From positions 71,672,001-71,736,000 of the forward strand of contig OZ076415.1 of the NCBI GenBank assembly GCA_964187785.1: a stretch of DNA of 64,000 nt. The letters run 5' to 3'. Shown here piece by piece: positions 1-64,000 of this stretch. The stretch is from Amphiscolops sp. MND2022. Its lineage: Eukaryota. The notes beneath the pieces were generated by a model. The model ran no database searches. It was given only the letters and a program-made list of their open reading frames with translations, and was not told the DNA's origin. Position 1 is the stretch's first letter, and every line of letters starts with the position of its first letter. The translations under genes were made by a program, and so were the position numbers.

Positions 1-390
1 CGTAGGTGTATTGATAAGGACAAAGTGTGTTGAATAGTTACTCTTTTAACCGTCGGTTTTAGGTCCATCTTTCAATTTTACTGATGGGCTTCGGACGATA
101 AGTTCGATATACTAAGTTCGAATTTGAACTAGTGGATTAAGTTCGAATGGAATAGTTTCGAGACACCAAATTCGAATTTTCATATCGGGAATATCTGGTG
201 TGTCAAGAATAAAATATTACCTCTCGTAAATGTCTCAGAAAATTTTCAGTACTTTTCCTTTCTAATGTGGGGCAAATCCGGTGTATGCACGCTCGCCCTC
301 GCCGTCACAAAGACCAACTCCCACTACGATTGCTTCGCGATCTCCGTTCCCGCTAGGTCTTTGCTCCTGTTCGACTTCGCTTAGCAAGAT

Positions 391-730
391 GGGAACATAA
401 GCGACCCCGAGGGGCCGCGGGGCACTAGATTGAATGGGGAAATATCAGAGGCACGTTTTATACCTTAAACACAGTGATTCGAACTTGTTCCGGTTTTTGG
501 AAAATTCGAAGTAATGCGTTCGAACTTATTACCGTGCCCTGACTGATGCAATGGCAGATATTCTGCCAAAATTGTTCGGATCCCAGGTCGCAGTCTAGGG
601 AATTATATCCAGTTTAAAGAATAACTGTTTGTAGAATTTTACAAACTGGACCACCTGGGAACATAAGCGACCCTGCGAGGCCGCGGAGCACGAGAGGAAA
701 TGGGGACATATCCGAGGCACGTTTTATACT
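391..730 (+). repeat. Pair of ~80-bp diverged direct repeats (391-473, 657-730); the first has a GC hairpin followed by CTAG (Helitron 3'-end-like)
   Basis: GGGAACATAAGCGACCC...GAGGCACGTTTTATAC occurs twice; CCCCG-N8-CGGGG stem, then CACTAG ending at 428. Confidence 0.4.
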
Positions 731-965
731 TCGCATCTTTCCTATATAATTGGTCTTATTGTTTTACTTCAATTCCAGAATTCTACAAACTGGTATTCTA
801 CAAACTGGAACTAATTCAAAATAAAACGAAGTATGTCGAGTTTGTAGAATACCAGTTTGCAGAATTCTACAAACTGTTCCTAGGTGGTCGAGTTTGTAGA
901 ATTTTGTTTCTTTAAGCTGGATAACAAATTCTACAAACTAGAATAATAATTTCTACAAACTGGAC
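625..965. repeat. Cluster of TTCTACAAACT(G/A)G motifs in both orientations (MITE-like)
   Basis: About 10 copies of TTCTACAAACT / TTTGTAGAA between 629 and 963. Confidence 0.6.
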
Positions 966-1039
966 ATCCTTCGCACAAGATTCTGAGAACTAAATACCTA
1001 ATCTTGTTACATTTGAGCCTTTAGCAACCCTCGAATTTT

Positions 1040-1130
1040 TGGTATTGGTATTGAGCAAATTTGCTATTGGTATTGGTATTGGTATTGGTATTGATCAATA
1101 CCTGGCCACAAGAAATGTTATTGGTATTGA
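1040..1130. repeat. (GGTATT)n microsatellite-like tract
   Basis: Repeated GGTATTGGTATT, directly visible. Confidence 0.8.
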
Positions 1131-1584
1131 TCAATACCTGATCGCATATATTGGTAATAACTCTCCAAAATTAAAGGGTATAGTGTATCATAATTTGAAA
1201 TGAAAAATGAATTGATTTCAAATCAAACTCTATTACACAGAATGTGGAAGAACTGGGTGTTTTTCGTAATAAAGACATTGCGCGCGTGGTTTTGTAAATA
1301 GTTTTTTGAGTATCTGCATAAGGAGACTATACACTCGGGATCAACACTCGCGGGTCGAAAGCCTTTCCTGTTGTTTTCAATGCGGAAGTCCTCTTCGGTC
1401 ACCTTCTTAGAGAAGTCATCAAAAGTAATATCGTTGTCGAGATTGTACAAATGCTCATTTTCAGCATGGAAGAATTCGATATCCTAATGGCAGATACAAC
1501 ACAACAATGAACTACTTTCATTAGAACATGAATTTCACACTCTTGGAAGAAACTAATTCTCAAAAGAGAATAGCGCAATTTCAG

Positions 1585-4545
1585 ACTCCTTTCACTGTTT
1601 ACAAATTTAATACTGTGTATAGTGGCACTTTTACATTCGACTGACAGAGAGTAGCTTAGGGACCCCCAAAGAATCTCCTTCATAACTGTCCTGCAAACCA
1701 CCAATTTGAAGTCAACCTAATCAGTTGAAGACTTGTCGTCTCTAGCGTGGAAATTACATATGATGACAAAACAAATGTTTTGATAAAAGATGGGCATAGA
1801 TTACCTTGTTATTCCGCACTGCAAACCCACAACCAAAACTACTTATACTCTTATATCGTTTAGTGATGTCTTTTGTTTAAACTTCACACTTCAAAGTCAT
1901 TATGGGAAGAATGACAAAAATTGAAGAAAGATTTTGGATAGAAAGTGACTCCTTTATACACTCTTCAATCCACAAAAATCTGACACCACTTCAGGCATAA
2001 ACGGAACTCCTTATCCTTATATACATGCTCCACATACACAAAACCCACACAAGTCTAGTAATTCACGATTTGAACTGTTTCCTCATGCTTAACCTTTTCC
2101 TGGTAAACCTGAACCTTTTATGTCAACACAAAATTCCAATCTCCTTAGTGCATACAAAGTTGGTTTCAATTTGATTATAAGACAATCAAACCCAAAATCT
2201 ATTAACAATGATTACATGTCAGAAAAATTAACCTCAGAGATATCAAATAACAATAATACTTTCCCTGCTCTCAACGTGTGAAACAATTTTGCTTCTTGTA
2301 ACATCCGGCTCTGGTTCGTACTGCTTGGGAACAACTCCAAGCCAGTTTCAGTTTTAAAAAGACTGTAGGCAATAATTTTGACGGAATAGTTTCAAACTAC
2401 AACTCCAAAGTGGTAATAATTTCAACTTCGAGGTTCTTCAACTCTTCTCGAACGAAGCACTCTAGTTATTTCAATTCTCGCTGAATTAAATATCAGCTTC
2501 CTGAGCTCGAATTTGAAGATGTTATATAGAAGAGAAAATCTGCTTAAAGATCACCTTCTTTTTCAGGCATCAGGAATGGTTCTGGTCTTGATAAATATGA
2601 TACATGAATACATTCAGTCGAAGATGATATTTAGAGGTCGAAAATGCATCATCTTTTTGTTTAAACATCGTGTTTTTGTTTAAGCACATGGGATATAACA
2701 GAGGGAGTGAAGCATTCTTGCACTAGATATGCTATTCAACAGAATTAGTTGTTAATCAGAGACGTTAATCTACCGAAACGATCATCAGTCACTAATGACA
2801 TCTGATCTTTCATCAAAACTTCAAGATAGTAAGTTGGAATGCCACGGCTTGGCAGCAATCTGGCACCGTGACATAAGTAATAAATTTGGAAAGCACTAAA
2901 CTCGAGGTATATTGAAACCGCTTGACACGGGTTATACAAGGTCAGAGAAAAACAAAGTTTTCATGTATGTAATCTGTGGAGAAAAATATAAATTTCACAA
3001 CAACAAATTGCGGCTTACTAAAAAATAAAGCATGAAATCGAAATTATGTCACCATCATTTTGTGGAGCTAGGTGTCTGCTATACATAGGGCTTATCCGGG
3101 ATGGTCCATCATTTATGTGGAAAAAACGTGCCCATTACTATTTCGGAAATATGGAATAAATACTGAGAAAATCTTCTTTTTGATGATGAAAAGAGTTAAT
3201 ATCTCTACAAGGAAAGTGAGTATGGAAAATGTGTTCACTACAACAATTGAGCACATTGATTAGCGCCAGAAAAGGCAATTACGATTATTTAAACCCTTTC
3301 ATGCATTAGGTACAAACTTTTTCGAAGGTAACTGAATAAGAGTTGAAGTTCAATCTCTGGCGCCAGTGCTACCAGCGACTATGATGCTCATAGTACCACC
3401 AAAAAAAGTTACACTTCCAACCATTTTTTCGCTGAATGACTGTTCAAGAACTTAACACTCTTCTTACAGTCTATGAATTAGAACGCAATCAAAATCCTTA
3501 CACTTCTCGCTATGTCTGGAAGAAACCCACCAACATGCTGAATTTCTTTCACCAGGTAATCGAAGCATATTGCTCTAGGTTGAAGGCTCTACAGTTCGGC
3601 TATATGACAAGCCACATTTCTTGTCGCCATTTGACAAAACTGATCGTTGTTTCGATCGTATAACCATACATTACAAAGATACTCTTATTTGTGTGGATCT
3701 AGTTACACGACAAAATCATGACTATGCCACTCCCAAAGCATGTGTCTTTAATCCTCAAAACTTTATAGAACTTGATCCAGACTCGATGATCATAAATTTT
3801 ACATACTTCGTCCCGAACCTTTAAAACGAAAACCCCTCTTAAGTTTACTCCTTCTCAAATTAAAACTACAACACAACCTGAAACATTTACAGCCCAGTTT
3901 GCTGATATATATTCCAATATTGAACTTCATCAAGTTTGGAACAGAGTTTTGTTTCCAAACATTCAAAAACCACACTTATTTTTTCATCACCGCTATTACA
4001 CCTAACTATGATGCAATTGTTCCTGTCAACAATCCATAAATTACACTTTGTATTGGACTACATTATGAACTTCTAAACCACACTGTACTTTTTACAACCA
4101 CATATTTTTCAGATACTTTAATTTGGCTACCAATGTTACATCCTTAGGCAATTCGAAATTTATTTCTCTACATTCCCTGTCATACGAGCAATTTTAACTC
4201 TCCTTGCCTGAACATGTAAAACCATTTCTATTGAACATAATCTTCAACAAAAACTTACAGTACTCAGTTCTTTTGCATACTGGTTTTTTGAAGATTATCA
4301 CAGCTGAATAGGTCAATAACCTAAATAATGCTAATCCTAGGAAACACGCATTGCCTTCAACCAAAACTTCACATCAATTACTTTTGTCAACTATCATCAA
4401 AGACCCATCAGATGTATACTCTAGTTCTGATGATCCATTAGATAATCAAAATTCATCCCACAATCGCATAACTAGCTCAGAACATCTTGCTGAGAAGAAG
4501 AGTTTGTTTTACAAAAGTCATTTCCAGAACTCAAAGAAATATGCA
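1585..4545 (+). pseudogene. Decayed env-like glycoprotein ORF of LTR-retrotransposon type (second copy at 6279-9234)
   Basis: Frameshifted Cys-containing segments ITYDDKTNVLIKDGHRLPCY, GRMTKIEERFWIESDS, NNFA|TSDYDAH, MTVQELNTLLTVYELERNQ, DRCFDRITIHYKDTLICVDLVTRQ, then a hydrophobic C-terminal stretch. Assignment is by recall of Gypsy env-like ORFs and was not searched. Confidence 0.5.
2294..3366. mobile_element. ~1.07-kb insertion interrupting the env-like ORF (second copy at 6983-8055)
   Basis: Flanked by TGCT at 2290-2293 and 3367-3370; removing it restores AAC AAT TTT GCT ACC AGC GAC TAT (NNFATSDY). Confidence 0.55.
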
Positions 4546-6278
4546 CTAGGGTTTTTCTGCATAGTGGGACATTTTTCGACACTCTGAGATTTTGGCTAAA
4601 AGTAATTTTGTGAGCACCAGGACCCAGGGGAATATTTCCACCCACATTCGCAATTGTTGATCATAGTATGGAAAGTTTTTCCCGCCAGTGGGAAATTGTA
4701 TCAACAGGATATGTTGAGCGAGATACTTGACTCCTCTGTGGTGATAAAAAATCTTAAATTGGAAAAAATTGCATTTATACTGTATAAATGAATCAATTCC
4801 ACTGCTATAAAATGTAAAGAAAAGTTGAATGTTGATCAGGCGAGAGTGATTTCCTTTTTTTGAACAATACGTTTTGAGTAAATGTAGTAAAAGGCCTTTT
4901 GTCTGTTCGTACATACCCACACTGCCAGGAATAGAACAAAGCACTGACGTCACGTCACTTTCTCTTGCAAAATTCTTCCATATTTGGAAATTGGACACTC
5001 ACCGCTGCTTTCAATTTATCTCTTGTTCAATTAGTTGCGGTACAAATTGAAATGAATGAATGAAAATCATAAAAGCACGTCTTGCACCACCCACAAAACA
5101 ATTCCGTGCAACGAAATTCTGCCTTGCAGAGACTAGGTTCGAGCTTGTTATGCTTCTTTTATTTCGTTCAGCAAGTACCGAGAGAAATAGACAGTAGGCA
5201 TTTGTCATATACTCGTCCTTACAATGAAAATATTCACAGGGTTAACCACTCTCTCTTTCATATGAGATCATGTACAATCACACAATTCTCTCTAGGTTTA
5301 GGCAATATATAGTGAGTTGGTGTCCGTTTCAAGCATTTCTTTAACATACAAACTCCAAAATAATTGACGGAAATGTAGTAATAGTTCTCAATTCAGCATA
5401 CTGCAGGAAGAAAGAAGCGTGTGTTCGCAGTATTGATTCTTGTACAGTTGCACATTGATAACATTCAATCATTTGACTGCTCCCATCCATACATTTTTGA
5501 TGCACGATCTGTTGACCACTTTTCATTTCTTGTCAGTCAGTCATTGACCCCAAAAAACCGTACAAAGAATGCAATTAGAAATTATTGAACAAGTCTTTCT
5601 TTAGTAATAACATACAAAACCCAAGCTCCAACAAAAGTGTTTTAGGATGCGTCAACTGAGGATTAAAGGGTGACTGACAACTCCAGTTTCCTGATTCGTG
5701 TCTAACAAATTAGTAAATTGTATGCTTTGCGATGACAAATACGATACTGCAGTGCAAGTAACAAGGTCCGTAAGAGACTGGGGTGGTGATAAATATTCAG
5801 TGTATCTTCTTTGTCTCCTGGGGTCTCGCGCGTGGTTGTGAGCAATTAGTCTGGTAGCTTCACGGATAATAAGGGCCAAGCGGTACTACTTGCAATTTTG
5901 TGAACTGTGGAAAAATGTGGTAGACGTAAATTGTTCTTGACACGTTCAAGTCTGCTGCCTGGAACGATTGTAAGGCGTAGTGTGAAAACGTGTTGTTTGA
6001 ACACAAAAGTTGAATCTGAAATTCCAATTTCCCTCAGCTGCTGCTGCAATTGGTTGATATTTTCGTATGTACAACGAATTAGGACGCTTTCAATCATAAC
6101 CTCTGAAATAAAGTGTACACAGTTACTATTATAGATTTAAAACTCAATTCTTGAAGACTCAATTCAAAAATATGCAACTGCATTTGCTGAAAACATAGGT
6201 TGCACAACGTATTAACTGATGCCTATCAGAAATAAAAAATGCCACATATCACAACAAATATGTATCTATACGGAATCA

Positions 6279-9200
6279 ACTCCTTTCACTGTTTACAAAT
6301 TTAATACTGTGTATAGTGGCACTTTTACATTCGACTGACAGAGAGTAGCTTAGGGACCCCCAATAAATCTCCTTCATAACTGTCCTGCAAACCACCAATT
6401 TGAAGTCAACCTAATCAGTTGAAGACTTGTCGTCTCTAGCGTGGAAATTACATATGATGACAAAACAAATGTTTTGATAAAAGATGGGCATAGATTACCT
6501 TGTTATTCCGCACTGCAAACCCACAACCAAAACTACTTATACTCTTATATCGTTTAGTGATGTCTTTTGTTTAAACACTTCAAAGTCATTATGGGAAGAA
6601 TGACAAAAATTGAAGAAAGATTTTGGATAGAAAGTGACTCCTTTATACACTCTTCAATCCACAAAAATCTGACACCACTTCAGGCATAAACGGAACTCCT
6701 TATCCTTATATACATGCTCCACATACACAAAACCCACACAAGTCTAGTAATTCACGATTTGAACTGTTTCCTCATGCTTAACCTTTTCCTGGTAAACCTG
6801 AACCTTTTATGTCAACACAAAATTCCAATCTCCTTGTTGCATACAAAGTTGGTTTCAATTTGATTATAAGACAATCAAACCCAAAATCTATTAACAATGA
6901 TTACATGTCAGAAAAATTAACCTCAGAGATATCAAATAACAATAATACTTTCCCTGCTCTCAACGTGTGAAACAATTTTGCTTCTTGTAACATCCGGCTC
7001 TGGTTCGTACTGCTTGGGAACAACTCCAAGCCAGTTTCAGTTTAAAAAAGACTGTAGGCAATAATTTTGACGGAATAGTTTCAAACTACAACTCCAAAGT
7101 GGTAATAATTTCAACTTCGAGGTTCTTCAACTCTTCTCGAACGAAGCACTCTAGTTATTTCAATTCTCGCTGAATTAAATATCAGCTTCCTGAGCTCGAA
7201 TTTGAAGATGTTATATAGAAGAGAAAATCTGCTTAAAGATCACCTTCTTTTTCAGGCATCAGGAATGGTTCTGGTCTTGATAAATATGATACATGAATAC
7301 ATTCAGTCGTAGATGATATTTAGAGGTCGAAAATGCATCATCTTTTTGTTTAAACATCGTGTTTTTGTTTAAGCACATGGGATATAATAGAGGGAGTGAA
7401 GCATTCTTGCACTAGATATGCTATTCAACAGAATTAGTTGTTAATCAGAGACGTTAATCTACCGAAACGATCATCAGTCACTAATGACATCTGATCTTTC
7501 ATCAAAACTTCAAGATAGTAAGTTGGAATGCCACGGCTTGGCAGCAATCTGGCACCGTGACATAAGTAATAAATTTGGAAAGCACTAAACTCGAGGTATA
7601 TTGAAACCGCTTGACATGGGTTATACAAGGTCAGAGAAAAACAAAGTTTTCATGTATGTAATCTGTGGAGAAAAATATAAATTTCACAACAACAAATTGC
7701 GGCTTACTAAAAAATAAAGCATGAAATCGAAATTATGTCACCATCATTTTGTGGAGCTAGGTGTCTGCTATACATAGGGCTTAATCGGGATGGTCCATCA
7801 TTTATGTGGAAAAAACGTGCCCATTACTATTTCGGAAATATGGAATAAATACTGAGAAAATCTTCTTTTTGATGATGAAAAGAGTTAATATCTCTACAAG
7901 GAAAGTGAGTATGGAAAATGTGTTCACTACAACAATTGAGCACATTGATTAGCGCCAGAAAAGGCAATTACGATTATTTAAACCCTTTCATGCATTAGGT
8001 ACAAACTTTTTCGAAGGTAACTGAATAAGAGTTGAAGTTCAATCTCTGGCGCCAGTGCTACCAGCGACTATGATGCTCATAGTACCACCAAAAAAAGTTA
8101 CACTTCCAACCATTTTTTCGCTGAATGACTGTTCAAGAACTTAACACTCTTCTTACAGTCTATGAATTAGAACGCAATCAAAATCCTTACACTTCTCGCT
8201 ATGTCTGAAAGAAACCCACCAACATGCTGAATTTCTTTCACCAGGTAATCGAAGCATATTGCTCTAGGTTGAAGGCTCTACAGTTCGGCCATATGACAAG
8301 CCACATTTCTTGTCGCCATTTGACAAAACTGATCGTTGTTTCGATCGTATAACCATACATTACAAAGATACTCTTATTTGTGTAGATCTAGTTACACGAC
8401 AAAATCATGACTATGCCACTCCCAAAGCATGTGTCTTTAATCCTCAAAACTTTATAGAACTTGATCCAGACTCGATGATCATAAATTTTACATACTTCGT
8501 CCCGAACCTTTAAAACGAAAACCCCTCTTAAGTTTACTCGTTCTCAAATTAAAACTACAACACAACCTGAAACATTTACAGCCCAGTTTGCTGATATATA
8601 TTCCAATATTGAACTTCATCAAGTTTGGAACAGAGTTTTGTTTCCAAACATTCAAAAACCACACTTATTTTTTCATCACCGCTATTACACCTAACTATGA
8701 TGCAATTGTTCCTGTCAACAATCCATAAATTACACTTTGTATTGGACTACATTATGAACTTCTAAACCACACTGTACTTTTTACAACCACATATTTTTCA
8801 GATACTTTAATTTGGCTACCAATGTTACATCCTTAGGCAATTCGAAATTTATTTCTCTACATTCCCTGTCATACGAGCAATTTTAACTCTCTTTGCCTGA
8901 ACATGTAAAACCATTTCTATTGAACATAATCTTCAACAAAAACTTACAGTACTCAGTTCTTTTGCATACTGGTTTTTTGAAGATTATCACAGCTGAATAG
9001 GTCAATAACCTAAATAATGCTAATCCTAGGAAACACGCATTGCCTTTAACCAAAACTTCACATCAATTACTTTTGTCAACTATCATCAAAGACCCATCAG
9101 ATGTATACTCTAGTTCTGATGATCCATTAGATAATCAAAATTCATCCCACAATCGCATAACTAGCTCAGAACATCTTGCTGAGAAGAAGAGTTTGTTTTA

Positions 9201-10974
9201 CAAAAGTCATTTCCAGAACTCAAAGAAATATGCACTAGGGTTTTTCTGCATAGTGGGACATTTTTCGACACTCTGAGATTTTGGCTAAAAGTAATTTTGT
9301 GAGCACCAGGACCCAGGGGAATATTTCCACCCACTTTCGCAATTGTTGATCATAGTATGGAAAGTTTTTCCCGCCAGTGGGAAATTGTATCAACAGGATA
9401 TGTTGAGCGAGATACTTGACTCCTCTGTGGTGATAAAAAATCTTAAATTGGAAAAAATTGCATTTATACTGTATAAAAGAATCAATTCCACTGCTATAAA
9501 ATGTAAAGAAATGTTGAATGTTGATCAGGCGAGAGTGATTTCCTTTTTTTGAACAATACGTTTTGGGTAAATGTAGTAAAAGGCCTTTTGTCTGTTCGTA
9601 CATACCCACACTGCCAGGAATAGAACAAAGCACTGACGTCACGTCACTTTCTCTTGCAAAATTCTTCCATATTTGGAAATTGGACACTCACCGCTGCTTT
9701 CAATTTATCTCTTGTTCAATTAGTTGCGGTACAAATTGAAATGAATGAATGAAAATCATAAAAGCACGTCTTGCACCACCCACAAAACAATTCCGTGCAA
9801 CGAAATTCTGCCTTGCAGAGACTAGGTTCGAGCTTGTTATGCTTCTTTTATTTCGTTCAGCAAGTACCGAGAGAAATAGACAGTAGGCATTTGTCATATA
9901 CTCGTCCTTACAATGAAAATATTCACAGGGTTAACCACTCTCTCTTTCATATGAGATCATGTACAATCACACAATTCTCTCTAGGTTTAGGCAATATATA
10001 GTGAGTTGGTGTCCGTTTCAAGCATTTCTTTAACATACAAACTCCAAAATAATTGACGGAAATGTAGTAATAGTTCTCAATTCAGCATACTGCAGGAAGA
10101 AAGAAGCGTGTGTTCGCAGTATTGATTCTTGTACAGTTGCACATTGATAACATTCAATCATTTGACTGCTCCCATCCATACATTTTTGATGCACGATCTG
10201 TTGACCACTTTTCATTTCTTGTCAGTCAGTCATTGACCCCAAAAAACCGTACAAAGAATGCAATTAGAAATTATTGAACAAGTCTTTCTTTAGTAATAAC
10301 ATACAAAACCCAAGCTCCAACAAAAGTGTTTTAGGATGCGTCAACTGAGGATTAAAGGGTGACTGACAACTCCAGTTTCCTGATTCGTGTCTAACAAATT
10401 AGTAAATTGTATGCTTTGCGATGACAAATACGATACTGCAGTGCAAGTAACAAGGTCCGTAAGAGACTGGGGTGGTGATAAATATTCAGTGTATCTTCTT
10501 TGTCTCCTGGGGTCTCCCGCGTGGTTGTGAGCAATTAGTCTGGTAGCTTCACGGATAATAAGGGCCAAGCGGTACTACTTGCAATTTTGTGAACTGTGGA
10601 AAAATGTGGTAGACGTAAATTGTTCTTGACACGTTCAAGTCTGCTGCCTGGAACGATTGTAAGGCGTAGTGTGAAAACGTGTTGTTTGAACACAAAAGTT
10701 GAATCTGAAATTCCAATTTCCCTCAGCTGCTGCTGCTGCAATTGGTTGATATTTTCGTATGTACAACGAATTAGGACGCTTTCAATCATAACCTCTGAAA
10801 TAAAGTGTACACAGTTACTATTATAGATTTAAAACTCAATTCTTGAAGACTCAATTCAAAAATATGCAACTGCATTTGCTGAAAACATAGGTTGCACAAC
10901 GTATTAACTGATGCCTATCAGAAATAAAAAATGCCACATATCACAACAAATATGTATCTATACGGAATCAACTC
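6279..10974 (+). repeat. 4.69-kb tandem duplication, copy 2
   Basis: Starts ACTCCTTTCACTG at 6279 and ends GGAATCAACTC at 10974; roughly 99% identical to copy 1 by eye. Confidence 0.95.
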
Positions 10975-12042
10975 GATTGTTATACTGTTAAAAGAATAAT
11001 GAAAAAATGGCGTAACGTTCAGTTAACATTTCAACCTACCTTTCATGGAAAGTATGAGTCACTTTACCATGAAAAGGAGCGTAAACCTACCATAAACGGA
11101 AAAAGTAACTACGTACTAGAGTCAGCGTTGCCTTTAAAGTATCTGTCAATCAGTTTATATCTCTGTGAAAATTAATAGCTCAAGTATGTGATTCAACTGT
11201 CGGAAACAGCGCAAAATGTCCATTTAACAAGAAAGGGTTCAACCGTGATGGGACATTGAGTGCAAAATAATCTCCCAACGGAAGATTTCGTTTTGAAATG
11301 TTTTGCTTTGATACACGAGTTCCACAATTGTCGCAGGCAACTTTTTGATTTCGATCAAGAACAGGCTTTATTAGCGGCGAGTGTAACACGTGTTTATCCG
11401 AAGACAAGCGTATTGTAACAAAGTTGTAACTCTAAAAGCAAGCAACTAGATTTGTAACAGAAACTTGGAATAAGAAAGCCAGCAAATAGAATTGTAACAG
11501 AAAGTTGTAAAATATTTAATCTGAAAGCTAGCAGCTATTTTGTAGAACTGTAATATTTTGAATGACTTAAAAATGGTTGAAATTTCAGTTTACAAAGTTG
11601 TTAGACCAAATACGGAAGGTATGAGTCACTGAAACATGAAAGGAATTGCTTACCTACCATAAAAGGAAAAAGTAATTACGCACTAGCGTTAGATTTCCCT
11701 CTCAAGTACCTGTCAATCACTTTTAATCTCTCTGAACGATATTTGCTCAAGTGTGACATGTTTCTCTCAAGGGACTCTACATTGTCTGAGAGAAATTGCT
11801 CAAGTGGAACAATTTCAATCGGAAAGACACCGATACGTCTGGGAAAACATCTCAGGTGGAGCAATTATCATGTCATAAAACAAAAGTAGCGTGACAGCTG
11901 ACAGCTGGTTGACCTTTCATCTTGGATTCCTTTGATTACATTCCATAAAAGGAAGTTGAATGTCGTTCAAGTTTGATTGGTTGAAAAAAGTAACACTCAC
12001 AAGTCGAGCAACGGAATGCGTTGAAGACCGCTTGAATGTTTG

Positions 12043-13039
12043 CTACATAGTAAATATGACTGTTGTATAGCGTAACAACCTATCAGTACTAGAATACTTG
12101 CGCATACTCCATCTGACAAGCTCACCCACAAAATATCCGTCCACAGTGTCAACATCGTATAAAGAAATACTTATCCCAAGAGTTTCTTCCGCTGCCTGTA
12201 TATCGTTCAAGCAAACACCTTGAAACGTTGCTGACCGAACTTTTCCTTTCACTTTCACGTAGAGATTGAAATCGTTACAAGTTCTCTCCTCTGACCTCTC
12301 ATCTCTGTGCAGTTGTATCGCCAAGGATTTGAAAAAAGTTAAAATGTCGCAAGTGTTTTGATTACAAGTGAGACAATTATTAAATCGTTCCTTCAAACGA
12401 TGGTCCGGTAAAAGTGCATTTCTACAACCCATTGGAATATTCTTCAGTAAAAATGGAAAAAAAGTAACATTTGTCAACTTCCAAAACTGCCATTTTGTGT
12501 TGACCATTCCAAGGGGACAAGCTGTTATGACATTTTTTGAAGCAATCATTGCTTTAAAATGTTTCAAGTCGTCCCCTGTAATCAACAGTTTGTGTTTTTC
12601 CAACATTGAATTTTTTCCTTGAGGATAAACAAATCGGCAGCGCGAGTCCTCAAAATTTTCCATTATAAAACTGAAAGCTACATTGCCTTCGGCTGCGCAT
12701 TTCAAGTGACCAAGTAAGTCATCCAGCTTGGAATTGAGCTTTTCAATACTGAATGGATCTAATGCGAAGTTGAATGTAACGTGATCTCCTTGCTCTAGTT
12801 TTCAATCAACCAGAAATTGCTGATACGCACATGGAACATTTTTGGTGTCCGCGCCGATGGGATTGTTGCGAAATGGATCTGCACGTGGACAGTGCAACCG
12901 AGTTCCTATCTCTTTTTGTTGAATGCTTGCTGTTTTCAGGTTGTGCTGGTGGAAAAAAACCCAAAAATTTCTCTGTGACACACTTTACATTTGTTCTTTT
13001 AAGCTTCACATTTTGCTGCTTCGCAAAACTGTAAATCAA
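12043..13039 (-). pseudogene. Maverick/Polinton-like pPolB N-terminal region remnant
   Basis: LKCAAEGNVAFSFIMENFED...NTKWQFWKLTNVTFF..LLKNIPMGC..ALLP...FQGVCLNDI...ISLYDVDTVDG...LLRY resembles, from recall, the region preceding the exonuclease domain of invertebrate Maverick pPolB; no polymerase catalytic motifs are present. Confidence 0.55.
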
Positions 13040-14181
13040 GTCAGCTTGGATAATTGTTGAGAAAGTAAAACAATTGTGACAGTAAATAATTTGAACAGAA
13101 CGTCTTTGTTGTACAGAATGATTCCTTTCAGTTTGTGGTCCAGTTTTTTCAAGTAAAGCTCGTTCATTTCAACCAAGAGCACGAATTGTAACGAATCTGT
13201 ATCTCTACGGAAGCAACTCGTCAGTAAAACGGTCAACAGAATAATGAAAAAATGGCGGAAAGTTCAGTCAAAACCTTCAATCTGCCTTTATGGAAAGTAT
13301 GGGTCACTGAACCATAAAAGGTAGTATCAACCTACTTTAAAAGGAAAAACTGATTACGCAATAGCATCTGCGTTCCCTCTAAAGTACCTGTCGTTCATTT
13401 TTCTTCTCTGTGGAATAAATCCCCTGGGAAAGACGTCACATAGTCTGGGAAAGCTACTCTTGGTGAATAATATCCCTTAGTAAGACGCGGCATCACAATC
13501 CAAAACAATAAATTATCATCTTTTCAACTGACAGATAATAACATATTTGTCTTTTCTCTTCAAAAATCAATTTCCAACAAAGGAATTTCTCAGAAGTCCC
13601 AAAAAAAGAAATGTTCAAATGTCACCCCTAACGTAGCAATATCATTGTAAATTGGTAGTAGCACGAGTATTAATGATACTGTTAATAGAAACGCGTGTCA
13701 TAATCACAAGATTTCTCACACTGAACCATTGCGGGTTGAATCAATAAAAGTCAATAAAAAACTAATTCAAATTGTTTTTGTATTGCATTTAAATGCCTAA
13801 GAGTTTCACATTATTCAATTGAGTAACAAAACGGAGTAATTTTACGTTACACAAACAAGAGAGTGAAAATTTATAGACGAACAAATCTAACATTCAATAA
13901 AAATAGGCTTTTTCTATGTAGTGTAACATTCGTGATTTTTGTATCAAACTCATTGTACGTGATCAAACAATGACTATGCAAAAAAACAGATCTTGCTCAC
14001 AAAGCACTCATCCCCTGGATTAGCTAAAATTGTGTTTAAGTTGAAATAAATTAATTTTCCTTACAAAAGAAAACAATAGACAACAAATCACCGATTATAG
14101 TTGCACAGTCCATGTACCAAACGTTTTCGCCTTTTTTTCAGCGCAGTGAAGTGTTGTTCGATGTCTGTAGGGATAGCTGGA

Positions 14182-14590
14182 TTACAACCAGTCACAATTG
14201 AGTGCTTGAATCTTTGGACATCCATAGTCATCTAAATTTTCGACCTGCTTGCCAATTCCCGCGCTCAACATTGTGCATTTTTTCAATCCTTTTGCAAAGA
14301 ACTCGGCTCTGTACTTCTTGAGACTAGTCAAAACCTTTGTAACGTCATTGTAGTCCAGAGCACCGCTTCTCCAATCGATTTTGTGCAAAATATTTGTGCA
14401 CTAATGTGTCTGGAATGTTGGTTGAAAACTTGGTGGTTTGAAGGAATATCCAAATACTTGTCCGTCAATGAAAACGCCCACTTCTTTAATAACATTTTTG
14501 TCTGCAAGCTCAACATCCAGCACGATCAGAGACTTTGTTGCAATTTTACAGAAACAACTATGATTGGAGCTAACAATCTGGGTCACACTT
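14182..14590 (-). pseudogene. Small Maverick-associated ORF remnant with a DEDD-exonuclease-like first motif
   Basis: IVLDVELADKNVIKEVGVFIDG..GYSFKPP and W.SG.LDY...FAKG..KC......VENLDDYGCPKIQ, split by a frameshift. Confidence 0.45.
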
Positions 14591-14841
14591 GGTGTCGATC
14601 CAAACTTTGTAAGTCAAAATGTAAATCTCTCAGCAAGCAACTTGTTTGTACGACTGTGAAATTTCAAATGAACTGAAAATGACTACAAAAGAAGCTAGTA
14701 GTCATTCTTCCAAATAAAGTAATTTTTATATGACGAAGTCTTCCCAAAAAGGAGAAGCGTCAATCTACCGTATATGGAAGGGTCAATCTACCATATATGG
14801 AATCTGTAATCAGGGGCTAGCTAAGTGTTCTCTCAAGTACT

Positions 14842-16377
14842 TGTCGAAACCCAGAAGTTGCGTAGGAGCCGTGGCTTATCAATAAATAAAGCCAAACAAG
14901 GAGACAGCCACAACAAACTCTCGAAACTAGACTGTGGGCTAAAGGGGTAAAACTTCGAACCAAAAAACTAACATTTTGCTTTGGTTTTGTTAATTTACAA
15001 TTATATACAATTTTTGTAAATACAATATTCATATAATGTTTGCCTTTGATGAAGCCTTTCCTAATGTTGCTAATGAACATTAAAACTTCATTGAGAACCC
15101 TTATTTACACGTAAAATGAGTTGATCTAGACTTAGATGACGTGATTGGAAGCTTAAATACACTTGAAACTGTCCACATGTAGTAATTTACATCTTAGCAT
15201 GGTACCACTATGCGGTACCATGCGGATCAAGGAGTGACGTATACTCGTCACTATGCGGAATTGTCCTCTATATTATGTGGCAATATACGTTTCGAGGTGT
15301 GACGCATACTCGTCACTATACGTTTTCCACAGGGACACTATGCGGCATCCTGCGGAACGAGTAGTGACGTTTATTTGTCACTATGCGTTTCTAGCAAGAC
15401 CTTTTATATAACGTGGAAAGGTGAAACAGTGCTAATTGGAAACCATCTCAAATGGATTTTATACTGTATTCTGAGTGATTTCTAGGGTTTCTCTAGCCTT
15501 TTTAGGGTTTCCTAAATATATTTTGAACGTGCTGTAACTCAGTCGAGGCCATAATTAGTACGACGTTACCCTGACGTAATCCTATTTTTACTTTTTTCCA
15601 ATAATGACTACAGTAAAAAAGGAGTGTCATGGTATTTTTTGGAGCATTTTCATTTTAAAACAGAGAGAGAGCATCATTCAAAATCTGAACCGTCAGATAA
15701 GGCAGTTGTTCTCTTCATACACCTGTAAACCTTTTGGTAACTTTGTGATACTCTCAAGATAATTCAAATTCTTCCCCAAAAGCCAGAAACTACTTTTCAC
15801 TCGAAGCAAAATGGGAAACAGACGTAATAGACGTTCTGGAAGATTAAAAACTCCTTCCCCAGATAGAGAGGTAGAAGTAACACAAGTAGGAACACCCATT
15901 ACAAGTAATGTGACATTAACTAATGTTAATAGTGTAGTTCAAGGAAGTTTAGGTGAAAACAACTTAGAGAACCAATTTGCTGAACCCAGTCAGATAAGCA
16001 ACGAGATCCAAGTATGGACCCAAATCAAGGAACAAAAGAATAATGATAGGATTGAAAAGATGCGAGAAGAAATGGAAAATAAATTCGAAACAATCTTAAA
16101 GGAAATGAAATCCAACAAAAGTGTATCGACCGTAACAAACCCAAGGTCAGAAACCAACGGAATCAGGGACTCACAACCATCGGGATCCAAAACAAATGAG
16201 TCTATAGGAGTTCACGCATCTAATAACGGAAACTCATATTCTGAAACGACGATTATCCTCTTAGAGCTTCAGAAATGAAAGACTTAAGACATCCATTAAA
16301 ACCATTGTTTCACAATGAATGAGACGTAGATGTAACGCTACTTTCAAATGAAGAATCCGAAGAAGAGGATTATCACA
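14842..16377 (+). repeat. Gypsy 5' LTR (~1.54 kb)
   Basis: Begins TGTCGAAACCCAG, ends GATTATCACA; paralogous to 29247-30780. Confidence 0.93.
15200..15415 (+). promoter_or_regulatory. LTR motif cluster: GTGACG-N6-CGTCAC palindromes, TATGCGG repeats and a TATA-like box
   Basis: Palindromes at 15234-15251, 15299-15316 and 15364-15381; TATATAA near 15405; mirrored in the 3' LTR at ~29590-29800. Confidence 0.6.
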
Positions 16378-17370
16378 TGGTGACAGGAGCCAACCGACAA
16401 CTCCATAGACAAAGCTCTCAGAAACTAAATGACACAGTAGGATCCCACGCAGACCACAACTTGTCAAACTCGACAGTAAAACCGCTTGACTCAGTTAACC
16501 AAATCGCTTTAGCAATAGAAAAACTGGCGAACAAAATTCCTTCACAATCATTTTTTCATCTAAAAAACACATTAACATTCAATGAAAAAAAAACAAGAAA
16601 AAAGAGAAATTTGAATACTTTGATGGCTTCTTCCACACGACACTTCGATTGCAACCAAACCTAACAGAGGAAAAGAAAATTAACCATTTTCAGGCCCATC
16701 TCAGAAGTTTGGCACTCAAGACATTCAAGAACATACAACGAACCCCAAACACGACTTTGGAAGACATACTCAAAGTCTTGAGACGAAAATATGTGAAACT
16801 GGACTCCAGTGCAACAGCGAAGCACAGATTCAACAGACTTTCATTTGACCCGGAAAATCAAAAGCTCCCGGATTTCCTTAAAGAACTTCAAGAAGTGCTG
16901 AAAAAGCATTTGGGGAAAACGCCCACCAAATTATAGAAAACTTACTATATGCAAAAATGTCTCCCCACCTTAAAAAGTCAATTAATCAAGCCTACCTCGA
17001 GAATGGCGTAGAGGCAGACGAACATATCGTCAAAATCCAAATGACCGTTACTAAAAAGGAACAAAACACGGAAAAACCCAACAGAAAACAAAACGAATAA
17101 ACCAAAAAACAATCTCCAAAAAACAGTACCTGACAAAACACTCAAAAATGATCAATGCCGTTATTGCAGGGATGCCAACCACATGATGACTGAGTGCCCT
17201 ATATTAGCAAAACGGCGGAAACTCGAAGAAGACTAGGAGGCACCCAAATGCCCCAACTGCAAAACTCCGGGTCATGACGAAGAAGATTGCTATTTTGGTG
17301 CCAATATGGATAATCGCCCATCAAAATGGAACTTGACTGAAGCACAAAAATCGAACTCTACAAGCAAGCA
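15811..17370 (+). pseudogene. gag: Gypsy gag (frameshifted), starting inside the 5' LTR
   Basis: MGNRRNRRSG... start; two CCHC knuckles, CRYCRDANHMMTEC (~17155-17200) and CPNCKTPGHDEEDC (~17248-17290). Confidence 0.85.
16378..16391 (+). promoter_or_regulatory. Primer-binding site (tRNA-Leu-like)
   Basis: TGGTGACAGGAG directly after the LTR; one mismatch to the TGGTGTCAGGAG complement of eukaryotic tRNA-Leu 3' ends. Confidence 0.55.
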
Positions 17371-17849
17371 AAAAAACCAATCAGACCAAAAATGGAACGA
17401 CACCAACAATCCTCCTCGAAGGATTTAAACTAGAAACGCCACGCCTTTACACAAAATCACCACAAAAATCGAACTCAGTTGATGACTGGCAGCATCAGTT
17501 GAGCCCAAAACCCACAGAAACATCAGTCTGTGAAGCTGACTTAACAACAGAAAATTTACATTAGTTAACTCTGGAAACTCAACCTGAAGACTTATACGAA
17601 CTCTTACATGACGCACCAGACGACTACTTTCCTCAACAACCAAACAACCCCGAAACTGAATCAAACTCAGAAATCCAACACACAACAAAACACCACTTAA
17701 CAATAAAAACTTCTTGCAAGGATGAAAAACAACCTCTTTTAAATGAAGATCTCACTTAATACATACAACTTGAAAAGGAACGGAACTTGTCAAACCTTCC
17801 AATTTCAACCTCGCTAACATTTAAGCGAAAACCCCATATGTGTTACATT

Positions 17850-20800
17850 CGAATGGACTTCGAAAAACTCACACTTGATGGCCTTATTGATACCCGAGCC
17901 CTTACAAGTGCAATCGCCGAACAATAAAATCAAGTTGCTAGCAAATGAAGCAATTAAAGAAACTGGTCCCCCACCTAACTTCCAAAACATGGTGGCAAAT
18001 GGACAACTAGAAGTCCCCATTATTTGAATTCGAAGTGGCTGATTTCATGTTAAAGGAAAATTTCATCATTATGAAAACTCTACCAAACCCGCTAATCGGA
18101 TTTTGTTTCCTTCGCAGAAATAACGCAATTTTTGATGTCACCCAAGGCATCCTAACTTTCTCCTATCTTTCAATGCAGCTCAAAGCTGACACCCAAACAT
18201 CGATACGACAAGCAACACCATTGTTTGCTGAAAAAACCTATACTCTACAACCAAGTGAAACTCTCGCCATTGCAAGCAGAATGCCCCATCTGATGGACCA
18301 TAATGCCACTGGCATAGTCACCCCATCACAACGATATAAAAACCATGATAGCATTTTCATCACTGCATCACTCAGTACTGTTAACAACAATGCTATCGGG
18401 TATCAAATCATTATTTTTTCTGATTTACCATACACAATCACAATGGACACCCATTTAGCGGATTTCAAGATATTAACCCCAGAACAAATCAAACAAATAC
18501 AACCAGTAGACCCAGCATTGCTATCTTTCATGATACAACATGAGCAACATGAGGAAACAACAGAAGTCTACATAAACGAACTTCTCACAGTACCACAACA
18601 AAATTCCCAGCAGGTAACATACTGGTTCTCTACCCCTGAAGAACCAGGAGACCCTGCAACAAATACTCCAATTCAGCAACGTATTTACAAAGAACTACAA
18701 GAACTCGAGAAACTAAACCCAAATGAAATCGACACATCCAGAAACACATTTCTTTCAAACGTCGACTGGTTCGACACAACCATCAGCCCAGACGAACGAC
18801 AAGAAGTTGAAGAAGTTCTCGTTGACTTCCACAACATTTTTGCCAGACATCTTTCGATATAGGCATAAACCGTGAATTCAAAGTGAAACTAACACCGAAT
18901 GATGACAGACCTGCCTACAGTCAACGTCTGCCAACTCCCATCAGTCCTAAAGATGCTATCACAGTAGAACTTGCACTTCTACATAAGTACGGTATCATTA
19001 CAACTTTAACGTTCTCCAAATATGCAAGCTCAATTTTTTCGCAACGCAAACCCAACGGGCGCCTTAGACTTTTAGTAGATCCTAGGATGATTAACAACCT
19101 CATCACTGAAGATTACACTAACAACAATCACCCGGTAAGCACTTTATCAGATGCAGCCCAACATATGGCAGGGAAAAATTTTTCTGCAAATTGGATTGCT
19201 CACAAGCTTACCACTGCCTTCAGATGGCAGATTACCAAAACATTCAGATGCTCGCTTTCAATTTTGCCAGTAGAACATTTGCTTATCGTCGCCTTGCTCA
19301 AGGTCTCAGTAGATCACTTTCTGCATTTTCAAGCTTTATGAGAGAGTACCTAGATCAAGCAATCGAGGCCGACCAATGTGCCCAATATGTCGACGACATT
19401 GGCATAGCGGCAAATGACACAAAACAATTGTGTATAAAAATCAAAACTATCTTTGAATGCATTTGCACTAAAACTCTCCATGTCAAAATGTCATTTTTCA
19501 AAAACAAGTCGACCTTCTGGGACGCACAATAACACCGAACGGAGTCGCCCTTCAACCCGACAAAGTGAAAGATTTCCTCTCAAAACTTCCTTTTCCCAAG
19601 TCAAAAAAGGCGTTACAAAGGTATATTGGATTTTTAAACTATTACCAAAACTATATACCACGCCTTCCGGAACGGTTTTCCCCGTTCTTCAAACTTCCCA
19701 AAGAAACCTCTAAATTCTACGTACCAACAAACTTGGTAGAAGCTTCCACCAACCTCAACAAACTTCTAGAAAATTCCTGTCAGTTAGCCTTAAAACAACC
19801 ACTGAAAAACAAGCAACTATTAGTTATGTCCCATGCAAGCTGCACAGCAGCAGGATATGCTATCATGATCGAAGACGACCCAAACCAAAAACTTCAATCT
19901 AAACGAAAAACCTATGCACCCATAGCATTTGCATCAAAAGCTTTCAATCCAACACAGACAAAAATGTCAATTTATACAAAAGAATTCCTTTCCATCTACT
20001 TTACATTTGTTCAATTTGGACACCTCATGTGGGGTAGTACCTTTCCAGTGATCGTCTTCACAGACAATTGTTCTCTAACCGGCTTTTTCCAAACAAAAAT
20101 GATTCTCCAGCACTTTGGAATGCCTGCGATTATGTCTTACAATACAATTTTGTGATTGCCCACGTTGCTGGATCAATGAACACCGCTGCCGACTTCTTAT
20201 CTAGAACGGAAGTCGACCCAACCGAAAAACTGGAAATGGCCATCCGTAATGATATTCCCACAAAAGCAATTGAAGTGAACATTCAATCATCCGGCGTCGT
20301 CGAAGAAGAACCAATTTATGTTCTTCCAGATGAAGAAATTGACGAAAATCAATTATGGGAAGAAAAACAAAACATACGGAATCAAGCACAAACCGAAACA
20401 CACAATAAACCAGAAAACACTGTTACCGAGCTACAACAATTCCATAAGCCTACATCAGGACTGATCTCCTGCTCTTCAGGATATTTTAAAGATAATGCAA
20501 GAATCCACCTCGAGCAGAATAACGACATAGTCCTTAGAAACCTGCGAAAAAAATCGAAGGAAACCCATTTGATGAGAATTAGCTGGCATCAGATTATAGA
20601 TATCAGCACTACTTACAAAACATAACGCGAATAGAAGTAAAACAGGAAGTTCTCACACGCAAATACTACACACACATCGGAACCATATCTCTACCAAATC
20701 GTTCTACCAATCCAACTCCTAGAAGAATTTCTGCAGGCTTTGCATGGTGACAATTCAAACACCCCGGTATCACCAAGATGATTCAAGAAGCCCGTCAAAA

Positions 20801-22276
20801 GAATTACTACCCATGTATGGCTAAATACATCAAAAAATGGGTCAGTAACTGTCGAATTGGTTTTCAAACGAAACGCATTAACAACGATCTCCTCAGAACC
20901 GAAGTTCTCAATTGCCCAGAATGGGATCTTGGGCCAGAAGACATTCTGCTGATGAATATTTTGCCAAACCTTCCCCCAAGTGGAGGCTATGATAATATCA
21001 TCACGGCAATAGATGTCTTCTCAAGATACTTGTTTGCCTATCCTGTAACTCGTATTACTGCAACAGCGTTAACAACAGTCATCATGGATATACTATGCAA
21101 ACACACCTACCTTTCAACAACGATAATCACAGATTTAGGCACTCAATTCAATGGACAAGTAACTCACGAAATTGCAGCAGTGCTGGGAATTGAACTTAAA
21201 CACGCAACAATGAAACATGCCCAAACAATAGGACTCCTCGAGAGAACACATGCCTCAGTGAAAACACACCTAAAAGCTGCAACAGGTGAATTCAGGAATA
21301 ACTGGCATAAATACCTCCCTTTGGCAGTCCTTAATCATAACACAACATACCATGCATCACTTGGTTGCGAACCGTCACGAGTTTTCCAAGGTCGAATACC
21401 ACATAATATCCTAGATTACGAACTCGGATATAACCCAAACCCACGATACCAACCACAAGCAGATGTGGCGGAAGAAATTCGAAAACGCATGAAAACCCTT
21501 CTAGATCAAACAAAGAAGAACACCATGCAACCTTGTCTTAAATACAAAGCTTACTATGATCGCAAAGCGAAAGCAGCTCCGCTGGAAACAACGGACTGTT
21601 GCTACATTTTTAACCCAAAGGCTGACACACACGCGACAAAAATACCATTCCGAGAATTCACATGGTGTGGTCCATATAAAGTAGACAAAATTCTCCCTAA
21701 CAATAATTACATTGTCCGGAGACTTGGAACAAATCAAAACAAAACTACTACACCGGATTCGTCTGCGGAAATTCACCCCGCAAGCACCTTTAGCAGATAT
21801 TTTTGTTCGTGAAACTGATTGGCAGAAAGATGATCAGATGCCTATATCAAAAGATGATCTAAACGCCCAGTCATGGAACACAAATTTTGGGTCTAATCCG
21901 TTCGAAGATGGTCCTTCGGAATATTCACAAGACACAGAAGATGCTGAACATACTCCAATTCACATACCTGATGATAACCGCCCACCATCTCCAGGACCTT
22001 CAAAAAGTAGTGGGGGAGCCCAGTGGAACAGACCACTGAACCAGATCAAAATTATGAAAACCATGCAAATGAAATTCCACAACACCTCATTGTGGATGAT
22101 CAAAATACCCAAAAACTCAAAAAGAATCAAATAATTCAACAGTAGATGATATTCAAAAAACCCCAGAAAACTCCCGAAATACCCCATTGCAAAAAGAACC
22201 CATAAATACTCGTGGTGAAAAATTAAACTTACGTCCCAATCCCAACCCAAACTACTCTGACTCATACAGATACTAA
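17850..22276 (+). pseudogene. pol: Gypsy pol (protease, RT, RNase H, integrase), frameshifted
   Basis: LIDTRA protease motif (17883-17900, normally DTG); YVDD (19386-19397); RNase H region YAPIAFASK; integrase AIDVFSRY / IITDLGTQF / GLLERTH. Confidence 0.92.
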
Positions 22277-22487
22277 GAAAACAACTGCAGAGAAACTTTT
22301 TCTTCAATACTATATCCCTAACATGCACTACAACGTGCACTTTAAGTCTCCTCTTCTTTGTTTGCAGAATGACAGTAGCCCACCCAAATAAATACACGGT
22401 GTCTACAGAATACAAACATCTATATCAAAAGAAACAAATGTAGAATTTGAACAACAAACAGTTTTTCTTGCCTTTTGATGGTTTTGT

Positions 22488-25400
22488 TTAAACATTCTTT
22501 GATCTCCCTTCTCGCTCACTACTAGGACAACGACTGAGAGCAACATTGATCCGATTTAATGAAAGATTGAGCGATGGTGTACTGTTTACACTGCTGGTGC
22601 GGCTCACACTTGGCGTAGTGGTAGTAGAGGACACTACAGGTCTCTCCAGCCTTGGAACAGCCTTTCTATACTTCCCTTTTTTCCGTTCAGCGATGCCCGT
22701 CGAGAACTGTTTCCCTTTGAAAAAATCCAAATACAAAACTTCTTATCGAGCAATAAGTCAGGCCCTCGTCCCAACAGTCGGAAGGCACAGCTAATGGCTT
22801 CGATATCCCTGAACAAACTCGAGACATGCGGCACCGTCTGATATGAAATTTGAAGGCTGACAATACAAGACTGAAAAGAACTCTTATCCGATTCAAGAGC
22901 GGGTACCGGGACGTCGAATGTCGGAGGTACTTCCACTATTGGAGCTAAACATAAACACGAATGTCTGAATAACTGCAACAGTTCGTGTCGACATTGAAAC
23001 TCATAATGGGAAGCAACAAATTGTACCCAGTCGTCATACCCAGAGATTGGCCCAGCTCGCAACTTTGAAACGAATGACTGATACTGGCTGACTGCTCTCA
23101 CAATGTCGGTTGAGGAAAACAAACCAGTTGCCACAAAATGTGAGGATAATTTCCCGATAGCGCTGATATAAACTTCCCCGGGGCTCTCAAGTACTACAGG
23201 GGAATCGAAAACGGATAGCCCCCTAAGCAAGGCAGACTTGATGATATCATGGGTCATCAATTGTTTGCAGAAGGATTTACAGAAACTAATAGACTCTCCA
23301 ATAAATTTACTCGGACGAGGCAGCTTGCTGGATAGTACTAAACGATAGTAATCTTCATTGAGGACAAATTCATCGAGCCTCTTAAAAGGCAAACTGGCCA
23401 AATCCAAGTCCAATCCAAGATATGTGTCCCAATCTGAGACACTCCCCAGAATACCAACAGGCAAAATATTCTGCAACTGCGAATAAGTGAATACGGCGAA
23501 CTGACTGAACAATCTAAACCCGCCATCTAGCCGTTTTTGAGTCTCCGAGAAAGCCGAAATATCTGAAACATATCAAAGATTTGAAACAGTGTGATGAAAT
23601 ACAACAGCAACTACCATACTTATGGCATCTTTTTGATGAGTTCAGATTACGCTGTGAACAAACGCAGCTAATCAATTAACGAAACGTGATTTAATCCACA
23701 TTCTGCGTCATTATGCGGAATCCAAGCAAGCACACAGCATAATCCATTACTCTAGATATAAGGATTATGCGGCATTATGCGGTTCGAGGTGTGATGACTA
23801 TACGTCACTATGCGGAACTGCAGATTCAACTACATGGCATTATGCGGTTCAAGGTGTGACGACCACACGTCACACTGCGGAATTGCCGATTGAACTATAC
23901 GTTACTATGCAAAAATGAGTCTGAAGAAGAAAGCGTCTATATAAAAGGCGGAAACACGCTCTTCTATACTTCTAGAAAGACAAATAAAAGGGAAAAGGTG
24001 AATTACACTTATCGAATCATCCAAAAACCTGTCCAAGAGGGCACTATGGAGATTATTTATGCAAGGAAAACTCTAAAGAGGAAAATTACTGAGAAAGGAA
24101 AGGATTATCAAACTGATGTTGAAAACAAGAAATAACTAACAGTGGTCCAGTAGACATCTGATGATAAACAAACGAGCCAGATACGCAGTGTCCAGGCGAA
24201 AATACTCATCTAAGGTGTTGGGCTGAAAGAAGTTTCACAATTTAGAACGAACCAGTAAGCTTTTAAGGGTAGAGTTTAGTGTCTGATGAATACAAGGACA
24301 AATATAGTAACTTCTCTCATATGGAAACGATACTTGGCCAATCTGGCGACCTGATTCAAATGGTCCCGCACATGCTCCCCAATCACTGGACAGGATTTTG
24401 ATGAGGTTGGAAGCCTCGGGAAGGTTATACTCTAATCGGAGAACACACTAAAAGAAAAATAAAAATCTACTAGACAGGATGCAAATTAAAGTGAATAAGC
24501 TGCTGTAACTTGAACTACCCTGTGCAACAGGACCAGATTCTGCAGCCAATCTCGATCCAGGGCCGTTCTAAGCTTCATTACCAAAACATCCAGAATGGTT
24601 ACGAAATCATGTCTTTCAATGATCTGGACGGTGGGGGTGATTAAGCTGCGTTCAAACTGAGTTGGCCCATATGAATTCACGACTGAAGGAGGTCTGACTC
24701 CTGGCAATGAGGAATTTAAACAATCCTTGAGTTTGTCATCAATGCCAGTCAGGTGGGCATGATGTCAAATAAACTAAGGAATGAGACAATAAGAGAAAAT
24801 ATCTTCCGGGGAAGTAATATCCCTCAGGGAGCTCCGCCAATGCAAACGCGATGCAATACGTTTTCGGACCAAAAACAGAGGATGATGTATGTTGCTGTGG
24901 TCGTACGTTGCACCGCCAGTGAGTAGTACCCAGTGGAAGAGATGGTTTTAACACAATAATCCATCAATTCCCGGAACATGTAGACGAGAATCCCCTGAAA
25001 AAGGAAGAATTGTTGGAACCTAAGTTAACTATCCTACATCCGTGAAGGGAAGAGAAAGGTAAAGTTACTTTGAATCGAGAAGGAAAGATTACCACATTAC
25101 CTTAGTGTGAAATGATAAAAGATAAAGGAATACTTACGAAAAGTCGTTCTTGACTCCAATTTTGGACCGACAATTGGTCACGTGAAGTTAGCCGCACTAG
25201 TTCCTCATACATGCCTGTCAGGCTAGATACACTTCCCCCGTGTCGAAGACCAAACTCCAGAAAACTGATCTGCGAAAACAGTTTCTCAGTGTGGCTAGCA
25301 GCGGCGCTGAAATTTGGGACAGATTCTTGTCCAACGAACGGTCTGAGTGAGTCGAATTGTGGTGAAATTGGGTACATGTCCCTTGCCCTCTTTTTAGCGT

Positions 25401-26826
25401 CTTCCAACGTGACTCCTAGCATTTCTTTCTCGTCCTTATCGAAAAGGGGCATTCCTGGTACTTCCATGCGAATTCTATGTTCTTTAATCAAGTGGGAGTC
25501 ACTTCGATAATGGGAAATAAGTTCTAAACTCCCCCGCCTCGTGAGGGATAACTCAACCCGACATACCCGATGGTGATTTATCTCGATCTAACGGCCCAGT
25601 TGCTGAGAACTTTAAGACTGGGTGTCGTTTGAACATGCTCTCCGTCAGAGAATACTTGGGCCTCCGGCGTTTCCCTCGCACCATTGTGGAATTTTGTCCT
25701 GTTTCCTACAGGGCAGTGTCAGTGCCAATGCTGGCTACCAAATCATCTAGGCTGGACGTAGTTATCAGTGTTGTTGGGATGACGTCGTCTACCACAGTAA
25801 GCAACATGGGTTGGTGAAAATCAATCTCTTCTCCAGAAACGAAAAATTGTGGGATCCGTCCCAGAACGCTTGGCAATACGAGGACCTCCTGCCGTGTTAT
25901 GCTGAAATTGGGGAGCATTGTCTCAGACAGGGTGATCTCATTAGGGGGCGCCCGGTTAGTAGCTGCTTCGCCAATACTCGCGTAGCTTGTGCCATTTTTA
26001 TGTATGGAGGTTGAGGAAATCAGTGGATTTGACACAACATTCTGTTGAACGAATTGACCAAATAGAGGAGACGGGATCTGAGAAGTTCCAGGAGTGTTTG
26101 GATCCACGAAAAATCTTGAGTTAAGCCACTAAGTGGGGGTCCATGGATTTTGAACAAGAGTCGACCTTAGGGTCAGCGCTCTTTGATGTTGTTAGCAAAG
26201 TCTCCTCGCAGTGAGGCGTTTTTTCGTGACTTCCTGAAGGGATTTCAATCGTGGGTGATGTCACCGGTGTTTCAGCTATGGGCTCTTCGTCAATCTGGAG
26301 GGCGCGAACATCAGGTGACTCTGTTGCAATGGGTTGCCCTAGGGTCCGTGGTGTAGCCACTTGTAACGAAGTATAAGTTTTATCTGGTGAGCTGGTTGGA
26401 GTCTCTTGAGCAGATACTTGTTCGACTGAAACAAATGTTCTACCTGAACGTTTAGTAACAAAATAAATCATACAAGCGGAAACCGTTTCCTTACTTCTTG
26501 AAACCGGACGCGAACACAGGAAGTGAGAAAGAACAGAATCGGAAGTCGCTTAGAAGTCTGAGACGGAAACGTTCCAAAAAATTCCGAAAATGGCTTGAGA
26601 ATTACTGTACCTAGTTTCAAATTTGCGGACCTGGCCAGTCTTGCAAAAACACCAAATTCAAAATAAAACAATACAATATGAAATCAAAATAAAACAAAAT
26701 GGACTTACAGGTGGGTTGAAGCTCGGGAGTATCCTCAACGTCCCGAAAATTGTCGCGATGGAGGGGATTGTAATTCTTACGGGATCTTCGTTTCCCAGGA
26801 GAAGATGTTCCAAGATTTGGATCCAT
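22488..26826 (-). pseudogene. Antisense multi-exon cargo gene of the Gypsy element (zinc finger plus hAT-like region), disrupted
   Basis: GT-AG introns joining frames in phase: 26494-26444 (PVSR|SRTFVSVE), 25137-24995 (QERLF|GILVYMF), 24140-23563 (LLDH|YISAFSE); tentative introns 24518-24448 and 26708-~26640; several stops and frameshifts. Confidence 0.75.
23700..23950 (+). promoter_or_regulatory. Internal copy of the LTR motif cluster, within an intron of the antisense gene
   Basis: GTGATG-N6-CGTCAC 23791-23808, GTGACG-N6-CGTCAC 23856-23873, several TATGCGG, TATATAAAAGG at ~23938. Confidence 0.55.
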
Positions 26827-27239
26827 AGTAAAATGGAGGCGAAAATGAAGTTGATATATTTTATGGGATTAATTCAAACAAATGTAAAACGAAACAAAAA
26901 ACGTACAAAGCAATAAAAGAAGTGAGTAAATAGGAGACGAAACTAGAGGGAAGACAGTTATGATGAAGAATCGAATCTGCAGCGACAAAAATACTTGACT
27001 GAACTCGAAATTTACTGGAATTGTACTATAAAAACGATAAATCGATAAGGCGTGGCGTAGTGTAGAAAGGCAAAAAGCAAATGAAGCAAGTTTGCGCAAA
27101 TGTGCAAAACGAATACTGGAATCTGATCGGCTAATTAAATGTCAATCACGTCTGCCAGTGTGATTGATTGACTCGTTATAGCTTTTGGATGAAAGAATAC
27201 AAATGGAAATATCACTGCAAATCAGATTAGAACGATTTG

Positions 27240-27410
27240 GTATGCGAAAGTATGCAGCAGTGTGCGGAGTTGCAGTAACGATTATGCGGCAGTATGCGGA
27301 TCGACTAAAGACGAGTATGCGGCATTATGGGGAATTGCAGTAAAGACTATGCGGCAGTATGCGGATCAAGCAGTGACGCATACTCGGCATCCTGCGGTTT
27401 TCGCTGTATG
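27240..27410 (+). promoter_or_regulatory. Third copy of the TATGCGG / GTGACG motif cluster, upstream of the antisense gene start
   Basis: About 8 TATGCG(G)-like motifs; GGATCAAGCAGTGACGCATACTCGGCATCCTGCGG matches LTR sequence. Confidence 0.55.
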
Positions 27411-27449
27411 CTTTCCAAGAGATGGATTAATACTATCAAAAATCAGAAT

Positions 27450-28480
27450 TGGACAAATAAAATAGTATTACGTAATGTGATGAAGAATCTACTCACTCCC
27501 AATGACAAACACACATGATACTATTGACGTTTTATTACACAAAACTAATGCTCTTTTGAACTTAATATGTTGGTAGAAGTTCTGCCTGGCGATAACTTCG
27601 AGAGGTTTCGGAATGAGTTTACCAGTAAAACTGGAACTTCTTTGCTGAACTGTCAGGCCTGTTGGATTTTTCAAATGCAGGACTGGGATTATTGCATAGT
27701 TCTCACGAGAAACAAATTTTTACTTAGAAGTGATATGAGATTAAAATAAGATATGTTCACGAGCTTTGCTTCATTCTCCTTTTTAAATCCAATCATATAA
27801 ATCAAAATAAAATCAATTCTGAACTCTTTTGATGAATATTTCATGAAAATATTTCTTAGACAGTCACTTTGATGTTAGGATAGATTCATTTATATATCAT
27901 TTGAATACTGGGGAAACGCTGTAAGCCTTGATGATAAGTGATGTTCTGTTGAAGTGTTAAATGAAACACCTTTTATGGAAATTGTTTACAACGTGTTGTG
28001 GATGAGTCCCTGATAACTAAGTCTCTGCAAAACCTTTATAAGGAAGCGAGGGAAGCTGATCATGACATGCAATTTTTCCTCGGGTTTTCTCCAAAGTCTG
28101 AAGGAGAAAGAAGGTCCATCACCATATGGTCTTTAATCCAACTGATAATCAGTAACCCTCCTGCTACAACTCACATCGCAAAAAACTAGCTTTAAACATC
28201 TTCTTCAATAACTAAAATCAAAACAAGAAAGATCAACAACAAGACAATGCAGTTCGGATTCGACGAGATACTTGAATTCATCACCCTTTGTCATTGATGT
28301 GTCGAGTGAATCGGGGGAAAAGTTTACAGTAGAACCCGGGAACGTCCGATCTCTTGAGATTCCGCGTGGTGGGACCCGACTCAGATGTAATGTCTGCCTT
28401 TGTCGGCGCTGCAGCAGCAACCCTTCTCCCTTCTTCTTCTGTTCCATTCCAGACGGAGGAAGTTATTGACACCATTGGGT
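27450..28480 (-). pseudogene. Second, heavily decayed antisense cargo gene
   Basis: Intron-like GTATCT...TTTTAG segment 28271-28212; long protein-like frames with many stops; terminal segment PLEVIARQNFYQHIKFKRALVLCNKTSIVSCVFVIGSE. Confidence 0.35.
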
Positions 28481-28653
28481 CACAAATCGAAAGACAGCTG
28501 ATAGAATTGATTGTCGAGCATCAGAGTCACAGGTGAAGCTCCCCAACATCATTCATTGACACTGAATTTAAGGAGTCTCCTGAATCGCCTGATGACCAGG
28601 AAATGGAGGTCGGCCTTTCATTAAACAGCTATGGTTGACCCTCCGCATCAATC

Positions 28654-29235
28654 TTGCCAACCCCAAGAGGAAGAGGCTGGGGCAAAGGTCTGGTCCCGCA
28701 TCCGATACCGACATATCCACCGGGGTTTACTGCAGAATCTAGCAACTTCAATGTCATAGGGGAGAATATGCATGAGGTAAGAGCAAATAACTTCAATAAT
28801 GGGTACAGCAGTACACAAATTGGACTTCCAATCACCAACCCGATCATGCCATCGGCCAACATTAATAACCCAGCACCGATGATGATACATCTCCCACCGG
28901 TTATCCCCGGCTCCGCAGCAGTGCAAAATGGTCACCAAATGCAGCCAGTGCCACAGCCACTGTTACAGCAAATGTTTCCAATGCAGACTACCCAAAGCAC
29001 CAATGTGCTTTTGTTGCCCTCAAGTGAAAGATACCTATACAGACTGACACCCACTGTGATGCCAAACATCGCGGGATATTGCAATTGGTCTGGCCGTACC
29101 TACGACCAAATCAGCTTGGAGACACTGGGCGAATATCTTCTGGCAACAGCGTTTGATGGTGAGACAGCAAGGGATCGAAATGTGCGGTCTAGGACTTTCA
29201 TCGATGGGTTTGAGGCTGCCCTGTTTGCCTTTTAA
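28654..29235 (+). CDS. Uninterrupted 193-aa ORF (Pro/Gln/Asn-rich N-terminal part, ordered-looking C-terminal part) ending 11 bp before the 3' LTR
   Basis: Open frame in the ORF track; starts on a non-ATG codon and may extend upstream to 28354 across two stops. Confidence 0.55.
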   Translation: MPTPRGRGWGKGLVPHPIPTYPPGFTAESSNFNVIGENMHEVRANNFNNGYSSTQIGLPITNPIMPSANINNPAPMMIHLPPVIPGSAAVQNGHQMQPVPQPLLQQMFPMQTTQSTNVLLLPSSERYLYRLTPTVMPNIAGYCNWSGRTYDQISLETLGEYLLATAFDGETARDRNVRSRTFIDGFEAALFAF

Positions 29236-29246
29236 GAATGCATAAC

Positions 29247-30780
29247 TGTCGCAACCCAGAAGTTGCGTGGAAGCCGTGGCGCATCAACAAATAAAGCCAA
29301 ACAAGAAGACAGCCACAACAAACTCTCGAAACTAGACTGTGGGCTAAAACTTCAAACCAATAAACTAACAATTTGCTTTGGTTTCGTTAATTTTGTAAGT
29401 CATGTAAATACAATATTTATATAATGTTTGCCTTTGATGTAACCTTTCCTAATGTTGCTAATGAACATTAAAATTTCATTGAAAACCCTTATTTACACGT
29501 ACAATGAGTTGATCTAGTCTTAGATGACGTAATTGGAAGCTTAACTACATTTGAGATTGTCCACATGTAGTATTTCACATCTTAGCATGGTACCACTATG
29601 CGGTACCATGCGGATCGAGGATTGACGTATACTCGTCACTATGCGGAATTGTCCTCTATATTATGCGGCATTATACGTTTCGAGGTGTGACGCATACTCG
29701 TCACTATACGTTTTCCACAGAGACACTATGCGGCATCCTGCGGAATGAGTAGTGACGTATATTCGTCACTATGCGTTCCTGGCAAGACCTTTTATATAAC
29801 GTGGAAAGGTGAAACAGTGCTATTTGGAAACCATCCCAAATGCATTTTATACTGTACACTGAGTCTTTTCCAGGGTTCCTCTAGTCTTTTCCTTAAGTAT
29901 ATTTTGAACGTGATGTAATTCAGTCGATGCTATAAATAGTATGCCGTTACCCTGACGTAATCCTATTTTTACCTTTTTCCAATAATGACTACAGTAAAAA
30001 AAGAGTGTCATGGTATTTTTTGTAGCATTTTCATTTTAAAACTAAGAGAGAGCATCATTCAAAATCTGAACCGTCAGATAGTGCAGTTGTTCTCTTCATA
30101 CATCTGTAAACTTTTTGGTAACTTTGTGATACTCTCAGATCTTGTTGATTTGAATATACAAGTTAATTCAAATTCTTCCCCAAAAGACAGAAACTATTTG
30201 TCACTCAAAGCAAAATGGGAAACAGACGTACTAGACGTTCTAGAAGATTGCAAACTCCTTCCCCAGATAAAGAGGTAGAAATAACACAAGCAGGAACACC
30301 CATTACAGGTATTGAGACTTTAACTAATGTTAAAACTGTAGTTCAAGGAAGTTTAGGTGAAAACAACTTAGAGAACCAATTTACTGAACCCAGTCAGATA
30401 AGCAACGAGATCCAAGTATGGGCCCAAATCATGGAACAAAAGAATATTGATAGGATTGAAAAGATGAGAGAAGAAATGGAAAACAAACTCGAAACAATTT
30501 TAAAGGAAATAAAAACCAACAAAATGTATCGACCGTAACAAACCCAAGATCTGAACCCAACGAAATCAGGGAGTCACAACCATCGGGATCCAAAACAAAC
30601 AAGTCTATAGGAGTTCACGCATCTAATACCGAAAACTCAGACTCTGAAAACGACGATTATCCTCTTAGAGCTTCAAAAACGAACGACTAAGACATCCTGC
30701 AAAACCATTGTTTCACAATGAATCAGACGTAGATGTAACTATACTTTCAAATGAAGAATCCGAAGAAGAGGATTATCACA
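29247..30780 (+). repeat. Gypsy 3' LTR, including a copy of the gag N-terminal ORF (30215-30538)
   Basis: TGTCGCAACCCAG...GATTATCACA; about 90% identical to the 5' LTR by eye. Confidence 0.93.
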
Positions 30781-31249
30781 GTACTCGTGGAAAATTTCTC
30801 ATTTTGTTGAAAGATCTGTCATTCGGAAGATCAAAAGCGTACAACTGTATTCGAATAACGTCGAAAGACGTTACCTTATATGGGAAAACTGCTCACGTAG
30901 AGCGACTGAATTTCATCCGAGGTTCATTGTTTTTTTCACTTTTCGTACATCCTTATTTTTGTTGCATTTCATTTTTACCCACGTTAGGTAACCATCAAAA
31001 CATTCATAAAGCACTGTCAGAGTAGATGTTACACGGAGTCACGTGTTGCTGGTCGCAAGTTCCGAACTTCACCAGGGAAGCAATACTTTCATTGGAACAC
31101 ATTAATATTGTTTTCACACACTAGTTCGGTTTTTTACATTCCCTTTGAGGTCTTGCGCAGATTTTTTGTGCATCGAAAAATGATTGCACATAAAAGTATT
31201 TGTTTTTATATATGACGGTATTTATACTATTTGCTTTCAAATATGACAT

Positions 31250-31695
31250 GGCGTAAAAATTTTATCTTTATATCTGACGTGTTGTAAAAATTTCACTTTA
31301 AAATCTGACAAGACGAAAAAATTTCACTTTAAAATCTGACCAGAGGAAAATATTTTACTTTAAAATCTGACAAGACGAAAAAGTTTTACTTCAAAATCTG
31401 GCAAGACGAAAAACTTTTACTTCAAAATCTGACAAGACGTAAAAATTTTTGCTTCAAAACCTGTCCTTTTTTAAAGTATCGCAAGTGCAAAATTTGTCGT
31501 TTTTACGGAGTAAAATGGGTAAAAACCTGTCTTTTCAAAAATAAAAACGCCGTAGAAATCTGTCTTTTCAATTTTTTCAACCCGTGTAAAATCTGACGCG
31601 TTGTGAAAATATTGCAAGAAAATCTGACACGTCGTAAAATTTTCACTTTGAAATCTGACACGCTGTAAAAACATTACTTTAAAATCTGACACAAT
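31250..31695 (+). repeat. ~31-bp tandem repeats with an AAAATCTGAC core in the palindrome spacer (blocks 31250-31465 and 31585-31695)
   Basis: About 7 plus 4 contiguous copies of TTTAAAATCTGAC(A)AGACG-like units. Confidence 0.85.
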
Positions 31696-32469
31696 AAATA
31701 TATTTACTTGCAAAAGTGGGCATTTTAAGCTTCGCCAATGATTAGCATTTGTTCCGACTGCCATGTTCTACTCTATGTTAAATATCATTTATAAAAACAA
31801 ATACTTTTATGTGCAATCAATTTTCATTGCACAAAATTCTGCGCAAGACCTCAAAGGGAATGTAAAAATCCGAACTAGTGTGTGAAAGCAATATTAATGT
31901 GTTCCAATGAAAGTATTGCTTCCGTGGTGATGTTCGGAATTTGCGACGAGCAATACGTGACTCAGTGTAATAACTACTCTGACAGTGCTTTATGAATGTT
32001 TTTATGGTTACCTAATATGCGTAAAACTGAAATGCAACAAAGATAAGGAGGAACGAAAATTGAAAAACAATGAACCTAGGATGAAATTCAGTCGCTCTAG
32101 GTGAGCAGTTCTCCCATCTAAGGTAACGTCTTTTGAAGTTATTTCAATACAGTAGTACGCATTTGGTCATCCGAATGACTGATCTCTCAACAAAAGGAGA
32201 AATTTTCCATGAGTACTTGAGAGAACACTTAGCTAGCCCGTGATTACAGTTTCCATATAAGGTAGATTGACCCTTCCATATACGGTAGATTGACGATTCT
32301 CCTTTTTGGGAAGACTTCGTAATACAAAGATTACCTTATTTGGACGAATGACTACTAGCTTCTTTTGTAGTCTTTTTCAGTTCATTTGAAATTTCACAGT
32401 CGTACAAACAAGTTTCTTGCTGAGAGATTTACATTTTGTCTTACAAAGTTTGGATCGACACCAAGTGTG

Positions 32470-32861
32470 ACCCAGATTGTTAGCTCCAATCAAAGTTGTC
32501 TCTGTAAAACTGCAACAAGGTCTCTGATTGTGCTGGATGTTGAGCTTGCAGACAAAAATGTTTTTAAAGAAGTGGGCGTTTTCATTGACGGACAAGTATT
32601 TGGATATTCCTTCAAACCACCAACAAGTTTTCAACCAACATTCCAGACACATTGGTGCACAAAATTGATTGGAGAAGCGGTGCTCTGGACTACAATGACG
32701 TTACAAAGGTTTTCACTAGTCTCAAGAAGTACAGAACCGAGTTCCTTGCAAAAGGATTGGAAAAATGCACAATGTTGAGCGCGGGAATTGGCAAGCCGGT
32801 CGAAAATTTAGATGACTATGGATGTCCAAAGATTCAAGAACTCAATTGTGACTGGTTGTAA
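32470..32861 (+). pseudogene. Mirror copy of the exonuclease-like Maverick-associated remnant
   Basis: ORFs 32386-32778 and 32652-32861 carry the same motifs. Confidence 0.45.
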
Positions 32862-34146
32862 TCCAGCTATCCCTACATACATCGAACAACACTTCACTGC
32901 GCTGAAAAAAAGGCAAAAACATTTGGTACATGGAATGTGCAACAATTCAATTGGTGATTTGTTGTCTATTGTTTTCTTTTATAAAAAAATTAAATTATTT
33001 CAACTTAAACACAATTTTTAGCTAATCCAGGGGATGAGTGCTTTGTGAGCAAGATCTGTTTCATTGCATAGTCATTGATTGATCAAGTACAATGAGTTTG
33101 ATACAAAAATCACGAATGTTACACTACATAGGAAAAGCTTATTTATATTGAATGTTAGATGTACAATTTGTTGGTCTATAAATATTCACTCTCTTGTTTG
33201 TGTAACGTAAAATTAATCTGTTTTGTTAGTCAATTGATAAATGTGAAACTTTTAAGCAATTAAATGCATTAATACAAAGACAAGTAGAATTAGTTTTTAT
33301 TGACTTTTATTGATTCAACCCACAATGGATCAGTGTGAGAAATCTTGTGATTATGATACGCGTTTCTATTAACAGTATCATTAATACTCGTGCTACTACC
33401 AATTTACAATGATATTGCTACGTTAGGGGTGACATTTGAACATTTCTTTTTTTGGGACTTCTGAGAAATTACTTTGTTGGAAATTGATTTTTGAAGAGAA
33501 AAGACAAATATGTAGTTATCTGTCAGTTGAAAAAATGATAATTTATTGTTTTGGATTGTGATGCCGCGTCTCACTAAGGGATATTATTCACCAAGAGTAG
33601 CTTTCCCAGACTATGTGACGTCTTTCCCAAGGAATGCATTCCGCTTGGGTTATTTTCTCAGACACCGCAACGTTCTACTGAGAGGATTTGTTCCACTTGA
33701 GAGGCCTTCCTGGACATACTCGTCGTTACTTGAGAGGTACGTAATCTACTTGAGCAATCAACTTTCAAAAAGAAGAAATATGATTGACAGGTACTTTAGA
33801 GGGAACGCAGATGCTATTGCGTAATCAATTTTTCCTTTTAAAGTAAGTTGATACTACTTTGTATGTTTCAGTGACTCATACTTTCCATAAAAAAGGCAGA
33901 TTGAAGGTTTTGACTGAACTTTCCGCCATTTTTTCATTATTCTGTTGACCGTTTTACTGACTAGTTTCCTCTGTAGGGATACGGATTTGTTACAATGCGT
34001 GTTCTTGGTTGAAATGACCGAGCTTTACTTGAAAAAACAGGAACACAAACAGAAAGGAATCATTCTGAACAACAAAGATGTTCTGTTCAAACTGTTTACT
34101 GTCGCAATTGTTTCAATTTCTCAACAATTATCCAAGCTGACTTAAT

Positions 34147-35100
34147 TTACAGTTTTGTGAAGCAGCAAAATGTGAAGCTTAAAATAACAAATGTAAAGTG
34201 TGTCACATAGAAACTCTTGGTTTTTTTTCTACTAGCACAACCTGAAAACAGGAAGCATTCAACAAAAAAGATAGGAACTCGGTTGCACTGTCCACGTGCA
34301 GATCCATTTCGCAACAATCCCATCGGCGCGGACACCAAAAATGTTCCATGTGCGTATCAGCAATTTCTGGTTGATTGAAAACTGGAGCAAGGAGATCACG
34401 TTACTTTCAACTTCGCATTAGATGACCTACTTGGTTACTTGAAATACGCAGCAAAGTCAATGTAGCTTTCAGTTTTGCAATGGAAAATGTTGACGACTCG
34501 CGCTGTCGATTTTTTATCCTCAAGGAAAAAATTCAATGTTGGAAAAATACAAACTGTTGATTAAAGGGAACCACTTGAAACATTCTAAAGCAAAGATTGC
34601 TTCAAAAAATGTCATAACAGCTTGTCCCCGTGGAATGGTCAACACAAAATGGCAGTTTTGGAAGTTGACAAATGTAACAGTTTTTGCAATTTTACTGAAG
34701 AATATTCCAATGGGTTGTAGAAATGCACTTTTACCGGACCATCTTTTGAAGGAACGATTTAATAATTGTCTCACTTGTAATCAAAAACCTTGTGACATTT
34801 TAACTTTCTTCAAATCCTTGGCGATACAACTGCACAGAGATAAGAGGTCAGAAGAGAGAACTTGTAACGTTTTCAAGCTCTACGTGAAAGAGAAAGGAAA
34901 AGTTGAGTCCGCAACATTTCAAGGTGCTTGCTTGAACGATATACAGGCAGCGGGAGAAACTCTTGGGATAAATATTTCTTTATACGATGTTGACACTGTG
35001 GACGGATAGTTTGTGGGTGAGCTTGTCAGATGGAGTATGCACATGTTTTCCAGTACTGTTAGGTTGTTACGCTATACAACAGTCACATTTACTTTGTAGC
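34147..35100 (+). pseudogene. Mirror copy of the Maverick-like pPolB N-terminal remnant
   Basis: ORF 34536-35009 is the inverted paralogue of 12043-12705. Confidence 0.55.
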
Positions 35101-37485
35101 AAACATTCAAGCGATCTTCAATGCATTCCGTTGCTCGACTTGTGAGTGTTACTTTTTTTAACCAATCAAACTTGAACGACATTCAACTTCCTTTTATGGA
35201 ATGTAATCAAAGGAATGCAAGATGAAAGGTCAACCAGCTGTCAGCTGTCACGCTACATTTCTTTTATGACATGATAATTGCTCCATTTGAGAGGTTTTCC
35301 CAGACGTATCGGTGTCTTTTCGAGGGAATTTGTTCCACTTGAGCAATTTCTCTCAGACAATGTAGCGTCCCTTGAGAAAAACTTGTCACACTTGAGCAAA
35401 TATCGTTCAGAGAGATTAAAAGTAATTGACAGGTACTTGAGAGGGAAATCTAACGCTAGTGCGAACTTACTTTTTCCTTTAATGGTAGGTAAGCTATTCT
35501 TTTTATGGTTCTGTGACGCATACCTTCCGTATTTGGTCTAACAACTTTGTAACCTGAAATTTCAACCATTTTTAAGTCATTCGAAATATTACAGTTCTAC
35601 AAAACAGCTGCTAGCTTTCAGATTAAAATTTTTACAACTTTCTGTTACAATTCTATTTGCTGGCTTTCTTGTTTCACGTTTCTGTTACAAATCTAGTTGC
35701 TTGCTTTTAGAGTTACAACTTTGTTACAATACGCTTGTTTTCGGATAAACACGTGTTACACTCGCTGCTAATAAAGCCTGTTCTTGATCGAAATCAAAAA
35801 GCTGCCTGCGACAATTGTGGAGCTTGTGTATCGAAGCAAAACATTTCAAAACGAAATGTTCCGTTGGGAGATTATTTTGCACTCAATGTCCCATACCGGT
35901 TGAACCCTTTCTTGTTATATGGACATTTTGAGCTGTTTCCGACAGTTGAATCACATACTTGAGCTATTAATTTTCACAGAGATAATTTGATTGACAGATA
36001 CTTTAGAGGCAACGCTGACTCTAGTACGTAGTTACTTTTTCCTTTTATGGTAGGTTTACGCTTCCTTTCACGGTAAAGTGACTCATACCTTCCATGAAAG
36101 GTTGGTTGAAATTTTGACTGAACGTTACGTCATTTTTTCATTATTCTATTATCAGTATAACAATCAAGTTGCTCCTGTATAGATACATATTTGTTGTGAT
36201 ATGTGCCATTTTTTATTTCTGATAGGCATCAGTTAATATGTTGTGCAACCTATGTTTTCAGCAAATGCAATTGCATATTTTTGAATTGAGTCTTCAAGAA
36301 TTGAGTTTTAAATCTATAATAGTAACTTTGTACACTTTATTCCAGAGGTTATGATTGAAAGCGTCCTAATTCGTTGTACATACGAAATAATCAACCAATT
36401 GCAGCAGCAGCTGAGGGAAATTGGAATTTCAGATTCAACTTTTGTGTTCAAACAACACGTTTTCACACTACGCCTTACAATCGTTCCAGGCAGCAGACTT
36501 GTCAAGACCAAATTACGTCTACCACATTTTTACACAGTTTACAAAAATTGCAAGTTGTACCGCTTGCCCCTTATTATCCGTGAAGCTACCAGACTAATTG
36601 CTCACAACCACTAGGTTTCCACCCCAGGAGACAAAGAAAATACACTGATTGTTTATCACCACCCCAGTCCCTTACGGACCTTGTTACTTGCACTGCAGTA
36701 TCGTATTTGTCATCGCAAAGCATACAGTTTACTAGTTTGTTAGACACGAATCAGGAAACTGGAGTTGTCAGTCACCCTTTAATCCTCAGTTGACGCATCC
36801 TAAAACACTTTTGTTGGAGCTTGGGTTTTGTATGTTATTACTAAAGAAAGACTTGTTCAATAATTTCTAATTGCATTCTTTGTACGGTTTTTTGGGGTCA
36901 GTGACTGACTGACAAGAAATGAAAAGTGGTCAACAGATCGTGCATCAAAAATGTATGGATGGGAGCAGTCAAATGATTGAATGTTATCAATGTGCAACTG
37001 TACAAGAATCAATACTGCGAACACACGCTTCTTTCTTCCTGCAGTATGCTGAAATGAGAACTATTACTACATTTCCGTCAATTATTTTGGTGTTTGTATG
37101 TTAAAGAAATGCTTGAAACGGACACCAACTCACTATATACTGCCTAAACCGAGAGAGAATTGTGTGATTGTACATGATCTCATATGAAAGAGAGAGTGGA
37201 TATTCCTGTGAATATTTTCATTGTAAGGACGAGTATATGACAAATGCCTACTGTCTACTTCTCTCCGTACTTGCTGAACGAAATAAAAGAAGCATAACAA
37301 GCTCGAACCTAGTCTCTGCAAGGCAGAATTTCGTTGCACGGAATTGTTTTGTGGGTGGTGCAAGACGTGCTTTTATGATTTTTATTCATTCATTTCAATT
37401 TGTACCGCAACTAATTGAACAAGAGATAAATTGAAAGCAGCGGTGAGTGTCCAATTTCCAAATATGGAAGAATTTTGCAAGAGAA

Positions 37486-40400
37486 AGCGAAAGTCACGTG
37501 ACGTCATTGCTTTGTTCTATTCCTGGCAATGTGGGTATGTAGGAACAGACAAAAGGCCTTTTACTAAATTTACCCAAAGCGTATTGTTCAAAAAATGAAG
37601 TCACTCTCGCCTGATCAACATTCTACATTTCTTTACTTTTTATAGCAGTGGAATTGATTCATTTATACAGTATAATTGCAATTTTTTCCAATTAAAGATT
37701 TTTCATCACCACAGAGGAGTCAAGTATCTCGCTCAACATCTTCTGTTGATACAATTTCCCACTGGCGGGAAAAACTTCCCATACTATAATCAATATTTGC
37801 GAATGTGGGTGGAAAAATTCCCCTGGGTCCTGGTGCTCACAAAATTACATTTTACCCAAATTCTCAGAGTGTCGAAAAATGTCCCACTATGCCAAAAAAC
37901 CCTATTCCCAATCTTAATATATTGCTGACGTTATTAGCAGTTACTATTTCTTGACACTTTCCTTCTCTTTATACCTTGACGAAGCTATAGCATATCTTGA
38001 TATATCAGCAGACACACACGTTTCCATACCTTTGTACATTGAGACGAGTCGTCTGCCAATCAGAATCGAGCACGAAAACCCAGTCGGAATTGCGGATAAA
38101 TTATTCCGGCGGAGGATGAATTATTCCGATGGCGGCTAAAAAATTCCGCAGGCGATTAAAATGTTGCGGCGGCGGGTAAAATTATTTCCGCCGGCGGTCG
38201 TGCCCACCAAAAAATCATATTTTACCCAAAGTCTCACAGTGCCAAAAATGTCGCACAGTGTCGAAAAACCCTATTCACTATCTTAAAACTTTGCCGAAGC
38301 TATTCCCTACCCTTATACAAAGCATATCTTTTTACATTAGCAAACAGTCAGCTACATACCTTTATACATTGAATCAAGTCGTCAGCCAATCAGAATTGAG
38401 CATGGCCCGAGTCCGCACCCAATGGGTATACACCAACACGCGAGTCGTCAGAATCGAGCCTAAGCCAATCCAGGGCTGGAGGACATTTCTCGGCTCTGGG
38501 CTCGAGCTGAGTCGCAATGGCCTATGTTAAAACATGTGGGTCATACAACCCCCCACCTGATCAGCTCGCACATATACTACTTGTATGCAATGACGCAACG
38601 CGATTTCATTTTTCGGACCAATTTCTGAGAGAAAATCCATGCAATCAGGTGAAATTTGCAATAAGGCGATGTGCAATTAACCGATGCTATATAGTCCTGT
38701 GAAATGACGGAAGTGAACATTTTGATGCAATTAAACGGAGTGTACAATTAACCGGTGTGCAATTACGCAGATTCTTCAGTAGCAACAGTGTTAGTCCCAG
38801 TACTCGTTTTCCAGGACCTTGAAGCTGAAAGTTTTAAGTACAGCAATTTACAAGCATTTGGCCTTCAAACAAATTCAAATGATCAGGGCACGAGCTTTGT
38901 GACTAGGAAAAAGAAAAGTGGTAAAGTTTACAGCAAAAGTGACGTAACGTCAGTGCTTTGTTCTATTCCTGGCAATGTGGGTATGTACGAACAGACAAAA
39001 GGCCTTTTACTACATTTACCCAAAACGTATTGTTCAAAAAATGAAATCACTCTCGCCTGATCAACATTCAACATTTCTTTACATTTTATAGCAGTGGAAT
39101 TGATTCATTTATACAGTATAATTGCAGTTTTTCCAATTAAAGATTTTTTATCACCACAGAGGAGTCAAGTATCTCGCTCAACATATTCTGTTGAGACAAT
39201 TTCCCACAGGCGGGAAAAACCTCACATATTATGATCAACATTTGCGAATGTGGGTGGAAAAACTCCCCTGGGTCCTGGTGCTCACAAAATTACATTTTAC
39301 CCAATTTCTCGGAGTGTCGGAAAATGTCCCACTATGCCAAAAAACCCTATTCCCAATCTTAATACATTGCTTACGTTATTAGATGTTTTTATTTCTTGAC
39401 ACTTTTCCTATCTTTATACCTTGACGAAGCTATAGCATATCTTGATATATCAGCAGACACTGGTTTCCATACCTTTATACATTGAGACGAGTCGTCTGCC
39501 AATCAAAATCGAGCACAAAAATCCAGTGGGAATTGTGGATAAATTATTCCGGTGGCGGATGAATTATTCCGATGGCGGCTAAAAAATTCCGCAGACGGAT
39601 AAAATATTGCGGCGGCAGGTAAAATTATTTCCGCCGGTGGTCGTGCCCACCAAAAAATTATATTTTACCCGAAGTCTCACAGTGCCGAAAATGTCGCACA
39701 GTGCCGAAAAACCCTATTCACTATCTTGAAACATTGCCCAAGCTATTCCCTACTATTATACAAAGCACATCTTTTTACATTAGCAAACAGTCAGCTACAT
39801 ACCTTTATACATTGAATCAAGTCGTCAGCCAATCAGAATTGAGCATGACCCGAGTCCGCACCCAATGGGTATACGCCCACACGCGAGTCGTCAGAATCGA
39901 GCCTAAGCGAATCTAGGGCTGGAGGACCCTTCTCGGCTCTGGGCTCGAGCCGAGTCGCTATGGCCTATGTTAAAACATGTGGGTCATACAACCCCCACCT
40001 GATCAGCTCGCACATATACTACTTGTATGCAACGACGCAATGCCATTTCATTTTTCGGACCGATTTCTGAGAGAAAATCCATGCAATTAGGTGAAAATTG
40101 CAATAAGGCGATGTGCAATTAACCGATGCTATATAGTCCTGTGAAATGACGGAAGTGAACATTTCGATGCAATTAAACGGAGTGTACAATTAACCGGTGT
40201 GCAATTACGCAGATTCTTCAGTAGCAACAGTGTTAGTCCCAGTACTCGTTTTCCAGGACCTTGAAGCTGAAAGTTTTAAGTACAGCAATTTAGAAGCATT
40301 TGGCCTTCAAACAAATTCAAATGATCAATGCACGAGCTTTGTGACTAGGAAAAAGAAAAGTGGTAAAGTTTACAGCGAAAGTGACGTGACGCCAGTGCTT

Positions 40401-43182
40401 TGTTCTATTCCTGGCAATGTGGGTATGTACGAACAGACAAAAGGCCTTTTACTACATTTACCCAAAACGTATTGTTCAAAAAATGAAATCACTCTCGCCT
40501 GATCAACATTCAACATTTCTTCACATTTTATAGCAGTGGAATTGATTCATTTATACAGTATAATTGCAATTTTTTCCAATTAAAGATTTTTCATCACCAC
40601 AGAGGAGTCAAGTATCTCGCTCAACATATTCTGTTGATACAATTTCCCACTGGCGGGAAAACCTCACATACTATGATCAACATTTGCGAATGTGGGTGGA
40701 AAAACTCCCCTGGGTCCTGGTGCTCACAAAATTACAACTTACCCAATTTCTCAGAGTGTCGAAAAATGTCCCACTATGCCGAAAACCCTATTCCCAATCT
40801 TAATATATTGCTGACGTTATTAGCAGTTACTATTTCTTGACACTTTCCTTCTCTTTATACCTTGACGAAGCTATAGCATATCTTGATATATCAGCAGACA
40901 CACACGTTTCCATACCTTTGTACATTGAGACGAGTCGTCTGCCAATCAGAATCGAGCACGGAATTCCAGTGGGAATTGCGGCTAAATTGTTCCGGTGGCG
41001 GATGAATTATTCCGATGGCGGCTAAAAAATTCCGCATCCGGATAAAATATTGCGGCGGCAGGTAAAATTATTTCCACCGGCGGTCGTGCCCACCAAAAAA
41101 TTAAATTTTACCCAAAGTCTCACAGTGTCGAAAATGTCGCACAGTGCCGAAAAACCCTATTCACTATCTTGAAACATTGCCCAAGCTATTCCCTACCCTT
41201 ATACAAAGCACATCTTTTTACATTAGCAAACAGTCAGCTACATACCTTTATACATTGAATCAAGTCGTCAGCCAATCAGAATTGAGCATGACCCGAGTCC
41301 GCACCCAATGGGTATACACCCACACGCGAGTCGTCAGAATCGAGCCTAAGCGAATCCAGGGCTGGAGGACATTTCTCGGCTCTGGGCTCGAGCTGAGTCG
41401 CTATGGCCTATGTTAAAACATGTGGGTCATACAACCCCCACCAGCAATTAGGTGAAATTTGCAATAAGGCGATGTGCAATTAACCGATGCTATATAGTCC
41501 TGTGAAATGACGGAAGTGAACATTTTGTTGCAATTAAACGGAGTGTACAATTAACCGGTGTGCAATTACGCAGATTCTTCAGTAGCAACAGTGTTAGTCC
41601 CAGTACTCGTTTTCCAGGACCTTGAAGCTGAAAGTTTTAAGTACAGCAATTTAGAAGCATTTGGCCTTCAAACAAATTCAAATGATCAATGCACGAGCTT
41701 TGTGACTAGGAAAAAGAAAAGTGGTAAAGTTCACAGCGAAAGTGACGTGACGTCAGTGCTTTGTTCTATTCCTGGCAATGTGGGTATGTACGAACAGACA
41801 AAAGGCCTTTTACTACATTTACCCAAAACGTATTGTTCAAAAAATGAAATCACTCTCGCCTGATCAACATTCAACATTTCTTCACATTTTATAGCAGTGG
41901 AATTGATTCATTTATACAGTATAATTGCAATTTTTTCCAATTAAAGATTTTTTATCACCACAGAGGAGTCAAGTATCTCGCTCAACATATTCTGTTGATA
42001 CAATTTCCCACTGGCGGGAAAAACCTCACATACTATGATCAACATTTGCGAATGTGGGTGGAAAAACTCCCCTGGGTCCTGGTGCTCACAAAATTACATT
42101 TTACCCAATTTCTCAGAGTGTCGAAAAATGTCCCACTATGCCGAAAAACCCTATTCCCAATCTTAATACATTGCTGACGTTATTAGCTGTTTTTATTTCT
42201 TGACACTTTTCCTATCTTTATACCTTGACGAAGCTATAGCATATCTTGATATATCAGCAGACACTCGTTTCCATACCTTTATACATTGAGACGAGTCGTC
42301 TGCCAATCAGAATCGAGCACAAAAATCCAGTGGGAATTGCGGATAAATTATTCCGGTGGCGGATGAAATATTCCGATGGCGGCTAAAAAATTCTGCAGAC
42401 GGATAAAATATTGCGGCGGCAGGTAAAATTATTTCCGCCGACGGTCGTGCCCACCAAAAAATTATATTTTACCCAAAGTCTCACAGTGCCGAAAATGTCG
42501 CACAGTGCCGAAAAACCCTATTTACTATCTTGAAACATTGCCCAAGCTATTCCCTATCCTTATACAAAGCACATCTTTTTACATTAGCAAACAGTCAGAT
42601 ACATAGTTTTTTCATTGAATCAAGTCGTCAGCCAATCAGAATTGAGCATGACCCGAGTCCGCACCCAATGGGTTTACGCCCACACGCTAGTCGTCAGAAT
42701 CGAGCCTAAGCGAATCTAGGGCTGGAGGACCCTTCTCGGCTCTGGGCTCGAGCCGAGTCGCTATGGCCTATGTTAAAACATGTGGGTCATACAACCCCCC
42801 TCCTGATCAGCTCGCACATATACTACTTGTATGCAATGACGCAACGCCATTTCATTTTTCGGACCAATTTCTGAGAGAAAATCCATGCAATTATGTGAAA
42901 TTTGCAATAAGGCGATGTGCAATTAACCGATGCTATGTAGTCCTGTGAAATGACGGAAGTGAACATTTTGATGCATTTAAACGGAGTGTACAATTAACCG
43001 GTGTGCAATTACGCAGATTCTTCAGTAGCAACAGTGTTAGTCCCAGTACTCGTTTTCCAGGACCTTGAAGCTGAAAGTTTTAAGTACAGCAATTTACAAG
43101 CATTTGGTCTTCAAACAAATTCAAATGATCAAGGATCGAGCTTTGTGACTAGGAAAAAGAAAAGTGGTAAAGTTTACAGCGA
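37486..43182 (+). repeat. Tandem array of four ~1.44-kb units
   Basis: Unit spacings 1446, 1442, 1361 (81-bp deletion) and 1443 bp; recurrent ORFs at 38755/40197/41558/43001; AGCGA at both ends. Confidence 0.95.
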
Positions 43183-43687
43183 GCGGTAAAAAAAAATATG
43201 CTTCGCTTGCTCGAACACGAAATTGCTGCATTAAAACGTTTAGCTCCTATGATAATTTACTCACTAATACTGTCTTCTTGTGCAGTTCCTATTTCAGATG
43301 ACTTGTGAAACTTGTGCTTATCATCAGCGTGAACTTTTGCCCGTAGTTTTTGTTACGTAACTTAACGGATAAGTTATGCTTTCCCATTCCATTGTATTTT
43401 AGCGTACATAACGAAAACAAGCCAGAATTTGGCAGGGTTCTTTTCGATTGAACAAACATCGGAAAGCGTAAATGTTCCTCTTTTTTTCCAAATCTCTCTG
43501 TCATCTCGTATGCGTCACCAGCTTTGAAAAGACAAAAGCACCGTCATAAAAGACAAAAGCGCGTCAAAGCACCTCAACCGAGAAAAAAAAACCTGCTTTG
43601 ATTTCCAGCATGGCTGTCCCGAAAGTTGCCAGCCTTCCTTCTACAAAATAATTCGGCGTCCCAGCCAAGTTGTTTTCAGACTGCGCC

Positions 43688-43927
43688 ATGGATGGCAAAA
43701 AAATGTACATGTGTGCAGTATTTTCCTATCGTTCAAATAAAATGAGCAACATTAAAAGACACGTCGACTAGAATCACAACCAGAACCAGTCGTTTTTCAA
43801 ATGTTCCACTTGTGGCAAGACTTTCACTGACCGGTCTCCTTTGAAGTCGCATTACATCAAAGTTCACAGTTTCGAAGAACTGGTCGCCGAAGCAGCTGCC
43901 GATGCTGCAACAGCCCACAATCAGTAG
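43688..43927 (+). pseudogene. Two-finger C2H2 zinc-finger fragment with an internal stop
   Basis: MDGKKMYMCAVFSYRSNKMSNIKRHVD*NHNQNQSFFKCSTCGKTFTDRSPLKSHYIKVH; the second finger is a canonical CxxC...HxxxxH. Confidence 0.65.
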
Positions 43928-44487
43928 GAGTCTTGTTTAGCTTAGATGAAGTTTGGTGATTACTCGAAGCAACTACTGAACAACCTTTAGTGATGTTTTT
44001 GATTACAGCATCCAGTCTATGAAATGTTTGGGAGTTCAGATTGTAAAACTTTTAGATCGTTCTCAGAAAGGTGTTCAAAATTATCACAACATTGTTTGTC
44101 AGAACTGTACACATTTTATTTTTGATTTTCAAATTTTGAAGGGACTAAGAGAGGCTCCCAAACTATCCGGTGCTATAATTTTAATTTTGTGGAAATTGGA
44201 TGAAATAAAACACTGACAGACTTCAGAATTTCCATATTTATAATCAGCATCAATTGCTAATCTAGTTGCTTGTTGGAAATTCCAATCAAACCATCATCTT
44301 TAAAAATTCTCACCCAAAAACTATTCATTTTTATACGGAAGCTCTGGACATTTTTCTCAATTTTCTATTGGAGTTGAAAGTGTTAATTTGGAGGGAAGGA
44401 AATTAGAGAAGTAGAGCCTATTCTTAGAGGAAACTGATAGTACCATGATTTATGCTAATGAACTTGGCAGTAGCAATGATAGCATTG

Positions 44488-44788
44488 NNNNNNNNNNNNN
44501 NNNNNNNNNNNNNNNNNNNNNNNNNNNNNNNNNNNNNNNNNNNNNNNNNNNNNNNNNNNNNNNNNNNNNNNNNNNNNNNNNNNNNNNNNNNNNNNNNNNN
44601 NNNNNNNNNNNNNNNNNNNNNNNNNNNNNNNNNNNNNNNNNNNNNNNNNNNNNNNNNNNNNNNNNNNNNNNNNNNNNNNNNNNNNNNNNNNNNNNNNNNN
44701 NNNNNNNNNNNNNNNNNNNNNNNNNNNNNNNNNNNNNNNNNNNNNNNNNNNNNNNNNNNNNNNNNNNNNNNNNNNNNNNNNNNNNNNN
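44488..44788. other. Assembly gap (301 N)
   Basis: Run of N. Confidence 1.
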
Positions 44789-47194
44789 AGATCTCAGTTA
44801 GGCATTCCATAAACGTTTCCACTCTTGTTCGAAGCTCAGATACATTCTGAACTTGTTCCTATATTTAGAACCCCTGAAAATAACAGGAAAGAGGTACTAC
44901 ATGTCTGATGAAAGGGAAGTCTATAAGTGGCTTCCTGAGCTTAATTGTATAACATTAAACCTAAAAAATGCGACAGTCGCAAGTTAAGCAACATAATCAG
45001 AAACTTATTTCATTATACGTTATTGACAAGCTACAGTTCTTTACAATGTTTTTTTCTGCATTTGCAACAAATACTATTGAAGTCACAGGAAAAATGAAAT
45101 CTAGGCGAAAAAAAAGATAACTTAAATGTGTTGGTTCTCTTGGGCGAGAACAAGAAGAGCAGCAGTGCTTTCTAGTTTTTACTGGGTAGAGTTTGTCATT
45201 GTTTTTATTGAGGTTTCTATCACGAGTACCCAATTTAATTAACTCGGATTAATCGGTTTGAATAATATTTAATCTATAATAATTGTCTTTATTTATTTCT
45301 ACACTGCCCTCGTATATGTGAAATCTTTTGTAATTATCATAAAATGAAGAACCTCAGTGTTTTTAAAACTATTTTATTCTTATGGTTATGTAGTTTCTCT
45401 GACCTCTTCGTAATAACGTGGTTTGGGAAACCAATACAATGGTGCTCTGTGGTTATGAACGAACAAAAATCATTGGTTATTAGCTAAACATCTGATTGCA
45501 CTTACTTACGAAGATAGTATTTAATGAGAGCTGCGAACTCTTGTCAAAGGAAGTCTGGTTGAAAGAAAAGTACAAAAACATCATAACTGACAACTCTAGA
45601 ATATTCTGGAATGTTCTGGAAAATTTAATTGAACAATGCCAAGTATCTGTTTTTTTTTCACTCTCTCGAATTTTGTCATCATTTTCATCCGAATAGCATT
45701 TGGTAAAATCTGCTTGCCTTTAAATTGGAAGTCTGTTTACGGTATGTTGATCGTAAATTGGCAGCAAATAATAATTGAAATATTTTGTTGAATTTTTTAA
45801 TTGAAATTTTAAAATTCGGCTTCCGTCTGGTTATTTTTTTGGCAGACGCTCATTCAATGAGCAATTTCACTTCCGAAAAAATTCAATCTGGATAGTTTTT
45901 TTGTATCACACTGTTGAAATAAAATCCCTGGATTTAAAAAAAAAACAGTTTGAAATACTGTGTTAACACGGTTTTCAAGCACAAAAAATCGAACCTGTGT
46001 TTTTCTGCGTTTTAAGAAGCAATTTTTTGAAAATATAACACGGGGGTCTACCACTTTCCGATTCGAAGGTCAAAGATGACTAACGATTCATAATAGCTTT
46101 AATGAAAGATCACCATCACTTGCTGGCATCGAGACATCCTTTCTTACGGACAGGACTGACTGTTCACAACTCTGTTCAAACTCCTTCCCGCGCCACACAA
46201 GTGGAACAATCTCCCTTTTTTCACGAGTCTTGCTCGAAAACACTTGAACAAAAGTGTAAAGCATGTGAACTAAAATGACGGTGTAAGTGGACTGGAAAAC
46301 CATTCAACATTTTTCTTGCTGTCTATATGTAGAGTTATACTTGCTTAGACTTTGGTTGCATGGCTGTGTTGTCGCCAAAACTGTAAAATACAGTTTTGAC
46401 AATACGTTGAAATTCTGACGTGGATTTTTGGCGCCATCGTGGTCTCTTGGGAAAATTAAATATCAATGAAAACATCTTGCTTGTTTCATAGATTTGGTTG
46501 GTTAGTTAAAAATTAAGTTAATGCAACGTATTTTTCAAAGACAAAAGCATCTGCATTCCGAAAACTGGTTCTAAACGGAAAATAGTTTTCGCTACTAGCG
46601 GCATATACTTTTAACTCCCAACAAACACATCAAATGATGAGTTAAGTCCCAACGAACCGATTCAACTTCAAAACCGATATTTTTGAAATTCATGATTCTC
46701 ATATTGACGAAAACTTTGCTAACAATTCTTCATTGTTGATCGAAAGAAAGAATTTGCTGCAAAATGTGAGTACAAAATTTTGAACAAGTATTCTATTGCA
46801 ATTGATACTTTTTATATAAATTACTTATCTCTAAAGTAGTTGGGAATCTACGAAACTAACCCCTAACTTTTAATAGGGCTCTATTAATGACATTGTAGAG
46901 TAAATTGTTTTAAAGATTCAATTGGAACGTCCAATCAACGTCGATGAGAACCATGCACCTTTGGAAAAATTTTGAAGATGTAAATTTTGTCTGAACTTTA
47001 CAGCTAAGACAAATAGCTGATAACCAAAACGCATGATTAGTTTTATTGATCCAGTTTTTTGAAAATTTGGGGACACTAGTAGGCACAGCGTATTATGAAG
47101 CCGTCCTGTAAGCAGTGAAGCAGAGCAAAGATATCTCAGTAAAAATAAACAAAGTTACCAATGCAAATGGTCGAGGGACCCGAGTTGGCAGTCA

Positions 47195-48660
47195 ATCGCA
47201 GTCCACCGCTGGTCACCGATGCTCCACCAAAGTTCCATCGGTGGACCACTGAGATGCCATCAGCAGCTTTTGAGGTGGTCAGCCGTGGTCCATCGGTGGA
47301 AAAACTCGTCCCACCGGTGGTCCACCAATAATTTTAACGATGGTCATTGAAAGTTCCACCGGTGGACAGGATAAATTCAGTGGTGGCCTCCGATGGTTCC
47401 AGCGGTTCCCTAAAAATCAGTATCAAGACCGGGTTGGCATCCAATCACTTTTCAAATCATCCAATTTTTCCCCAGAACTCGATTCACCGAGTGATTTAAG
47501 ATCTTATTCGATCGAAACAATTTTTACGCAATATTGAACCAAAATACATTGATTTTAGATCTTACCCAACAGGATAGTAGGTTTTCGTAAGTAAGCTGTA
47601 GTTTTCCAAATCGGGCCATTTCCATTCAGAAATGATGGGAATCTAACCCAAAATTCACTAAATTCTACATATCCGACGGCTCCAGGAAACGCGGTGCTGA
47701 AAAGCGTCCCTAATGCTATCCGAGTCGTTGAGGTAACCCTTTGAAAAAACCAACAATTGTCCAAAACCCGAGAAACCTAACCTGGAATTTAAATGCATTT
47801 ACCTGAAAAATAATGACCAGCAAAAGTCACGCTCTCATGCAGGGGTGTGCATGCAATATTCTGTGGGAAGATCAATAAATTATTGCAAAAAACAATTTAT
47901 TAGAAACCTTTTCACTATGAATATTTATTGACAGAATATAATAAATAAAATAATTTAGTACATCATGCAATAGATGAGACAAAAAATGGGACATTGAATA
48001 CAACTCGTTTTAAATGTATTTGTCATGTAATAAATACCATAAGAATAATATATACCGAAAGATTAAGTACTTCGGCCTAGTACATTTACTGCCTACAGTG
48101 AAAATCACTATCGCCCTATGATGTTGAGTATGTTCTATTTTCTGAAGACCAATAAAACATATTGGAATGCATCAATGTGTAGTCATTTATGATGATGCAA
48201 TATTTACCAATTATTGTATAATTACAAAAATTTATTGTTTAAAACAAGTCGTACAATTATTTATTGGTTAGTTTTGGCAATAAAATGACTTATTGTATTG
48301 TATCAATAAATATAAATGCAATATTGCGCATCCCTGCTCTCAAGCTTGTCCCAATCACATGGGATCAATTTCAAAACTCTTTGCGCCGGTGTCGTCGAGT
48401 GGAAACGAAATTGGCACCTAAAAATGTCTCTACCGGTGGCCTTTGGAGGTTCACCGGTGGGTTGCAGTATAGTGACTTCACGGGGGTATGTTGTTGGACT
48501 GTCAAGCAATGGAATGTAGGTCGCGTCACAGTTTTTAAAATATTTTGTACAAAGCTTTAAATTTTTCCATTTTTAGCTCTTCGGTAGTCACCCATGGGCA
48601 ATGCAAAATGGGTCATGGCCACCGGTGTGGCTGTGATGGGAAGCACGGTATCCACTGATG
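47195..48660. repeat. Two clusters of the palindromic CCACCGGTGG motif (47195-47400 and 48430-48660), possibly a non-autonomous element
   Basis: Exact copies at 47311-47320 and 47356-47365; near-copies at 48431, 48451 and 48619. Confidence 0.4.
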
Positions 48661-50009
48661 GATTACCTTAATTGTCGTCACAGGCTCATAAAAATGTGAA
48701 AAATATGATTTATCACATGGTATGTTAGAGAGTGTTAACATCTCTTATTTTACCATTTTTCAACTCTGAATTAATCGAATTAGGGCATCACTTCGACTTT
48801 CAGATTCTAGGCAAAGCAGCCTGCAGGATTCCAGAAGTCGAAATAGGCTGCAAAAACAGACCTCTGCTTCCAAGAACTGTTTTCATGTCAACGTTATGTC
48901 CAAAAGTGCCAACGTTTCAATTCGTGGGGATTTGGTGATGTTGTTAGACCTGTGTTTGTGCGGAATGAATGTTCAAATTTTTCTTAACTCACCGGAGGTG
49001 AATACTGGACAAGTTCTTCCCGATAGCTTTGTGCAATGATAAGCAACCGGACCTTTGTGGCCTAGAGCAAATCGCTTCGAAATCATAGGCTCTGATTCTT
49101 TATGCTTTATCTTGATCGTTGGGCTAATAATACTGTAGCTTGCTATCCGCAGGTAGTTTAGGGAAATGGCAAGGTTGCCAGAAAAGCAGAACTGCTTATT
49201 TGGCTTTAATGCTGCAGACTTCATGGATCTTTTTTGCTTCTTTCTTCTCAACTATCGAGTTTCATGCTGATAGTTTACACATTTGGGATGTTTTTGTGGG
49301 TACCAATATCCACATAGTTTAACAACTTGACAACAAGTTACTTAGCGTACTCATTTTTAGAGAAATAAGGCATGCTTTTTTCTCATGACAGAGATACGTT
49401 GAACGAAAATGTGTTGGAACTTTTCTTCCTTTTTAAAGCTTATATAAAAATTAGAAGTCCATTGGCTAGGCTTGAGCCTTGAGAATACGTCGGAGCTAAA
49501 ATTGCTGTAGGCGTTAAATGTCCCGCTGCTGTGCGGGGGTCTTAGAACGTTTGTCAAACCTAATTCTTACTTCAGGACCCAAACAACTGCTGAGTCCCCA
49601 TGGAGTTCTGTTGGTCGGCTTTTTCGAAAAAAAAGCACGACTTTTACAGTGACTAGTGTTTTTTCGTCAGTTCAACGCCATCGGTCGACTTTTTACCATA
49701 AATACTTAGAACTTAATTTTGAACGCATCCGAAGTCTCTAGTATGAAATTTAAAAAACAATCCAAAGCAGAAGGGTCCCGCTTTCCACTTTTTTCGACAA
49801 TATGAGACTTGCCCCTTTTTTGGTTTTATGAGACGTTTTTCAAAAAATTCTTCGATGTCTCCAAAGGGTCCCCTTTGAATTTTTTGATAATTTGCAACAG
49901 AATGGATGTTTGAATCACCCCCAAAGTCCTAGAAATTTTTTAACCAGATGTAATGTTTTTCACCGCTTCATTTCGTTTGCTATTCGTTTCATGTTTTAGA
50001 ACGAGAACA

Positions 50010-51069
50010 ATGTCGCAAGCAGTGGTAACAGAGACACAATGGAACCAGCTGACTGCCAATGTGGACAACTTTTTCCTCATTATCATCTCAATGATTGTGT
50101 TTTTCATGCAAGCCGGCTTCGCGTTTCTGGAGGCGGGGGCGGTGAGGGCCAAGAACACGACCAACATCCTGATGAAGAACATGCTGGACTCGGCGATAGC
50201 GGCCATCATCTTCTGGGTGTGTGGGTACGCGTGGGCCTTCGGGGAGGACTCGAACGCCTTCCTGGGTTACAAGAACTTCTTCCTCGTCGACTTGGACCCT
50301 GGACTGTACCCGCACTACTTCTTCCACTTCGTGTTCGCAGCCACTGCCGCCACCATCGTCTCGGGCGCGATGGCCGAACGCACCAAGTTCGTGGCGTACT
50401 TCGCCTACAGCTTCGTCATCACTGGCTTCGTGTACCCCATCGTCGTGCACTGGGCCTGGCACGAGAAAGGCTGGCTGGCCAGCGAGTGCTGGTGGACTGA
50501 CATCTCCTACAAGGACTTTGCCGGCAGTGGCGTCGTCCACATGGTGGGCGGGACAGCCGGACTTCTGGGAACCCTGGCTCTCAAGCCCAGAAACGACCAG
50601 CGAGTGGACGGAGAACCCATACGGCTCTTCGGGCACACGGTTCCTTTGATGTGTCTAGGGGGGTTCATTCTGATATTTGGGTTTTTCGCTTTCAACGGAG
50701 GCTCCCAAGCATCGATCACACAGCCCGGCGACGGAGCAGTGATAGGAAAAATTTTGGTGAACACTATGATTTCGGGATCTTCTGGAGGTCTGGTTGTTGT
50801 GCTTATTTATTTCATTCAAACAAAGAAGTTCACTCTAGTGGGTTGCATTAACGGGTTCCTCACTGGCATGGTGTCCATCTGCGCTGGATGTGATGCCGTG
50901 GAGCCCTGGGCTGCTTTCATCATAGGTCTCATCGGAGGAGCCACTTTCGTTGTGTACAGTGAAGGTGTCTTCAAACTGGGCGTCGATGATCCTCTGGACG
51001 CCTTTGCTGTTCACTTCGGGGGCGGGTTTTGGGGAGTCATTGCTGTTTGTCTCTTTGAAAAAGACGCAG
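50010..51069 (+). CDS. amt: Ammonium transporter (Amt family), exon 1
   Basis: MQAGFAFLEAGAVRAKN, FAATAATIVSGAMAER, DFAGSGVVHMVGG, FGFFAFNGGS, DDPLDAFAVHFGGG (twin His retained); donor GCAG|GTATAT at 51069/51070; ATG 50010 follows a TTTTAG acceptor-like site at 49999. Confidence 0.95.
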
Positions 51070-52216
51070 GTATATTGGTCAAGGTCATTTTTACGTCTGC
51101 AAGGTATGATAACAAAACCACTTACCAAGCTTTACGACGGCCTGGTTGACAACTTGCGGGCACGTCTAAGAATTGTTTCTGCGAGAAAGGAACTTGCAAA
51201 ATCCACTACTTTCAATAACTTCAAAATGTCCTTTCTTTTCAAGTTCTGGACAATACCTATTGTTTAAACAAGTTTCCGAGGTCGGTGAAGCAATTACTGC
51301 ATCTGTGACCACTTTTCGATTTGTTTAGAAAAATAGAATTTACTGACTTGAAGAGTTTTCTCATAAAACTCACTAAACCGTTGACTCGTCGATGAAATTG
51401 GGGAGTAACAAATTGTAGTCGAATAACTTTGCCAAAAGGTTGAAAGTCTTCTGTCTCAAAACCATTTCAAGCGAAAAATTGCCAGAAATGCAATAATAAT
51501 ATATTGTTGGAATCTCGAATCCAGTATCAAAACAAGAACAACTTCGAAATAGCTCTATAAAAGCCCAAGTTAACTTGAATACTCAAACGATAAAGTTCCG
51601 AACAATTTCTTTCTTGGTTGCTTGAACAAGGAATATCGACCGTTTTCAATCTCACTTTTTGGGTTTCTCTTTCAAGAAGGAGTTAACTTGGGTTTTTAAC
51701 AATACAGGAAATTACATAAACCGCCATGTTTACAATCAAATATGAGGGCACCATAAAGGTTCTATAATGATACATAAAGTTAACAAACTGCCCACTTTCG
51801 AGGCGACAAAGTATATAAAGATATTGGTATATCAACTTCTGAAGAATACATTTACACGTTTTTGTGGTCCTTTAATATATTTGTAATTTGCCCACCAAAG
51901 CTTCTATTAGGTAACAAATGCTCTACCGGCTTCCGCCTGGACTAGATATAACCAAATATGACCTACTTGAAAAGTTAATTACACAAACAGGACGATAAAT
52001 TACAAATTTGTACTATATTAGAAGAAAAGTCTAATTTTGCCCCAGAAAAAAATGTTTTTCAAATTTTTGCCTTCGATTTCCGGTTTTTTACCCTAGTTGG
52101 TTTAGTTGGCCAAAAATATGTCGGTCCCCGACCATTGTAGAGTATGAATCCAAAAACGCAATTTTTTACAGCCACCAATTAGAGGCTATTTTAGGGTATT
52201 TTTTAAATAGCTGATT

Positions 52217-55200
52217 TCAAGTTATTTTCGAGGCGCCAACATTGCCGGCCCCGTTTTCAGACTGAAAACGCTCATTGAAGACTGGCGCCAACTTTACTAC
52301 AGGTCGTTTGAAGGTTGGGTTTTGAGTTTTGATAATCACTGATCTCACTACACCATCTTTTGCTGGATAAATTTCTTGGATTTTTGCCATCTTGTAATGA
52401 GAACTTTTCACATTGTTATCCACCAACCAAACTAAGTCGCCAACTTCAACATTGGCTTCTTGTTTACTCCATTGGTTTCTGACATGGGTTTGGGGTAGGT
52501 ATTCTGCAACCCATCGTTTCCAAATCATATCAGCATAAGCTTGACACGATCGAAAGATCTTGCGATGATTGGAATAAACTTCAGCATTGGGGATAAATGG
52601 TATACAAATATTCGCACGACCCAGAATGAAATGATTAGGCGTAAGAGCCTCCAAATCAGCAGGATCATCACTTGCAGGGGTAATAGGGCGTGCATTCAAT
52701 GTTTGTTCAACCAAGCACATGGTTGTAGTCAATAATTCATCAATTAGAGATCAATTTCCCAGAATTGCCATCATTGCTTTCTTGCAACTTCTGACCAACA
52801 GTTCCCAAACACCCCCAAAATGAGGTGCCCCAGGAGGGTTAAATTTCCATGCGATATGCTTTAGAGCCAATTCTGATGTAATTTGATCCTGATTCCTCGA
52901 GTTGATGTACTCTTTTAACTCTCTCGCGGATCCAACAAAATTAGTACCATTGTCACTTATGATGGTCGTTGGCTGGCCACGTCTGGCAATAAATCTGTTG
53001 ATAGCTACCAAGCAGGAATCTGTGTCGAGGCTTCGAACCACTTCGATATGCACTGCTCTGGTAGTTAAACATGTAAACAAACAGCACCATCGTTTCATGG
53101 ATCTTCGTAACAATTTAATTTCGAATGGACCGAAATAATCCATTCCAACGTGGGTAAAGGGATATGACTGATAATCGAGCCTCTCGGCAGGTAAATCGGC
53201 CATGAGAGGAGATTTTATCTGCGCACGTAATTCGCGACAGTAAACACAATTGCTTTTAATGCTCCTCGAAGCATTTCGTAATCCCAAAATCCAAAACTTC
53301 TGTTGTATTGCGCTTCTAACATACTATACTCCTTCATGGTTGTGTTCCAGATGTAAACCACGTAACATTACACTAACCATATCGTGTTTTGTGGATAAAA
53401 GAATTGGATGTCGCTGTTGGAAGCTCAAGTTTGCATGTTTGATGCGACCTCTTATTCGAATCATACCGCATTCATCGAAAAATGGAGAAAATTTTGCCAA
53501 CTCTCCACCTTTGCTTGTCTTACCAAACATTTGCTTCCCATCATACACTTCAAGAAAGGTCTCTCGTTGGATTAGTTTCAGAACCTTTTCTTCCGCTCGT
53601 TGCAGTTCACATGGAAGTATTACCTTAGATTGACTCTTGAACTTCAAACGTAAGCAAAATGCAATAACTCGCACACATTTCGAAAAACTGCTAAACCTGC
53701 TCCAATCAATTATTGGATCCTAAGTTCGCAATTACTGCAACTGCAGCATGGTCATCAGGAACCAAGTTAATTGGTTGCAGAGACGAAGGTCAATCGTCAG
53801 GATGGTCTTTGAGCCAAATTGGTCCAGATAACCAATCACTTTCTGTCAATTTCTCTATAGTAAATCCACGCGTCCCAATATCAGATGGATTCATTTCACC
53901 TTTAACGTGCTTCCACTCGTCAATTCTGGAGTTTTCCAATATCTCAGCTGCTCTGTTTTTGCTCAATTTGCTTTTTGTCAGTTAAGTGTAACCATTGAAG
54001 CACACTAACTGAATCAGTCCAATGACTAACACTGTCAATCCGTAAGTCATGTTCTTGAACAATCAAGGTTCTCAATCTGACTGAATACACCGCTGCTTGA
54101 AGCTATAGACGAAGTATAGACAGTTGTTTGATGGGAGCTATTCTACATTTGCCCAAAACAAAAGAGACTTCGACTCCATCATTGACTTCTGCTCGAAAAT
54201 AAGCAACGATGCACATAGCTTCTAGAGACGCATCACTGAAGAGGTGCAGTTGAACGTATTTGGGGTTATCAGGGAAATAATTTCTAGGAAGTGAGGTGTT
54301 TCTAATTGTTTGCATTTCTGTCACCCAATCTAGGAATACCTGTTTATCATCATCCGCTATTTTTTCATCCTATGATTGGCCAAAGCGAATCCAGATACTT
54401 TTCAAAAGCATTCTCATCCGCATAGTGAAAGGTGCAAAGATTCCCATGGGATCAAAAACTGATGAAACAAAAGATAACACTACTCGTTGAGTAATGTCTT
54501 GCGGGCATTCTTTGTTAGGTCCTCTACATACTTGCAGACAATCTCTATCGATTATCCACTCCAGACCTAGAATGGCAGATGGTTCTGCATTAAGCGTGAA
54601 TTCGTTCGCTTCTAATCGATCTTCTACTGGGATTTTTTCCAAAACTTCCGGACTGTTGCCAGCCCACTTCTTCAATGTGAATCCACTACGTTTGAGAGTC
54701 TCTACCAACTCTTGGTAGCAATTAATAGCCGCCTGAGGACTATCAACACTTTTCACTAAATCGTCCATGTAGAAGTTTCTATCTATGGTAGATGCTGCTG
54801 AAGGAAAATCGACTTTGTTGTCCCTTCCTCCCTGTTGGAATCCGTAGTTCGCACATGTTGGAGGGCTTTTTGCCCCAAACACGTGTCTGTTGTACTCGAA
54901 GATGCTCTGTATTCCGATGCTGTCCTCAGGACTATCACGTCATAGGAAACGAAGAACTTTACATTCCTCTTTCGGAACTGCTACTTGCAAAAACATGGAC
55001 TCGATATCGGCGGTAATAGCTATTTGATGTTCCCTAAACCTAAAAACAATCCCAACTAAATTTCGCAACAAATCAGGTCCGCTGAGAAGTTTGTCATTCA
55101 AAGAAACGCCTTTAAACTTTGAAGCTGCGTTACAAACTCTTCTGACCTCGCCTGGTTTGTGTGGGTGCTTGACCGGATGATGAGGTAAATACCATTGCAT

Positions 55201-58200
55201 TTCATTCTCTGTACTCACAATTTCTTCCTGTTCCAGTTTCCGTACAAAACGATTTTCTAAATCTTTCTCAATGGTAGCTTTGTAAGCTTCGTTCAACTCT
55301 GGATCCTTGCTTAATCTTCTCGCCATTGACAGAAACTGTTGGTAAGCAGAATAATAGTTGTTCGGCAAGTTAGGGTTGTCATCGGCCCAGAGAAGTCCTA
55401 CTTCATAACGTTCGCCGTTATGCTTGGTAGTTTTTTCCAAAATTGCCTGGGCTCTCTTTTCTTCCTTAGAACGTCCTGAGACATTACACACAGACGCGTA
55501 TGTCTCCATGTCCCACCATTTCTTCATTTGATCCGCTATAGGATCCGAAGACACGGAGAGGTTACACGTTGCTCCCAAACAGTTTGTTTCTGCTTTGAGT
55601 AATGCTCCACTCACTGTCCATCCCAAAGAAGTTTTAACCGCCCAAGGCTCTTTCCTATCACCTGACTTATATTCAAGAGGTCTGATCAGGTGATACGCAT
55701 CTTGACCGAGAATGACCTTGACATCAGCCATCGAGACCTTTATATCCGGCAAATTGTTCAAATAGGAATAAATTTCTTTCTCCCGCAGTATCTGTTTCAC
55801 TTGGACCAATTCTGGCGGTAACAATTTCAGTCTTCACGTCAGATAGCCCATGAATTCCAGCTAGCGACATCACGGATTCTTTACCTTTCAGCTTCAAAAG
55901 GTTGACCAATGTTCTGTCCATAAATGATACCGTGGATCCAGTAACACAAAGAGCTATTGTTTCAACGCTTCGTTTCTCATTTCCAATTGAAATTGGTATC
56001 AACTGTAAGAAACCACTGCTACCAGTTGAGAGCATTGAAGAACCGCCGGCCCTGTTTTGAGACAATCGTTCCTCCGATTTCTTGTCTTTTTCAGTTTTAG
56101 GAGTGTCCGAATGCAAAAGCTTGTTATGTTTCTTGGTGCATCCATTTACTCCACAAACTCTGTCCGACTAGCAGTCCTTCATCAAATGTGAGTTTAAACA
56201 ACAGAAACAAAGTTTACATTTCTTCAGTGTTTCGTATCTCTCATTAACACCTTGTTGTTTGAACTTCGTACACATCCAGATTTTATGGTCGCCATCTTTC
56301 AATGGACATTGCTTTATTGATGCAGGTGTTGATTTGTTCAGCTCATTAGCAGCAAATGTTGAGGTTTTCACTTTCTCCGTATTAACGTAGCCTTTTTTCT
56401 CTGATTGAGACTTGAATTGCACTGTCATTTCACCGCGAACATAAGCAACTTCGTTCAGCCATTCGCTAAATTTACAAAGATCAGCGTGGTAGTAGCCTTT
56501 GCTCTTCGCAAGAAAAAACCACTTGGTTTTCAATTCAGGTGGTAACTTCCTCAACGCTGAATTCAAGACGGATTCGGAGTACAAATCTCCTGTGAATCCG
56601 AACTGTTTCAACACATTAACTCATGTAGTAATCAATTGTGCGTACTTTATAATAGCCGCTGAATCATGCGACTTGATGAACGGACTCAAATGAATTTGCT
56701 TCATCTGAGCATTGACAATGGTTTGTGGCCATCCGAAATTAGTAACCAAAGCATTCCACGCTGCACTATACATGACTCCTGAGTATCCGAGACCCGCAAT
56801 AACCGCCTTGGCCTTGCCTTCAACAAGTGTTTTCAAATGACTCATTTTTGCATTGTCATCAATTGGCACATTATGGATGGTGGCTGTGAACAAGCTGGAC
56901 CATTCTGGCCAATCCAATCGGTCCCCATGAAATTCAGATAATTTCAATTTAGGTATTGTTTGAACAAAATGTACAGGTTGCTGTACAGGAACTGCTGGTG
57001 TGAAGGAAGGAATACCACTTTCTATTTTGAATGAGGGTTTCGCGAAGTCATATTTAGGCTTCGGGTTCTCATTGCCTTGCTGGAGCAAAGCGTTTGTTTT
57101 TGGGAACGTAATTCCAGTGGTTTTTTTCTGTGGTGACTTACTCGTACCTCGGTCTTGAGGTCGCGATAGTAGGTTTTTGTGAGCGAGTGTTTGGAACTTC
57201 TGAGACGGTTTACTTGTCTCACCTTTATTTTCTACTTCTCTGCTAGATTCCTTCGGCTGCGAGAAGCGCTTATCTAAGTGTTCAACGCCTTGTTCTAACC
57301 AACTTTTGATATCGCTGTTTTCATCCTCCTCAAGGGTAAGAGACATCATAATAGGACATATTGAAGAAGCTCGAATTGATCCTTCAGCCTCTTCTATTTG
57401 CAATCGCATTTGCTGCCTTTCAAAAGCCTTCTTACGTTTCAAATCAGCAATTTCCGATTCTGCTTGCAACTCTTGCAGCTTCTTCTCCATTTCCATACGA
57501 GTTTTCTCTAGTCCCAACTCACGTTCTCTTTTTTCTATTTCCATTTGTATTTTTTGATCCTTCAGTTCAGCTTGTATCTTCAATCGTCTTCGCTCGCTCA
57601 TTTTCGAAGAATTGGAGCCTATCTTTGAACCGGCCTTCTTTGCTGGCTCACTCATAGCTAATGTTCTTGTAGGGGAGTAGTCTACTAAAGAAAATCTTTT
57701 CTGGGATCCAAGAGTAGCCGATTGAGGTTGGCAAGATGGGTTATCTAACCGGTCGTCAAATTTCAGAAAAAGCGCTGATTGGTTTGCTTCTTTGCGCAAT
57801 TTCAACTTTTTGTCAAGCGTCTCATTTGCAATTTGCTTTGCTTGTGATCGGTTCTCATCATGCCTTGACAACTCTGAACATTCCAACCCAGACACTTCAG
57901 GTGTTTCTACGTTTTCCAATGGATCATTTGCCGCTGTATTGCAGCTATAAATATAGTTCAGAGCATCAGTCATTGCCTGTTGAACGATAGAGTTCATTTC
58001 TGTGACAATTTTTTGGGCGTTTGATAAAGTTGTCAGAGAGTCAGGTTTGAGAAGATTGCGTCTGCTTTCGTGACTTTTATCTAAAATCGCTTTGTACTCT
58101 TGTATTTTCTGAATAGCCATTTTCACTTTACTCGACCTCGCGTCTTGCTCAATTAGTTTATCTATTGTAGTTTTTTTCTGCGATAATGGTTCGTTCGGCG

Positions 58201-58684
58201 TCATGAAACTGACCGCAGAGTTTGGTAAACTTCATGAGGTCATTTTCGGACTTCAAGCGTAATGGAAGACTACTCACGCTTGCGAGATATGCGGACATTT
58301 TGATCCAATTCTCAAAAAAATTCTCAAGTTCGTACTCCAACTTGGACAAGATCTGCTTCGGCTGCCTTGAAACTTATCTTTCAGCTTGGGGAGATACATT
58401 TCGAACTCTTTGCGCAACTTATCCTTCGAAGTTGAGTAAGTTAAGAAGAACTTACCAACGTCAACCCAAACAGATGGATCCTGAGCATGGAGATCCTGGA
58501 AATCCGCGTCTAGGTTTCTGAGAATTAAAATCAGATCTGAGACGCGTTTTTCGTGTTCTATCCACTCCTTCATTGTCGAAGAATTTTTCAAGCAATCAGT
58601 AAAAAAGACCTTTCTTTCATGTCCGTTTTTTGTTGAAGTCATATATATGGGGTCCCACAAATTGCGTACAATCGGCTCTGCCAT
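52217..58684 (-). pseudogene. BEL/Pao gag-pol polyprotein (frameshifted)
   Basis: DUF1759-like IPKLKLSEFHGDRLDWPEW; zinc knuckles; ALCVTGS (altered DTG); FYMDDLV; LHLFSDAS; integrase GMDYFGP / SDNGTNF / GGVWE; DUF5641-like WKRWVAEYLP. Confidence 0.92.
52242..52258 (-). promoter_or_regulatory. BEL polypurine tract
   Basis: GAAAACGGGGCCGGCAA abutting the TG of the 3' LTR. Confidence 0.6.
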
Positions 58685-58728
58685 TTTATTTTCTTTTGAA
58701 AACCAAATAACGACCGAATCCCGGACAG

Positions 58729-58746
58729 TCCCGGGTCGCAGCACCA
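58729..58746 (-). promoter_or_regulatory. BEL primer-binding site (tRNA-His-like)
   Basis: TGGTGCTGCGACCCGGGA, 3 nt after the 5' LTR; similar to the tRNA-His complement TGGTGCCGTGACTCGGA. Confidence 0.55.
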
Positions 58747-60338
58747 AAATTTTACGTCTGCAAGGTATGATAACAAAACCACTTACCAAGTTTTACGACG
58801 GCCTGGTTGACAACTTGCGGACACGTCTAAGAAATGTTTCTGCGAGAAAGGCACTTGCAAAATTCACTACTTTCAATAACTTCAAAATGTCCTTTCTTTT
58901 CAAGTTCTGGACAATACCTATTGTTTAAACAAGTTTCCGAGGTCGGTGAAGCAATTACTGCATCTGTGACCACTTTTCGATTTGTTTAGAAAACATAGAA
59001 TTTACTGACTTGAAGAGTTTTCTCATAAAACTCACTAAACCGTTGACTCGTCGATGAAATTGGGGAGTAACAAATTGTAGTCGAATAATTTTGCCAAAAG
59101 GTTGAAAGTCTTCTGTCTCAAAACTTTTTCAAACGGAAAATTACCAGAAATGCAATAATAATATATTGTTGGAATCTCGAATCCGGTTTCAAAACAAAAA
59201 CAACTTCGAAATAGCTCTATAAAAGCCCAAATTAACTTGAATACTCAAACGATAAAGTTCCGAACAATTTCTTTCTTGGTTGCTTGAACAAGGAATATCG
59301 ACCGTTTTCAATCTCACTTTTTCGGTCTCTCTTTCAAGAAGGAGGTAACTTCGGTTGGTAACAATACAGGAAATTACGTAAACTGCTATGTTTACAATCA
59401 AATATGAGGGCACCATAAAGGTTCTATAATGATACATAAAGTTAACAAACTGCCCACTTTCGAGGCGACAAAGTATATAAAGATATTGGTATATCAACAT
59501 GTGAAGCATACAATTACACGATTTTGTGGTCCTTTAATATATTTGTTATTTGCCCACCAAAGCTTCTATTAGGTTACAAATGCTTTACCGGCTTCCGCCT
59601 GGACTAGATATAACCAAATATGACCTACTTGAAAGGTTAAATACACAAACAGGACGATAAATTACCAAATTTGTACTATATTAAAAGAAAAGTCTAATTT
59701 TGCCCCAGAAAAAAATACTTTTCAAATTTTTGCCCTCGATTTCCGGTTTTTTACCCTAGATGGTTTAGTTGGCCAAAAATATGTCGGTCCCCGACCATTC
59801 TAAAGTATGATTCCAAAAACTCAATTTTTTACAGCCACCAATTAGGGGCTATTTTAGGGTATTTTTCAAATAGCTCATTTCAAGTTATTTTCGAGGCGCC
59901 AACAGTCATCTCAAACTCATCCTCAGTTTTAAGGTAGCAAGAAATCAGAGGCATATTTCAGTCGGTTAAATTGCTGCTGCAAAATACGATTATTCAAACC
60001 AGGCAAATGTAAAATCTGTAAATTAGTTTCGTCTCATCGAATATTGAATCGTTTCAACTTGGAACTTCCACAATACTTTTCCATATCGACGTTGTTGGGG
60101 AAAATGTGTTTTGTTAGACACTAACATTTTTCTTAGAACAGAGCACTGAATCAGTCATTTTTCAGCAGTACTCAGAACGCTTTTACCGCGTTTACAAAAT
60201 TGTCAATTTTCCCAAGGTAGAAAAAATGCATGCATTAAACCATAACTGTTGTTAGAGACGTTTTTATGAAATAGGAAGGAGAGGCATGTAATTTATATCT
60301 TTATCAACCTCCACTGAAACCACCCTTTATGTCGACAG

Positions 60339-60736
60339 GAGTTCTCTATGAATGGGATGGCAACGCGTTCAAGCAGTTATTCTGGAACCTGTTCGGGGCC
60401 CTGTCTATAACCGCTTGGGTGACACTCACTACGGCTCCCATGTTTTTCGGACTGAAGTTTGCGGGTCTCCTCAGGGTGTCGGGGAGGACGGAAGAGATCG
60501 GACTGGACAAACAAGAACACGGGGAAATGGCTTATCCCTTTGCATCCTACATCGGGTCCGAGTTATTCGTTGAAACCAAGTGGGGGCGAAGGTCCACCGT
60601 ATCAGCACCAGGTCCTATTCCTGTCATCCCCAACCCCCCTAAACCCACCCCTGACTCCGAAATCTCTTCTTCTCACTCCGATTCAAACTCAAATGCACAC
60701 CCCGAATACAAAGGCAACAGAAACGACTTGATATAA
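60339..60736 (+). CDS. amt: Ammonium transporter, exon 2 (last transmembrane helix and C-terminal tail); full protein about 485 aa
   Basis: VLYEWDGNAFKQLFWNLFGALSITAW...LLRVSGRTEEIGLDKQEHGEMAY, the conserved Amt C-terminal motif. Confidence 0.9.
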
Positions 60737-61479
60737 TACAAAAACAGTGTACACATTTTCTACATTGGTCTCGGGGTGTCCTTAGTAGTTAGTTGCTGTG
60801 GAATAACACTGCATTTAGTACTCACTTGTCGGATTCCAGTAGAAATGTATATTGGACATCTTTAATTAAGTCTATAACCAACAATGTCATTGTATATTTG
60901 AAAATGTGCATGATCTGGGAAGTCTAAGGGCAAAAATGGAGCAAAAATGTGGTTGTACTTAAACTTCAAACTTGAGTCAAAGTAAAAGTTGGTTGTGGTA
61001 CCTCAAAGGTGGTACAAGAGGCTTTCAGGATCCCAAAAGTGGGCTGCAGCCCCAGCAGAGTGACAAAAACTTCGCAAAAAAACCAACGGAGAAGTACGAT
61101 TACAATGGTCGAAAAACATCATAACCCCGATATTTCATAACCAAATGTATCTTATCCGTAATAATGATTTAATGTTGTACTTTATTATACCCTATAAACC
61201 TATAAAATATTAACAAGACGGGAACGTCTCAAGTCGGCGCTTTACCTAAGGATCAAAAGTAACAAACTTTTAGAAATATGTTGAGGAAGTTTTCTTATGA
61301 AAAACACAGAAGTTCGGATATACTGAGACGAATACGAGCGCTTTTTTGATCCTACGGATACTCCTCAGTAAAACGCAGATTACTTCGGATATAACGTCTA
61401 AAGTTCGGATATACCGCAATGTTTTCGAACCTTCACCTCCAAAATTCGGATAGCATTCAATAAGTAGTGGTGGATATAT

Positions 61480-62470
61480 ATTGAGAATTGGGACCCTTTT
61501 GGATTTTGTAACACCCACTCCGTTGCAAAATATCAAAAAATTGAAAAGGGACACTTTGGTGCAATCAAAAAGTTTTCGAAAAAAAGTATCATAGTGCCGA
61601 AAATATTTACGCTAAAAATACCAAGATGTCAAAGGGGGATCCTTAGTATGTTTTCGTGGTTCTGGACGTCGGTGTTGTTTTGGACGAGGTCCTAACGTTT
61701 CGAGTATGCTTAGCACATCCGTAGTTCAAGTTGAACAAATGAACAAGAAAAGTGGACCTTTTCTAAAAGTGGACACGTGTCTAAAAAACTACCCACAGTA
61801 AAAGTCGGGCACTTTTCTTCAAATGTGCCGACTAATAAAAAGTACTGTGGCTTCAGACTAGAAAGCCTCTTTCCACCATAGAAATGAACAAGCCGGGACC
61901 GGCCCAAGTCAGCACCATATCCAAGGCTCAAAAATAGCAAAAAGACTTCCAAGTGTCAAGTATTCTTTTTTACAGTACTCGAAAATCGAATATTTTACGA
62001 AAAAAATTTTTTCGAAAAAATTACATACTCAAAAAATGGACCGAGTGGCGCACCGGGGCCCGCTAGCGCGAGCCCCTGGCGCGCTGAAAGGGGGACACTT
62101 CCGAAATTGTCAACATTTTTGTCGCAGTTGAAGGGGTTTTGTCGGAAAACATCAAAAAATTGAAAAGGAGAAAAATTTTTATTTTCGGGAAAAAAATCTC
62201 ACAGTGCCGAAACAAAACTGAAAGGGGGGGACCCTTTGGGATTTTCCAACATCCATTCTGTCGCAAAAGAGCAAAAAATTGAAGGGGGAAAAACGTCCGG
62301 GGAAAAAAAGTCTCGCAGTGCCGAAAAAAATTGGAAGGGGAAACCCTTTGGTCTCCCCGGGTATGGTATGGTACGCGGGAAAACAGGAAAAACCGTTTTG
62401 GTTCAGTTCGCTAGACCAAATAGTGCAATTTGGTGCAATAATATTTTGTAGAACTTATAAGAACTATTTT
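61480..62470. repeat. Interspersed repeat with GGGGGACCCTTT / TCTC(A/G)CAGTGCCGAAAA motifs; a related inverted piece lies at ~49760-49920
   Basis: Internally recurring motifs; TCTCACAGTGCCGAAAA also occurs in each 1.44-kb unit. Confidence 0.55.
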
Positions 62471-62859
62471 GGTCAGTTCGTGTGGATTAAAAAAAAGAAA
62501 AGCCACTATAATAGTCGCGTTTCACTTCATGAAGCGCCGACTAAAAACAAGGGAATAGTCGAATATTTTTCAACAAAGGTCGCACAAGGTCAACATCACC
62601 CAAAGAGAGGACCTTTTCACCCTTTATCTCAAAATTGTAGTTCAATAATTCCAAGCAATTAAAGGTTCTTGTGTTGCCAAGGTTCGCACCGTCGGCCGGA
62701 TTTGATGGAAAATCGCAAAAACACCCAACTTCGAACTTTTTATCCTAAATGTAATTTTCTGGCAAAATGAAAAATCTTAGTTTTAGAGCGGTTCATTCCA
62801 AGTCATTTGTTCCATTCTTACTTCCTACTTGAAACTACTAGTGATAGTTGGAAAGTGGA

Positions 62860-62932
62860 GAATAGCCAGGGGCTGGAGAGCGAGTTTTGAACTCCCGAGA
62901 CCAGAGGTCGTTGGTTCAATTCCCGCACTGGT
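62860..62932 (+). ncRNA. tRNA-derived/SINE-like fragment
   Basis: B-box GGTTCAATTCC at 62913-62923 preceded by CCAGAGGTCGTT; weak A-box; no convincing cloverleaf. Confidence 0.3.
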
Positions 62933-64000
62933 TGAAACTTCATTTCATTGCGAAAGTAGAAGAGGCAAACGTTGACGAAGTTTTGGGATTCTTCGGCACT
63001 GTACTATTTTAAGTCGGCGCTTTTGTAAAAAGTGCAGACTAAAGTAGTGGGTGTTCTTTTTTTTGACCGACGAAGTGACCGATTTTATAGGTTTTATAAG
63101 CTGTTGGCAATGTCCATTTTGTGAATCTACATATTACATTTGAGTTACAAACCGGATATATCGTTTTTCCATGATGATTTGAAATTCTTTTTTTTTCAGA
63201 AATCTTTAGGTGCGTAGACACCGTAACGGAAAAGTTATCCAAAATATTGACGCGATGTAACGTCCAGCAGTCGGCGAACGAAAATTACAAAAATTCGATG
63301 AAAAATGCGAAATGTGCGATTCAAAATGGCCGATCCAGCAGGTACTGAAAATCGTAAAAGAATCAGAAAAACGCACAAAGAGCACCCCCACCCAGCCCGA
63401 AAGAGAACACCCCGCCACAGAAGTATCCCCGAAATCGCCATGTGGTGCCATCACCCTCGGAAGACGTCCCAGCTACCAGCAGAACCCGAAGAATGGCCCA
63501 CGAGATGAAGGAACTCAGAAGTTTGCATATTTTGCATGTGTCACCTAGCAGGTCAAAGTCTAGCTGACACTCACGCCTGATGTTTCCTCAGTCTGTTGTA
63601 CCGTATTTGTGGTTTTTGCAGATATTTGGTGATGTTTGACCCCTATTTTCGTTATTTTAGACGTTATTCATCTGATTAAAACGTAATGACAAGCTCTGAC
63701 CAGGTCATCATTTCGTCATAAAGTGGTGGAGGTACCTACAGCATGGGTATGTGCCCGGGACAGGCTCCCATGACCATAGGCCCATTTTGCCTCCTTTGGG
63801 TAAAAGTTGTCCCGTCAGAGGAGGATTCCGCCTCATCTGGAGTACTCGCCGACTTGATCCTGTCTTTCATTGCTATCGGCAGCGTGAATTACCCTTTTTC
63901 ATTGAAATTACAAACTCAGATAGCATTAAAAATTTGGATGGGGACGAAGATATTCTCGTTCCAGGTTTCGTTTGTCAAATCAGTAGCTCACGAGCTAAAC

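Follow-up and report, generated by a model that had tools for sequence, protein, structure and literature searches.

Results

A broken Gypsy element with a gene on its opposite strand

The window, that is, the whole stretch of 64,000 nucleotides that was analysed, contains an old and broken Ty3/Gypsy LTR retrotransposon of 15.9 kb (positions 14842-30780). Apart from the antisense gene, the following features were located:

14837..14841, left copy of the target-site duplication, GTACT, 5 bp; the right copy, with identical letters, is at 30781-30785
14842..16377, plus strand, 5' LTR, 1,536 bp, TG...CA, with the gag start inside; 89.3% identity to the 3' LTR
15210..15345, CCGCAT cluster within the 5' LTR
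15811..17430 (end approximate), plus strand, gag, broken; ORF pieces with a weak PNMA match, ATG within the LTR
16378..16395, plus strand, primer-binding site (TGG...), with a start common to all five families described below
17430..22276 (start approximate), plus strand, pol, broken; matches to RVT_1, RT_RNaseH, Integrase_H2C2 and rve
26827..28246, non-coding region between the divergent ORFs, with a CCGCAT cluster at 27284-27364 and a TATA-like box at 28034
28247..29290 (end approximate), plus strand, sense accessory ORF (ORF-S), broken; acidic, with a SIM-like motif near the N-terminus and a CxxC near the C-terminus
29247..30780, plus strand, 3' LTR, from the LTR comparison, with a CCGCAT cluster at 29598-29733

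Pfam gives the order RT, RNase H, integrase for the pol domains of the window element and no protease match in this broken pol. In sister copies, gag is ~560 aa long and pol is a single ORF of ~1,640 aa. LTR pairs were found in 33 of 41 rows, and the 5-bp duplication is legible in 25 of these 33.

Between pol and the 3' LTR, on the minus strand and head to head with ORF-S, lies a gene whose six exons are separated by five introns:

26709..26826, minus strand, exon 1, with its ATG at 26826, kept in 20/20 rows
26426..26708, minus strand, intron 1, phase 1, holding conserved non-coding blocks
25138..26425, minus strand, exon 2, encoding a variable acidic/Ser-Thr region, a GKRRRP basic motif and a C2H2 zinc finger; broken near 25570
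24995..25137, minus strand, intron 2, phase 0, defined by splice-site conservation
24519..24994, minus strand, exon 3, 486 nt in intact copies; likely RNase-H-like core
24448..24518, minus strand, intron 3, phase 0, missing from one sister family
24312..24447, minus strand, exon 4, 135 nt in intact copies; frame change in the window copy
24223..24311, minus strand, intron 4, phase 0
24141..24222, minus strand, exon 5, 82 nt, a length kept in 19/20 rows
23563..24140, minus strand, intron 5, phase 1, with a CCGCAT cluster at 23713-23847
22443..23562, minus strand, exon 6, encoding an all-helical domain and a Ser/Lys-rich tail; frame change near 22690, stop at 22490

A preliminary description of this DNA had already proposed an intron-bearing antisense gene between pol and the 3' LTR, and both this layout and every splice dinucleotide that it listed were recovered. 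Conservation of the sites was scored in 20 aligned rows, namely 19 sister copies and the window. Intron 2 (donor 25137 in 19/20 rows, acceptor 24995 in 18/20) and intron 5 (24140 and 23563, both 20/20) were upheld, as was intron 3, originally put forward as a weaker candidate (donor 24518 in 19/20, acceptor 24448 in 20/20). The 5' part of the model had to be redrawn. Donor 26708 of the other weak candidate is present in 20/20 rows but its acceptor at about 26640 is found in only 7/20 and leads into a stop at 26617 in the window, and the intron proposed at 26494-26444 is poorly conserved (donor 6/20, acceptor 2/20); both this intron and acceptor 26640 are replaced by a conserved acceptor at 26426 (19/20), so that intron 1 spans 26708-26426. 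Intron 4, which had been overlooked, has its donor in 20/20 rows and its acceptor in 19/20. Each confirmed site thus recurs in 18-20 of 20 rows. By comparison, the 136 other GT/AG dinucleotides within the window's introns are kept at 27% on average, with 8 of them present in 17 or more of the 19 copies.

All six exons are open in 10 of the 19 sister copies (~1,080 aa); across intact copies the exons total 1,075-1,096 aa, of which exon 6 contributes 366-374 aa, in keeping with the predicted order of 1000 aa. The window copy is disrupted, as first described: its reading frame shifts at five or more points (near 26130, 25570, 24745, 24378 and 22690) and it contains several stops. The RNA structure signal of intron 1 (alifold) lies above that of column shuffles, which are too weak a null to support a claim of structure.

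The gene is under selection and travels with the element

Two objections foreseen at the outset were that the segment might exist in this copy only, or might be a later nested insertion. The segment is in fact present in many copies (127 scored out of 6,255 candidates). A DNA transposon nested with its own ends was rejected as a candidate, no inverted repeat being shared in 13 elements, four of which had single unrelated AT-rich matches. From the finger onward, pN is 0.06-0.22 for a saturated pS of 0.77-0.86, a sign of strong purifying selection.

In five distantly related Gypsy families, assembled from loci selected by their exon-6 match, the antisense gene lies at the identical place. Introns 2, 4 and 5 occupy identical positions in all five, which indicates a gene that travels with the element, as opposed to a nested insertion. 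Intron 3 is missing from one family, whose sequence is collinear over the predicted junction; the intron-3 donor was read by eye for the L095, L102 and CACTA copies (the last described below). The RT tree and the exon-6 tree contain the same five family clades, with RT 71-88% identical between families and exon 6 21-42%. The antisense gene therefore diverges much faster than RT. Within the window's family, exon-6 identities do not follow those of RT (Spearman 0.11, 190 pairs), a point against the explanation proposed below. The carrier families are young and very numerous. No stand-alone host copy was seen among 40 loci, and scans of metagenome contigs yielded no confirmed match; the lack of any longer full-length relative of exon 6 among 3,765 candidates is weak evidence.

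Young copies, whose LTRs are 97-100% identical and flanked by 5-bp target duplications, retain all the introns, whereas no intron occurs in gag, pol or the sense ORF. This is the pattern predicted by retrotransposition of an intron-bearing antisense gene. Introns and 3'-end signals that lie antisense to the genomic RNA escape its processing and are hence copied intact. None of 282 database ORFs was an intron-less version of the gene. The earlier proposal that antisense orientation allows this element to propagate a spliced gene is thereby supported. A gene with five introns has been carried through RNA-based copying down to ~25% identity with intron positions unchanged.

The antisense protein probably derives from a hAT transposase

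In 35 of 41 loci the finger has the form C-x2-C-x16-H-x5-H, its residues being invariant inside a family and different from one family to the next; it does not match Pfam zf-BED. The Atlas neighbours of the finger plus exon 3 are DUF4371 / FAM200-ZBED5_RNase-like / ZBED1 clusters (0.85-0.91) and that of exon 6 is a Dimer_Tnp_hAT cluster (0.90). Scores of ~0.9 are to be taken as leads, only 133-156 of 256 features being shared. Both exon-6 models placed Hermes transposase (PDB 8edg) first among 48,161 chains; 176 residues are collinear over 367-609, at a Z of 5.0 and an rmsd of 6.4 that tie Hermes with unrelated helical proteins. Foldseek found no match at E<=0.001.

Searches by sequence and profile were negative. 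For the antisense protein, Pfam matched none of the window pieces, sister exons or distant homologues; an HMM search against hATs sampled from the same genome and four profile-profile tests (hhalign) against hAT sets gave nothing, and a sequence search of solved structures gave no more than weak chance matches. A DUF4371 search of the genome had no match, nor did its controls, which makes it uninformative. Taken together, the language-model and weak fold matches, set against negative profile tests, make descent from a hAT transposase probable.

If so, the enzyme is presumably dead. True hATs keep D-E, D-G, CxxH, TR and P-x6-ER columns. In the antisense protein, no acidic column is conserved across 18 rows of exon 3, exon 6 has no ER motif after a conserved LxCLC (a correspondence of positions made partly by eye), and neither the DDE triad nor the RW and CxxH motifs are conserved. 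As judged from these alignments, a conserved catalytic triad is absent.

Repeated motifs and a second carrier

CCGCAT occurs 4.3 times per kb in the LTR, 8.3 in intron 5 and 9.6 in the region upstream of the gene, compared with 0.28 elsewhere. Most copies are internal, in intron 5 and the upstream region, and not at the ends. The clusters characterize one of the five families, that of the window; the L102 family shows a hint of CATGTA, and an equally clear motif is not evident in the other three. The upstream region (26827-28246), which lies between the divergent ORFs, is likely to be a two-way promoter.

A 36-kb CACTA-type (CACTA/CMC) DNA transposon, the L083 family, also holds the complete gene; it has TIRs of ~45 bp and a duplication of 2 bp in three of four complete copies and of 3 bp in the fourth. 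Its transposase is of the Tnp2 type (DUF1258 above cut-off, Transposase_21 and DUF4218 weak), and it has neither RT nor integrase. The presence of the whole gene in such a carrier fits a function independent of reverse transcription. Changes among the CACTA copies of the gene are too few for a selection test, and are mostly non-synonymous, as expected after insertion.

Discussion

A putative regulator of its own element

I propose, with a probability of about 0.5, that this Gypsy lineage carries an antisense gene of six exons encoding a hAT-type transposase that has lost catalysis, binds the element's own repeated motifs and acts as an activator or against silencing. The antisense transcript would start at an internal promoter and then be spliced; the protein would bind the CCGCAT clusters in non-coding parts of the element; and binding would switch the element on or shield it from silencing. 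For this predicted binding and role taken alone the odds appear even. The clusters could alternatively be sites for host factors. A more elaborate version is tentative and on the whole doubtful: a two-gene anti-silencing cassette in which the dead hAT protein reads family-specific motif arrays and a SUMO-binding partner, encoded head to head with it, counters host heterochromatin, its introns kept by antisense orientation throughout the radiation of the lineage, its evolution outrunning RT, and the whole borrowed by a giant CACTA element.

An unlikely alternative, yet one with several points in its favour, is an accessory factor acting on the replication intermediate or on integration, by binding element RNA or cDNA ends or by holding the integration complex on chromatin. 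Binding to element ends is established for transposase scaffolds, and U1-like C2H2 fingers are capable of RNA binding; the protein has a basic NLS-like motif, and CCGCAT is present in the LTR too. However, the mostly internal position of the motif, the far faster divergence of the gene than of RT and its maintenance in a DNA transposon devoid of RT and integrase speak against it.

The regulator might instead damp its own element or host hATs, in the manner of HBZ or of truncated transposases. HBZ and APH-2/3/4, which are spliced antisense nuclear proteins, reduce LTR activity (PMC10186651), and a dead transposase could poison active enzymes. Self-limitation nevertheless seems distinctly improbable, for the protein has no similarity to the hATs sampled from its own genome, the families are young and very numerous, and fast family-specific change would better fit a conflict with the host.

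It is doubtful to a greater degree that the gene is a captured host or lineage-specific zinc-finger gene whose hAT likeness is due to chance. Every sequence and profile test for hAT being negative speaks for such a capture; against it, two parts of the protein point to hAT families in the correct N-to-C order (a single source of evidence), the fold search agrees with hAT, and the 40 loci included no stand-alone host copy. Finally, a hAT transposon that inserted into an ancestral element, a plausible and possible origin, is contradicted as a decaying passenger today, the broken window copy notwithstanding, by purifying selection, open exons in 10/19 copies, retention across five families at 21-42% identity and the absence of TIRs.

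Relation to known systems

The preferred reading, a transposase-derived regulator encoded antisense, can be compared with several precedents. Plant aORF-3R genes (Grande gene23, RIRE2, Retand TRP28) and fungal Boty brtn are likewise antisense between pol and the 3' LTR, present in most copies, conserved, and proposed to have a nuclear or regulatory role (PMC7264820, PMC11963269); a conserved antisense ORF in this same place is what was found here, at loci chosen by exon-6 match. The present gene differs by its size of ~1,080 aa, its five conserved introns (the word "intron" is absent from PMC11963269) and the lack of a TRP28, SMC or PMD match, including to Pfam PF04195 / PF10536 (Retand TRP28 / plant mobile domain). 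The origin and function of such extra genes are mostly unknown, and they lack similarity to other TEs (PMC7264820), whereas here a hAT origin is likely, which would mean that a class I element recruited a class II transposase. Searches of the open-access literature turned up no account of an antisense gene of transposase origin within an LTR element.

The principle of a spliced antisense gene in a reverse-transcribing element is already known from hbz of HTLV-1, and HTLV-2/3/4 aph are similar protein genes of LTR elements (PMC10186651). These encode small proteins from the 3' LTR, unlike the large multi-exon gene described here, with an ATG 2.4 kb inside the element and a second ORF head to head. 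With hAT transposases (DUF4371 / FAM200-ZBED5 / ZBED1; Hermes) the protein shares an N-terminal C2H2 finger and, probably, an RNase-H-like core and a helical C-terminal part; it differs in having no conserved DDE and no TIRs, in being carried by a class I element, and in two additions, a variable N-terminus of ~290 aa and a C-terminal extension of ~165 aa.

VANC of VANDAL and TnpA of Spm are also accessory genes with fast family-specific evolution and motif clusters in intron, intergenic and terminal non-coding DNA, the clusters being clear here in the window's family. The binding sites of VANC21 lie in non-coding DNA of its own element, in introns as well as in intergenic and terminal regions (PMC5735166), and TnpA derives from a transposase (10.64898/2026.08.24.746577). 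Both belong to plant DNA transposons and have tested activity, whereas the regulator role is putative here and no homology was seen. If the anti-silencing role is true, an LTR retrotransposon would be found to carry a VANC/TnpA-like system, which could supply sequence-specific tools for work on chromatin; the candidate target motifs, the partner protein and the many natural variants make the idea directly testable. Planarian Burro elements are likewise large Gypsy elements with extra coding capacity; in PMC6431247, where the word "antisense" does not occur, this capacity is described as consisting of extra domains in a giant polyprotein and of accessory ORFs.

The window element and its antisense gene

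Self-comparison of the window revealed 1.5-kb direct repeats, 14842–16377 and 29247–30780, which are 89.3% identical, start with TG and end with CA. A 5-bp duplication (GTACT) brackets these LTRs, a TGG primer site directly follows the 5′ LTR, and gag and pol, both broken, lie between them, the domain order RT, RNase H, integrase being that of Gypsy. The preliminary description had placed an intron-containing gene on the minus strand between pol and the 3′ LTR, which is where it lies. Two features serve as landmarks:

about 22276: end of pol, as read from the window sequence
28247–29290, plus strand: ORF-S, a conserved sense accessory ORF with a SIM-like motif and a C-terminal CxxC

Searching the 1.07-Gb genome with the longest antisense ORF (22637–23572) yielded 6,255 candidates, of which 127 were scored matches, most of them with open frames of 370–410 aa. 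Twenty loci of 20 kb each were picked across 60–86% identity, and all are ~16-kb elements with a common layout: LTR, gag (~560 aa), pol (~1,640 aa), antisense exons, sense ORF (~350 aa), LTR. Since loci were chosen by exon-6 score, the sample is biased towards intact copies. One copy (L036), in which little of the antisense gene is left, was excluded from the alignment, whose 20 rows are 19 sister copies and the window copy.

The antisense ATG is conserved in all 20 rows. Two introns proposed initially, 25137–24995 and 24140–23563, and a weaker candidate, 24518–24448, were borne out, with donors kept in 19–20 and acceptors in 18–20 of the 20 rows, against a background of 27% for 136 other GT/AG within the introns. 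Of the candidate 26708–~26640, the donor stands (19–20 rows) but the acceptor at 26640 does not (7/20); the true acceptor of intron 1 is 26426 (19/20). The proposed first intron, 26494–26444, has to be abandoned (donor kept in 6 rows, acceptor in 2). An overlooked intron, 24311–24223, was added because the reading frame requires it. The resulting model has six exons and intron phases 1, 0, 0, 0, 1. All exons are open and in phase, and all introns GT-AG, in 10 of the 19 sister copies, where the protein sums to 1,075–1,096 aa, matching the anticipated order of 1000 aa. GT-AG borders are found in 94 of 100 introns. In most rows exon 3 has 486 nt, exon 4 has 135 and exon 5 has 82, while the introns differ freely in length. 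The window copy is, as initially noted, disrupted, by at least five frame changes (one within the zinc finger) and several stops.

Selection was estimated from 36 pairs of nine intact copies (L037, nearly identical to L038, was excluded). Values of pN are 0.18 for exon 2 (finger onward), 0.22 for exon 3, 0.20 for exon 4, 0.06 for exon 5 and 0.22 for exon 6, far below a pS that is saturated (0.77–0.86 over these same parts, 36 pairs); 38–65% of aligned intron columns differ. On the few unsaturated pairs (1–14 per part), dN/dS is 0.03–0.12, and it reaches about 0.3 in the variable N-terminus of the protein; gag, RT and integrase give 0.06, 0.015 and 0.036, respectively. The antisense gene is under purifying selection, which the preliminary description had proposed to assess by dN/dS among copies.

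Inheritance with Gypsy families

A profile search among 1.84 billion representatives returned 281 relatives (E ≤ 0.001), those listed being all unnamed single-exon pieces. Other Gypsy families in the same genome were reached with one distant relative as query: among 20 loci, RT lies on the opposite strand at an equal distance in 16; of the others, one is an element with an internal deletion and three sit in a different carrier. The RT tree and the exon-6 tree (FastTree, midpoint root, long branches) contain identical five clades, between which identity is 71–88% for RT and 21–42% for exon 6. Within the window's family, RT and exon-6 identities are uncorrelated (Spearman 0.11 over 190 pairs), suggesting that close copies have exchanged sequence. 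The places of introns 2, 4 and 5 in the protein are identical throughout the five families; that of intron 3 is shared by four. In the fifth family, where intron 3 is missing, the frame continues without a break and the next conserved Trp is 23 residues away, equal to the predicted spliced form, which lends natural support, at the level of genomic sequence, to the predicted junction.

Introns and end signals on the strand opposite the genomic RNA escape processing. LTR pairs of sister copies are 97–100% identical and a 5-bp duplication is present in 25 of the 33 rows having LTR pairs, indicating that the introns survive recent rounds of retrotransposition, as expected if antisense orientation propagates an intron-bearing gene. 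A later nested insertion had been considered initially; TIRs flanking the antisense gene were looked for in 13 elements and no shared one was found. By this analysis the antisense gene is real and conserved, the initial observation being corrected in part and its interpretation supported.

The different carrier is a ~36-kb CACTA-type DNA transposon (L083, L087) with ~45-bp TIRs and duplications of 2–3 bp. It contains a Tnp2-type transposase as well as two weak SET-like ORFs, and is present in four complete copies about 98% identical:

G000:C10 about 26528123–26563875 (L163, L103, L083, L164, L178), also on C1, C9 and C281: CACTA-type carrier, antisense gene inside

Its antisense gene has canonical splice sites and, next to the 3′ end, a Gypsy pol remnant (62% over 78 aa, E 9e-23). 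Since its exon 6 nests within one Gypsy family, the gene, judging by the tree, moved from Gypsy to CACTA. A related CACTA backbone (L088) whose exon 6 has diverged differently suggests a second capture.

Origin of the antisense protein

From N to C terminus, the protein comprises ~290 aa of variable, acidic sequence, the basic motif GKRRRP, a C2H2 finger (35 of 41 loci), exon 3 with an alpha/beta pattern, two short exons and the all-helical exon 6 (model pLDDT 84.9, pTM 0.69). Likeness of its parts to hAT transposases was seen by eye, ahead of any fold search. Hermes, a hAT transposase structure, came out top among 48,161 chains with both exon-6 models, with Z 5.2 over 85 residues for the first; the second gave the longest alignment listed (176 residues over Hermes 367–609, rmsd 6.4), its Z of 5.0 being tied with unrelated helical proteins. 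In Atlas, a protein-cluster comparison by language model, exon 6 lies near the Dimer_Tnp_hAT cluster (0.90), and the finger plus exon 3, queried as a natural ORF reading through intron 2, near the DUF4371, FAM200-ZBED5_RNase-like and ZBED1 clusters (0.85–0.91). Pfam, Foldseek, an HMM search and four hhalign tests for hAT similarity were all negative, as a non-transposase origin would have it; the fold ranking and Atlas neighbours argue for a hAT-transposase origin, whose probability I put at about three in four.

Real hATs conserve D, D and E columns. A conserved acidic column was looked for in exon 3 and none was found, and in exon 6 the ER motif is absent at the place predicted by the fold alignment. 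Judged from these alignments, the catalytic triad is not conserved, whatever the origin of the protein.

Surroundings and proposed role

ORF-S, head to head with the antisense gene, starts 1.4 kb from it, downstream of a TATA-like box. ORF-S is acidic and under selection (dN/dS about 0.16, 10 pairs), has no Pfam match and shows no env-like features. Its motif V/I-I-x-I-S-S-acidic, which resembles a SUMO-interacting motif, was found in each of the five families, in 28 of 41 loci altogether. CCGCAT is clustered in the window's family (18 elements), at 4.3 per kb in the LTR, 8.3 in intron 5, 9.6 in the upstream region and 0.28 elsewhere; 11 elements of other families have 1–5 in total. VANC21 binds terminal, intron and intergenic non-coding places of its own element, the same three kinds of place as these clusters (PMC5735166).

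An internal two-way promoter would drive two transcripts, an antisense mRNA that is spliced and a sense mRNA for ORF-S. The genomic RNA being the other strand, antisense introns and end signals are copied unprocessed, an established principle. The antisense protein would enter the nucleus, where its finger and transposase scaffold would bind the clustered motifs and not cut, raising or protecting transcription, while ORF-S possibly engages SUMO-dependent silencing alongside. Rivals are that the protein acts in replication or integration, that it is a repressor, or that it does not derive from a transposase. The gene and the selection on it are established, and the activating or protective role, the promoter and the part played by ORF-S are inferred.

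Antisense ORFs between pol and the 3′ LTR are already known in plant Gypsy elements and Boty (PMC7264820; PMC11963269; PMC8365987). HTLV has spliced antisense genes (PMC10186651) and plant DNA transposons have transposase-derived regulators (10.64898/2026.08.24.746577; PMC5735166). Searches of the open-access literature listed no antisense gene of transposase origin carried by an LTR element.

Other observations

Downstream of the antisense stop, a conserved TGTATTTATT (window about 22385–22395) reads as AATAAA on the plus strand just past pol; by eye it is present in 13 of 18 rows. It is a possible end of a shorter gag-pol mRNA, which would not overlap the antisense transcript. Intron 1 (26426–26708), the least diverged, contains conserved blocks including several plus-strand GGAA-core motifs reminiscent of ETS sites. 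The gag ATG (15811) is inside the LTR, so that the primer-binding site (16378) falls within gag, an arrangement shared by sister copies. One copy (L098) carries a tandem duplication of the exon 2–3 block, and the CACTA carrier has several tandem arrays with an 88-bp unit similar to the 3′ end of Gypsy pol.

Long inverted blocks, 11158–14849 and 32204–35984 (93–94%), lie on either side of the window element. Exactly at its 3′ end begins a fold-back (30780–32217) that includes a 31-bp tandem array. Further along are a ~1.4-kb unit repeated four times in tandem (37486–43186), a high-GC ammonium-transporter-like single ORF (49944–51149, plus strand, PF00909) and, following it, a BEL/Pao-like element (51089–59904, minus strand, DUF1759), whose direct repeats lie 7.66 kb from each other.
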